From: a virus
Lineage: Duplodnaviria; Caudoviricetes
Direction: 5' to 3' (one strand)
DNA length: 64,000 nucleotides
IMG/VR virus record: IMGVR_UViG_3300033061_001635
Coordinates: 1 to 64,000 of that record
Shown: piece by piece, positions 1-64,000 of the stretch
Position numbering within the stretch: position 1 is the first letter of the stretch
Layout of the letters: every line of letters starts with the position of its first letter
Position numbers and translations under genes: made by a program
The notes under the pieces: model-generated
The model's database searches: none
What the model was told of the DNA's origin: nothing
What the model saw: the letters and a program-made list of their open reading frames with translations, nothing else

Positions 1-400
1 GACCACCCGGACCACCACCCGGACCACCACCCGGACCGCCGGGACCACCCGGACCACCACCCGGACCGCCGTCGCCACCAAGTCCGCCGTCGCCACCAAG
101 TCCGCCGTCGCCACCCGGACCACCACCCGGACCACCCGGACCGCCGGGACCACCGCAAACTCGTACTCCTAATCCTACTCCTCGCCCAACGAGTACTCCT
201 GAGCCAACACCGGAACCACCATCGCCACCAAGTCCGCCATCGCCACCAAGTCCGCCATCGCCACCAAGTCCGCCATCGCCACCAAGTCCGCCGTCGCCAC
301 CAAGTCCACCAAGTCCACCCGGACCACCCGGACCACCACCCGGACCACCACCCGGACCGCCGGGACCACCCGGACCACCCGGACCACCGGGACCAGGAGG
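1..400 (+). repeat. GC-rich coding tandem repeats (GGACCACCC / GGACCACCACCC units; TCGCCACCAAGTCCGCCR 18-mers)
   Basis: Directly visible; encode GPP/GPPP and SPPSPP repeats. Confidence 0.95.
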
Positions 401-869
401 GCCAGAAGCATGGATGTGCGAAGGTCGTATAAGCGGATGCAACAAATGCTATGGATGCGAAGGATATGGCAGTTATGAGTCATGTATGCAATCATGTGTT
501 CCAGAAACTTGCAATCCGCCATGCAGTGTCAATGATTGTGAAACCTGTATAGACGCAAACTGTGTTATGATATGTAGAACAGAATTATGTTATGAATGTT
601 TCGATGGGGAATGTACACAGACTTGTGAAAAATGGTTCCCGGTACAACAAGCTAATGGGGCAGTGATCTTTTATTATAGTCTTGATGTTTGCATACAAGG
701 AGATTGTATACCGTGTGGAACCAGGACTTACACTTATTCCGCTGCCCAACATGATTGGATTGCTAACGCCTATACTGGACCAGGTGCTTGTGAGTGTGAT
801 ACTGCAGGAGATGATCCCGGTTTTGATGGCCAAACAGTAGTTCGGCCTTGTTATATATCTAAGAATTGA
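1..869 (+). CDS. 5'-truncated Pro/Gly/Ser-rich (extensin-like) protein with C-terminal Cys-rich domain; probable virion surface/fibre protein
   Basis: The frame starting at nt 3 is open and continuous with ORF 414..869: PPGPPPGPP, PSPPSPP, TPNPTPRPTSTPEPTPEP, then a domain with about 20 Cys. Confidence 0.75.
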   Translation, partial: PPGPPPGPPPGPPGPPGPPPGPPSPPSPPSPPSPPSPPGPPPGPPGPPGPPQTRTPNPTPRPTSTPEPTPEPPSPPSPPSPPSPPSPPSPPSPPSPPSPPSPPSPPGPPGPPPGPPPGPPGPPGPPGPPGPGGPEAWMCEGRISGCNKCYGCEGYGSYESCMQSCVPETCNPPCSVNDCETCIDANCVMICRTELCYECFDGECTQTCEKWFPVQQANGAVIFYYSLDVCIQGDCIPCGTRTYTYSAAQHDWIANAYTGPGACECDTAGDDPGFDGQTVVRPCYISKN

Positions 870-935
870 TAGAATGCTTTTTGTTATTTTATAACTATAA
901 TAATAATATTACCCTAAAACCCAAAGGACTAATTT

Positions 936-1541
936 ATGAAACTTGACAACATTATAACAATTCAACCACCCCCATACTCAGATAATTCTGGAAAAATTAT
1001 TAATCCACCATTAATTAATTTAAATAATTTAGAGTTTATTTTTACAGACAATCCGCAATTTAAGACCATATCTGCCAGAACACAACAGCTTCCTCAAATT
1101 AATATAACCATTTGGAATAATACAGAATATGATCAAATTGGAGACTGGACAAAAAAACAAGCAGAAGCTAAAATTAAAGTATTAATGGGAGATGATCCTG
1201 CTAAATATCTACGATCTTTATATCCAAAAACATTAGAAGAGAATCCTAATCATCCCGGCACCATATTATCAAAAATGATTAAAAGTGTTGGAATTCAGAT
1301 GACAGATAGTTGTTCATGTAAGCGTCATGCTTTAGAAATGAATGAAGCAGGAAATGACTGGTGTGAATATAATATAGACACAGTTGTAGGATGGTTAAGA
1401 GATGAAGCAAAGAAAAGAAATCTACCATTTATTGACGCTATAGGTAAACTTTTAGTTAACAGAGCTATAAAAAAGTCTCGCAAATTACTAGCCAATGAGC
1501 CTGTTCCAGATAACGACGAAGAATTAGATTCTATTGTATAA
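936..1541 (+). CDS. hypothetical protein with CSC...WC motif
   Basis: 201-aa ORF with AAGGA Shine-Dalgarno upstream. Confidence 0.7.
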   Translation: MKLDNIITIQPPPYSDNSGKIINPPLINLNNLEFIFTDNPQFKTISARTQQLPQINITIWNNTEYDQIGDWTKKQAEAKIKVLMGDDPAKYLRSLYPKTLEENPNHPGTILSKMIKSVGIQMTDSCSCKRHALEMNEAGNDWCEYNIDTVVGWLRDEAKKRNLPFIDAIGKLLVNRAIKKSRKLLANEPVPDNDEELDSIV

Positions 1542-1545
1542 AAAT

Positions 1546-1914
1546 ATGTTTAGTTTATACTCTAGTAGATCTTCAAATTGGAATAAAATTAGAAAAAAAC
1601 ATTTAGAAGAAAATAATAGTTGTTGTGGGTGTGGTAAAACAGATAAATTAGAAGTTCATCATATTGAACCATATCATGTTAATTCAAATAGAGAATTAGA
1701 TCCTTCAAATTTAATCACATTATGTAAAAGTTGTCATTTTACTATTGGTCATTTAATGGATTGGAGCAGTTGGAATATTGACGTTATTAGTGATGCAAAG
1801 GTGTATTTAAATAAGGTGAAAAATAGACCTTATCAAATAAAGGTTCAAAGCAATGAAAACTCTATTATTTATAATTGCTTTAACGGTGTCATTAAGTTCT
1901 TATGGTGGGACTAG
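1546..1914 (+). CDS. HNH endonuclease
   Basis: CxxC...LEVHHI...NLITLCKSCH; ATG at 1546 preferred over TTG at 1534. Confidence 0.85.
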   Translation: MFSLYSSRSSNWNKIRKKHLEENNSCCGCGKTDKLEVHHIEPYHVNSNRELDPSNLITLCKSCHFTIGHLMDWSSWNIDVISDAKVYLNKVKNRPYQIKVQSNENSIIYNCFNGVIKFLWWD

Positions 1915-2593
1915 AGATCCGAGAATTCCTGATCAGACTTATTTAGACTATGGATCAAAATTTAAATGTGTTGTTCCTATTTGTGGAACATATGAGAATA
2001 ACGAAAAATATTGTGCTTCTGGCGTAGCGATCAAACCAAAATGGATATTAACAGCAGCACATGTTATAAAATCAGCAAAAACTTGCAATATAAAGATCAA
2101 TAATGAGATTATAGAAGCTTCAATGATGATACCTCATGCAGATTTTAATTCTGATAATTTTGGATATTATGATATTGGATTAATATATTTTGAAAAAGAT
2201 TTATCTTTAGATGCTTATGCTGAGTTATACACAGACAAAGATGAGGTTGGGAAAATTTGTGGCATAGCTGGGTATGGTATCACAGGAACTTTTGAAACAG
2301 GATCTGTCCTATCTGACTCACAAAAAAGAGGAGGATCTAATAAGGTAAATTATATTGATAGGCATTTATTAATATGTGATTTAACAGACGAGTATACTCC
2401 TATAGAATTTTTAATAGCCAGCGGAGATAGTGGTGGTGGATTATTTATAGATAAAAAATTAGCCGGAGTTAATTCCTGCGTAATGACAGTAGGCAAAAAA
2501 CCAAATTCAGCCTATGGTTCAGAAAGTGGCCATACTAGAATAAGTTTAAATACACAATGGATTATGGAGCAAATAAATAAGCATGAGAAATAA
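1853..2593 (+). CDS. secreted trypsin-like (S1) serine protease
   Basis: Signal-peptide-like N-terminus; LTAAH, DIGL and GDSGGG triad motifs. Confidence 0.9.
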   Translation: MKTLLFIIALTVSLSSYGGTRDPRIPDQTYLDYGSKFKCVVPICGTYENNEKYCASGVAIKPKWILTAAHVIKSAKTCNIKINNEIIEASMMIPHADFNSDNFGYYDIGLIYFEKDLSLDAYAELYTDKDEVGKICGIAGYGITGTFETGSVLSDSQKRGGSNKVNYIDRHLLICDLTDEYTPIEFLIASGDSGGGLFIDKKLAGVNSCVMTVGKKPNSAYGSESGHTRISLNTQWIMEQINKHEK

Positions 2594-3503
2594 TCGAGTA
2601 TCTCTTTTACCATATATCTCAGAAGAACTTTATGGATTATCACCAAATGATCCCCAAGAATATGGATGGGAATTAACAAAATTTAATGTTCCAAGTATAT
2701 GGAATAAAAGTGATGGAGAAAATGTTGTTGTTGGAGTTATTGATACGGGGTGTGACCTTGATCATCCTGACTTACGGTCAAACTTATTAGAGGGAAAAAA
2801 CTTTATTAAAAGCGGTCCGCCAAATGACGATAACGGTCATGGTAGTCATGTTGCATCTACTATAGCGGCAATCAATAATGAAAAAGGAATTGTGGGAGTA
2901 GCACCAAAAACAAAGATTGTTCCTGTCAAAGCTCTTAATGAAAATGGTAGTGGATCTATAGATAATATTGTTAAGGCTTTATATTGGTGTGCAGATTTAG
3001 GATATATAGATTTTATAACAATGAGCTTAGGATCACCACAGCAATCGCAACCTTTAGAAGATGCTATTGACTATGCGAACAGCAAAGGTTGTATAGTATT
3101 TTGTGCGGCAGGGAATAGCGGAGAAAATGCAGAAATTATGTATCCTGCAAAATACGAAAAAACTATTAGTATCGGAGCAATTGATAAAAATTTAGATAGA
3201 ACAAAGTTTACTTGTAGTGGAGAATCTTTGGATTTTTTAGCTCCTGGACATGAAATATTAGGATGTATACCCGGTGGTAAATATGCTATAATGAGTGGAA
3301 CTAGTATGAGTAATCCTTTTGCAGTTGGGTGTGCGTCTTTATTATTAAGTTATAATAAAAAGACCAACAGACATAGTTTAAAATCATACAAAGACTATAT
3401 AGAAGTTTTAAAAAGAAGCTGTATAAAGCTATCTAATCCACAATACAGAGGGATTAGAAGATACGAAGGTTATGGAATAATAGATCCATCAAGACTATTT
3501 TAG
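2583..3503 (+). CDS. subtilisin-like (S8) serine protease
   Basis: VIDTG, GHGSHVA, AAGN and SGTSMS motifs. Confidence 0.95.
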   Translation: MRNNRVSLLPYISEELYGLSPNDPQEYGWELTKFNVPSIWNKSDGENVVVGVIDTGCDLDHPDLRSNLLEGKNFIKSGPPNDDNGHGSHVASTIAAINNEKGIVGVAPKTKIVPVKALNENGSGSIDNIVKALYWCADLGYIDFITMSLGSPQQSQPLEDAIDYANSKGCIVFCAAGNSGENAEIMYPAKYEKTISIGAIDKNLDRTKFTCSGESLDFLAPGHEILGCIPGGKYAIMSGTSMSNPFAVGCASLLLSYNKKTNRHSLKSYKDYIEVLKRSCIKLSNPQYRGIRRYEGYGIIDPSRLF

Positions 3504-3504
3504 C

Positions 3505-3867
3505 TTATCTTCTTATAATAATAATTTGATTATAATTATTATACTGATTTACGCCGTATGGTTGATAGTACGAAGGATTTCTATAATAGGGATTTCTACT
3601 ATATTGGTCTCTAATTTTTTGTAATCTAGCATTTTCGGCCATTTGTTCTGATTCTTCATGATAATTATCAGATATTTGAGACCTTCGTTCTGTATCACGC
3701 AAAGACCCAGGGTTGGAAAACCCTCCATTTGGATTTGTCGAATAATAAAAAAAACTAGATATACTATCAGATAACATAGCATTTTCTGGATTTGACCATT
3801 GCTGTGCCAAGCAAGTAGTTGTAGACAGTATGAATGAACAAACGAATGTAAAAATTAGATGTTTCAT
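3505..3867 (-). CDS. secreted hypothetical protein with Tyr/Asn-rich tail
   Basis: Start MKHLIFTFVCSFILSTTTCLA gives a signal peptide; lies just downstream of a promoter-like element. Confidence 0.65.
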   Translation of the reverse strand: MKHLIFTFVCSFILSTTTCLAQQWSNPENAMLSDSISSFFYYSTNPNGGFSNPGSLRDTERRSQISDNYHEESEQMAENARLQKIRDQYSRNPYYRNPSYYQPYGVNQYNNYNQIIIIRR

Positions 3868-3873
3868 ACTCTT

Positions 3874-3901
3874 ATGATATAACAAAAAAACACAAAAGCA
3901 A
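3874..3901 (-). promoter_or_regulatory. sigma70-like promoter TTGCTT-16-TATCAT, probably leaderless
   Basis: -10 ends 6 nt before the ATG at 3867; no SD. Confidence 0.45.
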
Positions 3902-4011
3902 CACAAACTTTTATTGGTCAATCTTATAAAAACATGGACACAAGATTTTCTTAAAAGACCATTATCGAAAAAGTCAACACCATCACATTGTAAAAATCTG
4001 ATAAGTTCAAA

Positions 4012-4881
4012 TTAATACTCAATTAGGGGTACTTTTTTTACCATATGCGCATAATAATTAAATAAGCTAATATATTGATGATTGCCAGCATAGTGTATTT
4101 TATCCGCACATGCCATTATAATCATTTCAGCAGCAAGGTCGATAGCTCTATTTTCATCATTAGTGGCTATGCCAATCCCATCTGTAATATCTAAATTTAT
4201 ATTTTTATATGTTATACATTTATTTATTAAATTGTTTGTTATATATTTTTTAATTTGTTCAGAATTTGCTGTTAAAAAAATTAATTTATTAGAATTTAAA
4301 TTTGTTTTAATTTTTTGTATTTTTGACTCAAGATGGTTTTGGTCTATATTATATAAATATCTGTAGTAGATACATTCAAATGGAGCATTTAAATTTTTAT
4401 CAATGAATACTTTTACTTGATCTAAAATATTGTTATTGAATATTCTCAAATCAAAATCTGGGATAGGTTCTGATTTTCTAGAAGAAGGATCTCTATAGTC
4501 AAATTTCATATAGTCAATAGTGAGATGATCGGGGCTGTTACTATAAATTTCCCAGTATCCCCTGTTATCATTTTTAGTGTAGTCATTAATAGCAGAATAT
4601 TTTTTATAATAAGATTCTTTATTAAATACTATATTATTATGAGGTAAATTATTAACAATATTATTTTGATATTTCTGAATATAAAATTCATCGAAGTATT
4701 GATCGAAGAACGAGATATTCAAAAGTTTAGTCAAAATATTTGTCTGATATTCTTCTATTACGAAAATAGTATGATATTGAAAATTTTCTTTAAGAAATTT
4801 ATTTAAGTGACAAATAGCATATATTTTTACGATAAAGTCACCTATGCCCATACCGTAATCTGTAGAAAATAATATTTTCAT
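4012..4881 (-). CDS. putative glycosyltransferase (O-fucosyltransferase/NodZ-like, GT-B)
   Basis: N-terminal GMGIGD, central IYYR, IFLTANS and C-terminal AAEMIIMA...SLF resemble GT11/GT23 motifs; glycan-cluster context. Confidence 0.55.
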   Translation of the reverse strand: MKILFSTDYGMGIGDFIVKIYAICHLNKFLKENFQYHTIFVIEEYQTNILTKLLNISFFDQYFDEFYIQKYQNNIVNNLPHNNIVFNKESYYKKYSAINDYTKNDNRGYWEIYSNSPDHLTIDYMKFDYRDPSSRKSEPIPDFDLRIFNNNILDQVKVFIDKNLNAPFECIYYRYLYNIDQNHLESKIQKIKTNLNSNKLIFLTANSEQIKKYITNNLINKCITYKNINLDITDGIGIATNDENRAIDLAAEMIIMACADKIHYAGNHQYISLFNYYAHMVKKVPLIEY

Positions 4882-4886
4882 AAAAT

Positions 4887-5837
4887 TTATATTATGTTAT
4901 CTCTAATTAAACAATTGTGTAAAAACTCTATTTGTTTATCTGGAAGAGCATTATTTTCAAACCATTTACTAGCATTATTTAATATATATTTTTCTTCTTC
5001 GTCAGAGATATTGTTAATTTTATCTATAATATATTTAGCTATTTCTTCTTTTTTTTCTGGGTAATAGATATTATTTTGAACAAAATTATCTAATATAGTT
5101 TTATAATGAACATCTTCTTGTAGTTTGTCCTTAGTTATTAAATTCATTGGCTCCCTGATACATAGGGTTTCTGTGCCGAAATACTCTAGATCCCTGTAGC
5201 AAATTTGGGCAACACCATTAATAGAGAGACCATATTTGTGTTCGCATAATTCTTGATAATAGTCTTGTTTAGACCTATAGTCTGGCGATTTGCTCTTGTT
5301 CCTCATCACAAAAAAAGAATTATCTTTTAAATGATTAACATAATGTTCTCTATGACCATAGCATAAGCCATTAAAATAACAGTTTTTATTTTTCTTAGTA
5401 ACATTTTTATATTTAGATATTAAATCATGATCATTCCAATTCTCTAAAATATAAAAAGAAGGTATTAAATTTATATTGTTAATTTTATATCTGTTTATTA
5501 CTTCTTGTGTATGATGAGGGCAAAAGGCAAACGCTTTTATGTTTAATTTTTGCAAAGCATCCTTGTGCTCCATCAATACAGGGGCGTAGTCTGCTAAAGA
5601 ATGTAGGAATCCTACCTTCGTTTCTGTATTATAAACAATTAAGCTATAAATATTAAAAACAGAAGCGAGAGTATTGGGTCTGACATCTAGCGGTTCATTA
5701 TATTCTTTTGCCATTTCTGATAAAGATTTTATTTGTATATTTTTATATAAAGAACTCATATGATTTGCAAACGAATGATATAGTTCCCCGACATACCAGT
5801 TGTGTTGGTATCTGTTATATGATATTATTATACTCAT
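4887..5837 (-). CDS. putative glycosyltransferase (exostosin/GT47-like C-terminus)
   Basis: YFNG...R, YYQEL..HKYGLSING....YRDLE pattern. Confidence 0.55.
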   Translation of the reverse strand: MSIIISYNRYQHNWYVGELYHSFANHMSSLYKNIQIKSLSEMAKEYNEPLDVRPNTLASVFNIYSLIVYNTETKVGFLHSLADYAPVLMEHKDALQKLNIKAFAFCPHHTQEVINRYKINNINLIPSFYILENWNDHDLISKYKNVTKKNKNCYFNGLCYGHREHYVNHLKDNSFFVMRNKSKSPDYRSKQDYYQELCEHKYGLSINGVAQICYRDLEYFGTETLCIREPMNLITKDKLQEDVHYKTILDNFVQNNIYYPEKKEEIAKYIIDKINNISDEEEKYILNNASKWFENNALPDKQIEFLHNCLIRDNII

Positions 5838-6427
5838 TGTTTAATGGCTCTGCTAGTATAAGGATCCTCGGCAATAGAATGATCAACCCAATAGCCTTTA
5901 TTTTCTAAAAACTTTTGAATTAAATATTTATCTATATGTAAATATTCATAAAAAATAGTTGATATATTATATTTTTCAAAATCAATTGAATAAATAATTT
6001 TGTCATCAAACCCCTCAGTGTCTACTGCTAAAATGTCTATATGGGATAAATTGTATTTACTAAATAATTCATTAATATTATAACAGTCTATTAGATTGAA
6101 TTTCATATCTTCCGTTTTATAATGATTTCTAATACGAGAAGCGTGTTGTGGATTTAAACTAGCTAATTCGTAAGCATTCTGATGAATAGAATCTAATTCA
6201 TGATACCATATTTTTTCTTGTTCATTATGATGTTTTTCTGGAACTATAATAATATTTTCCACAAATAGTTGATTTATATATTCTTTATAGCAGCTCATAA
6301 TACTATCGTTATGATAAGAAAACGGTTCGACTAGAATTAATTTTTGGATTTTTTCTAGTTTATAAGACTTAATTATAGAAGTTAAATAATCATAACTTTT
6401 GTTAGTGCCTATTTGTATAATATTCAT
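5834..6427 (-). CDS. FkbM-family methyltransferase
   Basis: IIQIGTN, LVEP, IDILAVDTEGFD, IFYE. Confidence 0.85.
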   Translation of the reverse strand: MNIIQIGTNKSYDYLTSIIKSYKLEKIQKLILVEPFSYHNDSIMSCYKEYINQLFVENIIIVPEKHHNEQEKIWYHELDSIHQNAYELASLNPQHASRIRNHYKTEDMKFNLIDCYNINELFSKYNLSHIDILAVDTEGFDDKIIYSIDFEKYNISTIFYEYLHIDKYLIQKFLENKGYWVDHSIAEDPYTSRAIKQ

Positions 6428-6428
6428 T

Positions 6429-7256
6429 TTATAAAAATTGTTGATATATAGGATTAGATGTAATATTGTATTGTTTTATTATAGAGTTAACTGTATTTTT
6501 ATTATTATTATGAGTATTAAGATTAAATTTTCCTCCTCTAACTATTTCACTATATAATAGTATATAGTAATCATCTATTCCATTATGGGTGTCAAAAGCA
6601 TAGTTCCCAAACAAAGAGCTATCAAATACGAAACTATGAGGAGTCCAATTATAATCCCAACCACTAGATAATGGTTGATTTTTTCTATTTTTAAAATTTG
6701 TAGTATCTAATATCGGCAAAGTAAGTCTTTGATTGCTGTCTATGATTTGTAAGAAGAAGTCTTTATTCCATATGCAAGGTTGCATACTAAAACTATAAAT
6801 ATAAGACATCGGATTTAACTGCATAATATCTGGTAAGTCATAAGATTCTGTATCATTATTTTTAGAACCATAAAACTGAGGATGCCCAATAAGAGACATG
6901 TATCCAATGTCTTTATCTTCTATATAACAAAGTAATTTAATTAAATTATTAATTTTAAAGGGTTTTATTAAATAATAGTCTTCAGAAAAATATAAAAAGT
7001 ATTTTGTTTTTACATGATTATTCAATAGGGTTAACATAACATTTCTGAAGTGAGAACCGTCATTTTTAAAAGGAGTATTAGTATCTATGATTTTAAAATC
7101 ACAATAATCTAAATCAAAGTTTTTATTTAATCTGTTAGTAGCAAGATATTTAGGCACAGATAGCTTGAAATATTCTAATACCTTGTCTACAGAAAGCTTA
7201 GCTATAGGCAAATATTTTTCATTAGTATACATTACAAAAGATAAATTTTTAATCAT
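6429..7256 (-). CDS. putative GT-A glycosyltransferase
   Basis: YFLYFSEDYYL (DxD-like) and SMQPCIWNKDF; cluster context. Confidence 0.5.
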   Translation of the reverse strand: MIKNLSFVMYTNEKYLPIAKLSVDKVLEYFKLSVPKYLATNRLNKNFDLDYCDFKIIDTNTPFKNDGSHFRNVMLTLLNNHVKTKYFLYFSEDYYLIKPFKINNLIKLLCYIEDKDIGYMSLIGHPQFYGSKNNDTESYDLPDIMQLNPMSYIYSFSMQPCIWNKDFFLQIIDSNQRLTLPILDTTNFKNRKNQPLSSGWDYNWTPHSFVFDSSLFGNYAFDTHNGIDDYYILLYSEIVRGGKFNLNTHNNNKNTVNSIIKQYNITSNPIYQQFL

Positions 7257-8194
7257 AAAATATCTGCTATATTATTAACAATAGATATATAAAATGGTTT
7301 ATACTTACAAACTCTCAGACCTTCGGCAACTGCAAATTTTATCACATTATTTCCAAATACATCTAATATTTTTTTAGCAGAATGAAAATCATTATTGTAA
7401 GCGATATAACTGAAAAATGCTTTACCAGCGTCTGTCAAATAGCTTCCAAAAATATATTTATAATTTGGATCAATTAAATATACACCTTTATTATTTTTTA
7501 ATATATTTGATATGCTTAAATCTCCATGAAAAAATGTTCCATCATGCTCTGGAAGATTTTGTATAATTTGTTTTGTTTTAGAGCTACAATAATTAATTGG
7601 CAATAAATTATTTATATATGTTTCAAACGGATAATTATGTATATTATTACGTTTAAACAAATTAATAATATCAATAATATCTGTGATATCTAGTTGATTA
7701 GAATTTTGGATTCTGGACGTAATAATTGTATTATCATTACAAAATAATATTTCAGGAACATTTACTATGTTTTTAGCTATAATATACCATTCTTTTTCTA
7801 ATAAAGAAGTTTTACATTTTTTAATAACGCGAGTATCTGTAAAAATAATTTGATTTTTTGTAAAATCACTTATTTGTCCATAAAAATTATCATATTCATT
7901 TATTGTCATATCATCAATATATAAATCAGCATATTCTTTATTAAAAGAAATTTCATCGTAAGGAACATTGTATATATCACAAAATTCTTTGATTAAATGT
8001 AAATATTTTTTTTCTTTTTCGGTTGTTGATAATTTACCTTTTGCACCTCTAGCTGTAACTATTTTTATATAAGTATTTGATGTTTTTTTAAGATGATGTA
8101 ATCTATTAATTAAAATATAATTAGGTTCTGATAAAGTAATATGACTTTTATTTCCTAATGCCAGTGTTCCATCAAAATCTACTGATATAATCAT
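7253..8194 (-). CDS. HAD phosphatase fused to APH/choline-kinase-like domain
   Basis: VDFDGT, TAR and YIDD HAD motifs; C-terminal HGDLSISN and LIDP kinase motifs. Confidence 0.8.
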   Translation of the reverse strand: MIISVDFDGTLALGNKSHITLSEPNYILINRLHHLKKTSNTYIKIVTARGAKGKLSTTEKEKKYLHLIKEFCDIYNVPYDEISFNKEYADLYIDDMTINEYDNFYGQISDFTKNQIIFTDTRVIKKCKTSLLEKEWYIIAKNIVNVPEILFCNDNTIITSRIQNSNQLDITDIIDIINLFKRNNIHNYPFETYINNLLPINYCSSKTKQIIQNLPEHDGTFFHGDLSISNILKNNKGVYLIDPNYKYIFGSYLTDAGKAFFSYIAYNNDFHSAKKILDVFGNNVIKFAVAEGLRVCKYKPFYISIVNNIADIL

Positions 8195-8733
8195 TATACA
8201 AATTCTATAGCAGACATATAGTCTTCTATATCTCCTAGTCTTTTAAAAGTATTCTCATATATTATATCTGAACCTATCATTCCAGACGCTATACTATTGG
8301 GATCAGTCATATTTGATATTGTTTTAGACAAATTTTTAATATAGTATATTCCACTACATTTAATATTTGATATATTATTTTTTTCGCTACAACCTATAAC
8401 TTTATTATTAGAATCAACAGACAGAGACCCGTATTTATTTATGCATGAGTGAAAAACAAAAATACAATCATTATTAGTATTAATTTTATTAATATTAAAT
8501 TCAAAAGGTATTATATCACAATCTATAATTAGTATATCTGTTTGCTGTGGTATTAATGATAAGGTAGATTTTCTATTTTTTGTTTTATTATGCCCAATTA
8601 ATTTAGCTTGTGGAATAATATCTAAAATCCATTCATATATTCTTTTATTTTTATAATATAATAAATACTTATCTATTGGACTTATATTTTTTAATCTTGA
8701 TCCTAGTCCGCCTATAGTAATATAACTATTCAT
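8194..8733 (-). CDS. short NTP transferase (sugar/alcohol-phosphate nucleotidyltransferase)
   Basis: GGLGSRLK...K, DCD, SEK, SGIYY and LG..EDY motifs. Confidence 0.8.
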   Translation of the reverse strand: MNSYITIGGLGSRLKNISPIDKYLLYYKNKRIYEWILDIIPQAKLIGHNKTKNRKSTLSLIPQQTDILIIDCDIIPFEFNINKINTNNDCIFVFHSCINKYGSLSVDSNNKVIGCSEKNNISNIKCSGIYYIKNLSKTISNMTDPNSIASGMIGSDIIYENTFKRLGDIEDYMSAIEFV

Positions 8734-8734
8734 A

Positions 8735-10030
8735 CTATAAATTTCCAGTTATTGGATCAGCCCATCCTTTACTAATACTATGAGGCCAAACAATCCAGCT
8801 AGAAGGTTTGACTAATGTTTGAAATTCTCGCCAAACTTTACAATATTTATCAGGATCACTTTTCATTTGTTTTATCTCATCAGCATCAGCATCTTTTCTA
8901 TATAAATCTTCTCCATTAGAATCTTTGAAAGCAACGGCCCAAAAATCATAGTCATTTTCTGGAACTTGATCATATCCTATATCTATACAATGTTTAAATA
9001 TATGCAGTAAACTTTTATCGAATTCTTCGTCAGAAGCATTTTGGTTAGGGTCCGGCGGAGGTTTGTGATCTTTTACTTGTTGGGTTATTGCTCTCTTAGA
9101 GAAAGATAATCCACTATATTTTTCATAATTTTTTAAAGTTCTTATTTTACCAAATCCATATTTTCCAAAGTCTATATCTCTTTTTTCGCCATCCATTTCA
9201 AAAAGTTTTCTATTTTTTAGATGACAATAACTATTTTTCTCTCCCCATTTTTTATCATCATCCCACTGTTTTGCTCGTCCTCTTCTGGTATACTCATGCC
9301 AGCAAACTACTTTATGAGGATGAAATATATCATATCCATGAGTATATGCCCTTACTGCTATGCTAATTTCTTCACCATGAAAATAATATTCTGGATCATG
9401 TTGAACCTCTTCTGAGAATTGTCCAACACTAAAAGCAAAATGCGCACTATAAAATCTACCAGGTAAAGGCTGACTTTTATCATCCCAAGAGTCAAAAGAT
9501 GCCGGTAAAAAGAATACGGCACCTTCTGGTATGAATCTATCAAAATTCATTTTCCATGGTTCTTGTACTCTATTAGCAGGATCATTGTCAGGATCAAAAC
9601 TTGGTATATATGATGTTATTAATGGTTTTTTATGACCTTTTTTTTGCAAAAGTTTAATCATATTTATTAGCTCTTCATCCCAATTTTGAGCAAACCTATG
9701 ATGGCTATCTAGCTGTAATGTATATTTTTCACCAGCATATTCTTGTTGCACCATATTTCTGGCCCAGCAAACACCTTTTGCATCAAGATAATTAACATTA
9801 ATTATTTTAAATCTATCATCTTGTTTATATTTGTCCAGGTTGTCCCACGCATCATTATCAGAATGTTGCCAACAAATACATACTCGTAAATTTTCCGGAT
9901 ATTTAGCCTTACTAATCATATCTTCTAAGGTTGGAACCAACTGAGGATCCCTATATGATGCTATTTGTATAAAAATAGTATCTTTTTTATTTTTAGATAT
10001 TCTAGTTTTCTTTTCTCTCTTCTGCTTCAT
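8735..10030 (-). CDS. GT60-like GlcNAc transferase (Skp1 hydroxyproline GlcNAc-transferase family)
   Basis: TIFIQIASYRD, AKGVCWAR, LQLDSHHRF and FHGEEI..AVRAYTHGYD hallmark motifs. Confidence 0.85.
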   Translation of the reverse strand: MKQKREKKTRISKNKKDTIFIQIASYRDPQLVPTLEDMISKAKYPENLRVCICWQHSDNDAWDNLDKYKQDDRFKIINVNYLDAKGVCWARNMVQQEYAGEKYTLQLDSHHRFAQNWDEELINMIKLLQKKGHKKPLITSYIPSFDPDNDPANRVQEPWKMNFDRFIPEGAVFFLPASFDSWDDKSQPLPGRFYSAHFAFSVGQFSEEVQHDPEYYFHGEEISIAVRAYTHGYDIFHPHKVVCWHEYTRRGRAKQWDDDKKWGEKNSYCHLKNRKLFEMDGEKRDIDFGKYGFGKIRTLKNYEKYSGLSFSKRAITQQVKDHKPPPDPNQNASDEEFDKSLLHIFKHCIDIGYDQVPENDYDFWAVAFKDSNGEDLYRKDADADEIKQMKSDPDKYCKVWREFQTLVKPSSWIVWPHSISKGWADPITGNL

Positions 10031-11660
10031 AAAAATATACTCTATTATGGGTTATAGGACTAGATAATAATATTGCAGGATTAACTTTCTTATCTTTAGT
10101 TAGACTATATATGTGACTCATCCAGGTTTGTTCAAATGGATGGTCCCACTTTGTGTCTAAAAACAGTTTTTGACTACCTTCTTGATCTATAATATGGGGC
10201 CAATTACAATAATAAATCTCTCCATCAGCATATGGTATTCCGTTAAAAGATTTTATATTATTAAAGTTTGTAAATGGTCTTTTATTTCCTCTTCCAAAGT
10301 ATTTTATTCTACTGTCTGAGGACACATTGTGCCAACTCCATTGTTCCCCATTGTGCCCAAAGAACTCACTAAAACTTAGTTTTAGAAAATCAAACTTTTC
10401 AGTATCCATTATTCTTATAGCAGTATTAAATAAATTATTAACTTTTTTATTAAATCCAAAATTGCATCTACCATCAAAATCTAATAACATATCATCTTCA
10501 AAGAAGAACATATATTTATATCCATTATCATTAAAATCCTCAGCAGCCAACTGTCTTGCTCTGCATATTCCAAGATTTCCTTTTTTAATATGTTCTTTGA
10601 AATTATATTTGTCACATATTTTATCATATTGTTCAAAAACAGATTCTTTAGTAGAGTTGTTAATTAATATTTTTTGGGTTTTTTTCAAAAAGTCAGTATC
10701 ATATTTTTCAAAACTATCTAAAACCATTTGTAACTGTTCTGGAAAATTAAAAGCATTTATATATAATGCTATATCTTTAATTTTATGGTTTTTTCTAATT
10801 GGTTTATTTGTGCTGGTGATGGTGATGGATTTATTCTCTTTTACTTTTTCAAAAAAAGTTGATATCAATCCATTGTCTTCTATCATTGAGCATTCATACG
10901 TATCTTCATCTAAATATGACATTATCGTAAAGATACTCTCTTCTGTTCCCATATATCCAGATTTTAAAGAGTCATTAAGCAAAGAGTAATATAAATTATT
11001 TGCTTTTGATATATATTCTATATGTCCGCCAAAAAATCCACCCCTAACAACCCTATTAACATTATCGTTATTTGCTAATTTTTTTAGTTTATTTATTTCA
11101 AATCCATGAATTTCAGTTGATGAAGAATAAGGGAAGCATACAAAAAGCATTTTATCAGTAATATGTTCTAGTTTTTCTATCACTTTGTCATGGCTAAAGT
11201 AACCAGGGTGAACAGTATTTGTTATACCACCATCTAACCAAAACATATATTCTGTATTAAAAGGATTATATATTTTAGCATTATGAAGTAAGAACATTTT
11301 GCTCATTACCATAGGATTATAGTACTCCATTGTTGCTTGGGTACTATCTTTAAGCCATCCTACTTGATTATACCAGTCTGGATTATTCCTTATTTTTTGA
11401 ACATCATCAAAGAATGGGAAAAATGACCCTGAAAATTGATCCTTAGAATGATGGTATACTACTGTATTTTCTTTTTTTCTATATTTCCATACTAAATGTT
11501 CTAAAGTTTTATCTATAAAAACTATAACTGGAACATCATCTAATGATTGCAATAGCGTGGAAAAGTTATCAATATAGTGTTGAAAATTTCTTTTCCATGA
11601 ATCCTGTAAAGAATCCCTACCAAGATCCCATATTCCCGTAACGATAGTAGTATTATTCAT
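10002..11660 (-). CDS. HtrL/WlaTC-like domain fused to GT-A domain
   Basis: TIVTGIWDLGR, NPFNTEYMFWLDGG, GGFFGG; C-terminal NLGICRAR and FFEDD. Confidence 0.75.
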   Translation of the reverse strand: MNNTTIVTGIWDLGRDSLQDSWKRNFQHYIDNFSTLLQSLDDVPVIVFIDKTLEHLVWKYRKKENTVVYHHSKDQFSGSFFPFFDDVQKIRNNPDWYNQVGWLKDSTQATMEYYNPMVMSKMFLLHNAKIYNPFNTEYMFWLDGGITNTVHPGYFSHDKVIEKLEHITDKMLFVCFPYSSSTEIHGFEINKLKKLANNDNVNRVVRGGFFGGHIEYISKANNLYYSLLNDSLKSGYMGTEESIFTIMSYLDEDTYECSMIEDNGLISTFFEKVKENKSITITSTNKPIRKNHKIKDIALYINAFNFPEQLQMVLDSFEKYDTDFLKKTQKILINNSTKESVFEQYDKICDKYNFKEHIKKGNLGICRARQLAAEDFNDNGYKYMFFFEDDMLLDFDGRCNFGFNKKVNNLFNTAIRIMDTEKFDFLKLSFSEFFGHNGEQWSWHNVSSDSRIKYFGRGNKRPFTNFNNIKSFNGIPYADGEIYYCNWPHIIDQEGSQKLFLDTKWDHPFEQTWMSHIYSLTKDKKVNPAILLSSPITHNRVYFYEAEERKEN

Positions 11661-11705
11661 TGGGATGATAGTAGTATATTAAGTAATAATTGTCCGGCCT
11701 GCACA

Positions 11706-11733
11706 ATAGTAATTAGTTTTACCGTATAGTCAA
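11706..11733 (-). promoter_or_regulatory. sigma70-like promoter TTGACT-16-TACTAT for the minus-strand glycan operon
   Basis: Read on the reverse complement, about 45 nt upstream of the ATG at 11660. Confidence 0.55.
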
Positions 11734-11757
11734 GCTTAAAAAAAATTAAAAATCCCA

Positions 11758-11786
11758 TTGACACGCATCATTGATAAGAATATAAT
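11758..11786 (+). promoter_or_regulatory. perfect sigma70 promoter TTGACA-17-TATAAT
   Basis: Exact consensus with A-rich UP-like tract upstream; ATG follows 5 nt after the -10. Confidence 0.9.
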
Positions 11787-11791
11787 AGATC

Positions 11792-12013
11792 ATGACGACC
11801 GATAAATTGAGAAAGGCCATGAAAAACTCAGAAGACAATAACGACAGAAAATCCGAAAGAAGAACCAAACTTAATAAAAAACATCATATCAAAAAAACAT
11901 TTGTTGATGATGATGTAATTGGTAAAAATAATTCAAAAAAAGAATTAAAAAAAATAAAAGAAAGTTTTGAAGAAGAAGAATGGAAAGATTGGGATCAATA
12001 TTATAATAGATAA
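11792..12013 (+). CDS. small highly charged hypothetical protein
   Basis: 73-aa ORF directly after the consensus promoter. Confidence 0.65.
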   Translation: MTTDKLRKAMKNSEDNNDRKSERRTKLNKKHHIKKTFVDDDVIGKNNSKKELKKIKESFEEEEWKDWDQYYNR

Positions 12014-12021
12014 TAGATAAT

Positions 12022-12273
12022 ATGAAATACTTAGAAGAAATAAATATTGGTAACTGTTTTATATTTGAAAATACATATTTTGTATTAACTTCAGATTTTA
12101 AAAAAAATGGTGATAAATTAGCAGTATCATTAAATAATGGATCGTGTAAATGGATTAAGTCTGATGCAATGATTGATCCGGTGGACATATTCACATTAGA
12201 TGAAAATAATAACATTATTGCCATAAAAGAAAGACAAAAAGATGCTGCTATTACGAATACGAACATTTCTTAA
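12022..12273 (+). CDS. hypothetical protein (small, beta-rich)
   Basis: 83-aa ORF in tight operon spacing. Confidence 0.65.
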   Translation: MKYLEEINIGNCFIFENTYFVLTSDFKKNGDKLAVSLNNGSCKWIKSDAMIDPVDIFTLDENNNIIAIKERQKDAAITNTNIS

Positions 12274-12493
12274 GTCTTTGTTCTTTCACGTATGGAACGG
12301 ATTTCCAAAAACTACGCAATCTGAAATTTTAGATAGATATTCTATATGCATGGATTGTTCGGATTTTAATAGAATAAAATCAGAATGCGGAATATGCGGT
12401 TGTTCCATAGATAAAAAAAGTAAGTTTTTAAACAAATTAGCATGGGCTGATCAAGAGTGTCCTTTAGGCAAATGGCAAAAAATTATCAGGTGA
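12242..12493 (+). CDS. Cys-rich putative metal-binding protein (DUF6171-like)
   Basis: R..ICMDC...CGICGC...CPLGKW pattern. Confidence 0.65.
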   Translation: MLLLRIRTFLKSLFFHVWNGFPKTTQSEILDRYSICMDCSDFNRIKSECGICGCSIDKKSKFLNKLAWADQECPLGKWQKIIR

Positions 12494-12496
12494 CTC

Positions 12497-13069
12497 ATGA
12501 AAACAACAATAACCAATAAAAAATATACGTCAAATAATATCGTATACTCTAATCATGATTTATTTGAAACTATCAGAGAAAGAGTAACCTTAGGAAATGA
12601 GGGAGCCACAGTTTTTGTTCCTCATGTTTGTAATAACATTGATTTATTTGGCGCAGGATTTGCCGCACAAGTAGCATCAAAGTATCCTATGGTAAAAGAA
12701 AACTATCATTTACTTGGTAAAAATTTTCTTAAAAATAATCTTGGATATTCTCAAGTGCTTAAGGTTTATGAAAATGAAAAATTTAAACATAAACTACTTT
12801 TTGTTAATATGATAGCTCAAAATGGAACAAGATCATCAGACAACATTAGGCCATTAAACTATTTAGCCTTAGTAAAATCTATGAATAGTTTGTCTCAATA
12901 TATTCATACAAATACTGGTTTTATCAATAAAAATGAAAACATAGAAATTCATTGTCCAAAATTCGGTTCTGGACTAGCCGGAGGAAATTGGAATTTTATA
13001 ACAGATTTAATTCATGATATTTGGGGCAAATTTTTTGTAACATCATATAACTATCCTCCTAAAAAATAA
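12497..13069 (+). CDS. macrodomain (ADP-ribose-processing) protein
   Basis: HVCNN...GAGFAAQV and PKFGSGLAGGNW motifs. Confidence 0.85.
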   Translation: MKTTITNKKYTSNNIVYSNHDLFETIRERVTLGNEGATVFVPHVCNNIDLFGAGFAAQVASKYPMVKENYHLLGKNFLKNNLGYSQVLKVYENEKFKHKLLFVNMIAQNGTRSSDNIRPLNYLALVKSMNSLSQYIHTNTGFINKNENIEIHCPKFGSGLAGGNWNFITDLIHDIWGKFFVTSYNYPPKK

Positions 13070-13075
13070 ATCAAG

Positions 13076-13765
13076 ATGACAGCATTTTCTATAGTATTAA
13101 TGTCTAGATCTAGACCTGATATGTTTGAGGGTTTGTGTAAATCCATAAATGAGACATGTTTATTAGACTATGAAATTCATGTGGGATTAGATTCTGATGA
13201 TCCTAATCTATCAGAATATAGTAATATAACAAATAAATATACAAAATGCAAAGTTCATATAGAAAACAGAAATAGTAATCTTCATGTTAGACTAAATTCT
13301 ATGTTAGAAGCAATCTATGGAAAATATATTTTTGTTTTGAATGACGATTGTTTATTAACAACAAGGCATTGGGATAAACAAGCATACGATATACTAAATG
13401 ATTTCGGTGATATTGTTTATGGACGCACCAAAGACAATAGCATAGACAGAGTAGACTCATCTTATGCTGCTTTTCCAATAGTCTCAACAAATGCTGCAAA
13501 AAAATTAGGCTTTATCATGGATGATACTTATGGCAATCACGGATCTGATGTGGTCACATATAGAATATACAATGAAGCAAACAGGGTTGTTGATCTTGGT
13601 TTTCTAAAAATAGACCATATATTACATAATTCTCTTGGTGCTTTAACAATGAGACAAAAAGATACAACGGCTATGGATATGATAAATCGCACAATGTCGG
13701 CAGGATTTAATGTGAATACATTATTCACTATACCTGTCCAAGATAAGGTACAAAAACTTTTATGA
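13076..13765 (+). CDS. GT2-like glycosyltransferase
   Basis: SRSRP, LDSDD, VLNDD, AFPIVS, GSD. Confidence 0.75.
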   Translation: MTAFSIVLMSRSRPDMFEGLCKSINETCLLDYEIHVGLDSDDPNLSEYSNITNKYTKCKVHIENRNSNLHVRLNSMLEAIYGKYIFVLNDDCLLTTRHWDKQAYDILNDFGDIVYGRTKDNSIDRVDSSYAAFPIVSTNAAKKLGFIMDDTYGNHGSDVVTYRIYNEANRVVDLGFLKIDHILHNSLGALTMRQKDTTAMDMINRTMSAGFNVNTLFTIPVQDKVQKLL

Positions 13766-14718
13766 AAATATTAAGTGTCTATAATATATGTGGAATTTCT
13801 AATAGAGAAAATGTAAATTACTATAAAAGCGCATTAGATTCACTAATAGCTCAAACAAATGTTGATCATGATATAGTTATATCTTCTTGTTTATCTAGTG
13901 ATCGTGTAATAGATGAACTAAACGATATTTATCCACAAATAAAAATTAATAATATAAAAGATAAAGTTCCTGTGAATGTTTCATTCAATCATACGTGTAA
14001 TATATTTGATGACAATAGCTATGATGGATTTTTATATATTGATTCTGGTATAATTTTTGCAGAAAGCAACACACTTCCAAATATGGTCGAAATAATGAAC
14101 TCTGGACCATATGCTATGGTATGTTGTACTACAGATACTGATCAAGGTGTTTCGTTGGACAATGTGGGGGATTTAGATTCAGGTGATGGCATAATAACTG
14201 ATTCTGTTGGAAAACAATGCGTTTCTGTAGGATCATCGTTAAATCTACATTGTCAAATATTCTCTAGAAATATCAAAGATTTTTTTGGCAATATCATTCC
14301 TGACATTTTTGCTGGATATTGCACCGAATCTGTTTTTTCATTTATATGTGCCTCAATTAAAAAAAGATGGGCAGTATCTTCTGATATTGTTGCTCATGCT
14401 ATTAGTATAGATGGTCAAAGTTCTGGATTTCATCCAAGTATATGGATGAAAAATACTGGAAGAGACTCATATGACCACCCATTTGCTATAAGTGGATATA
14501 TGGACAGAATATTAAACTCGTATGCGATACAATTAGGTCTAGGTTTTGAAGAATGTAGACATGTATTAATGCATGATCCGAAACAGTATGACAGTGAAAT
14601 GTTTTGTATTAATAATGATCTAAAATATTATATAAAAAATAATTTATATTTAAAATCTAATGAATTTGACTATAATAATATAAAATATAATATCACAGCA
14701 AATAGGACATTAGCATAG
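13762..14718 (+). CDS. putative GT-A glycosyltransferase
   Basis: ALDSLIAQ, SFN, FLYIDSG; cluster context. Confidence 0.55.
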   Translation: MKILSVYNICGISNRENVNYYKSALDSLIAQTNVDHDIVISSCLSSDRVIDELNDIYPQIKINNIKDKVPVNVSFNHTCNIFDDNSYDGFLYIDSGIIFAESNTLPNMVEIMNSGPYAMVCCTTDTDQGVSLDNVGDLDSGDGIITDSVGKQCVSVGSSLNLHCQIFSRNIKDFFGNIIPDIFAGYCTESVFSFICASIKKRWAVSSDIVAHAISIDGQSSGFHPSIWMKNTGRDSYDHPFAISGYMDRILNSYAIQLGLGFEECRHVLMHDPKQYDSEMFCINNDLKYYIKNNLYLKSNEFDYNNIKYNITANRTLA

Positions 14719-14719
14719 C

Positions 14720-15541
14720 ATGACAATCTCAGCACCAAGAATGTATGATAATGGATGGTCTCCAGACTACAAAATTTCTGTTGTTATTCCAACAAGACAA
14801 AGATCAAAATTATTAATTGATTGTTTAAATTCTTTATTAGATAAATCTTATAAAGATGATAGATTATTTGAAGTTATTTTATTGATAGACAATGACGATA
14901 CAGAAACGCTACAAACTGCTATTGAATTACAATCAAAATTTAGTTTTATAAACAAATTTGACAATACCGAATGCAATTCTCTTTTAATAATGATAGTTAA
15001 TAGAAGTGAATACATGCAAAGAGACTACAATAATGCAGGGTCGGTGGCTGCTAAAGGAGAGTTGGTGTTAGTATTAAATGATGATACTATAATGAATACT
15101 GAAAATTGGGATTATATTATATATCAATTTTATCAAGATAATAAAACTAAAGATGATATCATGATGATAGCGATATCTGATAATACTCATAATTCAAATT
15201 CAGAGGACTCTCTTGGACAAATAAGATCAGAAAATACTCATGGTCCATGTTTTCCTATAGTTACAAAAACATTTGTAAACTACATTAAAGGTATTTTCCC
15301 ATCGAATATCAGAATGTGGGGAGTTGATATAATTTTATTTAAGATTTTTCAAAATGTTGATAGGGTCTACAGACTTTATAATATAAGCATAGATCATAAT
15401 TCTTTTCATACATCAAGCAGAGATAAGGATGATATAAATGATTATGTTGCTGATATTAGTGCCAAACCACAATATTTGCCAACAATACCAGAATATATAG
15501 ATTATATTCAATCAATTATAGCTAAAAAAAATAATGTCTAA
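14720..15541 (+). CDS. GT2 glycosyltransferase
   Basis: ISVVIPTRQR, IDNDD, AKGELVLVLNDD, WGVD. Confidence 0.85.
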   Translation: MTISAPRMYDNGWSPDYKISVVIPTRQRSKLLIDCLNSLLDKSYKDDRLFEVILLIDNDDTETLQTAIELQSKFSFINKFDNTECNSLLIMIVNRSEYMQRDYNNAGSVAAKGELVLVLNDDTIMNTENWDYIIYQFYQDNKTKDDIMMIAISDNTHNSNSEDSLGQIRSENTHGPCFPIVTKTFVNYIKGIFPSNIRMWGVDIILFKIFQNVDRVYRLYNISIDHNSFHTSSRDKDDINDYVADISAKPQYLPTIPEYIDYIQSIIAKKNNV

Positions 15542-16028
15542 TATATGTAATGATAAATATATTGATCATAGAGGAGTTATATATACTGTCTATGACAATA
15601 GACAAACAGACATTAAATTTGTTCAGGATAAAGTAACAAAATCTCACAAAGGTGTTATTAGAGGATTCCATGGAGATAATAAAACATGGAAATTAATAAC
15701 TTGTCTAGATGGTATAATTAAACTAATAACTTATGATGTTGATAAAGATATTAAACAAGAATATATTTTAGACTCCAACTCTGAGCAATCAGTGTCAGTA
15801 TTGGTTCCTCCAAGAGTTTTAAATGCCCATCAATGTCTTAGCGAGACATGTATTTTTTATTATAAATGGAGCGAATATTATACTGAACCTGAACATCAGT
15901 GGAGTGTTCGATATAATGATCAAAATATACAACCAAACTGGGATACTAGCCTTTCGCCTATAGTATCTGATAGAGACAACAATTCCTTTTCATTAAACCA
16001 ACTTAAACAATGGATAAACAAGAATTAA
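15534..16028 (+). CDS. rmlC: NDP-4-keto-6-deoxysugar 3,5-epimerase (RmlC family)
   Basis: DHRG, SHKGVIRGFH, KLITC, VSDRD. Confidence 0.85.
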   Translation: MSNICNDKYIDHRGVIYTVYDNRQTDIKFVQDKVTKSHKGVIRGFHGDNKTWKLITCLDGIIKLITYDVDKDIKQEYILDSNSEQSVSVLVPPRVLNAHQCLSETCIFYYKWSEYYTEPEHQWSVRYNDQNIQPNWDTSLSPIVSDRDNNSFSLNQLKQWINKN

Positions 16029-16639
16029 TAGATTTTGAATCTGATATAGGAGAATTATATAAGTCAGCCTCAATACGAGGCCCTATCCATCTGCGTGATG
16101 GAAATGAAGATAGTCTTATAGAAATTTTTCAAAATATAAAATCAGACGATTATGTATACTGTACATGGGCAAACCATTTACATGCTTTGTTAAAAGGCAT
16201 ACCTCAAGATAGAGTCAAGGCTAGGATTTTAGAATCACAGTCTATGGCAATGAATTTTCCAGAATATAAATTCTACACTTCTGCTATAGTCTCTGGAACT
16301 CCTCCCATAGCAATAGGAACAGCATTATCTATTCAAAGAGCCAATCAAACCAATAAAGTTTGGTGCTTTTTAGGAGATATGTCATTTAGATCAGGAATAT
16401 CACATGAATCTATAATGTATGCTATATCTAATAACTTACCAATAACATTTATTATAGAAGATAATAATAAATCGGTAGATACTCCAACTCAAAGTGCTTG
16501 GGGAATTGTTGCTATTAATGATATAATTGAATTCTATAAAAGTTTAATTAATAAATTTAATTCTAACTGTAATATTATATACTACTCATATACCTCAAAT
16601 TATCCACATTCAGGAACAGGTACTTTCGTATCTTTTTAA
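16010..16639 (+). CDS. TPP-dependent enzyme, E1-alpha-like subunit
   Basis: GPIHL..GNE, SAIV, GDMS...EDNN TPP-binding motif. Confidence 0.85.
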   Translation: MDKQELIDFESDIGELYKSASIRGPIHLRDGNEDSLIEIFQNIKSDDYVYCTWANHLHALLKGIPQDRVKARILESQSMAMNFPEYKFYTSAIVSGTPPIAIGTALSIQRANQTNKVWCFLGDMSFRSGISHESIMYAISNNLPITFIIEDNNKSVDTPTQSAWGIVAINDIIEFYKSLINKFNSNCNIIYYSYTSNYPHSGTGTFVSF

Positions 16640-16648
16640 TAAATTAAT

Positions 16649-17167
16649 ATGAAATATATAGAAGAAATAGATCGAGGAATGAAACTTTTAGCTGATAATA
16701 ATACTGTTATTATTGGACAAGCGGTAAGATATAAAGGACATGCAATAACAAGGCAGGCAGCTTTTTGGGAAGAATCAAAAAGAATAGAATTGCCAGTTGC
16801 AGAAGAAATGCAAACAGGAATAGCTCTTGGCATGTCGATTAATGGAGATAAAATAGTATCCATATACCCAAGAATGAATTTTTTAATTTGTGCGGCCAAT
16901 CAGATACTTAATCATTTAGATAAATGGGAGTTGATGGGTGGAGGAATTCCACATATTATATTAAAAGCCGTAATTGGCAGTGAATATCCATTAGATCCCG
17001 GCCATCAACACAAAGCAAACTGGGCGTCAGAAATATCTAACATGTGTGATAAAATAAATGTATTTAATCTGATATATGCTCATCAAGTATATCCAGCATA
17101 TGATTTTTGCATTAATAACAAAGGAGTTCATTTGATAATAGAACACGGAGACTTATACAATGGTTGA
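16649..17167 (+). CDS. TPP-dependent enzyme, E1-beta/transketolase pyrimidine-binding domain only
   Basis: IIGQ, ELPVAEE.QTG.ALG, GHQH. Confidence 0.85.
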   Translation: MKYIEEIDRGMKLLADNNTVIIGQAVRYKGHAITRQAAFWEESKRIELPVAEEMQTGIALGMSINGDKIVSIYPRMNFLICAANQILNHLDKWELMGGGIPHIILKAVIGSEYPLDPGHQHKANWASEISNMCDKINVFNLIYAHQVYPAYDFCINNKGVHLIIEHGDLYNG

Positions 17168-18653
17168 TCTTCTTATTGTTGCTCCATCGGCTGCTGGACT
17201 ATACCAAGATTTAAAAGCGGATTTTTCTGCTAAAGAACCTAATATTTGGGCAGGATTATTGGCTAATTCTATAAGATCCTCATATAGCGTAGCAATTTAC
17301 GATATGGAGATTGAACGCCCCTCACCAGATCAATTTTATGATGCAGTAAAAACATATAATCCAAGACTAGTTCTTTTTGTTGTAACAGGACAGAATCCTA
17401 ACGCATCAACAGCAGCAATGTCAGGAGCAATAGAATCTTCCTCTGTTCTTGGTGATGAGTTTAAAATTGCTTTTGTGGGACCACATATAAATGCACTACC
17501 CACACAAACACTTGAAAAACATAAAGAGATAGATATTTGTCTAACAAATGAAGGAGTATATGCATTAAGAAATCTTTTGGCAAGTAATTTATCAGATAAT
17601 GATTTATCAAAAATAAATGGGATAGCATACAGAGATTCTGACAATAATATAAGATTAAATCCAGCAGAAAAAATAGTTCCTCAAGAATTATTAACACAAG
17701 ATTTACCTGGCATCGCTTACGATTTAATGCCTTCCCTGTCTAAATATAGAACAAGTAGTTGGCATGCTAATTATATAGATGCTGATAGATCTCCATTTGC
17801 AAGTATATATACATCATTAGGCTGCATATATAAATGTGAATTTTGTATGATTAATATTATTAACAGAACGGACAATGATCTAAATAAAGCAGCGTCTTCA
17901 TTCAATACTTTTAGATATTGGGAACCAGAATTTACTATTAATCAATTAGATTATTTAGCTAATCAAGGAGTAAAACAGCTTAAGATAGCTGATGAAATGT
18001 GGGTTTTAAAACCAAAGCATTTTGAAACTTTATGCGATCTTATAATTCAAAGACAATACAATTTTAATATATGGGCATATACCAGAGTAGATACTGTAAA
18101 ACCGCAATATTTAGAAAAACTAAAACAAGCCGGTGTGAATTGGTTAGCACTAGGAATAGAAGCTGGAAATACCGACATTAGAAGAGAAATAACGAAAGGC
18201 AAATTTGAAGATATCAATATACGCCAAGTTGTTAAAATGATACAAGATGCTGGTATAAATGTTTGTGCTAATTATATAGTTGGATTAGGTCATGATACAT
18301 ATGATACAATGCAAGAAACATTAAATTTAGCACTTGAACTAAACGCAGAAAATAGTAATATATATTGTGCAACATCTCTTCCTGGAAGTCCATTATATTT
18401 AAAGGCTGTACAGGAAGGTTGGGAATTGCCACAAGAATATTCTGAGTTTGGATTTTTATCATATGATCATATTCCTAGCAGAACATACTCATTATCATCC
18501 AAACAAGTTTTAGAGTTTAGAGATTATGCCTTCAGAACATTATTTGAAAATCCTAGATTCTTAAATAAGATACAAAATAAATTTGGTGACAAAGCGATAG
18601 AAAATATTAATAAAATGAATAATATTAAATTAAAAAGAAAAATTTTAGAATAA
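17160..18653 (+). CDS. cobalamin-binding radical SAM protein (class B methyltransferase-like)
   Basis: N-terminal B12-domain features (GPH...P, EG), TSLGCIYKCEFC CxxxCxxC, GIEAG, LPGSPLY. Confidence 0.9.
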   Translation: MVDLLIVAPSAAGLYQDLKADFSAKEPNIWAGLLANSIRSSYSVAIYDMEIERPSPDQFYDAVKTYNPRLVLFVVTGQNPNASTAAMSGAIESSSVLGDEFKIAFVGPHINALPTQTLEKHKEIDICLTNEGVYALRNLLASNLSDNDLSKINGIAYRDSDNNIRLNPAEKIVPQELLTQDLPGIAYDLMPSLSKYRTSSWHANYIDADRSPFASIYTSLGCIYKCEFCMINIINRTDNDLNKAASSFNTFRYWEPEFTINQLDYLANQGVKQLKIADEMWVLKPKHFETLCDLIIQRQYNFNIWAYTRVDTVKPQYLEKLKQAGVNWLALGIEAGNTDIRREITKGKFEDINIRQVVKMIQDAGINVCANYIVGLGHDTYDTMQETLNLALELNAENSNIYCATSLPGSPLYLKAVQEGWELPQEYSEFGFLSYDHIPSRTYSLSSKQVLEFRDYAFRTLFENPRFLNKIQNKFGDKAIENINKMNNIKLKRKILE

Positions 18654-18673
18654 ATAAACATAAAGGAAATTAT

Positions 18674-19321
18674 ATGTGCGCAGTTATGAGTAATAAAGAG
18701 ATAGTATTAAGCTCTGATGACAAAGAACTCTCAGAACTTTGCATTGCTTTCGATGATAATTGGGGATCATCAAGTGGCAGAGGAATGCAGCAGTGTTATG
18801 AGGAACTCTATTATCTCAAAAAAATAATTGGAGATCGTAAATTTCATAAAATGTTTGAGATAGGTGTAGATGATGGTGGTACAACGTGGGTTTATGCAAA
18901 TTTATTTGGAGCACCAGAGTCTACATATTATGCTTGTGATCGTCATTTAACAGCGAATATAGACGGTATATCTAAAAAAACCAAAGAAAAATCTAATGTT
19001 AATGTTGTTCCATTACATATGGATGCTCATAATTCTGATTTAACAAATTTTGATTTTGTTCATATAGATGGAGATCATGGATGGGACGAAGCAAAAGCTG
19101 ACTTTGATAGTTACTGGCCTAGGATAAATTCTGGTGGAATATGCATACTTCACGATACCTGTTTATGGCCAGGGTGTATACAATTAAGACAATATGTAGA
19201 AAAATACTATGATTGCATAACCATAAAAGGACATTCGATACTAAGCGGTGGCTTTGGTAATGTTCCTACAGAACCAGGAGAGCAAAAAGGAACTGGAATA
19301 ACCATCGTATTCAAAAATTAA
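18674..19321 (+). CDS. class I SAM-dependent methyltransferase (Methyltransf_24-like)
   Basis: EIGVDDGGT, FVHIDGDH, GGICILHD. Confidence 0.85.
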   Translation: MCAVMSNKEIVLSSDDKELSELCIAFDDNWGSSSGRGMQQCYEELYYLKKIIGDRKFHKMFEIGVDDGGTTWVYANLFGAPESTYYACDRHLTANIDGISKKTKEKSNVNVVPLHMDAHNSDLTNFDFVHIDGDHGWDEAKADFDSYWPRINSGGICILHDTCLWPGCIQLRQYVEKYYDCITIKGHSILSGGFGNVPTEPGEQKGTGITIVFKN

Positions 19322-19349
19322 TAAACCACCTAATAGGAAATAATATTAA

Positions 19350-20483
19350 ATGAAAAGAATAGAATTCGGCCATTTAGCTATTGGAGATATAGCCAAAAAG
19401 CATATTCAAGATTGTTTAGACACTAATTGGATCAGCATGGGTCCAAAAACAGAACTGCTAGAAGAAAAATTTGCTAAAATCATGGGCACAAAATATGCCA
19501 TAGCGACATCTAGTGGAACATCTTCTTTAGTTGCTATGACTTTAGCTTTGCCAGAAATATGTAAACGTAAAGTTATTAGAGGAAAAAGTAATGTTATTTG
19601 TCCAGCTTTGGGATTTATAGCTAACAGCACTGGAATAGTATCTGGGCGATTAAAACCTAAATGGGTAGATATAAAACCAGAAACTCTAAATATTAATGAA
19701 GAACTAGTAGAGGATGCAATTGATGAGGATACTGTAGCTATCTACCCCATAGGTACAATGGGCAGGCCATCAGAAATGGATAAACTACGAGATATTGCTG
19801 AAAAATATGATTTAATATTATTTGAAGATAGTTGTGAAAATTATGGAAGCAAATTTAAAGGTAAATTTAGTCATAGCTATGCGATAGGAGGATGTTCTTC
19901 TTTGTTTCAAGCTCATTTAGTTCAAGCTGGTGAGGGATCTTTAATATATACTGATGACGAAAAATTAAAAGATTTGATTACCAGCATAAGGTCTCATGGA
20001 AGAATTGGTAAAAGTGCTTATTTTGATCATATAAGATTCGGTAGCAATTTTAAAACTACTGATTTATGTGCAGCTATTGCTCTTGAAGGCGTGGATCAGT
20101 TTCATGAGAATATTAAGCAAAGAAAAAATATATGGTTAGAATTAGTAAATTTTTCCAAACAATACTCTGAATCTGCTTGGTTTAGTGATGAGCCAATTTA
20201 TATGGAGGTTATGCCACACGGATTCAGTATAACAGTTAAACCGACTTTCGACAAAAAGATAGAACAATTAACTACATTATTTGATAAGTACAATATACAT
20301 TGGAAAAGAAATTTTGGATTTTGTGGACATCATACAGGAATGAAAGAATTTATTGATAATAAAGCATCTTATGATTCTGCTATCTATTGTGGTAATAATG
20401 GTATCCATATAGGTACTCATAGATATATGATACCAGAAAATATTGAGCGTATTAAAACTGCTATGAAAGAATTTTTCCAATAA
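19350..20483 (+). CDS. DegT/DnrJ-fold PLP/PMP enzyme, His-type; probable NDP-4-keto-6-deoxysugar 3-dehydratase (ColD/RfbH-like)
   Basis: SSGTSS, EDSCE and SLFQAHLVQAGEG with His at the usual catalytic Lys position. Confidence 0.8.
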   Translation: MKRIEFGHLAIGDIAKKHIQDCLDTNWISMGPKTELLEEKFAKIMGTKYAIATSSGTSSLVAMTLALPEICKRKVIRGKSNVICPALGFIANSTGIVSGRLKPKWVDIKPETLNINEELVEDAIDEDTVAIYPIGTMGRPSEMDKLRDIAEKYDLILFEDSCENYGSKFKGKFSHSYAIGGCSSLFQAHLVQAGEGSLIYTDDEKLKDLITSIRSHGRIGKSAYFDHIRFGSNFKTTDLCAAIALEGVDQFHENIKQRKNIWLELVNFSKQYSESAWFSDEPIYMEVMPHGFSITVKPTFDKKIEQLTTLFDKYNIHWKRNFGFCGHHTGMKEFIDNKASYDSAIYCGNNGIHIGTHRYMIPENIERIKTAMKEFFQ

Positions 20484-20531
20484 ATAGACTAAAATCACTA
20501 CTTATATATATATCAAACGGAGTGTCTTATA

Positions 20532-21038
20532 ATGAATTTAATAGAAACAAATCAAGCAATATCTTTAATAAATCAACAAGATCGTGACTTATTATTAGCA
20601 TCAATTAATGATGCCAGTCAAATTATTCTTATTGGCAATGGCGGAAGTAATGCAACAGCATCTCATATTGCTGTAGATTATATAAAATTCTTAAACAAGA
20701 AATCTCTGGCTTTCTCAGACCCCACTATGCTTACTGCTTCTATGAATGACTATGGAGTAGAAAATGCTTATGCTAAATTTATAGACAGCTATAAAGATAA
20801 TAATACCCTTGTGATTCTAATATCTTCATCAGGAAATTCGTTAAACATATTTAATTCTGCAAAATATTGTTATGAAAATAATATTAAATTTATTTTGTTA
20901 ACAGGTTTTGATGCTGATAACAAAATTAGAAAAGAGTTTGGCCATCATGCAGTATTGGATTATTGGATAAATTCTAAAAGTTATGGAGTCGTTGAATGTG
21001 TACATCAAATATTTTTACATTCAATAATAGATAATTAA
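20532..21038 (+). CDS. gmhA: phosphoheptose isomerase (SIS domain)
   Basis: GNGGS..ASH, NDYG, ISSSGNS.N, VECVH. Confidence 0.85.
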   Translation: MNLIETNQAISLINQQDRDLLLASINDASQIILIGNGGSNATASHIAVDYIKFLNKKSLAFSDPTMLTASMNDYGVENAYAKFIDSYKDNNTLVILISSSGNSLNIFNSAKYCYENNIKFILLTGFDADNKIRKEFGHHAVLDYWINSKSYGVVECVHQIFLHSIIDN

Positions 21039-21039
21039 T

Positions 21040-22089
21040 ATGAATTTTTATGGAAGAAAACATCCTATATTCTCTACTCTTGTAGAGCAAAAAATAAAAA
21101 AAATTACCTATACTCCTATTAGACATCATCCTATTTATATAGAAAAAAATGAACTTGAAAATAATAGCAAATACTTTATACATGCAGATTTACCAATTAT
21201 TGACCCAGATGCTAACATAGAATATATTTTTAATTTTGAAGATCAATGCACATTATATCACTCTATAAATAATGGCAATACATTTAATATTGATTTTAAA
21301 AATCATCCAGAAACTATTAATATTAAAAATGCATTAGAAGATAGTAGATGTAAAAAAATTATCTGTCATATAAAAAAAATGGCCGAAGCATTGCCAAACC
21401 TAACAAATAGTGATATAATCGCTAAAAAAACAGTATATAAAAAAATAGGCATCAATACAAAAAATAATCTTTTATCTGTTGATAGATCTAATTTTACAAT
21501 TTTATTTACAAATTCATACCATGATGATCCAAATAATTTTTTCTTAAGAGGTGGACATTTTCTACTAGAAGCAGTAAAACTTCTAAATCAAAAATATGAT
21601 AATATTAAACTAATTATTAGATCTCAAATACCAGCCCAGATACCAGGAGATTTACTTTCAAATTATAATATTAAAGTATATAATATGAAAATGGAAGATG
21701 AAGATATTGATTTTTTATATAGACAGTCTGATGTTGTAGTATTACCATCAATAAGAGTACATAGCCATTCCTTATGCGAGGCACTATCATATGGTCTCCC
21801 AGTAATAACAACAAACGGCTGGGGAATAGAAGAATTTATACAGCATAGATATAATGGTTATATTATCAATGGATTTGAAAAACTATCTTGGCATGATAAC
21901 AATGTTGGATGTATCGAAAAATATATTAATTTATATGATCATCAAACAGTAACAGATACTATTAATCAATTATACTACTACTTAGAACATTTATTATTAA
22001 ATAAAAATGATTTATTGCTACTTAAAACAAATAGCATAAATTCTGCTAAAACATATACATTAGACAATTGGAACGAATGGACAATATAA
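21040..22089 (+). CDS. GT4-like (GT-B) glycosyltransferase
   Basis: RGG..LLEA, DVVVLPS, EALSYGLPVITT. Confidence 0.85.
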   Translation: MNFYGRKHPIFSTLVEQKIKKITYTPIRHHPIYIEKNELENNSKYFIHADLPIIDPDANIEYIFNFEDQCTLYHSINNGNTFNIDFKNHPETINIKNALEDSRCKKIICHIKKMAEALPNLTNSDIIAKKTVYKKIGINTKNNLLSVDRSNFTILFTNSYHDDPNNFFLRGGHFLLEAVKLLNQKYDNIKLIIRSQIPAQIPGDLLSNYNIKVYNMKMEDEDIDFLYRQSDVVVLPSIRVHSHSLCEALSYGLPVITTNGWGIEEFIQHRYNGYIINGFEKLSWHDNNVGCIEKYINLYDHQTVTDTINQLYYYLEHLLLNKNDLLLLKTNSINSAKTYTLDNWNEWTI

Positions 22090-22125
22090 AATAAAACCAA
22101 TAACACTAAAAAAGATTAAAACATT

Positions 22126-23076
22126 ATGAAAATATTAATTACTGGTGCCGCAGGATACATTGGCAGTTCGCTATGTCAACACATTGTTAAAACTTTACCA
22201 AATGTAAAAATAGCAGCTTTTGACAATTTATACTACAATCAATGGAAATATGTAAAATCTTATTTAGACCATCCACAAATAGATTTTTATAATGAAGACA
22301 TCCTTGATTGGTCAAATAACTTAATAAATAATATAAAAACTGCAGATTATATTGTTTGTTTAGCAGCAATAGTTGGTGCGCCAGCATGTGATAAAATTCC
22401 TGAATTATCAACTAGTATAAATTATACTTGGTATACACATTTATTGAAGCAAGTTACTGCACAACAAAAAATCTTATATCCAAATACTAATTCTGGGTAC
22501 GGAACAACTCCAGAAGGTAGCGTATGCACAGAAACAAGTCCCTCTAATCCTATATCATTATATGGTAAACTAAAACAAAATACTGAAATGCTATTATTAA
22601 AAGAATATAATAACGTTGTTTGTTTTAGACTGGCTACTGTTTTTGGTTTGTCTGGCCGACCAAGACTAGATTTATTGGTTAACAATTTTGTTTATAAAGT
22701 AAGCAAAACTAATAAACTAGATATTTATGATGGAAACTTTAGAAGAAATTTTATATCTGTTTATGATATATGTAGAGCTTTTGTATTTGGAATTAATAAT
22801 TTTGATCAAATGCGTGGACAAGTATATAATCTGGGTGCAGATTCATTAAATTCTACAAAGTTGGATTTTGCTAAACAAATTCAAAAGGTTATAGGTTGCG
22901 AAATAGTAGAACATAACGAAACGACAGATCCTGATAAAAGAGACTATCTTGTTAGTAGTCAAAAACTATATGATTTAGGCTTTAGTATCGAAGATACTAC
23001 TCTTGATCGTAATATAATAGAATTATATAATTTTTGTAAAGACTTAACAGACACGACTGGGATGTTTAACTACTAA
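22126..23076 (+). CDS. NAD-dependent sugar epimerase/dehydratase/reductase (extended SDR)
   Basis: ITGAAGYIG, LAAIVG, YGKLK (YxxxK). Confidence 0.9.
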   Translation: MKILITGAAGYIGSSLCQHIVKTLPNVKIAAFDNLYYNQWKYVKSYLDHPQIDFYNEDILDWSNNLINNIKTADYIVCLAAIVGAPACDKIPELSTSINYTWYTHLLKQVTAQQKILYPNTNSGYGTTPEGSVCTETSPSNPISLYGKLKQNTEMLLLKEYNNVVCFRLATVFGLSGRPRLDLLVNNFVYKVSKTNKLDIYDGNFRRNFISVYDICRAFVFGINNFDQMRGQVYNLGADSLNSTKLDFAKQIQKVIGCEIVEHNETTDPDKRDYLVSSQKLYDLGFSIEDTTLDRNIIELYNFCKDLTDTTGMFNY

Positions 23077-24041
23077 TGATAATTTCTAAAACTCCATATA
23101 GAATATCTTTATTCGGCGGGTCAACAGACTATGAATCATTTTATTCAAAACACGGATCATTGTTAGTAGGATTTGCTATTGATAAATATTCTTATATTAT
23201 GGTTAGAAATAATCCATATATATTTGATTATATATCTAAAATATCATATTCAAAAATAGAAACAGTTAGTAATAATAAGGATATACAACACAACGGAGTT
23301 CGTGGAGTATTAGAATATTTTAATTTATTAGACGAGAGATTAGAAATATCTTGCTTGAGCGACCTTCCAGCACAAACAGGAACAGGATCATCTTCAACAT
23401 TTATTGTTGGACTAATTAATGCTTTAAGATATAGATATAAATATTCTACCAAAGAATTAGCTAATTATGCAATCAAAATAGAAAGACAACATCTTAATGA
23501 GATCGGAGGTATACAAGATCAAATATGGGCGGCATATGGTGGTTTTAATTCCATTTCTATTGATACTTCTGGAGACTTTTCTGTTAGACCTTTGCCGATC
23601 TCTGAAAATTTTATTAATAAATTTATCGACCATTCTTTCTTAATATATACAGGCAATCAAAGGCAATCTTTTCAAATAGCAACAGCACACGACACAGGAA
23701 GTGACGATAAGAATAAAATAGATATTCTCAGATTGGCACATGATGGATATGATGCTTTTTGCAGAGAAAACATATCAGACATCGGTAGCCTGCTTAAAGA
23801 GTCATGGGAATCTAAAAAGAGGATATCGTCTTTGATATCAGTATCAAAAACAGACGAGCTTATGGACAGTTTGAGTCAATCAGGTATGATTGGAGGAAAA
23901 TTGATAGGGAGTGGAGGATCAGGATTCGTATTTGGAATTACAAAAAATAAAGAAGATAAATTACAAATTCAAAAAAACTTTTTTAATAATTTTATAGACT
24001 TAAATGTTTCTAAAACTGGATCTATTATTATAAATGAATAA
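23076..24041 (+). CDS. hddA: D-glycero-D-manno-heptose-7-phosphate kinase (GHMP family)
   Basis: TPYRISLFGGSTD, PAQTGTGSSS, GGIQDQ..AAYGG, GKLIGSGGSG. Confidence 0.85.
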   Translation: MIISKTPYRISLFGGSTDYESFYSKHGSLLVGFAIDKYSYIMVRNNPYIFDYISKISYSKIETVSNNKDIQHNGVRGVLEYFNLLDERLEISCLSDLPAQTGTGSSSTFIVGLINALRYRYKYSTKELANYAIKIERQHLNEIGGIQDQIWAAYGGFNSISIDTSGDFSVRPLPISENFINKFIDHSFLIYTGNQRQSFQIATAHDTGSDDKNKIDILRLAHDGYDAFCRENISDIGSLLKESWESKKRISSLISVSKTDELMDSLSQSGMIGGKLIGSGGSGFVFGITKNKEDKLQIQKNFFNNFIDLNVSKTGSIIINE

Positions 24042-24489
24042 AAAAAGAATAGGTATCGTCTCCGGATACTTCAATCCAATCCATATTGGGCACATCGAAT
24101 ATATAAATTCTGCAAAAGAGAAATGCGACTATTTAATTTGTATTGTAAATAATGACTACCAAGTACAATTAAAAAAATCCACTGAATTTATGGACGAAAA
24201 ACATAGGCTATCTATAGTAAGTAATCTTAAATCTGTAGACAAAGCAGTATTATCTATAGATACAGATTCATCTATTTCCTCTACTTTAGAGCTATTAACC
24301 AATGATATGAATCATAATAGTATAGAAATATTCTTTTTTAATAGTGGAGATAGATCTATTAATAATGAAAACTTACAAGAAAAACATATTTGTGATAAAA
24401 ATAATATTAACAGAGTTTTTATCCGTTTGCCAAAAATATTTTCTTCTTCTGAATTAAAACGGAATTTTTCCTCTAAGAATATCAAATAA
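24034..24489 (+). CDS. cytidylyltransferase-like (HIGH) nucleotidyltransferase
   Basis: SGYFNPIHIGH, VNND, SGDR, SSS. Confidence 0.85.
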   Translation: MNKKRIGIVSGYFNPIHIGHIEYINSAKEKCDYLICIVNNDYQVQLKKSTEFMDEKHRLSIVSNLKSVDKAVLSIDTDSSISSTLELLTNDMNHNSIEIFFFNSGDRSINNENLQEKHICDKNNINRVFIRLPKIFSSSELKRNFSSKNIK

Positions 24490-24750
24490 CATTACCCAAT
24501 CTGCACATTTTGCTAATACTGGGTTCTTAAATGCTGCTGGTTTATTTTTTTCAAAATAGAAATGTCCAGACCATGCAAATGGATACACTATGAAAGGAGT
24601 TAATGGTAATAGTAATAAAAACCATCCTCTAAAATATAAAACAGTACACACAAACGTAATAGTTAATAGCTGACCCAAAACGTGCAACCTTCTACAAGTT
24701 TTATTTTGATGTAAACTTAAATAATGTTGATAATATTCTTTAAAAGTCAT
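24454..24750 (-). CDS. DUF962/Mpo1-like membrane protein
   Basis: YLSLH...RRLH, AWSGHFYFEKNKPA; AGAGGT SD before ATG 24750. Confidence 0.85.
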   Translation of the reverse strand: MTFKEYYQHYLSLHQNKTCRRLHVLGQLLTITFVCTVLYFRGWFLLLLPLTPFIVYPFAWSGHFYFEKNKPAAFKNPVLAKCADWVMLFDILRGKIPF

Positions 24751-24752
24751 AA

Positions 24753-25100
24753 TTATACCTCTAAATTTTGAAATCCAGTATCTCTGTCTAGTGCTACAGC
24801 GCAACTAGTAATTGTTCCATTCGGCTTGGTGTCATTTATTAAGACTCTTGGGCCAGAAGGTAATCCCATAATTAATTCATCAAAGAAAAGACCAAAATTC
24901 AATAATTGATTTTCTGTTGCTTTTCTACAGCCCTGTGGTCTTGCGGTGGTTAATACTATATAGTATTCTTTTTCTCTCCACTCTAAAAATTTATCGATAA
25001 CACCAGGAAGTATCTCTGCTTTAATTAGCATCTTATTTAATGTTTTTTGATGTTTAAATATTGTACCGTCAATATCACAAAAAATTGTTTTTCTAGTCAT
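24753..25100 (-). CDS. small HAD-superfamily phosphatase
   Basis: FCDIDGT, TTAR, INDTK. Confidence 0.8.
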   Translation of the reverse strand: MTRKTIFCDIDGTIFKHQKTLNKMLIKAEILPGVIDKFLEWREKEYYIVLTTARPQGCRKATENQLLNFGLFFDELIMGLPSGPRVLINDTKPNGTITSCAVALDRDTGFQNLEV

Positions 25101-25135
25101 TTAAAAATTAATAGTTAATGTTTACAAATACCTGA

Positions 25136-25228
25136 TTATAGTAGTTTGGACTGCCAGAATAGCAAGATTCCTATACTCATGAATACGAATAAAAACCTCT
25201 TGCTAAACGCATGACTGACGAGTATAAT
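25136..25228. promoter_or_regulatory. divergent sigma70-like promoters: plus TTGCTA-17-TATAAT (25200-25228); minus TTGCTA-16-TACTAT
   Basis: The two -35 boxes form the inverted repeat TAGCAAGA (25160)...TCTTGCTA (25198) at a strand switch. Confidence 0.65.
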
Positions 25229-25273
25229 ACACATGATTGGTACGAAACTAAACAACAAAAATTTGGTGAAATC

Positions 25274-25411
25274 GTGGATCCCTTTTTAATAATTTGCTTT
25301 ATTGTTGCTATACTAGGTGGTATTGTATCTGGAATAAATAATCTATCTAATGATAGAACCACTCATCATTCTAAAAATATTTTTACTTTTTTCTTTTGTG
25401 ATAGATATTAA
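25274..25411 (+). CDS. small single-TM membrane protein
   Basis: GTG start after GGTGA; hydrophobic FLIICFIVAILGGIV. Confidence 0.5.
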   Translation: MDPFLIICFIVAILGGIVSGINNLSNDRTTHHSKNIFTFFFCDRY

Positions 25412-25941
25412 TGAATAGATTAAATAATCAGCGAGTTTATTTAGCTGGTGCTATGGATAGGGTAGCGGATAGAGGAAATGGTTGGAGAGACAATATAACA
25501 CCATTTCTTCAGTCTCTTAATATTATAGTTTTTAATCCTATAAAAAAACCCACAGCTATTGGTCAAGAAGATGAAGTAACACATAAGCATAAAATTAAAT
25601 TAAAAAATGCTGGAAAATACGATGAATTGTCTCAGCTAATGAAGACGATTAGATCTGTTGATCTTAGATTAGTAGACATAAGTGATTTCTTAATTGTAAA
25701 TCTCGATCTTGATATTCATCCTTGCGGAACATATGAAGAAATTTTTTGGGCAAACCGTCAAAAGAAACCTATCGTAATACATATGGTTCAGGGGAAAGAA
25801 AACGCTCCGGATTGGTTATTCGGTACTGTTCCTCATAAAATGATTTTTTCTTCTTGGGATGATATTAAGTCTTATCTTAGTGAGATTAATTCACAAAAAG
25901 AAATCAATACCTACAATAGATGGTATTTTTTTAATATATAG
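25411..25941 (+). CDS. nucleoside 2-deoxyribosyltransferase / nucleotide N-glycosidase-like protein
   Basis: VYLAGAM, FNP, DL..VD.SD, GTYEE, KPI. Confidence 0.8.
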   Translation: MNRLNNQRVYLAGAMDRVADRGNGWRDNITPFLQSLNIIVFNPIKKPTAIGQEDEVTHKHKIKLKNAGKYDELSQLMKTIRSVDLRLVDISDFLIVNLDLDIHPCGTYEEIFWANRQKKPIVIHMVQGKENAPDWLFGTVPHKMIFSSWDDIKSYLSEINSQKEINTYNRWYFFNI

Positions 25942-25942
25942 C

Positions 25943-26146
25943 ATGCCAAAATATTATGTAAAATCTGGTCAAATAAAATTTATAGTTGATTGCACCGACC
26001 ATATATGTGCGATCCTTGCTGCCTTAACTCACTATAAAGGTAAGGGTATAATAACTGGTCCAAAAATTTGTATTAGTGAACAAGGTTTTGAAGATTTTCG
26101 TCACTGGAAATGTTATGATACTGATAAATATTTAAAGGATGCTTGA
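25943..26146 (+). CDS. hypothetical protein
   Basis: MPKYYVKSG start directly after the upstream stop. Confidence 0.55.
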   Translation: MPKYYVKSGQIKFIVDCTDHICAILAALTHYKGKGIITGPKICISEQGFEDFRHWKCYDTDKYLKDA

Positions 26147-27270
26147 TGCAAAAAATTATTAATGAAATAAAACTAGATTTTGACGATGTTCTTATTCGCC
26201 CCAAAAGATCAACACTAAATAGTCGATCCGATGTGTGCATTCAAAGAGAATTCAAATTTAAATATTCTCCACGAAAATTATTAGCTGTTCCTATTATGGT
26301 TGCTAACATGGATACTGTTGGAACTTTTGCTATGGCGAAATCATTGATTAAGCAAAATGCAATAACCTGTTTACATAAACACTATAATTCAGTAGATTAT
26401 GTAGCATTTTACACTGATCATAGTATAGCTAATAAAAATCTTGTCTTTTATTCCATTGGTACTAGTGAGAAAGACATTAACAAAGCGATAGATGTATTTG
26501 ATCAAATCAAAACTCTTGGATTTGAAACTCCTAACATCTGTTTAGATGTTGCAAATGGATATACGCAACAGTTTGTTAAAATTGCTCGTAAAATAAGAAA
26601 TTTATATCCAGAATCAGTTATTATGGCTGGTAATGTTGTAACTCCAGAAATGACAGAAGAACTCATTATTCATGGTCAGGTTGATATAGTTAAGGTTGGT
26701 ATAGGTTCAGGCAGTGTATGTACCACACGTTTAAAAACCGGCGTAGGATACCCCCAATTGAGCGCCGTGATGGAATGTTCTGACGCTGCTCATGGTCTTG
26801 GAGGACATATCTGTTCTGATGGTGGATGCAAAGTAGTCGGAGATATTTGCAAAGCATTTGGTGGAAATGCTGATTTTGTTATGCTAGGCAGCATATTTGC
26901 TGGTACAGACGAGTGTGAGGGAGAATGGAAATATGAGTATTTGAACAACGATAATATATGGGAGAAATTGAAGCAGGATCAAAGCCCTATAGATTCTAGA
27001 AGGTTAAGAAAGTCCTACCTATCATTTTATGGAATGAGTAGTGAAAATGCTATGAATAAACACCATAATGGAGTAGCAAAATACAGAACAGCAGAAGGTA
27101 AATGTGTAACTGTTCCATACAAAGGAACGGCTGAAGAAATTATACAAGATATCTATGGTGGCTTAAGAAGTGCTAGTACATATATTGGAGCAAATAAAAT
27201 TAAAGATTTTGGTAAAAAAACAACATTTATACAAGTAAATAATACGCATAATAAGGTATATGAAAAATGA
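26146..27270 (+). CDS. guaC: GMP reductase
   Basis: LDFDDVLIRPKRSTLNSR, ANMD, DVANGY, KVGIGSGSVCTTR, YGMSS, EGK. Confidence 0.95.
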   Translation: MQKIINEIKLDFDDVLIRPKRSTLNSRSDVCIQREFKFKYSPRKLLAVPIMVANMDTVGTFAMAKSLIKQNAITCLHKHYNSVDYVAFYTDHSIANKNLVFYSIGTSEKDINKAIDVFDQIKTLGFETPNICLDVANGYTQQFVKIARKIRNLYPESVIMAGNVVTPEMTEELIIHGQVDIVKVGIGSGSVCTTRLKTGVGYPQLSAVMECSDAAHGLGGHICSDGGCKVVGDICKAFGGNADFVMLGSIFAGTDECEGEWKYEYLNNDNIWEKLKQDQSPIDSRRLRKSYLSFYGMSSENAMNKHHNGVAKYRTAEGKCVTVPYKGTAEEIIQDIYGGLRSASTYIGANKIKDFGKKTTFIQVNNTHNKVYEK

Positions 27271-28322
27271 AGATTAATTTTTGTTCGCCTATTAATAATA
27301 CTGGCTATGGCATAGCCTCATTGAATATTCTTAAAGAATTGCATAAAATAAGTGACGTAACATATTTACCCATAGGACAACCAGGACTGTCATCACAAGA
27401 AGATTATGATTTAGTATTTAAATTATTCAATAAAAAACCAACCTGTGATATTAATGCTCCATGTTTTAAAATTTGGCATCAGTTTGATCTGTTTGAGCAT
27501 TTTGGCAAAGGACAATATATAGCCTATCCTTTTTTTGAATTAGATACTTTTAATAGTTACGAAATTAAAAGCTTGAGTGTCCCTGATGCAATATGTGTGA
27601 GTAGCGAATGGGCCAAAAGTATTGTTGAAAAACATTTAGACACAAAATGTCATGTTGTGCCCTTGGGCGTGAATAGAGAAATTTTTCATGAAAATTATAA
27701 AAAAGAAAATAATGATAAATATATATTTTTAAATATTGGAAAATGGGAAGTTAGAAAAGGTCATGATATTTTATATAACTTATTCACACAAGCGTTTCCA
27801 AAAGAAAAAGATGTTGAATTATGGATTTTAGCATCAGAGAACACCAATAATTATTCTTCTGCTGATGAATTATCAAAATGGAAAGATATGTATTCTGGAG
27901 ATAGTCGAATAAAATTATTTTCTGGAGTAGAAAATCATCAAAACATAGCTGAACTAATATCTAATTGTGATTGCGGAATATACCCATCACGAGCAGAAGG
28001 CTGGAATTTAGAATTGCTAGAAACTATGAGTATGAACAAACCAGTTATAGCAACAAATTATTCGGCCCATACAGAATTTTGCAATAAAGAGAATTCTTAT
28101 CTTATTGATATAGAAGAAACAGAAAAAGCCTACGACGGTAAGGCTTTTATTGGTCAAGGAAATTGGGCAAAATTAGGTCAAAACCAAATTGATCAAATTA
28201 TAGAGCATATGAGATATGCTTATAATAATAAAATAAATACTAATCTTAATGGAATAAAAACGGCTAAAAAGTATTCTTGGGAGAATGCTGCTCAACAACT
28301 TGTGAGGTGTATTTCTAAGTAG
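27267..28322 (+). CDS. GT4 glycosyltransferase
   Basis: TGYG, RKGHD, PSRAEGWNLELLE. Confidence 0.9.
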   Translation: MKINFCSPINNTGYGIASLNILKELHKISDVTYLPIGQPGLSSQEDYDLVFKLFNKKPTCDINAPCFKIWHQFDLFEHFGKGQYIAYPFFELDTFNSYEIKSLSVPDAICVSSEWAKSIVEKHLDTKCHVVPLGVNREIFHENYKKENNDKYIFLNIGKWEVRKGHDILYNLFTQAFPKEKDVELWILASENTNNYSSADELSKWKDMYSGDSRIKLFSGVENHQNIAELISNCDCGIYPSRAEGWNLELLETMSMNKPVIATNYSAHTEFCNKENSYLIDIEETEKAYDGKAFIGQGNWAKLGQNQIDQIIEHMRYAYNNKINTNLNGIKTAKKYSWENAAQQLVRCISK

Positions 28323-28332
28323 GAGATATTAT

Positions 28333-28845
28333 ATGCCAATTCCATCAATAAATAAAGACGAAGATAAACAAAAATTCGTATCTCGTTGCATGGGTGACGA
28401 GACTATGAAAAAGGACTATCCCGACAGTAAGCAACGTGTTGCTATCTGCATAGGCCAAAGTAAAAAAAATAAATCATCATTAATAGAAGATGTTCATGAT
28501 GAACTATTAGCCAATAATTGCACATGGGATGATGAGTGGAATGAGTTTGTCTGGGAAGTAGAAGCAACAGAAATTTTTGATGAAGACGGAAAGGTTATTG
28601 CTGCTGAAAAAAATGGACGAAAAGTAACTTTAAACAAACCCTTTAGAACACCTGATGGACCTAAAAAGTTTAGTGTCTATGTAAAGAACGAGAGTGGTAA
28701 TGTTGTCAAGGTTAATTTTGGTGATCCAAATATGGAAATCAAAAAAGACATTCCAGCAAGACGCAAAAGTTTTAGAGCCAGAATGAGATGTGATAATCCC
28801 GGTCCCAAATATAAAGCTCGCTATTGGGCTTGTAAAGCCTGGTAA
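28333..28845 (+). CDS. conserved phage protein (DUF6321-like C-terminal domain)
   Basis: KVTLNKPFR...KKFSVYVKN...FGDP...RRKSFRAR..C...YWAC motif. Confidence 0.65.
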   Translation: MPIPSINKDEDKQKFVSRCMGDETMKKDYPDSKQRVAICIGQSKKNKSSLIEDVHDELLANNCTWDDEWNEFVWEVEATEIFDEDGKVIAAEKNGRKVTLNKPFRTPDGPKKFSVYVKNESGNVVKVNFGDPNMEIKKDIPARRKSFRARMRCDNPGPKYKARYWACKAW

Positions 28846-28869
28846 TTAATTATTTTAAAAGGAAACAAT

Positions 28870-29460
28870 ATGCAATCAATAGAAGACTTAATTAAAGCAC
28901 AAGAGATAATCATACAATCAACCGAGCAATCAGAACAAGAAACCTCACAAGAAGAGAATCTAGATAATCAAATACAAGCACAAGAAGTACCAGGATATTC
29001 ATCAAATACTGTAATCGAATTAATAAAAAAATCATTAAACATACACTGGCAACAAACCACTGTTTTAACAGCACAAGCAGAGCATCTCAACAGATGGGGA
29101 TACAAGAAATTAGCAGCAATTATTAAAGAAGATGCAATTCAAGAACAAACACATGCTGCAATTAATATCAAAAGACTAGAATTTTTTGATGTTGATTACC
29201 AACCATTAATACTAAATATTCCAGTTTGGAAACGTCATGACATGGTTGCTATGATACAGTACAATCTTGATTCTGTCAGAGAAGCTTCGGCTGCTGAAAG
29301 ATCCGTTATTATTACTGCTATGGAGATTGGAGATCAAATTACAGTACAAATGTTTATTGAATTACTACAAGGTAGTGAAGATGGAATTGAATTATATGAA
29401 GGTTTTCTAAAACTAATTGAACAAATGGGTATTGATAATTTCTTAACGCTTCAAGTATGA
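28870..29460 (+). CDS. bacterioferritin-like protein with degenerate ferroxidase centre
   Basis: NRWGYKKLA....EQTHA...KRL.F, GDQIT..MF..LL, L.LIEQMG..NFL..Q follow the Bfr pattern. Confidence 0.75.
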   Translation: MQSIEDLIKAQEIIIQSTEQSEQETSQEENLDNQIQAQEVPGYSSNTVIELIKKSLNIHWQQTTVLTAQAEHLNRWGYKKLAAIIKEDAIQEQTHAAINIKRLEFFDVDYQPLILNIPVWKRHDMVAMIQYNLDSVREASAAERSVIITAMEIGDQITVQMFIELLQGSEDGIELYEGFLKLIEQMGIDNFLTLQV

Positions 29461-29464
29461 ATAG

Positions 29465-30121
29465 ATGAGAAACAATAAATTGTTATCTGAATTCAGCTCA
29501 GTAATACCGTCTATTAATATAGATAAAATTAAATATACTACAAAAATAGTAGAAGATCAAAAAGTTTCAAAACTAATTGATTTTGATTACAAGTCTATTC
29601 TTGATAATCCTCCTATAAATACTAGTGGTTCTACGCTAAAAGAATTAATTTACATATCTAAAATTACTAATAATAGAAATGATGCTGATGTTGAATTTGT
29701 ACATAAAATAGATAGGAATGCAGCATCTTTAGTTATAGACTTTTGTGATAGTAATAATATTATTTTTCCACAAAATGATTTTGATAATCTATACAATATC
29801 ATTAAACCTCTTATACTTAATACTAAATACTATTTTAATAGAGCAAGACCTTATCAATTGGCCAAATTTTATGGATTAACAATTAATGTTATTGAAACAG
29901 ATACTCATCAAACCCCATCTTACCCATCTGGACATACGGTGTATGCTAGATTAGCTGGAAATCTCGTAGCGAATTCTCATCCAGAGTTTAAATACGAATT
30001 GGATCAAATTGTAAATAAGAGTGGTTATGCCAGGGTTTTACAGGGTGTTCATTATCCATCAGATAATCAAGCCTCAATAATTTTTACTGATTTTATTTTT
30101 TACAAACTATATAAGAGATAA
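29465..30121 (+). CDS. PAP2-superfamily phosphatase
   Basis: KYYFNRARP, YPSGH, RVLQGVHYPSD. Confidence 0.9.
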   Translation: MRNNKLLSEFSSVIPSINIDKIKYTTKIVEDQKVSKLIDFDYKSILDNPPINTSGSTLKELIYISKITNNRNDADVEFVHKIDRNAASLVIDFCDSNNIIFPQNDFDNLYNIIKPLILNTKYYFNRARPYQLAKFYGLTINVIETDTHQTPSYPSGHTVYARLAGNLVANSHPEFKYELDQIVNKSGYARVLQGVHYPSDNQASIIFTDFIFYKLYKR

Positions 30122-30126
30122 TAATT

Positions 30127-31065
30127 ATGGACAGAATTTATGATTTATTAAATAATGTAGAAAAACTAATTAAAAAAACTGAAGCAACAATGCTCCCTGT
30201 TCCGACTGTAGAAGTTGGTCCAGCCGTTGATCCAAATGCTAAACCACCATTAAAACCAGAATTAGTTGACAAAAAAACTAATGATGATTCTCTTAATTCT
30301 CAAAAAGAAAAAATAAATCAACTTAAAACTAAAAATCCAAATGAACAGGTTTCCAGACCAACTGGAGATAGTTCGGTTGCTGTTTCTAAATTACAAACCG
30401 GAGACAATGTTAAAAATATAAATACTGCATGTATGCATTATGGTAGCGAAGGTATTGTTGAAAGTATAGAAGAGATGCCAGAGAATATAGGATATATAGT
30501 TGGCTATAGAACAACAAATGCTGGAGCTTCATGGACAGTAGGTCAATACTTAAGAAAAACAGAAGACCAGTTAACTTTAGTAGATTCTAGAGATGATTAT
30601 GGCTTAGCCGATATGAATATGTTAAATCCATCAACAACAATTATGGACTATAATATAGAAGATGCTGATGATATTGAAGAAGATGAAGATGAAGATGAGA
30701 TGGAAGAACAGTTTGAAAACTATAAAAATGAATTTATTGAAATGAATATTGTTGCTTTAAAATCTATAGTTGCACATGCCAACAGGATTTTAGATTCTCT
30801 TGACGATCCAAAAGTTAAAGAAAACTTGACAGAGAGCTGGTTACAGGGTAAAATCGCCATTGTTGCTGACTACATGAGTACCATCAGGGATTTTGTGATC
30901 TTATCTCCAGAAAGTGACGATGATACTACAGAGGCAACCTCTAAGCAAGGCTTGTGGGATAATATCCGCAAAAAGAAAGAGAGAGAAGGTAAAAAATATA
31001 GACCAGCAAGACCAGGAGAGAAAGACAGACCGGATTCGGATCAGTGGAAAAAATTAACTAAATAA
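30127..31065 (+). CDS. hypothetical modular protein (acidic tract, basic GLWDNIR tail)
   Basis: 312-aa ORF. Confidence 0.65.
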   Translation: MDRIYDLLNNVEKLIKKTEATMLPVPTVEVGPAVDPNAKPPLKPELVDKKTNDDSLNSQKEKINQLKTKNPNEQVSRPTGDSSVAVSKLQTGDNVKNINTACMHYGSEGIVESIEEMPENIGYIVGYRTTNAGASWTVGQYLRKTEDQLTLVDSRDDYGLADMNMLNPSTTIMDYNIEDADDIEEDEDEDEMEEQFENYKNEFIEMNIVALKSIVAHANRILDSLDDPKVKENLTESWLQGKIAIVADYMSTIRDFVILSPESDDDTTEATSKQGLWDNIRKKKEREGKKYRPARPGEKDRPDSDQWKKLTK

Positions 31066-31095
31066 ATTTAATACTTTAAGGACAAGGAAAACACA

Positions 31096-31686
31096 ATGGA
31101 AAAACAATACGACAGTCTAGATACGTATATTGGTTTAGCAAAAAAAACCATATCAAAGTTTTGCCCAAAATTTTATAATGGTTTATCTACAGAGATGCTA
31201 AAAAACAATGACGCAATATCTGATGTTGCAACAGCAATAATGTATGCTGATTGGAGATTTGATCCGGACAGGAAAGGGAAAAATGGCCAGCAGAAAACCC
31301 TATATTCTTATAGAAACCAGTGTGCTATTTGGGCTATAAAAACATATGTTACTAATAAATACAAAAAAAGTCATGACACAATTAGTCTTGATTTTAATAG
31401 TAAAGATTCAGATAATTCCTTGCACTCTTCTATGCCAGATACAAGAGTAGAAGAGCCTATTAGCATATTAATGAAAAATGAACAAGAAATGAATCTGAGT
31501 ATGCTAATTAATAATCTTTTATTAAATAATAATTTATCAGAAAAACAAAGAGAACAAATAAAACTTTACTATCTAGAAGATCATACATTATCTCAAATAG
31601 GAAAGAAATTTGGGGTTTCTAGAGAAGCTGTTAGACAGAATATCAAAAGAGCATTAGAAATAATCAGATCCTATGATAGAAGCTAA
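31096..31686 (+). CDS. phage sigma70-family RNA polymerase sigma factor
   Basis: Region 2-like RFDPDR..Y....W.I; region 4 LSEKQRE..L...TLSQIGKKFGVSREAVRQ. Confidence 0.85.
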   Translation: MEKQYDSLDTYIGLAKKTISKFCPKFYNGLSTEMLKNNDAISDVATAIMYADWRFDPDRKGKNGQQKTLYSYRNQCAIWAIKTYVTNKYKKSHDTISLDFNSKDSDNSLHSSMPDTRVEEPISILMKNEQEMNLSMLINNLLLNNNLSEKQREQIKLYYLEDHTLSQIGKKFGVSREAVRQNIKRALEIIRSYDRS

Positions 31687-32020
31687 AATTAATTTACTGG
31701 CACTTGTCTTAAATCATAAATATAATAGTTATCAGATACTATCGACCAACACAACACAGCTGTATCTGCCCAATATTGTTTTGGAACCTTACATAGACTT
31801 AAAACAATCATTAGAATTTATCTTAACTAAGATTAGTGGTAATAGTATTATTCCTAATTTTAAGTTAACAGACGTTACTATGTTGGATCAGCTTAATATA
31901 TATTATCTCACTTTTATATATAATGATATTAAATTAAATAATAATTACTATGCTTTGGATATAAATTCACATATAGAACATATACCAGATAATGCTAAAA
32001 AAATTATTACATTATTATAA
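31673..32020 (+). CDS. hypothetical protein
   Basis: 115-aa ORF overlapping its neighbours. Confidence 0.6.
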   Translation: MIEAKINLLALVLNHKYNSYQILSTNTTQLYLPNIVLEPYIDLKQSLEFILTKISGNSIIPNFKLTDVTMLDQLNIYYLTFIYNDIKLNNNYYALDINSHIEHIPDNAKKIITLL

Positions 32021-32381
32021 GAGCTTTTTTAATAAAAATAGTACTAAAAATCCTAATGAATTAGGTATTAATATTATATTAAAACCAAACTATGATATAG
32101 ATATTCTTTTATCATATCCAGACATAAATAATATGGATATGCACAGTATACAGAATGTGGCCGAAAAATATGCAGAATTAGTGATGTACTCTAGTAGTTC
32201 TGCTATGAAATATAAATTATTTTCTATATTACAAGACAAAGCGTATTCTTCTGAAAATATAAAAGACAAATTATTTTTTGATAATGTTTGTTCTTTCTAT
32301 GAAATTATCAAACAAGAAATTAAAAATAACCAAAATAATGGACCTTTAATACGTCCAATGTCTGTTTTTAAAGGCAAATAG
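31992..32381 (+). CDS. hypothetical protein
   Basis: 129-aa ORF. Confidence 0.6.
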   Translation: MLKKLLHYYKSFFNKNSTKNPNELGINIILKPNYDIDILLSYPDINNMDMHSIQNVAEKYAELVMYSSSSAMKYKLFSILQDKAYSSENIKDKLFFDNVCSFYEIIKQEIKNNQNNGPLIRPMSVFKGK

Positions 32382-32445
32382 CATTTCTTTTATGTTAGCG
32401 TATCTTACTATAGAGTATCATAATCTTTTATAAGAAGCTAAAAAT

Positions 32446-32880
32446 ATGGACATAGATACTCAACATAGAATTATATGGCAAAAATGGATAGACCCATTTG
32501 GCCGCGACGAAGAGGCTTTTGATTTTGATCCATATGTTGGAGACTATGAAAATGATGAAGAAATTGATACAGATGATGAAAATGAAGAATTAAAAATACA
32601 AAAAAATCCACAAGCAATAAAAGCAATAGCTACTCCTATGGGCATAATACCATTCAATGATAATACTGCCAGTGGGAAAATATTTAATTTTTGGATGGGT
32701 CATACAAATTTTGATATATCTAAAAATATTGTAAACATTATAGAAAAAATAGATGGAGTAGAAACTCTGGACGTTTTCACTAGATATAGATTTAGAATTG
32801 CCATAGGCAAAGCATTTGATGATTCGCAAATTATGAGAAATATTAATAAAAAAATATATAACGAGTTAAATAATGTCTAG
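32446..32880 (+). CDS. hypothetical protein
   Basis: 144-aa ORF with W.GHTNF...GVE...TRYRF pattern. Confidence 0.65.
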   Translation: MDIDTQHRIIWQKWIDPFGRDEEAFDFDPYVGDYENDEEIDTDDENEELKIQKNPQAIKAIATPMGIIPFNDNTASGKIFNFWMGHTNFDISKNIVNIIEKIDGVETLDVFTRYRFRIAIGKAFDDSQIMRNINKKIYNELNNV

Positions 32881-33532
32881 AGTAAATACAAGAGACACCG
32901 ACCTACAATCACTACATTCTTACAATATTGATATAAAAAACAGAGAAATATTTTTACATTCTAACTTCGATGATAATGAAGAAGCTGGTGTTGATTTTAG
33001 ATCATCAATTACATTTGAAAAAAATCTTAGATTTTTAAATCAACAATCAGGAGAAAATATACTAATTCATATGCATCTTCCAGGAGGAGACTGGGAGGAT
33101 TGTCTTAGTCTATATGATACAATTAAATATTCTAGATCAACAACAACAATCTTAGCATACGCAAAAGTTCAATCTGCAAGCAGTGTTGTTTTTCAAGCTG
33201 CTAATTTAAGAATATTAATGCCAAATGTTAATATGCTTATTCATTATGGGTCAATCAGTATAGATGACGAGCATAAAGCCGCTATTAGCAGTCTTCAATG
33301 GAGCGAAAGGGAATCAGTAAAAATGTTAGACATATTTGTTGAAAAATGGTTACATAGTCCTATGGCTAAAGAAAAAACATGGAAAAGACAAATAGCCAGA
33401 AAACATATACAAAGCCAACTAGCAAATAAAACAGATTGGATTCTAACAGCGGAAGAAGCGGTGTATTATGGTTTTGCTGATGGTATTCTTGGAGATAGAA
33501 AGTATCCAACAATTGAATCATTAAAAAAATAA
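32873..33532 (+). CDS. clpP: ClpP-like protease
   Basis: PGGD, VQSAS (Ser), MLIH (His), TDWILTAEEAVYYGFAD (Asp). Confidence 0.85.
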   Translation: MSRVNTRDTDLQSLHSYNIDIKNREIFLHSNFDDNEEAGVDFRSSITFEKNLRFLNQQSGENILIHMHLPGGDWEDCLSLYDTIKYSRSTTTILAYAKVQSASSVVFQAANLRILMPNVNMLIHYGSISIDDEHKAAISSLQWSERESVKMLDIFVEKWLHSPMAKEKTWKRQIARKHIQSQLANKTDWILTAEEAVYYGFADGILGDRKYPTIESLKK

Positions 33533-33536
33533 TATT

Positions 33537-34184
33537 ATGTATATAGAATATGCTCACTACGATCTTGATGCAAAAGATAGTGAAATAACTGAAACTATTA
33601 ATGCAGCAGTGAATTATGATATACAGAGCATATCTGTATTTTATCCTTATATTAAATTAATCAAAAATCAAATTGATATCAATAAAATTCAAATTGCTTC
33701 GCCCATAGACTTTCCACTGGGCATTATGGATGCGAATTCCAGAATGTCAATGGCAGCAAACTGCTTCAAAAATGGTGCATCTATAATAGATGTTGTTTGT
33801 CCATCGCATTACTTATGTAATCGTAAATACGATAAATTCAGAGATGATATAAAAAACATGCAAGCTATATCTATGGACTATAATGGCCAAATAAGATACA
33901 TATTAGAATATAGAAAATTTACTTATGAATTATTATATAAAGTAGCTCAAATATTATTAGATCTAAATATTAAAACTATTTTTCCTTCTACAGGATATTT
34001 TTTAGACGATATATCTGATAATATCTTAGCAGCAGCTCTTATCAACAAAAGAGTTCCAGATATTAATATTGTTTGTAATGGAAATATATGGAACGAAACC
34101 CATGTAAAATTGGTCAAAAATAGTAAAATTTATGGATTAAGAGTTAATTCTATAAATGGTTTAAAATTAATAGCCAATAATTAA
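33537..34184 (+). CDS. DeoC (deoxyribose-phosphate aldolase)-like protein, catalytic lysines absent
   Basis: IDFPLG, GA..IDVV, YILE and PSTGY match DeoC; FIKTSTG reads TIFPSTG. Confidence 0.75.
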   Translation: MYIEYAHYDLDAKDSEITETINAAVNYDIQSISVFYPYIKLIKNQIDINKIQIASPIDFPLGIMDANSRMSMAANCFKNGASIIDVVCPSHYLCNRKYDKFRDDIKNMQAISMDYNGQIRYILEYRKFTYELLYKVAQILLDLNIKTIFPSTGYFLDDISDNILAAALINKRVPDINIVCNGNIWNETHVKLVKNSKIYGLRVNSINGLKLIANN

Positions 34185-34266
34185 AATAAACAATTAAAAA
34201 ATCAACCTTTTAGGTGTATAAATCAGATGACAGGCCATAAAAACAAATATTTAATGGAGACAACAA

Positions 34267-34812
34267 ATGTCAACAGCTAATACATCCGGTTCAAATTATA
34301 CAACTCCACCAAATCTTAAAGGTAGCGGATCAGTTAATAATGGTGGAACATCAACCAGGGTAACATCAACTAGCTTACTAAGAAGCGTTGCAGTAAGTAA
34401 GGATAGATCTGGAGTTTTTGGTTCAACAGTAATTGATGGGAGTGACACAGACAAGGCTATTTCTGCTGGCCCAATCGCCCACAACCATGTAAAGCCCATC
34501 AGTCAAAAAGTAACAAAAGAAATTGCTGGACAAGTATCTTCTGTTCTATCTAATAGTGCGAATAATCCCGCTCAATTAAGAAGTATCAACAAAAGAGAAA
34601 GTTACAGATCACCCGGAACAGCAACAGCTATGAGAGCAGGCTATTTTAATCTTTATACTGGCAAATTCTCACCAGCACCAACACCAGTTTCAGAAACTCC
34701 TGGAACGGACACTGCTACTACAATCACCAGAAATGTTCCTGGAGATTTAGTTTTCAGAACAGGTGCAAAATTGCCGGTTCGTAATAGAGATTATAAAGCT
34801 AAAACAGGCTGA
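34267..34812 (+). CDS. Ser/Thr/Gly-rich putative virion protein
   Basis: GGAG SD, upstream GGTGTAT motif, own terminator. Confidence 0.65.
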   Translation: MSTANTSGSNYTTPPNLKGSGSVNNGGTSTRVTSTSLLRSVAVSKDRSGVFGSTVIDGSDTDKAISAGPIAHNHVKPISQKVTKEIAGQVSSVLSNSANNPAQLRSINKRESYRSPGTATAMRAGYFNLYTGKFSPAPTPVSETPGTDTATTITRNVPGDLVFRTGAKLPVRNRDYKAKTG

Positions 34813-34842
34813 TACAATAAATAATACTTAAAACCAACAACT

Positions 34843-34876
34843 AAGCCAGCAATAATATTGTTGGCTTTTTGTTTTT
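34843..34876 (+). terminator. intrinsic terminator
   Basis: AAGCCAGCAAT-aat-ATTGTTGGCTT stem (one G-U pair) followed by a T tract. Confidence 0.8.
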
Positions 34877-34925
34877 AGTGTATATAAATAATGTATGTAT
34901 TTTCTCAAAATAAAGGTTTTTAATT

Positions 34926-35243
34926 ATGAGCGATACCATAGTTCACTTTTGGGAAAGCATAGCAACTACTAGCATTGGTATTATAGTTACCATGATTGGT
35001 TTTTGGATAGCTATTGGTAAAAATATGGCCACCAAGTCGGAAGTTATTGAAATGATAGAAACCAAATCGCCATATTTACAAGATAGACAATTCATTATGG
35101 AAAGATTAGCAGTTAACAAAGAGACACAAGCCGCATTAACCGGAATGTTACAACGCAACACCGAAGTTATGAATGAGCTTAAAATACAAATTGCTATGTT
35201 GGGCAAAACATTAGAAGCATTAGAAGATAGAATTGAAAAATAA
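34926..35243 (+). CDS. single-TM coiled-coil protein
   Basis: IGIIVTMIGFWIAIG followed by a heptad-like tail. Confidence 0.7.
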   Translation: MSDTIVHFWESIATTSIGIIVTMIGFWIAIGKNMATKSEVIEMIETKSPYLQDRQFIMERLAVNKETQAALTGMLQRNTEVMNELKIQIAMLGKTLEALEDRIEK

Positions 35244-35272
35244 TTAATAAAATTAAATAATGGAGAACATTT

Positions 35273-35485
35273 ATGGCAAATGATATAACAAAAAGTAAAA
35301 GTGGTGAATCTATAAAGAACGGTACTATTGTTACTACATGTTCATTTACTGGCAGTTATAAAACTATAAATTCTTATGTCAACAATTCTCCAGTAATAGC
35401 AGATATACAATCTAAATATGATGATAAATTTGACGATCCTAGCTATTACTACGGTATTGGTAATGCTTCTGTGGTAGGAGGCTAA
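35273..35485 (+). CDS. hypothetical protein
   Basis: 70-aa ORF, GGAG SD. Confidence 0.65.
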   Translation: MANDITKSKSGESIKNGTIVTTCSFTGSYKTINSYVNNSPVIADIQSKYDDKFDDPSYYYGIGNASVVGG

Positions 35486-35487
35486 TA

Positions 35488-35868
35488 ATGGGTATCAAAA
35501 GAATAAATGAATTTCCAACAGGTAGTGGATCACTAAGTGGTGATGATATATTTTTATTCATGGACAGCCCATCGGTTAGCGGAGTTACTAAAAAAATAAC
35601 TTTAAGCGAATTTAGTAACGTTATAGGAGTCGATAGATTAATTAAAGACGATAAAGAAGTTATACTGACTGGAAATGGTGAACTAACATTACCAGCAAGC
35701 GGTAGTATCACATTCCCAAATAACACAACCCAAACTTCTGCTGGAATACCAAGTAATACTGGACTAGTTCCAAATTCAATTAGTATTACTAATATAGTAG
35801 GTATATCTCAAGCAAATTATGATGCTCTTGTTACTAAAAATTCTAGCACCCTATATGTTATCTCATAA
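35488..35868 (+). CDS. short tail-fibre-like protein
   Basis: N-terminal KRINEFP...TKKITL; ITFPNNTTQTSA; C-terminal SQANYDAL...TLYVI fibre motif. Confidence 0.6.
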   Translation: MGIKRINEFPTGSGSLSGDDIFLFMDSPSVSGVTKKITLSEFSNVIGVDRLIKDDKEVILTGNGELTLPASGSITFPNNTTQTSAGIPSNTGLVPNSISITNIVGISQANYDALVTKNSSTLYVIS

Positions 35869-36509
35869 TGTCTATATTTTTAAATAGTTCTAATATATCT
35901 TCTATTAAATTAGAAAATAGTGATGTTTCTAAAATATTTTTAGGAAATAATTTAGTTTTTCCAGCCTCATCTTTTGGTAGTTCAGGATTTCAATGGATGA
36001 CAATGACTTCTATCACAGAATCCGCAGCATCTGGAATAGGTCAAAATAATATCACAGTCGAGATTACTCAAAATGGCGGAGGTATGTTTCAACATAATGG
36101 TATGTATGCAGCTCAAACTTTTCCGATGGAATACGGCGTACCAATTGACGGAGTGCAGATTGCCAACACTCACGCTGGCGTATTTACTGCGACGTTTAGC
36201 TCTCCAATAACAGACGCCTTGGTTGCGTTTGCCAGTGTAGGTAATCCCAGTACCACTGTGCCGGTGCTTGTGTTTGATGAAAACGGCGCTCCAAAACCGT
36301 TTACTCCTATTTGGGCGTTAACCAGTGAGTCGTGGTCGCAAACAACGTATCTAAATCAAGTAAGTCCCACGCAGTACACACAATTTACCGGCGCAGAAGG
36401 TTTCAACATCATTCGCATCGACGGGACAATGAGTAGTGTAACGTTTAACTATACTGTTCCAGAGTATTACTGCACAGTTTGTTTTGGATTTGTGGATCAA
36501 AATACCTAA
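35868..36509 (+). CDS. fibre-associated protein with beta-rich C-terminal domain
   Basis: N-terminal I.L....VSKIFLGNNLVF adaptor-like motif; start overlaps the upstream stop (TAATG). Confidence 0.6.
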   Translation: MSIFLNSSNISSIKLENSDVSKIFLGNNLVFPASSFGSSGFQWMTMTSITESAASGIGQNNITVEITQNGGGMFQHNGMYAAQTFPMEYGVPIDGVQIANTHAGVFTATFSSPITDALVAFASVGNPSTTVPVLVFDENGAPKPFTPIWALTSESWSQTTYLNQVSPTQYTQFTGAEGFNIIRIDGTMSSVTFNYTVPEYYCTVCFGFVDQNT

Positions 36510-36565
36510 TTTAGATTAGGTGTATCTAATAATAGGTGTTATTATTACATTTATTGGAGTTTAAA

Positions 36566-36901
36566 ATGGTCAAACCAGGTTATAAAACCAGTGAATTCTG
36601 GTTCACATTAGTAAGTTTTTTATTTAGCGGACTATATCTTGTTGGACTATTTGGAGAAGATGTTCAACAAAAAGACGATTTAATTAGAGATGTTAGTCAC
36701 GGTGTGGAAAGCATAATATTAATTGGTGGTCAAGTAGCATTATTAATGAGATATTTAAATGGTAGAAAAAGTATTAAAGAAACATGGTGGAGCACAGCAA
36801 GTCCAGAAGAAAGAATAGAAGCATCCAAAAAAAATAGTGGACAAACTACTACTAAAAAACCGCCATCTAAAAAACCAACGCCAAAAAAACCAAAAAAGTA
36901 A
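36566..36901 (+). CDS. holin-like membrane protein
   Basis: KPGYKTSEFW motif, two hydrophobic segments, very basic tail; GGAG SD before ATG 36566. Confidence 0.55.
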   Translation: MVKPGYKTSEFWFTLVSFLFSGLYLVGLFGEDVQQKDDLIRDVSHGVESIILIGGQVALLMRYLNGRKSIKETWWSTASPEERIEASKKNSGQTTTKKPPSKKPTPKKPKK

Positions 36902-36938
36902 TCAATTTTACGGTGTATATATATTTAAGGAATTTATT

Positions 36939-37391
36939 ATGAATGAACAATCTTTAAAAATTGCTGATAGTCTACAAATAGAACTCAATAAATTTATTAC
37001 TGAATCTAAAGAGTCATTAACAATTGTAAAAAATGTAGCTGCTGCTCATGCCTGGAAAATTTTACAACTAGCTATAGCTATTAGTATTCAATTTTTAGAA
37101 AATATTGCTACAGACTTAAGTGGACCAGATAAGAAAAAAATAGCTATGCAAGCTTTGTCAGAATTTTATGATAAAGTATTCATTGTTGTTAATATCCCAT
37201 TCTTGCCATCTTTGATAGAGCCAGTTCTACATAAATATGTTAAAGCTTTCTTTATGGTTCTTGTGGGGGCAAGCATAGACGCTATGGTAACAACATTCAA
37301 ACAAATTGGAGTTTTTAAGGATAAGAACATAAATACATTGTCAGCTGCTATGAAGAAACAAACACTAAAAACTTCTAAAAAAAGGAAATAA
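36939..37391 (+). CDS. membrane-associated protein, LL-H-holin-like G-x-x-K-K motif
   Basis: AIAISIQFLE...LSGPDKKKIA; AAGGA SD before ATG 36939. Confidence 0.5.
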   Translation: MNEQSLKIADSLQIELNKFITESKESLTIVKNVAAAHAWKILQLAIAISIQFLENIATDLSGPDKKKIAMQALSEFYDKVFIVVNIPFLPSLIEPVLHKYVKAFFMVLVGASIDAMVTTFKQIGVFKDKNINTLSAAMKKQTLKTSKKRK

Positions 37392-37392
37392 T

Positions 37393-37776
37393 ATGAATTA
37401 TACAGAAACATTTGATCAATTTGCTAGTAGACTTAGTGGCACAGATCTTGCTCTATATGCTGGGGCCGGATTAATTCTATGGGTGCTATTCAAGGACAAG
37501 CTTAGTCCAGTACAACAATTTATCTCATCATTAGTAGAAAAGGTGAGGGGCGGCGGTTCATCAAATACAACTGTTCCAGTAGTTGTTCCAGTAGTAAAGC
37601 CTGCTGTAGTCTCAAAAGAAGATATATTTTTTAAATTAGTAGTTTCGTGGAAACAAACACGCGACTTGGCTGTTGAATGTGGATGTGTGGAGGCTATTAA
37701 AGTAGCAGATCAGATGTTCCCGCATCTAAGTCCTGTTGTTTGCAATAAAGAAGTTAAGAAAGAGGAAGTTAAATGA
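37393..37776 (+). CDS. single-TM membrane protein
   Basis: LALYAGAGLILWVLF; Val/Pro linker; C-terminal Cys residues. Confidence 0.65.
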   Translation: MNYTETFDQFASRLSGTDLALYAGAGLILWVLFKDKLSPVQQFISSLVEKVRGGGSSNTTVPVVVPVVKPAVVSKEDIFFKLVVSWKQTRDLAVECGCVEAIKVADQMFPHLSPVVCNKEVKKEEVK

Positions 37777-38270
37777 GTACTAAAAATATATTATTAGGCG
37801 TTGCTTTATTACTAATATCTATTGGAATTTTTAAACCCGACATTAGTTCCTGGGGCTTGCCAAATAGAAATCCTTCTGTTCCATCTGAGAATTTGGATTT
37901 AGTAAAACCATCAGAAGAATTACTTCCTATGGTTGATGATATAGTAAAAGCTTTATCTGTTAGTTCAGACAGAAAAGTAGACGGAAAAAAATTAGCTTCT
38001 TTATATAACGATATAGCTACTCTAATTAGTTTAGATAAAGAAAATGAAGTTATCAAAACCACAGAAGATATTAGACAAGCTAATAGATTATCTGGTTTAA
38101 TGCTAAAATTAGATATAAAAGGTAAATATCCAGATTTGCCAGAAGCTAATGAAGCATTAGTAAAACAAGCTATTGGAGATGATCAGGTTCTATTAAACCA
38201 AGACCTAAGAGAAAAAGCTGTTAATGGTTTTAAGGCTTTATCTTGGGCCTGTAACGAGGGTAGTAAATAA
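37773..38270 (+). CDS. signal-anchored helical protein
   Basis: N-terminal ILLGVALLLISIGIF. Confidence 0.65.
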   Translation: MSTKNILLGVALLLISIGIFKPDISSWGLPNRNPSVPSENLDLVKPSEELLPMVDDIVKALSVSSDRKVDGKKLASLYNDIATLISLDKENEVIKTTEDIRQANRLSGLMLKLDIKGKYPDLPEANEALVKQAIGDDQVLLNQDLREKAVNGFKALSWACNEGSK

Positions 38271-39196
38271 TGCCAAGATATTCTCCACAAGAACTATATG
38301 ATAATTATCGCAAGGGGTTTAGTGGTTGCTTATGGGAGCAGCACGTATTTGATGGATTAATGCAAAATAGCAAATATCCATTATTTGGAGCTGCTAGTAA
38401 AAAAATCAAGAGTAGCGGTAAAGGCAAGTTATCAACCCCGTACAAAAGCGTATTAAAATTTGATAAAAATCCTTATAATGAAAGACAAACTACTGGAGAT
38501 TGTGTAAGTCATGGAACGCGAAATGCTTGTGACGTTAGTCGAGCAGTAGAAATAGATATTGGTGGAGAAAGAGAGGCTTGGATAGCTAAAGGAGCAACAG
38601 AAGCTATTTATGGTGCTCGTGGTCATGGTGGAGAAGGAATGAGTTGCTCACGAGCCGCTGAGTTTGTGAGTAAAAACGGAGGAATACTATTAAGACAAAA
38701 CTATAAAGGAGTAGTTGATTTTAGTAAGTATAATGGCAATCTAGGAGCTTCTTGGGGTGGAAGAGGATTACCGGATAAAGTTATTGATTTAGCTAATGAT
38801 CATCAAATTAAAACAACAAGTCTGATACGAACAATAGAAGAAGCTCGTGACGCTCTTGCTAATGGATATGGATTAGCAGTATGTTCTAATTATGGTTTTT
38901 CTAATAAAAGAGATAAAAAAGGCATAGCAAATACTAGTGGTAGCTGGGGTCATTGCATGGCTTGGATAGCATGTGATGATACTGGTAGTGAACCATTATT
39001 CTTAGTTCAAAATAGCTGGGGCAAATGGAATGATGGTGGTCATCCAGAATGGGGGCCAATACCAGACGGTTCGTTTTTAATTCGTGCTGAAGTTGCTGCT
39101 GGAATGTTATCTCAAAATGGTTCTTATGCATTTAGCAATTTTGACGGATTTCCTTTACAAAAATTACCTTCTTACGGATTCGAGGAGTATCTATAA
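38270..39196 (+). CDS. papain-like (C1) cysteine peptidase
   Basis: Q...GDCVSHG, WGHCM, QNSWG. Confidence 0.9.
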   Translation: MPRYSPQELYDNYRKGFSGCLWEQHVFDGLMQNSKYPLFGAASKKIKSSGKGKLSTPYKSVLKFDKNPYNERQTTGDCVSHGTRNACDVSRAVEIDIGGEREAWIAKGATEAIYGARGHGGEGMSCSRAAEFVSKNGGILLRQNYKGVVDFSKYNGNLGASWGGRGLPDKVIDLANDHQIKTTSLIRTIEEARDALANGYGLAVCSNYGFSNKRDKKGIANTSGSWGHCMAWIACDDTGSEPLFLVQNSWGKWNDGGHPEWGPIPDGSFLIRAEVAAGMLSQNGSYAFSNFDGFPLQKLPSYGFEEYL

Positions 39197-40536
39197 TGGC
39201 AACACTTTATGCATATGTATCTTGTGCTGGCGATAGCAGGGCTAATGGCTTGTATTCTCTTGATACAAATACTCCAGGCATTTATAATCAATCGGGAGGC
39301 ACATCAAAAATAGAGTATGATTATGCTAATAATAGATGGGAATTAAAAGTATTAATTAATAGTACTTATACTACTCTATATAGATTCCAAAATGCAGGAG
39401 CATCTGGTGCTGATACAAATGTTATTAGTCAAATTAATTGGGAAGCAGTTGGTGCCGCATCATTACCAGTACCAAAAACATTTGATTGGAGTCCTGCTGG
39501 AATACCTACTATCAGAGTTAGCTTAGCTAGTGATATTCCCAATGGAAACTATACTTGGAATCCTAATATAACGTATGCTCCTGGACATAGTGTTTGGTCA
39601 AATGGATTAAGTGGAGCATTTGTGTCTGATAGTAATTCAAGTTATCTAATAGGTAGATATAGTACAGATTATTTTAGAATAGCAAATGCCTCAACAGCGT
39701 TTTATCAAGCATTTGAATCTTTAGAAATGCCATTAAATACATTATGGTATAAATTAAGTCCTTATGGGGCAAGTATTGTTACTACTTCGTTACCAGGAAG
39801 CACTATAACTCTTACCGGTGCTGGCACAGCAGGTGTCAACGGAACCTACACATGGAACAGTCACATACTAGTTAATTATAGTACAAATAGTTCAACTTAT
39901 AGTATGGGTTATTTGCATAGCGATGGCACATATGTGATAGCTGTAGATGGAACCCAAACTTGGTCAGTATTGAATGTTGCTAATGGAAGTAAATATTACT
40001 CATCCGCAATACCATATAGTCAAATTCCTACTGGGTCTTTTACTCATGACGGATTCTTTGACTTGGGAACACAACCGGCACCATCATCATCATATTCCTC
40101 TGCTAATTTATGTTCTGGTGGTGGCGGAGCGTCTGCTCCAGTTATGAAGATTTTAATGAAAACAGTACCTGTTGTTGTTATTACAGGGTCTTCACTTTAT
40201 CCACAAATTAATGGCATATATTATTTAGCCAACCCTGGTAATGGACACAATTCATTTTTTAGTAAAGACGGTGGTGATTCATATCCAAGAATAATATATG
40301 ATAATTCACACGACGCAGATTATCCATGGGTTATTAAATTAAATTTTTATGAGATTATTTATTATGGTGGTGGTAATTATGCTGAAGACTGGCCAGGGTT
40401 TGTAGGCTTTAATAGTCATGATTCAGTCTGGTATTATGAGGCTAGTGGCACTACTGCTGATATAACTACTTCCTCTAGCACAGTCAATAGACCTCATATT
40501 TATAAAAGAGGCAATACTGGATATGGCAGGACATAA
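39196..40536 (+). CDS. repeat-containing Ser/Gly/Thr/Tyr-rich putative fibre/adhesin
   Basis: Four NGxY-containing modules. Confidence 0.65.
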   Translation: MATLYAYVSCAGDSRANGLYSLDTNTPGIYNQSGGTSKIEYDYANNRWELKVLINSTYTTLYRFQNAGASGADTNVISQINWEAVGAASLPVPKTFDWSPAGIPTIRVSLASDIPNGNYTWNPNITYAPGHSVWSNGLSGAFVSDSNSSYLIGRYSTDYFRIANASTAFYQAFESLEMPLNTLWYKLSPYGASIVTTSLPGSTITLTGAGTAGVNGTYTWNSHILVNYSTNSSTYSMGYLHSDGTYVIAVDGTQTWSVLNVANGSKYYSSAIPYSQIPTGSFTHDGFFDLGTQPAPSSSYSSANLCSGGGGASAPVMKILMKTVPVVVITGSSLYPQINGIYYLANPGNGHNSFFSKDGGDSYPRIIYDNSHDADYPWVIKLNFYEIIYYGGGNYAEDWPGFVGFNSHDSVWYYEASGTTADITTSSSTVNRPHIYKRGNTGYGRT

Positions 40537-40572
40537 TATGAATATAACTATTTTAGGAGATTTAATAATACT

Positions 40573-40737
40573 ATGAGACTTTTAGATAAAATAGCATTAA
40601 ATAGATTGATTAGTATAGTTACTAATTTTATTTTGGGTCTATTGAAAATATTTGCTCCTAAAACCATAGACGATATAGAAATACCGAAACCAAAACGTAA
40701 AAAAATACTACCATGGAGAAATCAAAATGAATCTTAA
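40573..40737 (+). CDS. small amphipathic protein, 54 aa (not in ORF track)
   Basis: MRLLDKIALNRLISIVTNFILGLLKIFAP...; AGGAG upstream; overlaps the next start. Confidence 0.6.
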   Translation: MRLLDKIALNRLISIVTNFILGLLKIFAPKTIDDIEIPKPKRKKILPWRNQNES

Positions 40738-41071
40738 AGCAATAAACCTATTATTGATTTCTTCAATTTTACTATTTGGGTCATATGGATATAATGGCTC
40801 AACAACATCTGCCGTAACATTAGTTGGAGGAATAATTAAAAGTCAAAGTGTAGAAGTAAATAAAAAATATAAAAGAAAAGACTGTCCTATTTGCGAAGGC
40901 AAAGGATGGTATATTAGCGGAGATGGTATTAAAAAAGTTGATTGTGGTTATTGTGAACCAGACAAATCTCAACCGTCTCAAAAGGTTATGATTCATCCTC
41001 CTACTGTTATAAAACAGCAAGATTGTCCAAATGGTGTTTGTCCAATACCATCAAATAAGGTTGTCAAATAA
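40727..41071 (+). CDS. exported Cys-rich protein with CxxCxGxG motif
   Basis: Signal-like N-terminus; CPICEGKG...CGYC; CPNGVCP. Confidence 0.7.
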   Translation: MNLKAINLLLISSILLFGSYGYNGSTTSAVTLVGGIIKSQSVEVNKKYKRKDCPICEGKGWYISGDGIKKVDCGYCEPDKSQPSQKVMIHPPTVIKQQDCPNGVCPIPSNKVVK

Positions 41072-41466
41072 TGGAAAACGAAAATAAAAAATTAAGAGAA
41101 ATAGCTGAAAAGGTTTTAAAAAGAGCGCATATTCCTAATGACGAAAAATTTGGTAGCATAATCGCCATACTCATGATGATTAGTATCATATTAACAGTTA
41201 TAAGAGTTTTACAAGAATGTAATAAAAATAAAGCTGATAATATGACTAGTCAAGACAAATGTTCTCTCTATGGAGAGAGCATAAAATCTTATAGTCTTAA
41301 AAGAGGATGGTTCACCAGATTACGAATCAAAAAAATCTTAAGAAGAGAGTTAGATTCCAAACAATATCATAAATATAGTATCAAATTGACTGAAGCATTA
41401 TTAGACGTAGGAGAGGTTGTCACGGATGATGAAGTTTCAACACTAGTGGAGGCAGCAAATGTTTAA
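41071..41466 (+). CDS. single-TM hypothetical protein
   Basis: IIAILMMISIILTVI. Confidence 0.65.
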   Translation: MENENKKLREIAEKVLKRAHIPNDEKFGSIIAILMMISIILTVIRVLQECNKNKADNMTSQDKCSLYGESIKSYSLKRGWFTRLRIKKILRRELDSKQYHKYSIKLTEALLDVGEVVTDDEVSTLVEAANV

Positions 41467-41716
41467 TTTATTAGTATGGTGTGTTTATGGATTATTTGTT
41501 GGTAGTGTGGCCAAAGCAATTGTTCCAGGTGAAGAAAATTTTGGTTTTATAAAAACAGTTGCATTAGGTGTTGCTGGTTCATATATGGGAGGGGCGGTTT
41601 TGTATATGTTAGGTAAATACGAATCCTTATCTCCAGCAGGGTTATTTATGGGAGTAGCAGGAGCTATTCTCTCTCTTGTTTTATATAATAAGCTCCAGCA
41701 ACAGACCAAATCTTGA
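41459..41716 (+). CDS. GlsB/YeaQ/YmgE (transglycosylase-associated) membrane protein
   Basis: GLFVGSVAKAIVPG, T..LGVAGS.MGG, VAGAIL. Confidence 0.85.
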   Translation: MFNLLVWCVYGLFVGSVAKAIVPGEENFGFIKTVALGVAGSYMGGAVLYMLGKYESLSPAGLFMGVAGAILSLVLYNKLQQQTKS

Positions 41717-41752
41717 TCAAATAGCTTGAATGAAGCTTATAAGAAAAAATAT

Positions 41753-41780
41753 TTGACTAGCAGCAGAATTCTGCTATCAT
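41753..41780 (+). promoter_or_regulatory. sigma70-like promoter TTGACT-16-TATCAT with TG extension, overlapped by a 14-bp palindrome
   Basis: ATG 7 nt after the -10, no SD; AGCAGAATTCTGCT at 41762-41775. Confidence 0.65.
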
Positions 41781-41787
41781 ATGCTAT

Positions 41788-42270
41788 ATGAAAACAACAC
41801 CCCTCGCTAGACCATCATGGAACGATTATTTCTTAGGTCTTGCTAAAGTCATTTCGCAACGCAGTCACGATTCTCAAACACAGCACGGTTGTGTAATTAC
41901 AGATCAAAATAATAGAATATTGGGTGTTGGATATAATGGTTTTGCACGAGGCTTGGACGATGACCTGTTACCAACCACTCGTCCTGATAAATATCCGTGG
42001 ATGATACATGCAGAAAGAAACGCATTAAGTAATTGTGTTGTTAGACCAGACAACGGAGTAGCATATGTTACTGGCCAATGCTGTAATGATTGTATTATGG
42101 CATTATGGCAAGAAGGTGTCTCCACAGTCATCATGATGGATGATCATGGTACACATTTATTTGATGACAAAGCACAAAAACACTTTGATTCTTTTGTCAA
42201 AATGAGTCAAATCAATATTAGATACATTAAGCCAAACTTCAATTGGCTGAGACAAATACCCGGTGTATAA
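41788..42270 (+). CDS. dCMP deaminase
   Basis: RPSWNDYF, GYNG, IHAERNA, CCNDC. Confidence 0.9.
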   Translation: MKTTPLARPSWNDYFLGLAKVISQRSHDSQTQHGCVITDQNNRILGVGYNGFARGLDDDLLPTTRPDKYPWMIHAERNALSNCVVRPDNGVAYVTGQCCNDCIMALWQEGVSTVIMMDDHGTHLFDDKAQKHFDSFVKMSQINIRYIKPNFNWLRQIPGV

Positions 42271-42413
42271 TGAACTTACCAACAATAATATTTTATGGCA
42301 GTTTAATTTATTATTTTTATAATAGAGTTTATACTGAAGATTTATTAATGACAAATTTTTCTTTTCAAACCGCAATCATTATAGGCATCATTGCCATTTT
42401 AAATAGGAGATAA
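42270..42413 (+). CDS. small hydrophobic protein, 47 aa (not in ORF track)
   Basis: MNLPTIIFYGSLIYYFY...AIIIGIIAILNRR; TAATG coupling; fills the gap exactly. Confidence 0.5.
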   Translation: MNLPTIIFYGSLIYYFYNRVYTEDLLMTNFSFQTAIIIGIIAILNRR

Positions 42414-42414
42414 T

Positions 42415-44604
42415 ATGTCTGCCCTTCAAGAACTTCAGAATTATACGTTTGTAAGTAAGTATGCTCGATGGATAGAAGATAAGAATCGCAGAGAAACCTG
42501 GAAAGAAGCTGTTGATCGCGTCAAAAATATGATGCATACCCAGTACCCAGATATCAAAGAAGATATTGATTGGGCATATGATATGATGTATAAGAAGAAG
42601 ATTCTTGGTAGCCAAAGAGCATTACAGTTCGGTGGCGAACCGATCCTCAAAAGACACGCTAAGATATACAACTGCACAAGTTCATATTGTGATCGACTCC
42701 GATTTTTCCAAGAGTGTTTCTGGCTACTCTTATGTGGTAGCGGAACAGGATTTAGTGTTCAAAAGCACCATGTTGCAAAATTACCAACATTAGAACATGA
42801 TATTCCTGATAATAACGAAGGAACAAAATATGTTATTGAAGACAGCATAGAAGGATGGGCAGATGCTCTTGGAGTTCTTCTTAGTTCTTACTTTAGTAAG
42901 CCAATTGAAGAATTCAAAATATACAAAAATACTTACGTTGTTTTTGACTATTCAAATATTAGACCCAAAGGATCATCATTAGCTAGTGGCGTAGGAAAAG
43001 CTCCAGGCTTTGAACCGCTGCAAAATGGATTAGAGAAAATCAGAACTCTACTAGATCGTTGTATTGCTAATGGTCAAAAGAAACTAAGACCAGTTGATGC
43101 TTATGATATTGTTATGCATAGTAGTGACGCTGTGTTGAGTGGTGGAGTTAGGCGTAGTGCTAGCCTTGCTTTATTCAGTCGTGATGACGAAGAAATGGCA
43201 AAAGCAAAAACAGGCAATTGGTACATAGATAATCCACAAAGAGCAAGAAGTAATAATTCTGCACTTCTACTTAAAAATGAAACAACATTTGAAGAATTTC
43301 AAGAATTGATGGAGAGTGTTAAAGAATTCGGAGAACCAGGATTTATTTGGAGTGACTCAACAGAAATGACATTCAATCCTTGCGTAGAGGTCGGAATGTG
43401 GCCAGTAGATGAAGAAACTGGAAAGAGCGGATGGCAAGGATGTAATCTATCTACTATCAACTGTTCATCAATTGAAGATGAAGATGATTTTTATGAAAGA
43501 TGCAAGGCTGCTGCTATTATAGGAACTCTACAAGCTGGATTCACCAAACTAGATTATCTTGGAGAGATCACTTGCAGAATCTTTGAAAGAGAAGCCCTAC
43601 TCGGAGTTTCCTTAACTGGAACAATGGAAAAGCATGATCTTATTCTTTCAGAAAAGGTTCTTCGTGCTGGAGCTAAAATTGCAGTTGAAACAAATAAAGA
43701 TCTTTCCAAGAAAATAAAAATTAATCAAGCAGCAAGAGTAACATGCTTAAAGCCAGAAGGAACAAGTTCTAGTATGCTTGGAACAAGCTCTGGTATTCAC
43801 CCGCATCACGCCAAACGCTATATAAGACACGTACAGGCCAATATTTTAGAAGCACCGTACCAGCACTTCAAAAAACTAAACCCACAAGCCTGTGAAAAAT
43901 CTAGTTGGTCAGCAAATAATACAGATGAGGTAATTAAGTTTCCAATAGAGGTTCCAGATGGAGCCAAATTAAAGAACCAATTACCAGCAGTAGAAATGTT
44001 ATCTATTGTTAAAGATACTCAAAAAAACTGGGTTCAAAGTGGAAAAAATAGATCATTATGCACTCAAGAATATCTAAGTCATAATGTCAGTAATACCGTA
44101 ACTGTGAAACCAGATGAATGGGACGATGTTACTAAATATATTTATGATAACCGTAAATACTTTGCTGGTATAAGTTTAATTCCACAGAGCGGAGATAAAG
44201 ATTATACCCAAGCCCCATTCACAACAGTTTATACTAGTCGTGAAATAGTTAAAGAATATGGAGATGCTGCATTATGGTGCTCTGGACTAATCCAATTAGG
44301 CTTGAATGCTTTTAATAATAATCTATGGGCGGCTTGTGATTATGTTAGTATGAACCAAGCAAAAGAAAATGATAGTCAAGATAAATTATTATTTATTACC
44401 AAAATGAAAAATTTTGCTGGTAAATATTTTGATAGTGACCTTAAGAGACTAACATATTGTATGAAGGATGTTTATAATTGGAAAATCTATTGCGATCTAT
44501 ATAACGGATTTAAAAAAGTAGACTATACACAACTTCTGGAAAATGAAGATAATACTGTGGGGATTGAGGAAATAAGTTGTGCTGGTGGCGCCTGTTTATT
44601 ATAA
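42415..44604 (+). CDS. nrdJ: class II (adenosylcobalamin-dependent) ribonucleotide reductase
   Basis: RRETW, YNC, GSGTGFSV, GGVRRSA, NPCVE, GCNL, KPEGT, C-terminal CAGGAC; no beta-subunit gene nearby. Confidence 0.85.
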   Translation: MSALQELQNYTFVSKYARWIEDKNRRETWKEAVDRVKNMMHTQYPDIKEDIDWAYDMMYKKKILGSQRALQFGGEPILKRHAKIYNCTSSYCDRLRFFQECFWLLLCGSGTGFSVQKHHVAKLPTLEHDIPDNNEGTKYVIEDSIEGWADALGVLLSSYFSKPIEEFKIYKNTYVVFDYSNIRPKGSSLASGVGKAPGFEPLQNGLEKIRTLLDRCIANGQKKLRPVDAYDIVMHSSDAVLSGGVRRSASLALFSRDDEEMAKAKTGNWYIDNPQRARSNNSALLLKNETTFEEFQELMESVKEFGEPGFIWSDSTEMTFNPCVEVGMWPVDEETGKSGWQGCNLSTINCSSIEDEDDFYERCKAAAIIGTLQAGFTKLDYLGEITCRIFEREALLGVSLTGTMEKHDLILSEKVLRAGAKIAVETNKDLSKKIKINQAARVTCLKPEGTSSSMLGTSSGIHPHHAKRYIRHVQANILEAPYQHFKKLNPQACEKSSWSANNTDEVIKFPIEVPDGAKLKNQLPAVEMLSIVKDTQKNWVQSGKNRSLCTQEYLSHNVSNTVTVKPDEWDDVTKYIYDNRKYFAGISLIPQSGDKDYTQAPFTTVYTSREIVKEYGDAALWCSGLIQLGLNAFNNNLWAACDYVSMNQAKENDSQDKLLFITKMKNFAGKYFDSDLKRLTYCMKDVYNWKIYCDLYNGFKKVDYTQLLENEDNTVGIEEISCAGGACLL

Positions 44605-44685
44605 GAACAATATTACTCGTTATTCTTATAAAGGTGTATTATTATATAGTATTTTAATACTCCTTATATAAGAAAAGGGCACACA

Positions 44686-45417
44686 TTGAGAAAAACCAAT
44701 AAAAACTCAAAGAAAAAAACTAAGGTTATTGACGCAACAAATAGTTTGGAGCCCAAAGGAGTAGCTTATAGAAATCGATTAAAACCAAGAACAGAAAATC
44801 AAAAAGAATACATAAGGACTGTTGCAGAAAATACTATTACATTTTGTCAGGGCTTAGCCGGTAGTGGTAAAACACATATTGCTATAGGAATGGCTCTTGA
44901 ATATCTTTTAGACGAAAAAGTAAAAAAGATTATTATCACAAGACCAATATTAGAAGCTGGAGAAAAAATGGGGTACCTCCCAGGATCAGCAGAAGAAAAA
45001 CTGCATCCTTATTTATTGCCTATACTAGATGAAATCGTACACTTTATAAGCTCAGCACACTATGCTTCACTAAGATTAAATAATAAAGTCGAAGTAGTGC
45101 CGCTTGGACTTATGAGAGGTCGTAATTTTCATAATGCCTTTATTGTTGCTGATGAATGCCAAAATGCATCATATGAACAATTAAAAATGTTGATAACAAG
45201 AACAGGACAATCTAGTAAAATGGTTTTAACTGGTGACGTTGCTCAGTCTGATCTAAGCAGACACCTACAAGGTGGTTTTAGCGATATGATATCGGCCCTT
45301 AATGGAGTTGAAGGTATAGGTTATTCTAAATTAGAAGCCTCAGATATTGTAAGAAATCCTATTATCTCTAAAATCTTATATAGACTTGATGACTATGAGC
45401 AGCAAAGCCGAAAATAG
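44686..45417 (+). CDS. phoH: PhoH-family ATPase
   Basis: GLAGSGKT, TRP, GYLPG, MRGR, DECQN, GD..QSD, VRNP. Confidence 0.95.
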   Translation: MRKTNKNSKKKTKVIDATNSLEPKGVAYRNRLKPRTENQKEYIRTVAENTITFCQGLAGSGKTHIAIGMALEYLLDEKVKKIIITRPILEAGEKMGYLPGSAEEKLHPYLLPILDEIVHFISSAHYASLRLNNKVEVVPLGLMRGRNFHNAFIVADECQNASYEQLKMLITRTGQSSKMVLTGDVAQSDLSRHLQGGFSDMISALNGVEGIGYSKLEASDIVRNPIISKILYRLDDYEQQSRK

Positions 45418-45979
45418 TAAATGCTTATTATTAAATGCTGACTATAGTCCATTACGAATAATATCTTGGCAAAGAGCAATAGTTTGGTCCATTAGATATG
45501 AGAATAATAGTAACTATGGTATAGAAATTATAGAATACTATGAAAATAAATATATTCAAGGATCAGGAAATAAGAAACATCGTGTTCCATCAGTAGCAAA
45601 AACACTTAAATATTTTAATCCATATAGTAGAAAAATTAGTTTTTCTAGGCATAATTTATTTATTCGAGATCAACATACTTGTCAGTATTGCGGACAACAG
45701 TTATGCTCTTCTCAATTAACATATGATCACATTATACCAAAATGCAGATTTATGGAAAATAAAAAATTATCAACTAATTGGAATAACATTGTTACTGCAT
45801 GTAGACCATGTAATCATAAAAAGGGAAATAGAACTCCTAAAGAAGCTGGTATGCAATTGATAAAATCTCCTATACAACCTAGTTATTCTGTAGAGTACTT
45901 GCCTTGGTATCAGGAATTGACTACTATAGACAGTACCCATTACGGTCAGTGGAAACAATTCTTAGCTCAAAATTATTAA
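45395..45979 (+). CDS. HNH endonuclease
   Basis: LLLNADY.P, RDQHTCQYCG, TYDHIIP, NIVTACRPCN.KKG. Confidence 0.9.
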   Translation: MSSKAENSKCLLLNADYSPLRIISWQRAIVWSIRYENNSNYGIEIIEYYENKYIQGSGNKKHRVPSVAKTLKYFNPYSRKISFSRHNLFIRDQHTCQYCGQQLCSSQLTYDHIIPKCRFMENKKLSTNWNNIVTACRPCNHKKGNRTPKEAGMQLIKSPIQPSYSVEYLPWYQELTTIDSTHYGQWKQFLAQNY

Positions 45980-45985
45980 TTTTAT

Positions 45986-46396
45986 ATGGACAACTTTATT
46001 TTTAAGCCGAATGATAATTTTGCTGATGAGATGTATTATTGCTTAATTGGAACAGAAGATTTTATTGATGGAAACGGAAGTCCGAGAGTAAATGATGGAT
46101 CGTCTTCAAACATCGCCGCAAAATGCATACAAAATAAAAAAACTAAAGTTATTTCACAAAATAATAACACTAAATTTTCTTATTTTATTAGAAGCAGTCC
46201 AAACTCTGATTTATATAATCCTATAAATTTGTTATCCCCAATTAAAAATAAAAGACAATATAATTTTATAGATAACATTTGTAAAAACGAATGGTCATTT
46301 ATAGAAGTTAATAAAAATACATTTGATAAATATATAAAATTTTTAACTACCAAAAATATATCATGGCTAAAAGAAGCTATTAGGGATCTTAAGTAG
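45986..46396 (+). CDS. hypothetical protein, paralogue of 47111..47488
   Basis: Shared MDxFIF, YYC..G.EDFID, F..Y..FL..KN.SWL..A.R. Confidence 0.75.
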   Translation: MDNFIFKPNDNFADEMYYCLIGTEDFIDGNGSPRVNDGSSSNIAAKCIQNKKTKVISQNNNTKFSYFIRSSPNSDLYNPINLLSPIKNKRQYNFIDNICKNEWSFIEVNKNTFDKYIKFLTTKNISWLKEAIRDLK

Positions 46397-46400
46397 TATA

Positions 46401-46745
46401 ATGCCAACATATTCATATATATGTAAAAAATGTAATTCAGAATTTGAATTATTCTTTTACATTAAACATTACCAAGAACATCCAAATTGTATTAAATGTG
46501 AGAGTAAAAATACTCAAAGACTGTATATAAAAGATGTCATCACACAAAATACCTGTATAAAAAAGATGGATTCTGAACTAAAAACTATTGGCGATTTAGC
46601 CAACAGAAACAGAGATAAAATGAGTGAAGATGAAAAAATAGCATTACATAATAAACACAATTCATACAAAGAAGAAATACCAGACAAACCACTGCCCAAA
46701 GGAATGAAACGACTTAAAAAACAACCAAAGACAAAATGGACATGA
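46401..46745 (+). CDS. FmdB-family zinc-ribbon protein
   Basis: MPTYSYICKKC...FE...CIKC. Confidence 0.85.
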   Translation: MPTYSYICKKCNSEFELFFYIKHYQEHPNCIKCESKNTQRLYIKDVITQNTCIKKMDSELKTIGDLANRNRDKMSEDEKIALHNKHNSYKEEIPDKPLPKGMKRLKKQPKTKWT

Positions 46746-46746
46746 C

Positions 46747-47118
46747 ATGATAGAAGAATTAACAGAAGAACAAAAAAATAAAATAATAGAATCTATAGAA
46801 CAAATTCATAAGCAACATTCTGGTAATAGTACAGAAAGTTTAGCTCAAATAATTTCAGAAGATACAACTAAGCTTATAGATTGTAGACATGAAATTGTTA
46901 TTAATGTTATAGCTAGTATTTATGAACAAGACGACGAAGGAAAGACTACTGGAATTAAAGAAGTGGCAAAAAATAATTACCACATTCCAGTACCTCCAAA
47001 TAAAGACTATAATCAATATACAAAAGGATTTTTTGATTTCCTAGAAGGATGTATGTCTCACTCAAGTATCAAAACAGACGAAATGACGCCAGATTCCGGA
47101 GAACAAAACAATGGATGA
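46747..47118 (+). CDS. hypothetical protein
   Basis: 123-aa ORF in operon. Confidence 0.65.
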   Translation: MIEELTEEQKNKIIESIEQIHKQHSGNSTESLAQIISEDTTKLIDCRHEIVINVIASIYEQDDEGKTTGIKEVAKNNYHIPVPPNKDYNQYTKGFFDFLEGCMSHSSIKTDEMTPDSGEQNNG

Positions 47119-47488
47119 TTTTATATTCTCTCCAAAAGAGAAAAATGATAAACTTATAACAGAATACTATTGTATGACGGGTTCAGAGGACTTCATTGAT
47201 AATAATAATTATCCTCGTAAAAAAATAGATTCCAAAGATGTTGTTGCTAAAAGAATACAAAAAACAGATAATCCTACTCAGTATTTCATTAAAATATCTA
47301 ATGCAAATAAATTATTCAATCCTTTGAAATCTGGACTAGATGATAAGTCTTATAGTATTGTCGATAATGTTTGCAGACCATCCGATAAGTTCAAAACAGT
47401 GAATGAAAAAGTGTTTAATATGTATTTACAGTTCTTATCTTCAAAAAATCTATCGTGGTTAAATCAAGCAGAAAGAGAGATTATATAA
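47111..47488 (+). CDS. hypothetical protein, paralogue of 45986..46396
   Basis: Same shared motifs as 45986..46396. Confidence 0.75.
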   Translation: MDDFIFSPKEKNDKLITEYYCMTGSEDFIDNNNYPRKKIDSKDVVAKRIQKTDNPTQYFIKISNANKLFNPLKSGLDDKSYSIVDNVCRPSDKFKTVNEKVFNMYLQFLSSKNLSWLNQAEREII

Positions 47489-47817
47489 TGTCAAGAATTA
47501 CTAAAGTTCAAAAATACGCAATACATTGGCTAAATCATTCTGGAAAAAGTATAGAAGAAATATCCAAAGAATTGGACATCAAACCTTCACAAATAAGTAC
47601 TATTATTCCCGCTAATTCTCAACCAGAACCAACAAATGTCACTCATCAATTAGCAAAAACAAAAGACTTAATGATCACCCATACTTCTGGAAAAAAAAGC
47701 AATTCTGTAGCCATAATGACAAAAGAAGCTTCTGAGATAGCTGATGAAGCAAAAAAGAAAGCACCGATAACAAAAGGTAGAGATAGTGAAAGAGGGATTT
47801 TTAGACCTAAAAAATAA
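47488..47817 (+). CDS. HTH-containing protein
   Basis: GKSIEEISKELDIKPSQIS; TAATG coupling. Confidence 0.65.
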   Translation: MSRITKVQKYAIHWLNHSGKSIEEISKELDIKPSQISTIIPANSQPEPTNVTHQLAKTKDLMITHTSGKKSNSVAIMTKEASEIADEAKKKAPITKGRDSERGIFRPKK

Positions 47818-47820
47818 CAT

Positions 47821-48243
47821 ATGTATCCCTCAAGATATTCTAATGGTAAGGATGTTACAGCAGCTCAATATATAACTGAACTTATATGTGAACATAAAGC
47901 TGTATGTGATAAACTAGATCTTCATTATAAATTTTGGATCAACAAAGAATGGTCAAAATACTATAGAGATCAAATTGCTACAGCTAATAAGTTATTAAAA
48001 AAATATGATGCTAAATCTATTATTAGGGCTTTAAATGATGCCAAAGCTGCAAAAATCTATTCTTTGCGAGCACCTCATCTGATAGCTATAATAGAAAAAC
48101 ATGATACGATTGTCAAAAATGAATCTAACTCTCTCGAAATAGATATAAATAGATCAGAGAATAAGAGTTTTAGAAACAAAAACCAACAGAATAAAAATAT
48201 ATTTTCCAAATTAAAGGAATTAGATGATGGCAACAACGCTTAA
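47821..48243 (+). CDS. hypothetical protein
   Basis: 140-aa ORF upstream of recA. Confidence 0.65.
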   Translation: MYPSRYSNGKDVTAAQYITELICEHKAVCDKLDLHYKFWINKEWSKYYRDQIATANKLLKKYDAKSIIRALNDAKAAKIYSLRAPHLIAIIEKHDTIVKNESNSLEIDINRSENKSFRNKNQQNKNIFSKLKELDDGNNA

Positions 48244-49246
48244 AGAAGATGTGATGAAAACATTTGGCGATCAGATCATATTATCTGGTAATGCTTTAGT
48301 GGATAAAAAAGTACTAACTATTCCAGTAAGTCCATCATTAGACATTGCTTTAAATGGTGGAATACCAGAAGGTAGTTTCGTAGTCCTAACAGGACAACCA
48401 AAATGTGGTAAAACCACGTCATCACTAGATTTTGCAGCAACTGCTCAGAAATTAGAATATGCTCATGGTTCTTTTAAAGATGGTCGCCAAGTGTATTACC
48501 TAAATATCGAGGGTAGATTAAAAAAAAGAGATCTAGAAGGAATACCCGGATTGGATCTTGCTAGATTTCATGTGATAGGTAGTCAACAAGGGAAGATTTT
48601 ACACGGAGAAGAATATTTGCAAATAGGAGAAAGAATCATTAATGAGATTCCTGGATGCGTACTAATCATAGACTCGTATTCTGCTTTATGTACAGAGGCA
48701 GAAATTACCAGTGATATGGACAAAATGCAAAGGGCCGACGGTGCAAAACTGCTAGCTAAATTTTGTCGTAAAGTTGCAAATGTTATTCCTGTTAATAAAA
48801 ATATTGTAATAGGCATAACCCACTTAATGGGAAATCCTACCGGCTATGGTGCAGAATTTAAAGAGAAAAGCGGCCAAGCTATTGCTTATCAAACTGATAT
48901 TAAGCTCAGGGCTAAAACATTTAAACCATGGGTAGTTGGAACTGATAATACTCAAATCGGGCAGGAGATCGAATGGCAGGTGGTCTGCTCGGCACTTGGA
49001 CCTCCTGGCGCAGTAACTACTAGTTATATCCGCTATGGTCAAGGAATAGACAAGTGTACGGAATTGGTCAATTTGGCATCTGATCTAGGAATCATTAGTA
49101 AGGGTGGAGCTTGGTATACGATCACAACTCTTGATGATAAACCTAAATTTCAAGGAACAGAAAAGGTCAGAGCATTTTTATTAGAAAATCCCAAAGCATA
49201 CGATACTATTGAAAAGTCTGTAAAAGAGGTTTTAGGTATTAAATGA
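48224..49246 (+). CDS. recA: RecA/UvsX recombinase
   Basis: SPSLDIALNGGIP.G, GQPKCGKTT, IIDS, GAWY, FQG. Confidence 0.9.
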   Translation: MMATTLKEDVMKTFGDQIILSGNALVDKKVLTIPVSPSLDIALNGGIPEGSFVVLTGQPKCGKTTSSLDFAATAQKLEYAHGSFKDGRQVYYLNIEGRLKKRDLEGIPGLDLARFHVIGSQQGKILHGEEYLQIGERIINEIPGCVLIIDSYSALCTEAEITSDMDKMQRADGAKLLAKFCRKVANVIPVNKNIVIGITHLMGNPTGYGAEFKEKSGQAIAYQTDIKLRAKTFKPWVVGTDNTQIGQEIEWQVVCSALGPPGAVTTSYIRYGQGIDKCTELVNLASDLGIISKGGAWYTITTLDDKPKFQGTEKVRAFLLENPKAYDTIEKSVKEVLGIK

Positions 49247-49653
49247 TAGTTAAAGATTTAGATAATAATAATGTAAATTGGCATTTAACAGGACATATTG
49301 CCAAGGGTAGGATACAAGGAAAATCATCATTCCATTTGGCTGCTAGAAAAATATTAATAGAACTATTCCCCACATTACAAATTTTAGAAGAAGTACCGAT
49401 ACCATTAAGAAAATCAGAAACATTATATTTAGATTTTTATCTACCTTTGGTTAAAAGGGCCATAGAAGTTCATGGTGAACAACATTACAAATTCATACCG
49501 TTTTATCATTCAAACAGAATCAATTTTTTAAAAGCACAAAAAAGAGATAATGAAAAAAAAGAGTGGTGCGAAAAAAATGGTATAAAACATATTACTTTAC
49601 CATATTTTGAAAACAGTGAAAAATGGAAGGCAATGATATTATATGACAACTAG
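49243..49653 (+). CDS. Vsr/DUF559-like PD-(D/E)xK endonuclease
   Basis: LDFYLP, IEVHGEQH, RD..K..WC..NGI. Confidence 0.75.
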   Translation: MIVKDLDNNNVNWHLTGHIAKGRIQGKSSFHLAARKILIELFPTLQILEEVPIPLRKSETLYLDFYLPLVKRAIEVHGEQHYKFIPFYHSNRINFLKAQKRDNEKKEWCEKNGIKHITLPYFENSEKWKAMILYDN

Positions 49654-50140
49654 ATCATCAAAAGAAGATATACAATATTGGGATACTATTCTTGATGAAT
49701 ATGAGTCCTCTCTTTCTTTACCCAAATACGCGGCGCAGTACGGAGTAGCTGAACAAGAGATTAATCAATACCTAAGCATGAGCAGAGACGAAATAGAAAA
49801 AATCTCTCCAGAAGATTGTGCTCAAATTTCTTTTAGATTAGCACAGTTTGCATTTCATATACAACGAACAATTAACAGAGAAATTGCTAGACACAATTGG
49901 TCAGAAGAAAGTATTAAAGAGACAATAGCAGATGAAATAAATAATTATAAAGGTTATGGTTTTATCGAAAAATCTTTACAAGCAATAAAGCATAATGAAA
50001 AAGCAAATAGTCTAAATCAAATTAAAAAATATTCTAAACAAAGAATAGACAGATTAAGTTATTTAGCCAACAGTATTAAAAATCTATCAGATATTATGAT
50101 GGCAATTCAAAAAACTAAGGTGCAACATGGACCCAAATGA
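49643..50140 (+). CDS. helical hypothetical protein (possible UvsY-like mediator)
   Basis: Coiled-coil character and position between recA and the helicase; function is a guess. Confidence 0.5.
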   Translation: MTTRSSKEDIQYWDTILDEYESSLSLPKYAAQYGVAEQEINQYLSMSRDEIEKISPEDCAQISFRLAQFAFHIQRTINREIARHNWSEESIKETIADEINNYKGYGFIEKSLQAIKHNEKANSLNQIKKYSKQRIDRLSYLANSIKNLSDIMMAIQKTKVQHGPK

Positions 50141-50564
50141 TTTATTAAAAGACCCAGAACAACTTAAAGCCCTAATATCAATTTTACAAAGTCTTGTTGA
50201 TCAGACTCCTCAAGAAACTAAACAAAAACAAGATGTGGCACCAGCAAAGGAGTCGCCTACTATAAAGACGAAGGGTCGCCAAAAGGCAGGGACTAATAAT
50301 TCAATAAAAACCAAACAAACTAAAAAAATAACAACAGACAATATAAATAAATTTGATAAAATGTCTGAATTTAGAATGCATAAGGATGATTGTGCGGTTG
50401 ATAAAAAACTATCAAAACACCCTCCTGTAGCACGAATGAGGGACTTTGAATTTATTGATGTAGTATGTCGAGTTTGTGGTAAAAAAGAAACTGTTCCACC
50501 TACTCTGCTTTTTGATATACCTTCTAGATATAAATGCAATAATTGCTCAACACACTCTGGATAA
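50127..50564 (+). CDS. hypothetical protein with C-terminal zinc ribbon
   Basis: CRVCG...CNNC. Confidence 0.65.
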   Translation: MDPNDLLKDPEQLKALISILQSLVDQTPQETKQKQDVAPAKESPTIKTKGRQKAGTNNSIKTKQTKKITTDNINKFDKMSEFRMHKDDCAVDKKLSKHPPVARMRDFEFIDVVCRVCGKKETVPPTLLFDIPSRYKCNNCSTHSG

Positions 50565-50567
50565 AAT

Positions 50568-52040
50568 ATGATTTTATGTGACCCGTCCGCAGAACGCGCT
50601 ATATTAAGTGGAATTTTGAAATACGGAGAGGATGCCTATTTGGATATTGCGGATATTATCCAGGAATCTTCTTTTACAATTGACAGTAATCAAATAATAT
50701 TTAAGTGTTTAAAAAACATTTGTGAAAAAGAACCAAAGCCGAACATTGATCTTGCGTCAGTGTACTCTTCGGCTCAAGAGCTTAATTTATCACATATATT
50801 GTCTAAAAAAGAAGAAACCCAACACCTAAAAGCTATTTTTGATTTTCCGGTACATTTAGAAAATATTAGAAAATTTGCATCCAAGATTAAAAAATTAGAG
50901 ATAGCTAGACTCTTACACAAGGAAATGGAGGATGTGCAAGAAAAGCTATTGGATGTTACTGGTTCAGAGTCAATATCTGCCATATTGGGTATTGCTGAAG
51001 AAAAGATATTCAATTTTACAAACGCACTTTCTGCAGAGAGCGATTCTGCTCCTAAGTTTATAGCAGAGAGTATAGATAATTACATAGAGTTTCTACAAAG
51101 TAATAAAGTAGATCAAATAGGAATACCTACTGGATTTCCAGCATACGATCAGGCGATAGGTGGAGGTTTAAGAAAAGGAACAGTTAATGTTATAGCGGCA
51201 CGACCAAAAGTAGGAAAAACGCTGCTCTCTGATAATATTGGATACTATATTGCGAGCAAGTTACAAATTCCTGTATTAAACATGGATACAGAAATGACCA
51301 AAGAAGATCATATCCATAGAATTTTGGCTATGTCATCAGAAATAGAAATATCAAAGATCGAGACAGGCAAGTTCACGGATACCCCAAGTTCTGCAACCAA
51401 AATAAAACAGGCAATAGACGAACTTAAAAATAGTAAGTTATATCATAAAAGCATAGCAGGAAAACCATTCGAGGAACAACTGTCTATTATGCGAAGATGG
51501 ATATCTAAAGAAGTTGGACTTAATGATGACGGAACAGCAAAAGACTGTGTTATTATTTATGACTATTTAAAACTAATGGATAGTACAGGAATAAACCAAG
51601 ATATGAAAGAATATCAGGTTCTTGGCTTTATGATGACAAGTTTACATAATTTTGCTATACAATATAAAGTCCCAATATTATCTTTTATACAATTAAATAG
51701 AGACGGTATCACAAAAGAAAGCACTGATACTGCGAGTGGATCAGATAGAATTATTTGGCTATGTAGTAATTTTACAATATTCAAAAGAAAAAGTGACGAA
51801 GAAATTGCTGAGGATGGGCAAGATGCGGGTAATAGGAAATTGGTTCCATTAATCAGTCGCCACGGCGGTGGATTAGATGACAATGATTATATTAATTGTC
51901 ACATGAAGGGCTGGTGTGCTAAAATAACAGAGGGACAAACCAGATTAGAACTACTACATGGATCAAAAAAGCAAAAAGGCGGATTTATAATCAATGACAA
52001 TAATGAAGATGAAGAAAAACAAGACATACCATTCGTATGA
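50568..52040 (+). CDS. dnaB: replicative DnaB helicase
   Basis: AERAIL, GIPTGF, AARPKVGKT, EM, DYL, QLNR, RHG. Confidence 0.95.
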   Translation: MILCDPSAERAILSGILKYGEDAYLDIADIIQESSFTIDSNQIIFKCLKNICEKEPKPNIDLASVYSSAQELNLSHILSKKEETQHLKAIFDFPVHLENIRKFASKIKKLEIARLLHKEMEDVQEKLLDVTGSESISAILGIAEEKIFNFTNALSAESDSAPKFIAESIDNYIEFLQSNKVDQIGIPTGFPAYDQAIGGGLRKGTVNVIAARPKVGKTLLSDNIGYYIASKLQIPVLNMDTEMTKEDHIHRILAMSSEIEISKIETGKFTDTPSSATKIKQAIDELKNSKLYHKSIAGKPFEEQLSIMRRWISKEVGLNDDGTAKDCVIIYDYLKLMDSTGINQDMKEYQVLGFMMTSLHNFAIQYKVPILSFIQLNRDGITKESTDTASGSDRIIWLCSNFTIFKRKSDEEIAEDGQDAGNRKLVPLISRHGGGLDDNDYINCHMKGWCAKITEGQTRLELLHGSKKQKGGFIINDNNEDEEKQDIPFV

Positions 52041-53172
52041 TCAATATCAACTTAAGAATTTATCAGACTTAGTGTGTGATGATATCGAGAATTTATTAAA
52101 TTCTTTAGGTATAGAATCATATAAAATATTTGATAAAATGGTCACTATGAGTTGCCCAATTCATGGTGGAGATAATGATTCTGCACTGAATCTATACTAC
52201 AAGGGAGACTCATATAGAGGAAACTGGAAATGTAGAACTCACCAGTGTGAGAATATTTTTAAGTCATCAATTATTGGTTTTATAAGAGGATGCTTGTCTA
52301 AAGATGGCGGATGGAATAAAGAAGGTGATGACATGGTGTCTTTTAAAGACGCTATAGACTTTGCTATTAAATTTTCTAATCACGACCCGGTCAATGATAA
52401 ACAAACGAGAAAAGTAAAAGAAAAAAATACGTTTGTTAATACTATAAAAAATATTTCTATAGACGTTAGTAATAAACCAAATGAAGTTGTTGTTCCAAGG
52501 AATTTGGTCATTAAGGCGCTAGACATACCATCACAATATTTCTTAGACAGAGGATTTTCTAAAGAAGTATTAATAAAGTACGACGTAGGAGACTGTATCA
52601 ATTCATCAAAAGAAATGAATAATAGAGCAGTTGTGCCGGTATATGATCAAAATATGAGGGGGATGATAGGCTGCACTGGCAGAAGCATACACGATAAATG
52701 TACAAACTGTAATTCTTTTCACGATATTAATGAAAAGTGTCCTAATGATAATGAAAAATGGCTTAGTTCCAAATGGAGACATAGTAAAAATTTTAAGACC
52801 CAGGAACATCTATATAATTATTGGTTTGCTAAAAAACATATCTTAGCATCAAAAACTGTGGTTATAGTCGAAAGCCCTGGCAATGTTTGGAGATTAGAAG
52901 AAGCAGGGATACATAATAGTATAGCAATATTTGGTTCGTCACTCGGATACAAACAAAAGGCCTTATTAGATATATCTGGAGCTATGAATATAGTAACAAT
53001 AATGGATAACGATAAGGCTGGTAAAGATGCAGCAAAACAAATCGAAGACAAATGTGGAAGAATATATAATATAAAACACATAGAGATTAATGCAAATGAT
53101 ATTGCAGAAATGAGCATTGATGATATAGTAACAACCATATCCCCACAGATAAAGGAATACGAATTATGTTAG
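51994..53172 (+). CDS. dnaG: DnaG-type primase
   Basis: CPIH...C...C zinc-binding domain; YFLDRGF; TOPRIM VES and DNDKAG. Confidence 0.9.
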   Translation: MTIMKMKKNKTYHSYDQYQLKNLSDLVCDDIENLLNSLGIESYKIFDKMVTMSCPIHGGDNDSALNLYYKGDSYRGNWKCRTHQCENIFKSSIIGFIRGCLSKDGGWNKEGDDMVSFKDAIDFAIKFSNHDPVNDKQTRKVKEKNTFVNTIKNISIDVSNKPNEVVVPRNLVIKALDIPSQYFLDRGFSKEVLIKYDVGDCINSSKEMNNRAVVPVYDQNMRGMIGCTGRSIHDKCTNCNSFHDINEKCPNDNEKWLSSKWRHSKNFKTQEHLYNYWFAKKHILASKTVVIVESPGNVWRLEEAGIHNSIAIFGSSLGYKQKALLDISGAMNIVTIMDNDKAGKDAAKQIEDKCGRIYNIKHIEINANDIAEMSIDDIVTTISPQIKEYELC

Positions 53173-53924
53173 TTTTAGGTATATCTGGCAAAAAACAGTC
53201 GGGTAAAACCACAGCAGGAAATTTTATTCTATCGCTATATCTTGCCAAACTAAATGCGAGTGAAAAACTTTATATAGATAATGATGGAAATATACTAATA
53301 TCAGATTTGTGTGGTGATAAATCATATGAGGGTATTTTTTCTATACAATCTATATTATCAAGAGAAATAATTTCTAGTGATATTTTATTATTTTTAGAGA
53401 AATTACAGAATGAAATAAAAATCTATAATTTTGCAGATATATTAAAAACAGACATATGCATGAATATACTAGGCTTGACTTATGAACAGTGCTATGGATC
53501 AGATGAAAATAAAAATGAATTAACGTCTGTTAAGTGGCCGTCAGAAATAGCCAATGATAAATCTAGTAAATTTATGACAGCGAGAGAAGTTATGCAATAT
53601 GTGGGTACGGATATCTTTAGAAAGATGGATACTAATGTTTGGGTAAAGTCAACCATTAATAAAATACTTAAAGAAAATCCTGAGTTAGCAATTATTACAG
53701 ATTGTCGATTTCCAAATGAAGTAGAAGCAATAAAAAATATTGGTGGAAAAGTATTGAGATTAACTAGGAGTCCATTTTTATCTAATCATATTAGTGAGAC
53801 AGTATTAGATAAAGAAAACTATGATTGGAATAATTTTGATCATGTTATTAATAACGAAAATAATAATCTATATGATCAATTCTCTGAGCTTAAAACCATT
53901 TTAGAAAAACTATTAAATCTATGA
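53166..53924 (+). CDS. deoxynucleoside monophosphate kinase
   Basis: GKKQSGKT, FAD.LK, REVMQYVGT, DCRFPNE, HISE. Confidence 0.9.
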   Translation: MLVLGISGKKQSGKTTAGNFILSLYLAKLNASEKLYIDNDGNILISDLCGDKSYEGIFSIQSILSREIISSDILLFLEKLQNEIKIYNFADILKTDICMNILGLTYEQCYGSDENKNELTSVKWPSEIANDKSSKFMTAREVMQYVGTDIFRKMDTNVWVKSTINKILKENPELAIITDCRFPNEVEAIKNIGGKVLRLTRSPFLSNHISETVLDKENYDWNNFDHVINNENNNLYDQFSELKTILEKLLNL

Positions 53925-54961
53925 TTATTACATACTTTCGAAGCAGTTCTTATAATACCCACAATATGTGTGAACAACAGTATTTTGGAGAATATGTGTT
54001 GGGATGGAGGGGTTTGTCTGGGCAGAAAGCAGATAAAGGAACTATCACTCATAAAATATTAGAAATATTAGCTGTTATTAAAAAAGCGCAGCAAGATCAG
54101 CAAGATACTATTAATGACGATTTGATCGGAGAAGTTAGTGTTCATAATTATGATTTAGATAATATAATAGATCAAGTGTACTCATACTACACTTCTAATG
54201 CACAACATCATAAGTGGTCACCGAAAGACCATAAAGATTGTAAAAATTGGGTCTATAAAGCTATAGAATTTAATAATGGAATGTTTGATCCAAGAAATCG
54301 AAACATACTATGTCCAGAGCAGCATTTTGATTTTGAAATTAAGAAATCTTGGGCTAAATATAGTTATGATACTAATGGAGAAAAATTAGAGGGTAATTTA
54401 GCTTTAAAGGGCACTATTGATCTGATAACACTAGTTAATGATTCTACCATAGAGATTATAGACTGGAAAACTGGTCGTAGATTAGACTGGGCAACAGGAG
54501 AAGAAAAAACTCAAGAAAAACTAGAAAAAGATCCTCAGTTAAAAATATATCATTACGCAATAAAACATCTATATCCTCATATTAAAAATATAATATTCTC
54601 AATATATTTTATTAATGATGGAGGTCCATTTTCTATATGTTTTCATGATTCTGATCTCAGTTCTACTGAAGATATGTTGAGACAAAAATTTGAAGCAGTT
54701 AGGAGCACCAAAAAACCGCGACTTAATAAAAGCTGGATGTGCAGTAAATTATGTCATTTTGGCAAAACAACATTTGAAGGAACTCATATACAGCCGATAG
54801 AAGAATATAGAGATGGACAAGTATGCAAAATTGGTCAAATAATGACAAAGTGTGAACAAATAAAGCATGATCTTGACCTTTATGGTATCGACACTACAAT
54901 GGGTTTGTATAAAAACAAAAATCACTCATTTGGAAGTTACAAGGCCCCAGGATCGATATGA
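53921..54961 (+). CDS. Cas4/RecB-like PD-(D/E)xK exonuclease
   Basis: GTITH, E, GTIDL, IIDWKTG, QLKIY; N- and C-terminal Cys. Confidence 0.85.
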   Translation: MIITYFRSSSYNTHNMCEQQYFGEYVLGWRGLSGQKADKGTITHKILEILAVIKKAQQDQQDTINDDLIGEVSVHNYDLDNIIDQVYSYYTSNAQHHKWSPKDHKDCKNWVYKAIEFNNGMFDPRNRNILCPEQHFDFEIKKSWAKYSYDTNGEKLEGNLALKGTIDLITLVNDSTIEIIDWKTGRRLDWATGEEKTQEKLEKDPQLKIYHYAIKHLYPHIKNIIFSIYFINDGGPFSICFHDSDLSSTEDMLRQKFEAVRSTKKPRLNKSWMCSKLCHFGKTTFEGTHIQPIEEYRDGQVCKIGQIMTKCEQIKHDLDLYGIDTTMGLYKNKNHSFGSYKAPGSI

Positions 54962-56829
54962 AACAAAAAACTTATTCTGTTTTACATGCACATTCTCACT
55001 ATAGTCTATTGGACGGATTAAGCAAGCCTAGTCAAATAGCCGAAAGATGCTTTAATGCTGGAATTAAAACCTGTGCAATAACTGATCATGGAACTATTTC
55101 CGGATGTGTTCAGTTTTATCAGGCGATGAAGGCCAAAAAGATTAAACCAATATTAGGTTGTGAACTTTACATACCTAAAAATGACTCATTTGTTAAAGAA
55201 AAAGAAAACAATAATCTGAGTCACTTCCTGGTTCTTGCTAAAAATTTAGCAGGATGGAATACTCTTGTGAAAATCATATCTGAAACAAATAGAATAGACA
55301 ACTTTTATCATAAGCCAAGAATCAGTTTTGATAGACTGGCCCCTATGTTGGATGGAAATATTATAGGCTTTTGTGGTCATTTAGGATCAAGTATATCAGA
55401 CTTGGTTGAGGAAAATCCTGATAACTATACTGATAAGGCAATATCTTTTATAGATCATATGAAAGAAATATTTGGAAAAGATAATTTCTTTCTAGAAGCT
55501 CAACTCATGGATCAGGAACTGAATCCTAAACAAAAAGAAATGACAGATATAATGAGAGAATTATCTGTTAAGACTAAAACCAAAATAATAGCCACCCCAG
55601 ATGCTCACTATTGTGAAAGAAAAGATGCTATTGATCAAAGAATTTTATTATGTAATAATCTTAAGACAACTTTGATAGATATAAATAAGAAACTCTTAGC
55701 CAACCAGGATGTGCCAATGAGTTGCTTTTTTAAATCGGACAATTATCATATTCCAGATCCAGAAGAAATGATGGAGTGGCATACTAAGGAAGAAATTGAA
55801 AATACTTTATATGTAGATTCAATATGCGAGGAGTATTCTATTCTTAACAAGCCATTACTTCCCGCTTTCGAATGCCCAAATAATTCTAATCCAGAAGAAT
55901 ATCTGAGACAATTATGTAGAGATGGTTGGAGAGAAAAGATAATGAATGATATTCCAGAATCTGAACATACAAAATATGCAGATAGAGTAAAATTAGAATT
56001 AGATATTTTACAAAAAGCTGGATTATCTAGTTACTTTCTTATAGTGCAAGATATTGTAAACTATGTCAAGAAGAGTGGATGGCTTCCCGGACCAGGAAGA
56101 GGAAGTGCTGCAGGGTGTTTGGTTTCCTATTTAATTGGTATTACTCAAATTGATCCGATCAAATATGATTTACTCTTTGAGAGATTTTATAATGAGGGCC
56201 GTAACACCGCAGATCATATCTCCATGCCAGATATTGATGTTGACGTTCCTATTACAAAAAGAGAACAAATTATAGAATATATTAAGAATAAATACGGTAT
56301 AGATAAAGTTAGTCAAATGATCACTTTTAATACTATGAAAGGTCGTGGCGCCTTAAAAGAAGTATTGAGAGTATATGATAATATTTCTTTCGAAGAGACA
56401 AACCGTATAACCAAGTTTATACCAGATGAGGCCAAAATTGCAGACGAACTACAAGAAATGAAGGAAGATACTGGAGAAGCTTCAATTATTCGTTGGGCGT
56501 TAGAAAATAATGTTGACAAACTCAAAGAATGGTGCTATATATCTAGTGACGGTTCATTGGCCGGACCGTTGGCAAAAAGATTCGAACAGGCTATTAGACT
56601 AGAAGGAACAAAATCTAATCAATCTAAACACGCGGCCGGTGTAGTAATTAGCAGCAAGAGCCTTGGCAGTGTATGCCCTATGGTTTATGATAATAAAAAC
56701 AAGCAGTCCATCGCGGGCATGGAAATGCAAGACTTAGAAAGTTTGGGTCTGATTAAATTTGATATTTTGGGAGTTGCTATGTTAGACAAAATCATGACAA
56801 TATCAGAAATTTTATCAAAAGGAGAATAA
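54958..56829 (+). CDS. dnaE: DNA polymerase III alpha, N-terminal part (PHP, palm, thumb)
   Basis: HAHSHYSLLDG, TDHG, DAHY, GRGSAAG, PDIDVD, HAAG, KFDILG. Confidence 0.95.
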   Translation: MKQKTYSVLHAHSHYSLLDGLSKPSQIAERCFNAGIKTCAITDHGTISGCVQFYQAMKAKKIKPILGCELYIPKNDSFVKEKENNNLSHFLVLAKNLAGWNTLVKIISETNRIDNFYHKPRISFDRLAPMLDGNIIGFCGHLGSSISDLVEENPDNYTDKAISFIDHMKEIFGKDNFFLEAQLMDQELNPKQKEMTDIMRELSVKTKTKIIATPDAHYCERKDAIDQRILLCNNLKTTLIDINKKLLANQDVPMSCFFKSDNYHIPDPEEMMEWHTKEEIENTLYVDSICEEYSILNKPLLPAFECPNNSNPEEYLRQLCRDGWREKIMNDIPESEHTKYADRVKLELDILQKAGLSSYFLIVQDIVNYVKKSGWLPGPGRGSAAGCLVSYLIGITQIDPIKYDLLFERFYNEGRNTADHISMPDIDVDVPITKREQIIEYIKNKYGIDKVSQMITFNTMKGRGALKEVLRVYDNISFEETNRITKFIPDEAKIADELQEMKEDTGEASIIRWALENNVDKLKEWCYISSDGSLAGPLAKRFEQAIRLEGTKSNQSKHAAGVVISSKSLGSVCPMVYDNKNKQSIAGMEMQDLESLGLIKFDILGVAMLDKIMTISEILSKGE

Positions 56830-56831
56830 AG

Positions 56832-57011
56832 ATGGAGAAAAAGTTTGCAGATTTAGCTGTTGGTGAAAAATTTAGTGTTAACGGTACGGAATACATTAAG
56901 TCAGACGAAGTTAGGATTAGCTGTTGCAGATCAGTGAATTGTTATGCAACTGCTGATTCTTCTCAAAAAGGACATTTTCCTGGTGACACAGTAGTAGTGG
57001 TAAATGGCTAA
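56832..57011 (+). CDS. small Cys-containing protein, 59 aa (not in ORF track)
   Basis: MEKKFADLAVGEKFSVNGTEYIKSDEVRISCCRSVNC...; AGGAG SD; overlaps the start of the next gene. Confidence 0.7.
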   Translation: MEKKFADLAVGEKFSVNGTEYIKSDEVRISCCRSVNCYATADSSQKGHFPGDTVVVVNG

Positions 57012-57699
57012 TACACAAAAAATTTGCGTTTTCGATTTGGAAACAGATGGTGCCAATCCAGATTTGTGCAGTCCTGTGCAAATAGCTGCGATTATGGTAG
57101 ATCCATTCAAATTGGAAATAATTAAAAATTCGGAATTCAATATTAATGTTAAACCATTAGCAATAGAAAATAATCCTGAATACTCATATGAAGATTCAGA
57201 CGTATTAGATTTTCATGCAAAGGTTAGAGGCTCTACAAAAGAAAGCGTTTTAGAGTCTTGGAAAACTTATCAAAAGCAAGAACATGGCTGGGGAATGTTT
57301 GTATCTTACCTAGATATGTATCATATTCGTAGTCATAGCAAAAAATCCTGCTTCTCAGCACCAATCGCAGCCGGATACAATATAAACAGATTTGATTTGC
57401 GTATTATAGAAAAATTAAGTACAAAGTACAATAATCTTAATAAAGAAGGAAGATCATCTTTATTTTATCCAAGAGATGTAATTGATATTATGAACTTAGT
57501 TTTTTATTGGTTTGAAGGCAATAACGAGCTTAAAAATTATACTCTTGATAACTTAAGAGATTATCTTGGTATAGATAAAACAGGATCACACGACGCTCTA
57601 AAAGATGTGAAAGATACTGCACAAATTTTAATTAGATTTTTAAAATTGCACAGGAATATTGCTAACAAAGTTAAGTTTAAATCATCATTCATTGGATAA
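57004..57699 (+). CDS. dnaQ: DEDDh 3'-5' exonuclease (Pol III epsilon-like)
   Basis: FDLETD, AGYN..FD, HDALKD. Confidence 0.9.
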   Translation: MANTQKICVFDLETDGANPDLCSPVQIAAIMVDPFKLEIIKNSEFNINVKPLAIENNPEYSYEDSDVLDFHAKVRGSTKESVLESWKTYQKQEHGWGMFVSYLDMYHIRSHSKKSCFSAPIAAGYNINRFDLRIIEKLSTKYNNLNKEGRSSLFYPRDVIDIMNLVFYWFEGNNELKNYTLDNLRDYLGIDKTGSHDALKDVKDTAQILIRFLKLHRNIANKVKFKSSFIG

Positions 57700-57710
57700 T
57701 AGTATTTATA

Positions 57711-59336
57711 ATGGCAGAGATATTTGCATTTGATTGTGGTTGTCAATTCAATATTATTGAAAACAATTCTAATTTTCCAAAAATAGAGTTTTCTCCAAAA
57801 ATCTCAAATATTAATTTGGAGTGTACAAAAACATGGGAATTAATATCATCAGGTAATACAAAGGGGTGTTTTCAGTTAGAATCTAGGCTTGGTCAAACCA
57901 TGGCAAGAAAACTAAAGCCACAAAATATACAGCAATTATCTGGGCTAATTAGTATTCTTAGACCAGGATGCTTGGAAGCTATGAGAGATGGTAAAAGCGT
58001 TTCTAATCATTATATAGATAAAAAAAATGGATTAGAGTCTATCGATTACTTTCATCCGGCATTAGAACCCATTCTTAAAGATACATATTCAGAAATGATA
58101 TATCAAGAACAGGCTATGTCTATAGCTAAAGAGTTGGCTGGCTTTAATCTTAAAGAAGCAGATGATCTTAGAAAGGCTATTGGCAAAAAACAAGCAGATA
58201 AAATGGCAAAGGTAAAAGAAAAGTTTATAGAGGGAGCTCATAAAAAGGGGCTTATAAACACAAGTGAAGCAGAACAAATATTTGAATGGGTGGAAAAAAG
58301 TCAAAGATATTTATTTAATGCTAGTCATTCTATTAGCTATGCTATGAATGCTTATCTATCTGCCTATGCTAAAGCCCACTTTCCAAAAATCTTTTTTGCT
58401 TCTTATCTCAGATTTGCAAAAGACAAAATAGACCCCCAACAAGAGATTAAAGAGTTGGTGCGTAATGCCGTGGAAATGGACATCAATGTTAGCATTCCTG
58501 ATTTTAGGAATCTAAATTCTTTATTTATTCTTAAGGACAAAAAAATATATTTTGGATTAACAGACATAAAAGGAGTTGGACAGTCAGTATATAATAAAAT
58601 AATTGAATTAAGTAAAAATGTAGACATAAATAACATGTCCTGGTTAAAAATGTTATGTCATATATTATTAAACATAAACTCTACAGCAACTAAGGCCCTA
58701 ATAAGCTGTGGTGCCTTTGATTATTATAAAAAACATAGAACAGAATTATTATTTGAATATGATATATGCAGCAAATTAACCAAAAAAGAATTATCTGAAT
58801 TTGTCAACTATATTGACTCAAATGATAAAGCCAATATGATTAATGCATTAAAGCATATACTAGAAAATACAAAACTAACTAAAAATAGAAGAGAAACTAT
58901 TGAGAATTGTATATACTTATTGGGCAATCCTCCCTATTCATTAACAGACAAGATAGAATGGCTTGCAGATTCTGAGAATGGTCTATTAGGAGCAAACATA
59001 ACATGCTCCAAACTAGATATATACGACGTCGGATCAACGAACTGCAATTGTAAAACTTTTAAAACATCATTATTAAAAGACAATATTATTATTGTTGGAG
59101 AAATTGCTAATATAAATATTACAAAAACTAAAACTGGTAAAAATCCAGGATTAGAGATGGCATTTCTAACAATAGAAGATCAATACGGCACTCTTGATAC
59201 GGTCGTATTTTTCCCAGAAGCATTTAGTAAATATAAAACTCATTTATTTATCGATAATATCTTAGTATTTGTTGGAAATAAAAGCAAATCCAAAGATGGT
59301 TTGATCGTTGAAAAATGTTTTATTCCGTCATCTTGA
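57711..59336 (+). CDS. dnaE: DNA polymerase III alpha, C-terminal part (fingers, HhH, OB)
   Basis: GCFQLES, RPG, IYQEQ, LRKAIGKK, FNASHS.SY, GL..IKGVG, MAFLTIED. Confidence 0.95.
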   Translation: MAEIFAFDCGCQFNIIENNSNFPKIEFSPKISNINLECTKTWELISSGNTKGCFQLESRLGQTMARKLKPQNIQQLSGLISILRPGCLEAMRDGKSVSNHYIDKKNGLESIDYFHPALEPILKDTYSEMIYQEQAMSIAKELAGFNLKEADDLRKAIGKKQADKMAKVKEKFIEGAHKKGLINTSEAEQIFEWVEKSQRYLFNASHSISYAMNAYLSAYAKAHFPKIFFASYLRFAKDKIDPQQEIKELVRNAVEMDINVSIPDFRNLNSLFILKDKKIYFGLTDIKGVGQSVYNKIIELSKNVDINNMSWLKMLCHILLNINSTATKALISCGAFDYYKKHRTELLFEYDICSKLTKKELSEFVNYIDSNDKANMINALKHILENTKLTKNRRETIENCIYLLGNPPYSLTDKIEWLADSENGLLGANITCSKLDIYDVGSTNCNCKTFKTSLLKDNIIIVGEIANINITKTKTGKNPGLEMAFLTIEDQYGTLDTVVFFPEAFSKYKTHLFIDNILVFVGNKSKSKDGLIVEKCFIPSS

Positions 59337-59361
59337 CATGTGCGTGTGGTCAGGATATAAT
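59333..59361 (+). promoter_or_regulatory. perfect sigma70 promoter TTGACA-17-TATAAT for ssb
   Basis: Exact consensus; the -35 overlaps the dnaE-C stop codon. Confidence 0.9.
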
Positions 59362-59398
59362 AGTTAGATTGAGGTTTTTATAAACAAGGAGTTTGATT

Positions 59399-59770
59399 AT
59401 GAATATAACTTTGCTAAAAGGTAATCTTGCTAGGGATCCGGAACTAAGAACAGTGAACACTGGAGGCAAGCAAACGTCTGTAGTTAATTTTACAGTTGCT
59501 GTCTCCAGAGATTATACAAAAGCCAATGGAGAAAAGGATAAGATTACATCTTTTATTAATTGCGAGGCTTGGGACAGTGGTGCTGAAATGATTTCGGAAT
59601 CCTTTAAAAAGGGGGATTTAGTAATGGTCGAAGGATCATTAAGAAATGATTCGTGGGAGAAGGATGGAGTTAAGCACAGCAGTCTGAAGGTTAGAGTAAA
59701 TAACTTTTCTAAGATTACTAGGCTAAGCAAAAATACTAAACAAGAAACTAGTGAGCCTGTTGCTTTCTAA
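59399..59770 (+). CDS. ssb: single-stranded DNA-binding protein
   Basis: GNLARDPELR, FTVAV, AW, KGDLVMVEGSL, C-terminal EPVAF; AAGGAG SD. Confidence 0.95.
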   Translation: MNITLLKGNLARDPELRTVNTGGKQTSVVNFTVAVSRDYTKANGEKDKITSFINCEAWDSGAEMISESFKKGDLVMVEGSLRNDSWEKDGVKHSSLKVRVNNFSKITRLSKNTKQETSEPVAF

Positions 59771-59796
59771 TTTATAACTATTTATACCATGAAGAT

Positions 59797-59825
59797 GGGG
59801 GGTGGCAAAAACACCCCCCGTTTTT
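59797..59825 (+). terminator. intrinsic terminator after ssb
   Basis: GGGGGGTG-gcaaaaa-CACCCCCC followed by TTTTT. Confidence 0.85.
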
Positions 59826-59830
59826 ATACT

Positions 59831-61492
59831 ATGCCAAAACTAAAAGTACTAATGTGTTCAGAAGCCAGTTTTATACACTCTGGTTTCGGTATATATACCA
59901 AAGAACTCTTATCAAGACTACATGCTACTCAAAAATATGAAATAGCAGAATTTGCATCTTACGGATTTGTTAATGATCCAAGAGACGTTAATATTCATTG
60001 GAAATATTATGCAAATGCTGTTAGAGATGACGATTACAGACATAAGGAATATGTATCCAGAGGAGACAATCAATTCGGCCGATGGAGATTTGAGAAAGTA
60101 TTACTGGATTTCAAACCAGATGTTGTTATTGATATCAGAGACTATTGGATGACAGCATATCAAAGAACATCTCCTTTAAGAAAATTTTTCCATTGGATTT
60201 TAATGCCAACAGTGGACTCATGCCCCCAGCAAGAAGAATGGATTGATACATTTTTAAATGCCAATGCAATATTTACGTATTCAGATTGGGGCGCTGAGGT
60301 TCTAAATAAACAGTCATCTGGTAAAATCAATTATATAGATACTGCGTCTCCGGGCATTGACTGTGATGTTTTTAAGCCCAAAAACAGGAATAAAATCAGA
60401 GCAAACTTTGATATCCCGCAGGACAGCATCGTTGTTGGTTCTGTTATGAGAAACCAAAAAAGAAAACTAATACCAGAGTTATTAACTACATTCAAAAAGG
60501 TATTAGATAATCTAAAAGAAAATAATCAAGAAAATCTATCTAAAAAATTATTTCTTTATCTGCACACAAGTTATCCTGATATGGGTTGGGACATTCCAGA
60601 ACTACTAAGACAATCTGGATTATCTAATAAGGTACTATTCACGTATTTATGCAAAAACTGTAGAGACGTCACATGTTCTAAGTTTCAGGGTCCAAATAAA
60701 ATATGTACCAAATGTCATAGTAAGACATGTAATTTACCATCTGTTACTGACGGGGTAACCTCAGAAACTCTAAGTAATATATACAATATATTTGATTTAT
60801 ATGTACAATATTCTATATGCGAGGGATTCGGGATGCCACAGGTTGAGGCTGGTGCTTGCGGCGTTCCTATTGCAACCGTTAATTATAGTGCAATGTGTGA
60901 TATTGTAAATAAATTAAATGCATATCCTATTAAGATAAAATCAGAATTTAAAGAATTAGAGACAAAAGCTATTAGAGTATATCCAGATAATGATGATTTA
61001 GCTAAATATATATTGGATTTTATTAAACAACCAGATTCCATTCTTAATAAGAAAAGATTTGAAATACATGAATTAACGCATAAGCATTATGATTGGACAA
61101 ATATTGCAAAAAAGTGGGAGAACTATTTAGATAAACTAGATAATTCTGGCTATAGAGCAAATTGGAATAATTCAAATTTTCTAGAACCAATACAAAAAAT
61201 GCCGGACAGTAACATAACAAATAATTTTGATAATATATTGATGTTACTGAATAATAATCTAAAAGATATTTCTCTAATTGGTAGTCAAAAAATATTAGAA
61301 CTATTGAATAATGCAGACTACGGCTTTATTCAAAATGGACCAACTAATCTAGGGCCATTTAGTTTTAAAGAAGTATATGAATATCTAAAAAATATTGTAG
61401 ATAATAATAATCAAGCAAAATCAGCACAGGATAGTAATGTGTCATTTGACGAAGACTTTATTGCTTATTCTAACATGAAAAGAAACTCATAA
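59831..61492 (+). CDS. GT4-like (GT-B) glycosyltransferase with Cys-rich insertion
   Basis: SGFG, RNQKRK, EGFGMPQVEAGACGVP; insertion CKNC....C.........CTKC....C. Confidence 0.9.
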   Translation: MPKLKVLMCSEASFIHSGFGIYTKELLSRLHATQKYEIAEFASYGFVNDPRDVNIHWKYYANAVRDDDYRHKEYVSRGDNQFGRWRFEKVLLDFKPDVVIDIRDYWMTAYQRTSPLRKFFHWILMPTVDSCPQQEEWIDTFLNANAIFTYSDWGAEVLNKQSSGKINYIDTASPGIDCDVFKPKNRNKIRANFDIPQDSIVVGSVMRNQKRKLIPELLTTFKKVLDNLKENNQENLSKKLFLYLHTSYPDMGWDIPELLRQSGLSNKVLFTYLCKNCRDVTCSKFQGPNKICTKCHSKTCNLPSVTDGVTSETLSNIYNIFDLYVQYSICEGFGMPQVEAGACGVPIATVNYSAMCDIVNKLNAYPIKIKSEFKELETKAIRVYPDNDDLAKYILDFIKQPDSILNKKRFEIHELTHKHYDWTNIAKKWENYLDKLDNSGYRANWNNSNFLEPIQKMPDSNITNNFDNILMLLNNNLKDISLIGSQKILELLNNADYGFIQNGPTNLGPFSFKEVYEYLKNIVDNNNQAKSAQDSNVSFDEDFIAYSNMKRNS

Positions 61493-62493
61493 TGAATATT
61501 CTTTATATAGGTCCATATAGACAAAGGTCAATGGTTGGCCTTACATCTCTGTTTATATTGATGAATCTTTTGCAAAATAAACAACACAAGATATCATCCA
61601 GACCGTTATATCAGGAAACAGAACCGGTCAATCAAAACATAATACAAGATATTGTAAGAGCAGAGCATGAAAGATACGATAGCTATGATATTGTTATTCA
61701 GCACACAACTCCTGATATGGCTATCAAAATAAATGCCGTTAAAAAGAATATAATTATTCTAATAAATAATGAAGAAATTTTATCAGAAGATGTGGTAGAA
61801 AAATTGGCTGGATTCGATACTATATTAGTAGACAATAAAACCACATACAATTTGTATAAAGAATACTATCCAAGAATAGCGAGTAAACTAACAACATATG
61901 ATTATGATTTACTTATACCTCCTATGCAACTTACTCAATTTGATGTAAATCCATTTGGAATAACTAAGAAACTATATTTTATTGGAGACTATAAAGACAA
62001 TATAAATAATATATATAATATTTGTCATGCTTTTATCAAACATTCTGTTAACTGTGTTGATGAGTATAGTCTAATATTGTATCTATTTAATATAGATCCC
62101 AGCATTAAACAAAACATTACTAGTAATATTAATCAAATATATTCGTCTTATGGAATTAAATATGCTATAAATAGAATTATGATAGCTCCTATAGACTGTA
62201 CTTTAGAAAATATAATAACAGCCCACAATACAGCATCCATATTTATCAATATAAACGAAAGTAATTCTAATTCTTTAAATTGTAAAATTTGTAATTCCTT
62301 AAATAAGAACGTATTAAGTTTTAATGATACTGATTATATTTTTGAATTTACTAGAAATAATAGAGTATCCGGTAAAAGATGTTTAGGAATTTCGTGTGGC
62401 TCTATAGACAATAAAATAAATAAGGCATTGAATAACAATTATACAGACCAACCGCAACCATTTAAAAAACAACATATTAGCACCCTCATATGA
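61492..62493 (+). CDS. degenerate glycosyltransferase-like protein
   Basis: MNILYIGPYR and YDIVIQHTTP resemble GT-B N-domains; no donor-binding Glu motif seen. Confidence 0.5.
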   Translation: MNILYIGPYRQRSMVGLTSLFILMNLLQNKQHKISSRPLYQETEPVNQNIIQDIVRAEHERYDSYDIVIQHTTPDMAIKINAVKKNIIILINNEEILSEDVVEKLAGFDTILVDNKTTYNLYKEYYPRIASKLTTYDYDLLIPPMQLTQFDVNPFGITKKLYFIGDYKDNINNIYNICHAFIKHSVNCVDEYSLILYLFNIDPSIKQNITSNINQIYSSYGIKYAINRIMIAPIDCTLENIITAHNTASIFININESNSNSLNCKICNSLNKNVLSFNDTDYIFEFTRNNRVSGKRCLGISCGSIDNKINKALNNNYTDQPQPFKKQHISTLI

Positions 62494-63365
62494 ATAATCC
62501 CATATTAAACATAGCCTACGGTGTCTTAGATTCTCAAATAAATGTTCTATATGAACCAGGATCAAGGATATTCGATATTGCTATTAATAATACAGATAAT
62601 ATAAATTTTTGTCTTACTAATGATATATGTCAAAATTATTATTATGATATGTATTTTTCTAATAACATTCTAACAGTATCTGATAAAAAAACAATTAATG
62701 ATAAAAGACATATTAAAACTGTGGTAGCAATTCATGACCCTCCTCCGCCATCTTTTAAAAAAGAAGATATAATAATCTTTCATAATAAATGTAAAGATAT
62801 ATATAAAATTATTTTAGGTCAAGATATAGCAAATTTTTGGGGATTTAAAAAATCAGAAAAAACTTTCATAATAGACTATGGAATACCAAAAATATCAGAA
62901 TTAGAAGACAATAAAACAAAAAATTTATTAATATTTAATTTAGAAAATAACCCACAAGTAGATTTATTTTATAAAAACATTAACGCATCAACTGCTAATG
63001 GAATTGATATTATTAAAAAAATAGATCCAAATACTTCCATAGATTATTTAGTATCATTAATTTCTAAATATAAAGTTTGCATGGATAATGGAAATAAAGA
63101 AAATATACTATATTCGCTATCAGCAGGAGTGCCCTGTATAACAACTAAAAACTTCCATTTATCAAACAACCTTATTATTAAAGTGGAAAGCTTCCAAGAA
63201 GCCGCTGACATGATAAATAAACTTATTAATACCAGCTTAGCCAAAGAAGAATCACAAGCCTGCTCACAAAAGATTATTAATGAGTATGACTACAATACAT
63301 TTAAAACACGAATTGTACAAACACTATCTGCAATAAAAAGAAATGAGATATTTTATTATGAATAG
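62490..63365 (+). CDS. degenerate GT-B-like protein
   Basis: YSLSAGVPCITT at the position of the EA..G.P motif. Confidence 0.5.
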   Translation: MNNPILNIAYGVLDSQINVLYEPGSRIFDIAINNTDNINFCLTNDICQNYYYDMYFSNNILTVSDKKTINDKRHIKTVVAIHDPPPPSFKKEDIIIFHNKCKDIYKIILGQDIANFWGFKKSEKTFIIDYGIPKISELEDNKTKNLLIFNLENNPQVDLFYKNINASTANGIDIIKKIDPNTSIDYLVSLISKYKVCMDNGNKENILYSLSAGVPCITTKNFHLSNNLIIKVESFQEAADMINKLINTSLAKEESQACSQKIINEYDYNTFKTRIVQTLSAIKRNEIFYYE

Positions 63366-63774
63366 AAATTATCATATATTATATAAAAACTACATAACAA
63401 ATAGTAATAATAGAATAAATTTAGATATTAGTGAAATAGATACTATAGTTAATCATTCTGCTGATTCTATCTTTTGCTCTTGTCTTAATTATATTGATAA
63501 GTCCAAATTTTCAGATATGATCGCCCTACTGCTAGAAAAAATTAAACCATCTGGCAAATTGAATATTGAGTGCATTAATATTAAAAAATATATGAACAAT
63601 TTTTTACAAAAAAAAATATCTGGCGATGATTTAATGTCTAAAATTAAAAATATTGAATCAATAATATCGGAAGAAGATTTTTATGTAGCACTTAATACTA
63701 AAGATTTTAGAATTATTCAAATTGAATCGTCTAACTCTTCTTTGTCTGTTTCTATAGAAAGAACAGGAATATAA
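63358..63774 (+). CDS. degenerate methyltransferase-like protein
   Basis: SADSIFCSCLNYI and KIKPSGKL resemble Methyltransf_11 motifs; no Gly-rich motif I. Confidence 0.45.
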   Translation: MNRNYHILYKNYITNSNNRINLDISEIDTIVNHSADSIFCSCLNYIDKSKFSDMIALLLEKIKPSGKLNIECINIKKYMNNFLQKKISGDDLMSKIKNIESIISEEDFYVALNTKDFRIIQIESSNSSLSVSIERTGI

Positions 63775-63779
63775 TAAGT

Positions 63780-64000
63780 ATGATTCATGGTTTGATATTA
63801 GTACCAGAAATAACAAAAGGAATGAAATCATTAGGATCAAAAGCCTTATTGCAAATTAAAAAAAAAATTTCTGTACTAGAATATCAGATAGACTCAATAC
63901 TAGATATAGATAAAAATATTAAAATCACTATCTGTTCTGGATTTGAACATGAAAAAATATCATTCCTATTAAACAATAAATACTCAAATAATATAAATTA
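63780..64000 (+). CDS. 3'-truncated nucleotidyltransferase-like protein
   Basis: MIHGLILVPEITKGMKSLGSKALLQI...VLEYQI...ITICSGFEHEKI; open to the window end. Confidence 0.6.
   Translation, partial: MIHGLILVPEITKGMKSLGSKALLQIKKKISVLEYQIDSILDIDKNIKITICSGFEHEKISFLLNNKYSNNIN

Follow-up and report, generated by a model that had tools for sequence, protein, structure and literature searches.

Heptose tailoring has been described in Campylobacter jejuni, whose enzyme Cj1427, acting with a C3-dehydratase, yields GDP-3-deoxy-4-keto-heptose in vitro, and whose gmd-family enzymes are GDP-heptose 4,6-dehydratases (PMC10680097). Two-carbon branching of NDP-4-keto sugars is genetically linked to pairs of ThDP enzymes resembling E1 alpha and beta, such as Plm8/Plm9, in a study that also cites the avilamycin pathway for E1-like pairs in sugar branching (PMC4802897); the known ThDP-dependent branchings always use 3-deoxy-4-keto acceptors (PMC9306805). 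In phages, biosynthetic gene clusters with HAD, cytidylyltransferase and GT-B genes place heptose on 5hmC (bioRxiv 10.1101/2023.12.21.572611).

The cluster analysed here lies in an uncultured phage genome of ~175 kb, at positions 13076-24489 of the window (the whole stretch of 64,000 nucleotides that was analysed). The genes form a single compact operon, all on the plus strand and separated by overlaps or gaps of at most 48 nt, with a mini-HAD phosphatase encoded on the opposite strand (Table 1). The promoter consensus upstream is the sole perfect sigma70 match within 11000-26500, a region in which the overall count of promoter-like matches is not above chance. Every gene named in a preliminary description of this DNA was recovered in its place with a supporting profile match. 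Our analysis supports the overall interpretation offered there; what the radical SAM enzyme (rSAM) does, the branching at C4 and the target of the sugar are the parts that we infer. On balance, we consider it probable that the operon encodes a phage-borne nucleotide-heptose tailoring pathway, the product of which, deduced like its acceptor, would most likely be an NDP-3-deoxy-4-C-branched heptose modified by the rSAM. The cluster enzymes are divergent, as all of their equivalog-level NCBIfam scores fall far under the respective cut-offs; given that none attains its cut-off, the substrates could differ from those proposed.

Table 1. Features of the operon and its surroundings (window coordinates)
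Feature	Position	Strand	Support
sigma70-type promoter consensus TTGACA-17-TATAAT	11758..11786	+	12/12 matches; divergent gap upstream of operon
GT2 glycosyltransferase, 229 aa	13076..13765	+	PF00535, E 3e-6
318-aa protein, predicted GT-A fold	13762..14718	+	AlphaFold pLDDT 79, pTM 0.84
GT2 glycosyltransferase, 273 aa	14720..15541	+	PF00535, E 1.5e-8
RmlC-like cupin, probable C3/C5 epimerase of NDP-4-keto-heptose	15534..16028	+	PF00908, E 1e-23
ThDP enzyme, E1-alpha-like PP-domain subunit, 209 aa	16010..16639	+	PF00676 (E1_dh), E 2e-13
ThDP enzyme, E1-beta-like Pyr-domain subunit, 172 aa	16649..17167	+	PF02779 (Transket_pyr), E 3e-6
Cobalamin-binding (class B) radical SAM enzyme, 497 aa	17160..18653	+	PF02310 + PF04055
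SAM methyltransferase (Methyltransf_24), accessory	18674..19321	+	PF13578, E 2e-12
DegT-family PLP/PMP enzyme, His at Schiff-base position	19350..20483	+	PF01041, E 1e-58
GmhA-like sedoheptulose-7-phosphate isomerase (SIS)	20532..21038	+	NF001628, E 3.5e-16
GT4 glycosyltransferase, accessory	21040..22089	+	PF00534, E 2.5e-13
SDR, probable NDP-heptose C4-dehydrogenase (Cj1427-like)	22126..23076	+	PDB 6vo6, E 3.7e-67, 230 bits
HddA-like GHMP kinase (heptose-7-phosphate anomeric kinase)	23076..24041	+	NF049969 HddA, E 2e-32
HIGH-motif (cytidylyltransferase-fold) nucleotidyltransferase	24034..24489	+	PF01467, E 3e-13; RfaE domain II, E 3e-13
Mini-HAD phosphatase, 115 aa, candidate GmhB equivalent	24753..25100	-	DIDGT + TTAR motifs
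Second GT4 glycosyltransferase, downstream	27267..28322	+	PF00534/PF13692, ~E 1e-14

The genes co-occur far beyond chance, as they would be expected to if the preliminary description were correct. In all 11 related phage contigs the rSAM is accompanied by a ThDP pair and an SDR, and 9 of these contigs additionally have the His-type DegT enzyme and the kinase. Of 38 well-flanked cellular loci from many phyla (loci of at least 15 kb; wider gene counts are over 80 cellular loci), 34 carry the full core. Gene order varies between loci, pointing to selection on the gene set rather than on synteny. A literature search found no paper on this module.

The initial steps can be assigned by homology to heptose activation. 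All 13 of the 13 best solved relatives of the GmhA-like protein are phosphoheptose isomerases, and it would convert sedoheptulose-7-P to D-glycero-D-manno-heptose-7-P; a GmhA lies within 10 kb in 11/80 cellular loci and in only 2/11 phage loci, the latter count weighing against the proposed pathway. The kinase, present in 9/11 phage loci and 35/38 long cellular loci, has HddA as its best NCBIfam model and the heptose kinases 3k85, 4n3o and 4usk as its best solved relatives (E 6e-28 to 2e-23), and would phosphorylate C1. Its gene overlaps by 8 nt that of the nucleotidyltransferase, which displays a GYFNPIHIGH motif, matches the solved structure 3glv (E 2e-9) and would form the NDP-heptose. The HIGH-type fold normally works with HldE-type kinases, which supply beta-heptose-1-P, whereas HddA produces the alpha-anomer; this speaks against the step. 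That such a partner for HddA is atypical, as had been remarked, is borne out by the bacterial versions of the module, which have an HddC-type PF00483 nucleotidyltransferase, a type with no match above cut-off in the phage genome. The HIGH-type enzyme belongs to the phage versions: gene-family clustering of the fetched loci placed it in phage loci only (n=7), and tblastn recovered one weak match (34% identity) in the cellular loci.

Between these two steps the 7-phosphate would be removed, GmhB-style, by the mini-HAD protein, in which DIDGT and TTAR are invariant across 5 homologues. The top fold match of its predicted model is phage HY126 AfhF, an arabinose-1,5-bisphosphate phosphatase, and the GmhB structures 3l8h, 3l8e and 2gmw are among the further best matches; both AfhF and GmhB are sugar-1,omega-bisphosphate phosphatases, in keeping with the proposed step. 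Based on this match (E 6e-4, TM 0.57) and model (pLDDT 75), a GmhB-like activity may tentatively be suggested. The gene adjoins HddA on the same strand in one related locus (L001); its opposite orientation here and its presence in 4 of 11 relatives count against the assignment.

The SDR retains the YxxxK motif and aligns end to end with 6vo6, taken here as Cj1427, the GDP-heptose C4-dehydrogenase of C. jejuni; the runner-up SDR reaches only E 5e-16. It is probably a C4-dehydrogenase producing the 4-keto intermediate and, as it would itself supply the 4-keto group, no 4,6-dehydratase is required. The closest solved relatives of the DegT enzyme are structures of ColD (2gms, 3gr9). A histidine replaces its Schiff-base lysine, in the column of ColD His188, the residue altered in 3b8x and 2r0t, and this histidine is seen in all aligned phage-contig homologues (10 contigs) and in 60 of the 66 DegT enzymes of the cellular-locus alignment. 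These observations agree with its earlier description as a His-type 3-dehydratase and support a ColD-like NDP-4-keto-sugar 3-dehydratase, which would strip the 3-hydroxyl to give NDP-3-deoxy-4-keto-heptose. The best solved relatives of the RmlC-like cupin (8/11 phage loci, 3/80 cellular loci) are the C. jejuni GDP-D-glycero-4-keto-D-lyxo-heptose 3- and 3,5-epimerases (E 1e-21), about 7 orders of magnitude better than the dTDP RmlC enzymes (E 8e-15 to 1e-8); it would epimerise C5, or C3 ahead of deoxygenation. The heptose origin suggested previously is upheld by four independent enzymes whose closest solved relatives are heptose enzymes: GmhA, the kinase, the epimerase and, if 6VO6 is indeed Cj1427, the SDR.

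A genome-wide look for a 4,6-dehydratase, recommended in the preliminary description, uncovered a near-equivalog gmd (TIGR01472, 387 bits; cut-off 415). It could supply GDP-4-keto-6-deoxymannose to the ColD-like enzyme, and the late enzymes would then use a hexose: the colitose intermediate GDP-4-keto-3,6-dideoxymannose would be converted by the ThDP enzyme to a yersiniose-like octose, with GmhA, HddA and the nucleotidyltransferase making a separate plain heptose. That ColD is the closest solved relative of the DegT enzyme fits such a route, as does the fact that characterised ThDP branchings all take place on 3,6-dideoxy-4-keto hexoses (PMC9306805). However, gmd lies ~130 kb from the cluster, beside the terminase gene, and was not a conserved partner in the clustering of fetched loci, which merged SDR subtypes. 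Furthermore, a Cj1427-like SDR and then HddA directly follow DegT in four loci (L001, L003, L004 and L016), and both SDR and epimerase are far closer to heptose-specific than to hexose enzymes. We therefore regard a hexose substrate as unlikely. Given that gmd-family enzymes act on GDP-heptose in C. jejuni, the heptose product might also be made in a 6-deoxy form.

The ThDP alpha subunit, with homologues in 11/11 phage loci and 58/80 cellular loci, has an intact GDM...EDNN ThDP motif (GDM-x26-NN) and scores 77 bits against TIGR03182 (cut-off 394). In the beta subunit the cofactor-activating glutamate is carried by a PVAEE...G motif; its relatives are either of the same mini form or of a ~300-aa form with Transketolase_C. 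The pair is not a true pyruvate dehydrogenase, which had been named as a finding that would overturn the interpretation: the phage genome has no E2 and the beta chain has no C-terminal domain. In the heptose pathway, the pair would decarboxylate an alpha-keto acid, pyruvate being the simplest candidate, to transfer the acyl anion onto the C4 carbonyl. The resulting 4-C-acyl-branched tertiary alcohol would account for the cluster having no C4-reductase; against it, no YerF-like branch ketoreductase was found in this phage.

The rSAM is the signature gene of the module. Its CxxxCxxC motif (C222/C226/C229) is invariant in 30 homologues, and its best 120 homologues (67-97% identity) are all from metagenome or MAG assemblies. 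Identity to cellular homologues is 43-51%, and the phage rSAMs constitute one old clade (SH-aLRT 100). It would act on an unactivated carbon, most likely by C-methylation, with radical rearrangement or cyclisation as possible alternatives. The top NCBIfam match and nearest named family, HpnJ (123 bits against a cut-off of 578), is not a methyltransferase, which counts against C-methylation. An extra methyl could be added in this phage by the accessory SAM methyltransferase; the methyltransferases found at comparable positions in L001 and L014 share its Pfam family but are only weakly related to it.

Gene neighbourhood is the only tie of the ThDP enzyme and rSAM to sugar, and they might instead build a non-sugar substituent, such as a methylated acyloin/hydroxyalkyl group or a phosphonate-like head group, later joined to a plain 3-deoxy-heptose glycan. 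Pairing of a ThDP decarboxylase with a class B rSAM also occurs in phosphonate pathways, the PhpK and Sden_1168 P-methyltransferase models match the rSAM, and the host could provide the C4-reductase or aminotransferase that the cluster does not have. Yet PEP mutase was not found in the genome, the fetched-locus clustering shows no family of acyl carriers, ligases or transferases conserved along with the pair, and the ThDP genes, with overlapping reading frames, are flanked by the epimerase gene on one side and the rSAM/DegT genes on the other. Moreover, without C4 chemistry the 3-deoxy-4-keto group would be left as such in a cluster with a single SDR. We consider such a substituent improbable, and retain branching of the heptose.

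The GT-A and GT-B transferases of the island would finally move the sugar to an acceptor. The 318-aa protein has no match in Pfam or NCBIfam; Foldseek relates its model to SpsA, TarP, GtrB, the LH3 GT domain and KdsB (E ~1e-6, TM ~0.45), and it is probably a glycosyltransferase. It occurs in 7 phage loci and 0 cellular loci, and in L012 is joined to the next GT2 as one 592-aa protein. Homologues of the first GT2 occur in L004, L012, L016, L017 and L019, and the downstream GT4 is kept in relatives (63% identity in L012, 41% in L019). The operon GT4 has no homologue in any related locus. Of the pathway members originally proposed, the core genes stand, and the methyltransferase and this GT4 are accessory, both being absent from the syntenic L012.

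The same pathway could alternatively serve phage DNA hypermodification, glycosylated bases (cf. glucosyl-, arabinosyl- and heptosyl-cytosines) blocking restriction. The heptose-on-5hmC clusters described above are a precedent, AfhF comes from a pathway that arabinosylates DNA, and nucleoside 2-deoxyribosyltransferase-like and IMPDH/GMP-reductase-like genes lie just downstream. However, ThyA-like, ThyX and C5-cytosine methyltransferase enzymes are all missing from the genome, the island has at least 8 GT-like genes, exceeding known DNA systems, and homologous bacterial modules lie near LPS-type genes in some of the fetched loci, so that we view this purpose as very doubtful. In a separate search, Tet/JBP had no match in the phage genome; the control search for Tet/JBP matched no genome at all, so that this negative carries no weight.

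The cellular neighbours include genes for GT9 heptosyltransferase, LptD, ManC, Ugd and GT2/GT4 enzymes. The idea that the phage has its own exotic-sugar genes holds in that they are encoded in the phage; they are not a phage invention, the module being the phage branch of a widespread bacterial one. Given this origin and the LPS-type surroundings of some loci, a bacterial-type surface sugar is probable, and it would be placed either on the host envelope or on the phage's own proteins. A widespread, uncharacterised bacterial gene set has a phage-borne copy.

The virus record (175,133 bp, 34% G+C; the window is its first 64 kb) is rated complete by CheckV and classed as linear in IMG/VR, and it is a phage, encoding a split DnaE-type polymerase, a ribonucleotide reductase, a DnaB-type helicase, a primase and a UvsX-like recombinase. 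Its large terminase (TerL) shares only 24% identity with those of Bacillus siphoviruses. A close relative among sequenced phage isolates can be rejected, given that the radical SAM (rSAM) protein returned zero tblastn matches among 50,697 phage records, and the SDR and TerL only distant ones in the phage collection. The genes of the sugar operon all lie on the plus strand, where they overlap or are separated by gaps of at most 48 nt, and a perfect sigma70 consensus is present in the gap upstream (see table). Each gene assignment of the preliminary description, which had seen here a phage pathway for a branched, deoxy, methylated and perhaps heptose-derived nucleotide sugar, is backed by Pfam and NCBIfam profile matches. 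Its count of four glycosyltransferases (GTs) also holds, since the 318-aa product encoded between two GT2 genes is modeled with a GT-A fold (pLDDT 79, pTM 0.84) and is fused to the following GT2 in one relative. More generally, an island of 25 kb around the module is rich in GT-like genes. Directly downstream are nucleoside 2-deoxyribosyltransferase-like and IMPDH/GMP-reductase-family genes, both conserved in a syntenic phage relative (L012), and an ORF on the opposite strand, situated between the nucleotidyltransferase and mini-HAD genes and overlapping the 3' end of the former, occupies the place of an Mpo1-like gene (PF06127) in L012 and another locus (L019).

Positions of the features discussed in the phage record and in related loci
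Feature	Sequence	Position	Strand
PPGPP/SPPSPP-repeat protein gene	window	1-869	
Sigma70 consensus	window	11758-11786	
Sugar operon	window	13076-24489	+
RmlC-like cupin	window	15534	+
ThDP pair	window	16010/16649	+
Radical SAM enzyme	window	17160	+
Methyltransferase	window	18674	+
DegT protein	window	19350	+
GmhA (SIS)	window	20532	+
GT4	window	21040	+
SDR	window	22126	+
HddA-like kinase	window	23076	+
HIGH nucleotidyltransferase	window	24034	+
ORF overlapping nucleotidyltransferase 3' end	window	24454-24804	-
Mini-HAD	window	24753-25100	-
Deoxyribosyltransferase-like and IMPDH/GMP-reductase-family genes	window	25411-27270	
Sub-threshold PF00483 match	window	63.8 kb	
gmd	genome	156791-157783	-
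gmd	L010	6792-7784	
Kdo-type insert	L017	12898-15993	
Three ThDP enzymes around rSAM	L024	6289-12393	

Four of the encoded enzymes, the SIS protein, the kinase, the cupin and the SDR, point independently by homology to a heptose as the likely substrate. The SIS protein matches NF001628 and TIGR00441 with E-values of 1e-15 to 1e-16 and scores under the cut-offs, and the 13 PDB entries most closely related to it are phosphoheptose isomerases without exception. The GHMP kinase matches the HddA model NF049969 (E 2e-32, 113 bits against a cut-off of 600) and has the heptose kinases 3k85, 4n3o and 4usk as its best PDB relatives, by which it is predicted to be a heptose-7-phosphate anomeric kinase of the HddA type. 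For the cupin, the closest matches are the C. jejuni 3- and 3,5-epimerases of GDP-D-glycero-4-keto-D-lyxo-heptose (E 1e-21), with dTDP-sugar RmlC proteins following at 8e-15 or worse. The SDR, in which the YxxxK motif is kept, aligns over residues 2-304 of its 316 with 6vo6 (E 3.7e-67), whereas every other SDR in the PDB search stands at 5e-16 or worse. We take 6VO6 to be Cj1427, the GDP-heptose C4-dehydrogenase; if this is right, the phage SDR is probably a C4-dehydrogenase of the same type. In that case the 4-keto sugar needed by both the epimerase and the 3-dehydratase would be made by the SDR itself, and a 4,6-dehydratase would not be required.

The DegT protein aligns over its full length with ColD, the GDP-4-keto-6-deoxymannose 3-dehydratase, and the His of its SLFQAHLV motif falls at the position of ColD His188, the residue mutated in 3b8x and 2r0t. 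It is thus of the 3-dehydratase type, with a His, conserved among its relatives, in place of the Schiff-base Lys. The toolkit of the C. jejuni GDP-heptose pathway comprises GmhA/HddA/GmhB/HddC, Cj1427, a PLP C3-dehydratase, C3/C5 epimerases and C4-reductases (PMC10680097), and it is in this pathway or its orthologues that the best solved or named relatives of the phage isomerase, kinase, SDR, 3-dehydratase and cupin are found, several of these relatives being from C. jejuni. The Raushel group obtained GDP-D-glycero-3-deoxy-4-keto-heptose in vitro from the combination of Cj1427 with a Campylobacter (HS:5) PLP C3-dehydratase (PMC10680097), and the phage SDR and DegT proteins would be expected to yield an intermediate of this type, a 3-deoxy-4-keto-heptose. 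Unlike the C. jejuni pathway, the phage has a HIGH-fold nucleotidyltransferase for HddC, lacks a C4-reductase in the cluster and adds the ThDP pair, the B12 rSAM and the methyltransferase; identities are about 25-45%, and the carrier is a phage. The predicted steps as far as an NDP-3-deoxy-4-keto-heptose rest on homology to characterized enzymes, and the later ones we infer.

The activation step sets the phage version apart from its cellular counterparts. The 151-aa HIGH-motif nucleotidyltransferase is a relative of RfaE domain II, and its gene overlaps that of the kinase; the two are adjacent in relatives too. The preliminary description had remarked that such a partner is atypical for HddA, and this is borne out: no HddC-type PF00483 domain was found above threshold in the whole genome, the sole match being a sub-threshold one of 14.6 bits, whereas cellular modules carry PF00483. 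The HIGH/cytidylyltransferase-fold enzyme occupies the place of HddC in the phage, and its family has phage members only in a clustering of the fetched loci, from which it appears that HddC has been replaced in phages. Promiscuous heptose nucleotidyltransferases are marked by an STTR5 motif (PMC11573728); the counterpart in the phage enzyme, aligned by eye only, reads LPKIFSSS, with a Phe at the Arg site.

The mini-HAD protein (115 aa), encoded on the opposite strand, keeps the DIDGT and TTAR motifs, and its structural model (pLDDT 75) best matches AfhF of phage HY126 (E 6e-4), followed by GmhB (E 2e-3 to 1e-2). AfhF is an arabinose-1,5-bisphosphate 5-phosphatase, and both it and GmhB strip the distal phosphate from a sugar 1,omega-bisphosphate (PMC13326640). 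Going by the model, the mini-HAD might fit as a candidate GmhB equivalent. The match to AfhF also brings up an arabinose-type cassette: the DNA arabinosylation systems AfhE/AfhF of HY126 and gp51-55 of RB69 (PMC13326640) resemble the phage set in combining a SIS isomerase, an anomeric kinase, a mini-HAD omega-phosphatase and a nucleotidyltransferase. They differ in having an APH-like rather than a GHMP kinase and another sugar, and the phage genome showed no enzyme for the hydroxylation or hydroxymethylation of bases. We set this alternative aside, as both the isomerase and the kinase resemble enzymes of heptose metabolism and not KdsD or APH-type proteins.

Beyond the putative 3-deoxy-4-keto-heptose, the ThDP pair offers the next step. 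Both subunits give matches to the expected domains (PF00676 and PF02779), with the GDM...NN and catalytic Glu motifs intact, and they are of only 209 and 172 aa, the beta chain being without the C-terminal (Transketolase_C) domain of full-length E1 beta. That the pair is instead a true pyruvate dehydrogenase, an alternative named in the preliminary description, can be rejected: no E2 (2-oxoacid_dh) was found in the genome, the subunits are miniature, and they score 77 and 27 bits against the pyruvate dehydrogenase E1 models, whose cut-offs are 394 and 321. What is seen is an enzyme of the E1 alpha/beta type represented by Plm8/9 and AviB1/B2, encoded by two adjacent genes with intact ThDP motifs in a deoxysugar cluster without E2/E3; a YerE-type single chain with TPP_enzyme_N, M and C domains is absent from the phage cluster.

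Genetic evidence links E1 alpha/beta-like pairs to the addition of two-carbon branches at C4 of NDP-4-keto deoxysugars, as with Plm8/Plm9 of the actinomycete paulomycin pathway (PMC4802897, which cites avilamycin too). The phage likewise has a two-gene E1-type enzyme in a nucleotide-sugar cluster without E2/E3, beside a 3,5-epimerase and enzymes for a deoxy-4-keto acceptor; unlike Plm8/Plm9, its subunits are far shorter, Transketolase_C is missing from the beta chain, and the acceptor is predicted to be a heptose. All characterized ThDP sugar branchings use a 3-deoxy-4-keto acceptor made with a His-type dehydrase (PMC9306805), and this logic of 3-dehydration followed by carboligation at C4 is shared with YerE/YerF and ErwE/ErwF of the yersiniose, erwiniose and caryophyllose pathways (PMC9306805). 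The YerE-type enzymes, however, are single-chain flavoproteins of the ALS/POX family, followed by a branch ketoreductase, whereas the phage has an E1-type enzyme and no such reductase, a heptose as the likely scaffold and a class B rSAM in addition. No C4-ketoreductase was found in the phage, the only two SDRs genome-wide being the Cj1427-like one and gmd, so that carboligation at C4 is the simplest fate of the keto group; several relatives (L013, L016) carry extra SDRs. We propose that the ThDP pair would add a carbon branch at C4 of an NDP-3-deoxy-4-keto-heptose. In a Pelagibacteraceae single-cell genome (SAG AG-426-L15; L024), three ThDP enzymes surround the rSAM gene, namely an extra ALS/YerE-type enzyme of 566 aa and two E1-like pairs, one long and one of the mini form, a hint that several C-C bonds may be formed on a single sugar in SAR11.

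The rSAM protein belongs to class B, with matches to PF02310 at 34.2 bits (cut-off 32.1) and to PF04055 at 61.9 bits, and the cysteines of its CxxxCxxC motif (C222, C226 and C229) are invariant across 30 sequences. Its best NCBIfam match is HpnJ with 123 bits, and it falls far below every family cut-off, suggesting a separate, uncharacterized subfamily. It resembles the class B enzymes acting on carbohydrates, of which HpnJ is nearest by score, in its N-terminal B12-binding domain and CxxxCxxC core, and differs from the named class B families in its tight linkage to genes for heptose and ThDP enzymes. The class B cobalamin radical SAM group includes C-methyltransferases of the GenK and Fom3 types, and C-methylation is the commonest chemistry of the class; HpnJ, BchE and OxsB are rearranging members that are inseparable from these by sequence alone. 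The phage enzyme would most likely C-methylate the sugar, though it may instead catalyze a rearrangement. A phosphonate pathway, in which a ThDP decarboxylase is joined by a P- or C-methylating rSAM, was rejected as the genome has no PEP mutase. HpnJ-like enzymes form carbocycles, and a heptose with a C2 branch and a methyl group comes to ten carbons, for which reasons bradyrhizose was considered. The biosynthesis of this C10 bicyclic sugar is unknown, and we dropped the link because the only genetic evidence implicates a dTDP-glucose 4,6-dehydratase cluster (PMC4743980). Many rSAM homologs (P0104, P0127, P0128, P0134 and others) have lengths of 640-940 aa and align in two separate segments, and an intein domain (PF14890) is found in one homolog; inteins thus seem to have invaded the gene repeatedly.

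In cellular genomes the module is widespread. A word-seeded search recovered 4,358 rSAM homologs at E 1e-10 or better, and a profile-guided scan with one genome per species gave 600 or more matching stretches, of which the 80 best were examined. In these the rSAM shows 43-51% identity, and the record labels span roughly ten phyla and include Planctomycetales, Omnitrophota, Verrucomicrobiota, Nitrospira, Chloroflexota, Pelagibacteraceae single cells, Betaproteobacteria, Thioglobus and the cultured methanotrophs Methylomonas rivi, Methylotuvimicrobium sp. KM1 and Methylomicrobium sp. wino1. The rSAM, DegT, kinase, SDR and ThDP pair occur together in 34 of the 38 cellular loci of at least 15 kb, with HddC-type PF00483 as well in 31 of those 34, and the DegT proteins of the neighborhoods have the His in 60 of 66 aligned. 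Some cellular loci also contain GT9 heptosyltransferase, LptD, ManC, Ugd and GT2/GT4 genes, which places them in envelope-glycan regions. A 1.78-Mb bacterial contig (L021, GCA_048270185.1) combines a split transketolase and a GHMP kinase with five or more B12 radical SAM genes and four DegT genes, the two aligned both having Lys at the Schiff-base position; this is a different, even more elaborate sugar pathway.

Eleven phage relatives were recovered, four of them contigs of IMG/VR, one a contig mis-binned in a MAG and six contigs of other assemblies, with rSAM genes at 69-87% identity to that of this phage. The preliminary description had tied its reading to the genes occurring together in other genomes, as indeed they do: the rSAM, the SDR and the E1-like ThDP pair, in the mini form or a longer one with Transketolase_C, are present in all 11, DegT in 10, the kinase in nine, the RmlC-like gene in eight and the HIGH nucleotidyltransferase in seven. 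All aligned DegT copies from phage contigs have the His. Gene order varies from contig to contig. L012, although otherwise syntenic, lacks both the methyltransferase and the GT4 found at 21 kb, which marks these two genes as accessory. The islands also vary by cassette, with extra SDRs, DJ-1, cupins and a Kdo-type set. One contig (L017) has a Kdo-type insert with CTP_transf_3, DAHP_synth_1, transaldolase and MptE-like genes, by which it differs from the otherwise identical L016, pointing to cassette exchange inside the island. A maximum-likelihood tree unites the 12 phage rSAMs in a single clade (SH-aLRT 100) that has a long stem and lies outside every sampled bacterial group, which speaks for long retention in phages and not for recent capture. 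The rSAM of a contig binned as Neomarinimicrobiota (L006, JBJKZS010000018.1), which looks frameshifted as it appears in two tblastn pieces, falls inside the phage clade and neighbors a phage-type ThDP pair and a His-type DegT; the contig is probably of phage origin, though binned with a MAG.

The rest of the genome bears on further routes and on the target of the sugar. The preliminary description had suggested looking there for a 4,6-dehydratase, and one was found: gmd, a near-equivalog of GDP-mannose 4,6-dehydratase, lies outside the window beside the large terminase gene. The gene is outside the conserved module, and its product could provide a separate GDP-6-deoxyhexose or else yield the heptose in a 6-deoxy form. 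DNA glycosylation is not supported, as the genome has no ThyA-like, ThyX or C5-methyltransferase genes; a genome-wide search for Tet/JBP gave no match, and its control search likewise matched nothing. Export of a lipid-carrier O-antigen by the phage itself was rejected, a hydropathy scan of the genome having given no Wzx-, Wzy- or WaaL-like polytopic proteins. The first gene of the record, whose ORF begins 43 nt before the end-to-start junction and which neighbors trypsin-like and subtilase genes, encodes a protein of about 300 aa with PPGPP/SPPSPP repeats followed by a Cys-rich domain, and this is a possible glycosylation acceptor. The sugar may serve in host-envelope remodeling via the host machinery or in the glycosylation of phage proteins.

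The early steps are already known from Campylobacter, and ThDP branching from Yersinia and actinomycete antibiotics. In the literature we found no paper on the module, that is, a heptose with an E1-type ThDP ligase and a cobalamin rSAM, and no account of its wide distribution or of the phage clade. We tentatively suggest, as a reading somewhat less likely than not to hold, that the conserved set makes an undescribed higher-carbon sugar, a radical-C-methylated or carbocyclized 3-deoxy-4-C-acyl heptose, which would be a common envelope component of poorly studied Gram-negatives (Omnitrophota, Planctomycetota, Verrucomicrobiota, Nitrospira, SAR11 and methanotrophs), and that an old lineage of large aquatic phages might have retained a version of its own, with the nucleotidyltransferase exchanged, for displaying or remodeling the sugar during infection. 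If true, this would be a new branch of nucleotide-heptose chemistry, with a product type that should be absent from glycan databases, and the first pairing of a ThDP C-C ligase with a cobalamin rSAM on an NDP-heptose, as far as we have found. One solved pathway would then allow a large number of cell-envelope loci to be annotated, among them those in SAR11, in Nitrospira and in cultured methanotrophs, of which Methylotuvimicrobium sp. KM1 and Methylomonas rivi are carriers open to genetic testing. It would also mean that a complex module of 9-10 genes has been kept long-term in phages. The deep phage clade and the non-orthologous activation enzyme would then argue that the sugar matters for phage fitness, for which we propose superinfection exclusion, receptor masking or virion glycosylation as routes, and the need for cobalamin would predict that such phages depend on B12-replete hosts or communities.

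Follow-up and report, generated by a model that had tools for sequence, protein, structure and literature searches.

DnaE is the textbook single-chain replicase of bacteria, and phages such as Bacillus phages DZ1 and Curly and Streptomyces phage Circinus provide further single-chain examples. To our knowledge, the only well-studied natural division of DnaE is the one that is repaired by intein trans-splicing. Two-chain phage enzymes that do without an intein are also on record: the gp43A/gp43B pair of T4-related phages, reportedly described by Petrov et al. in 2006, is said to be an intein-free split. PhiKZ likewise encodes an intein-free split family-B polymerase as DNAP-N and DNAP-C (PMC13648687), and in Aeh1 it is the mobE endonuclease that divides nrdA (according to PMC2677866). 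In family B, then, phage polymerases split without an intein are already known. Phage 'fractured genes' combine a split intein with a free-standing homing endonuclease (Dassa et al. 2009, PMC2677866), while T4-like jumbo phages possess a minimal split Pol III alpha made as two proteins (Iyer et al. 2021, PMC7824862), which lacks PHP and other domains and is encoded by genes that lie far apart, beside a family-B replicase (PMC7824862).

The locus described here lies on the plus strand of a 64,000-nucleotide stretch of viral DNA (the window; positions 1 to 64,000 of IMG/VR record IMGVR_UViG_3300033061_001635). The record, 100% complete according to CheckV, is the complete 175 kb genome of a large, uncultured, aquatic phage. 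We consider it likely that the alpha subunit of its C-family (DnaE-type) replicase is made as two chains, and that these halves associate non-covalently. Four genes are arranged head to tail, in the order dnaE-N (54958-56829, 623 aa), a 59-aa ORF that we call m59 (56832-57011), a DEDDh exonuclease gene (57004-57699, 231 aa) and dnaE-C (57711-59336, 541 aa). The intervening gaps of 2, -8 and 11 nt bear out the tight packing of a small ORF and an intact exonuclease between the halves that was noted in the preliminary description, and the 881 nt separating the dnaE halves are coding throughout, being taken up by these two other genes. A PD-(D/E)XK nuclease gene lies upstream, and its stop and the start of dnaE-N overlap by 4 nt. 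A Shine-Dalgarno sequence for m59 (AGGAG, 56820-56824) lies 7 nt 5' of its ATG and within the last codons of dnaE-N (K-G-E-stop), whose ...G-E C-terminus is conserved across loci. The exonuclease gene starts just before the stop of m59, and the resulting 8-nt overlap, ATGGCTAA (57004-57011), which is retained in most loci, is a predicted instance of translational coupling. A scan of the array for terminator-like sites found none inside it. As one terminator-free, translationally coupled array, the four genes should be expressed together and in fixed ratios. The same neighbourhood (dNMP kinase, PD-(D/E)XK, N, m59, exo, C, SSB, GT) is present in every sufficiently long locus at identities down to 67%. 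Some 60 IMG/VR loci from many different metagenomes were long enough for this comparison and all of them keep the order, so that the split and gene order noted in one contig hold for its relatives as well.

Both chains are readily recognised as parts of one DnaE. The N-half (alpha-N) matches PHP (PF02811) over residues 9-182 (4e-36) and DNA_pol3_alpha (PF07733) over 314-605 (6e-75), and by alignment it includes the palm, the thumb and the first fingers helix. The PHP domain and the three catalytic aspartates assigned to this half by the preliminary description are both upheld: D425, D427 and D602 are invariant, and so are all nine PHP metal ligands (H10, H12, D19, H44, E69, H89, H141, D215 and H217). 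The C-half (alpha-C) matches the finger family (PF17657) over 30-180 (1e-44) and HHH_6 (PF14579) over 257-346 (4e-10), followed by an OB domain at 460-531 whose score of 23.2 bits is under the 27-bit cut-off. It stops after this OB fold, and nothing in it matches the C-terminal part of E. coli alpha. On phrog_405, a full-length phage DnaE profile of 1190 positions, the N-half covers 40-612 and the C-half 622-1052, leaving a gap of 9 positions, while in the alignment to Taq the halves correspond to 7-626 and 648-950. By these comparisons the break maps to the predicted palm/fingers boundary, in a length-variable linker about 20 residues past the third catalytic Asp (E. coli ~575-585, Taq ~640-647). 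In fused relatives the linker from KFD to FQLES measures between ~40 and ~50 residues, a variation which indicates that it tolerates insertions and deletions.

The N-half was first described as ending about 15 residues after KFDILG; it does end shortly after this motif, but at a distance of 18 residues. Among ~135 split cluster representatives (39-65% identity), most of those bearing the K-F/L-D motif stop 18-31 residues past its start, and ~10 have tails of up to 54 residues. Homology in the C-half begins at residue 31-34 (equivalent to E. coli 586 and Taq 648), and the residues beyond homology at the break number ~5 in the N-half and ~27 in the C-half. The latter form a leader (57711-57791) with the conserved motif [YF]-x-[FY]-[DEPS]-C-G-C-x-F, which has no counterpart in aligned solved DnaE chains or in fused relatives, in agreement with the novel N-terminal extension reported for this chain. 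Its dN/dS is 0.31, and the C-G-C element is also found in L093, a lineage at 52% identity. AlphaFold2 gave a poor model of alpha-C alone (mean pLDDT 62.9), in which the leader scored ~65-72 and formed three short strands, too uncertain to interpret.

Several features of the leader invite the suggestion that it is the C-terminal part of a tiny or atypical split intein, which would join the halves after translation. It is conserved and Cys-rich, inteins are common in this family, and in the window it ends ...E-N-N before Ser, giving an N-N-S that superficially resembles a C-intein/+1 junction. We nonetheless regard this as very improbable. N-N-S is not conserved, and the whole leader is missing in L062, L069, L075, L078 and the cultured phage phiT1, all split at this very position. 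The N-half adds at most ~5 residues past the homologous helix and the leader only ~27, which is far below the size of any intein known to us. A Pfam scan of both halves returned no Hint or intein family, although scans of this type did pick up inteins in the relatives P0124, P0127, P0130, P0135 and P0144. The site used by the cyanobacterial split intein is uninterrupted, as originally stated, with RYLFNASH continuous within the C-half; relative L034, which has a true split intein and a free-standing endonuclease at FNK|SH, is in this respect unlike the window junction. There is an equally slim chance that the halves are joined at the level of RNA or translation, through an ORF-containing intron, trans-splicing or long-range ribosomal bypass. 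Some relatives show an apparent short translational hop near N-half codon 14, and recoding may thus occur in this lineage, but an Rfam search at E up to 1 found no group I or group II intron (only two chance-level matches to eukaryotic small RNAs). Moreover, both proteins encoded in the 881 nt evolve under purifying selection, each has a start of its own, and their coupling is conserved; in other lineages the halves are separated by 3-5 genes (~1.7-1.8 kb). Taken together, the Pfam, Rfam and profile searches and the E. coli and Taq alignments corroborate a real split, free of intein and intron, at the palm/fingers boundary. With nothing to splice the halves, the enzyme is most likely a non-covalent assembly. 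In relative L070 the ORF of an HNH endonuclease occupies precisely the gap between the halves, a position consistent with a homing-endonuclease origin of such breaks.

Nothing was found to suggest that the locus is a decaying pseudogene or an artefact of assembly or gene calling, and we take the probability of any of these to be negligible. All four genes are under strong purifying selection, and the complete genome, when searched, yielded a single DnaE palm and neither PolA nor PolB, leaving no second polymerase. Dozens of contigs, assembled independently and from different samples, share the identical architecture, which speaks directly against the assembly artefact at the junction that the preliminary description had allowed for. 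It also seems unlikely that the halves never reassemble, with alpha-N working alone or with another partner while alpha-C serves as a separate DNA-binding factor, or with the host replicase being used instead. The entire catalytic palm does sit in alpha-N, and in relative P0252 the N-half is fused instead to a cpYpsA/SLOG domain. A search of the phage genome for clamp and clamp-loader genes found none, and processive replication would accordingly need host or unidentified factors. However, solved structures of DnaE place the binding of incoming nucleotide and template in the fingers, with the FQLES region, and these lie in the other chain. The halves are equally constrained (dN/dS 0.09 for dnaE-N and 0.11 for dnaE-C) and always co-occur, in order, and the nested fused versions show that the two parts are still one functional unit.

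Hundreds of relatives of this phage also encode a two-piece DnaE, and the split in this clade is old and widespread rather than lineage-specific. Single-gene relatives in syntenic phages are nested within the split clade, and a single split without reversal was rejected by the AU test; the split looks ancestral in the clade, with the fused forms nested within it. A search for cultured relatives found none above 35% identity to the window's halves. Faecal contigs labelled 'Bacteriophage sp.' among the top matches were set aside, since their DnaE genes are ordinary, full-length and bacterial in appearance. Four close matches to genome contigs fell in MAG bins of different phyla, most simply explained by mis-binning, and no host can be inferred from them. 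The phiT1 DnaE groups with fused DnaEs of Firmicute phages, outside the aquatic clade, which makes an independent origin of its split probable.

The exonuclease encoded between the two dnaE genes belongs to the DnaQ/RNase T superfamily of 3'-5' exonucleases (Pfam RNase_T/DEDDh, 6e-11) and matches phrog_192, 'DNA polymerase exonuclease subunit' (1e-22), although among solved structures the nearest match is no more than a PolC exonuclease domain (E 2e-6). Across 17 relatives there is no variation at D11, E13, D131, H196 or D201, dN/dS is 0.08, and the basic/aromatic C-terminal tail is conserved (K-V-K-F-K-x-S-F). Its position between the halves is conserved and is seen even in lineages at only 43-52% identity (L093, L090). 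It is most likely the proofreading partner of the polymerase and may correspond to epsilon, the DnaQ-family DEDDh exonuclease of the E. coli-type Pol III core (alpha-epsilon-theta). The PHP site looks intact, and a separate exonuclease is therefore not obviously needed for proofreading.

The m59 protein is predicted to be a small beta-barrel: its model is all-beta and SH3-like (pLDDT 92.8). Fold searches returned generic SH3-like, KOW or Tudor barrels (Z <=5.0, Foldseek E >=0.14) and no specific relative. A theta (HolE)-like identity was rejected, since theta is a helical protein. The gene is present in 80/80 loci with F14, C31, C32 and N36 invariant and a dN/dS of 0.28, and is restricted to the window's subclade, an m59 HMM having found no homologue in the loci of fused and more distant split lineages. 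Its protein-atlas matches are unnamed viral clusters only, and its sole PHROGs match is phrog_2183 (function not annotated; E 7e-4).

Given its conservation and the selection acting on it, the split is by far best explained by a polymerase of two chains held together non-covalently. In this enzyme, alpha-N would supply PHP, thumb and first fingers helix together with the entire palm and its three catalytic Asp; the rest of the fingers, plus the HhH region and OB fold, would come from alpha-C. The two chains would re-associate along the palm/fingers interface, which is intramolecular in ordinary DnaE, with the DEDDh exonuclease as putative proofreader and the m59 barrel as a possible accessory or assembly factor. 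A complex prediction with alpha-N 296-623 (PHP left out), alpha-C 1-350, the exonuclease and m59 (the scored partner) gave ipSAE values of 0.01 and 0.00 and is uninformative either way. A more elaborate and rather doubtful proposal envisages a four-protein core, in which the Cys-Cys pair of m59 and the C-G-C leader of alpha-C would form a metal or disulfide clasp that replaces the peptide bond and docks the exonuclease, in a very large aquatic clade where the split would be ancestral and re-fused at least twice. Strict covariation between the m59 cysteines and the leader was rejected, as L062, L069, L075 and L078 keep Cys-Cys without the leader.

A very large phage clade thus keeps a DnaE cut through its catalytic core, between palm and fingers, with no splicing element, giving C-family polymerases a split site that is natural and tested by evolution. 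The locus illustrates clearly how a gene can lie nested between the two parts of its likely partner, and it could be used to ask how the assembly of a complex is supported by gene order and translational coupling. The ancestral-looking split, the nested fusions and the apparently independent case of phiT1 bear on gene fracture and re-fusion more generally. In annotation, these genes should be called two subunits rather than fragments or pseudogenes.

The solved single-chain DnaEs (Taq 2HPI/3E0D, E. coli 2HNH/5FKU, M. tuberculosis 5LEW) match the window in their domains and domain order, Asp triad, PHP ligands and FQLES/FNxSH motifs. The window differs from them in its use of two genes with two others between, in the ~27-residue C-G-C leader of its second chain and, with respect to E. 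coli alpha, in having no region that matches the C-terminal part past the OB fold. In Rossellomorea phage phiT1 (gp20/gp19/gp18, PV767480), the break in DnaE falls in the same loop as in the window, with the N-part stopping 20 residues past KFDLLG, the C-part beginning just before the FQLES block and a 49-aa micro-ORF in between. Since phiT1 has been cultured, a phage with a DnaE broken here is viable. Unlike the window, it lacks both the C-G-C leader and an exonuclease gene between the halves, and its micro-ORF gave no match to the m59 profile. Literature searches found no publication on the phiT1 split and no paper on the split in the window. The novelty initially claimed for the latter was nonetheless overstated, given that both parts of phiT1 DnaE are already annotated as separate CDS ('DNA polymerase III subunit alpha') and that family B includes known phage replicases split without an intein. 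Cyanobacterial split DnaE (Ssp/Npu split intein) resembles the window in encoding alpha in two genes, but the window is broken elsewhere (palm/fingers, not EY|CFNKSH) and has no intein. The fractured-gene form is met within the family only in L034, at the other site, FNK|SH, whereas the window has an exonuclease and a micro-protein between its halves and no homing endonuclease. In contrast to the split Pol III alpha of jumbo phages, it has a full domain set and adjacent genes, and encodes the sole polymerase found. With PhiKZ DNAP, Aeh1 nrdA and gp43A/gp43B it has in common two chains and, as predicted here, assembly without splicing, yet its polymerase belongs to family C and not, as in PhiKZ and gp43A/gp43B, to family B, and its halves, unlike those of the other intein-free splits, flank a functionally related nuclease.

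The record from which the window takes its first 64 kb is 175,133 bp long, is rated 100% complete by CheckV, has a G+C content of 34% and carries seven tRNA genes at its far end. The split dnaE sits within a long plus-strand replication array of overlapping or almost abutting genes: a DnaB-type helicase (50568-52040), a Toprim primase, a dNMP kinase, a PD-(D/E)XK nuclease (53921-54961), the dnaE region itself, an SSB (59393-59770) and a glycosyltransferase. The first polymerase gene, dnaE-N (54958-56829, 623 aa), directly follows the nuclease and contains Pfam PHP (4e-36) and DNA_pol3_alpha palm (6e-75) domains, while the second, dnaE-C (57711-59336, 541 aa), contains the finger domain (1e-44), HHH_6 and a weak OB match. 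Between them lie m59 (56832-57011), a 59-aa ORF with no Pfam domain, and exo (57004-57699, 231 aa), an RNase_T/DEDDh exonuclease (6e-11). The four reading frames match exactly those of the preliminary description, which had read them as a split DnaE with an exonuclease and a micro-protein nested between its halves. Across the whole record the dnaE-N palm is the sole DnaE palm, and searches of the phage genome for PolA, PolB, a beta clamp and a clamp loader gave no match. At the contig start (2-395), in a region of ~41% G+C, we also noted dense tandem repeats of 9, 12, 18 and 30 nt, with units including ACCACCCGGACC and CCATCGCCACCAAGTCCG; read on the minus strand, these would give Gly-rich, collagen-like triplets.

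The complementary parts of one DnaE are encoded here by two co-linear genes, with no splicing element. Positions 40-612 of phrog_405, a full-length phage DnaE profile, correspond to the N-half and positions 622-1052 to the C-half. In alignments to solved structures, N-half residues 6-610 pair with Taq alpha 7-626 and C-half residues 34-343 with Taq alpha 648-950, and E. coli residue 586 aligns with C-half residue 31. These alignments place the break ~20 residues past the third catalytic Asp, just after the helix with which the fingers domain opens in the structures from E. coli and Taq. Residues 1 to ~27 of the C-half, which form a leader bearing a conserved C-G-C motif, have no counterpart in solved chains. 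Across 17 relatives, little or no variation is seen at D425, D427 and D602 or at the nine metal-ligand positions of the PHP domain.

Several further features of the two halves deserve mention. All nine metal-ligand positions are kept in the window's PHP domain (54958-55600), which may itself be a 3'-5' exonuclease; together with the separate DEDDh enzyme (57004-57699), this gives the phage two candidate proofreaders. Just before the OB domain of the C-half lies an invariant motif, P-P-x-S-L-x-D-x-I-x-W (58920-58970; here P-P-Y-S-L-x-D-K-I-E-W), at roughly the position of the internal clamp-binding motif of E. coli alpha, and this could be a partner-binding peptide. In one 762-aa metagenomic protein (P0252), the dnaE-N half has no stop at the usual place, and a circularly permuted YpsA/SLOG domain (PF12694, 1.6e-35) is joined to its C-terminus.

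The split is no artefact, its genes are under selection, and conservation extends to its architecture, its coupling and the selective constraint on it. Hundreds of proteins 620-623 aa long and 72-97% identical, on contigs of up to 234 kb, came from a word-indexed search of assemblies in JGI, ENA, Logan and NCBI. Across 80 IMG/VR loci, reaching down to 67% N-half identity, the order dNMP kinase, PD-(D/E)XK, N-half, m59, exo, C-half, SSB, glycosyltransferase is unchanged on every contig of sufficient length, and in most loci the genes are just as tightly spaced, down to the 8-nt overlap of m59 and exo. When cluster representatives at 50% identity were searched exhaustively, the best 150 matches listed were 39-67% identical, most of them 540-690 aa long; most of the representatives that have the motif K-[FL]-D-[IL]-L-G end 18-31 residues past its first position. 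Pairwise Nei-Gojobori estimates from unsaturated pairs gave dN/dS values of 0.09 for the N-half, 0.28 for m59, 0.08 for exo, 0.11 for the C-half and 0.31 for its leader.

A separate peculiarity affects the N-half in ~13 related loci (L011, L016, L031, L034, L048-L050, L053, L065, L070-L072 and L074), where it is interrupted at about codon 14, within the PHP H-x-H-S-H motif. There, CAC GTC CAT TCY is followed by a stop (TAA or TAG) and 4-6 more bases before the frame resumes at (S)-H-Y/F-S-L-L-D-G. The stop-containing gap is 7-9 nt and often lies between matching Ser codons, and a stem (GGACGTG...CACGTCC, with the compensatory pair GGACATG...CATGTCC in L065) joins the start-codon region to the take-off site. 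Such a pattern resembles ribosomal hopping, or bypass, over a short distance. The window's own dnaE-N start (54958-55020) is continuous, reading CAT GCA CAT TCT CAC TAT.

Inteins do occur in this group, and the Pfam scan detected them in five relatives; on the two halves themselves it matched neither a Hint nor an intein family. At locus L034 (8669-11682) a fractured-gene arrangement within the C-half leaves DnaE in three pieces, with an N-intein after ...FNK, a free-standing 305-aa endonuclease-like ORF and a C-intein ending ...SN before SH. This FNK|SH break, three residues away from the cyanobacterial site, is what an intein-mediated break looks like here, and the palm/fingers break bears no resemblance to it. 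In two proteins fused at the palm/fingers boundary (P0130 and P0144), the finger domain is followed by a terminal N-intein fragment, which may mark this same FNK|SH position. The N-half extends at most ~5 residues past the homologous helix, and the C-half leader was rejected as an intein part, being too short and absent from some relatives broken at the same place. An Rfam search found no introns, even at E values up to 1, and the 881 nt between the halves are entirely coding, with gaps of 2, -8 and 11 nt.

Candidate expression signals around these genes were identified as consensus matches. AGGAG lies within the last N-half codons (K-G-E-stop), 7 nt upstream of the m59 start, which may explain the conserved ...G-E terminus of the N-half. 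The m59 stop falls within the exo start (ATGGCTAA), and dnaE-C begins 11 nt past the exo stop with no obvious SD. No terminator-like sites were found between 52251 and 62500. A perfect 12/12 sigma-70-type sequence at 59333-59361 (TTGACA, 17 nt, TATAAT), a consensus match only, includes the stop codon of dnaE-C (59334-59336), and ssb follows ~30 nt downstream.

Syntenic phages with a single-gene DnaE also exist. One (L083) has the order DnaB, primase, dNMP kinase, NT5C, PD-(D/E)XK, a 167-aa ORF, a 223-aa RNase_T-like exonuclease, an HNH-like ORF and a 1151-aa DnaE; in a matching neighbourhood, another (L082) encodes a DnaE of 1133 aa. Fused-form junctions are short and have no C-G-C leader. More distant split lineages likewise keep the exonuclease between the halves, with extra genes: N-half, 122 aa, exo, 115 aa, 70 aa, 84 aa and C-half in L093 (52% identity), whose C-half again starts ...F-P-C-G-C, and N-half, a UDG-like gene, 150 aa, exo and C-half in L090 (43% identity), an early branch of the large aquatic phage clade that contains the window. 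In N-half trees (FastTree, 148 rows; IQ-TREE, 46 rows) this clade receives strong support (100), with split forms on its early branches and the six fused forms in two well-supported clades nested within it. A tree uniting all fused rows, a group defined post hoc from the tree, is rejected by an AU test (delta lnL 179, p 1.5e-4). Two histories would account for the pattern, an ancestral split with two reversals or many separate origins of the split at one position, and the former is the more parsimonious. Bacterial homologues from genome contigs are all fused, the only split matches there coming from four phage-like contigs that had been assigned to MAGs from different phyla.

How such a split might begin is suggested by a 231-aa HNH-like ORF lying exactly between the N-half stop and m59 in L070 (7872-8567), and by others adjoining fused genes (L083:4985-6031, L082:4331-5050). 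These positions fit, and do not show, an origin by endonuclease invasion of the kind described for Aeh1 nrdA (PMC2677866). The three ORFs carry C-x-C-x-C-G zinc-finger-like motifs and are mobile around the replication module. In the cultured Rossellomorea phage phiT1, DnaE is broken in the same loop, with a 49-aa gp19 between gp20 (573 aa) and gp18 (469 aa), both annotated as Pol III alpha. Because phiT1 branches outside the aquatic clade, among Firmicute-phage single-gene DnaEs (DZ1, 1068 aa; Curly, 1029 aa; MTATph1, 1070 aa), its split is probably independent, at tree nodes that lack resolution; if so, the palm/fingers loop would be a permissive break point. In Bacillus phage vB_BceM_WH1 (LC597490: 194353-198551), the annotated DnaE consists of gp235, gp236 and gp237, three pieces separated by unannotated gaps of ~720 and ~400 nt, an interruption of a different kind, perhaps due to introns or endonuclease insertions.

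We consider it likely that the two halves work as a two-chain assembly, in which alpha-N and alpha-C would associate non-covalently across the palm/fingers interface. In this assembly m59 and the C-G-C leader may help, and exo would be the proofreading partner. That exo is a polymerase subunit is somewhat more probable than the contrary. Its DEDDh residues (D11, E13, D131, H196, D201) are invariant, and its tail (57640-57699) carries a strongly conserved short motif, K-V-K-F-K-x-S-F, that could bind a partner. For m59, the same role is possible and rather doubtful. It is present in 80/80 loci, with F14, C31, C32 and N36 invariant and a third Cys variable, and a profile search found none outside the window's subclade. 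It is modelled as a small all-beta barrel (pLDDT 92.8), and fold searches with the model gave generic SH3-like, KOW or Tudor matches only. Theta is helical, and m59 was rejected as a theta on account of its all-beta model. Beyond the window, on the minus strand of the same phage genome (G000:C1:75434-81925), a frame open from stop to stop over ~2160 codons gives a weak m59-profile match (E 0.0016) and may hold repeats of a small beta-barrel domain.

Literature searches turned up no account of this split. Related arrangements already described are the split-intein DnaE of cyanobacteria and phage fractured genes (PMC2677866), together with a different, minimal split Pol III module in T4-like jumbo phages (PMC7824862). 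The family-B polymerase of PhiKZ comprises two chains, is intein-free and has been solved by cryo-EM (PMC13648687). Given these precedents, an intein-free split phage replicase is of an already known kind; what is new here is its occurrence in family C, the site of the break, the nested exonuclease, the great age and spread of the arrangement, and its apparent re-fusions.
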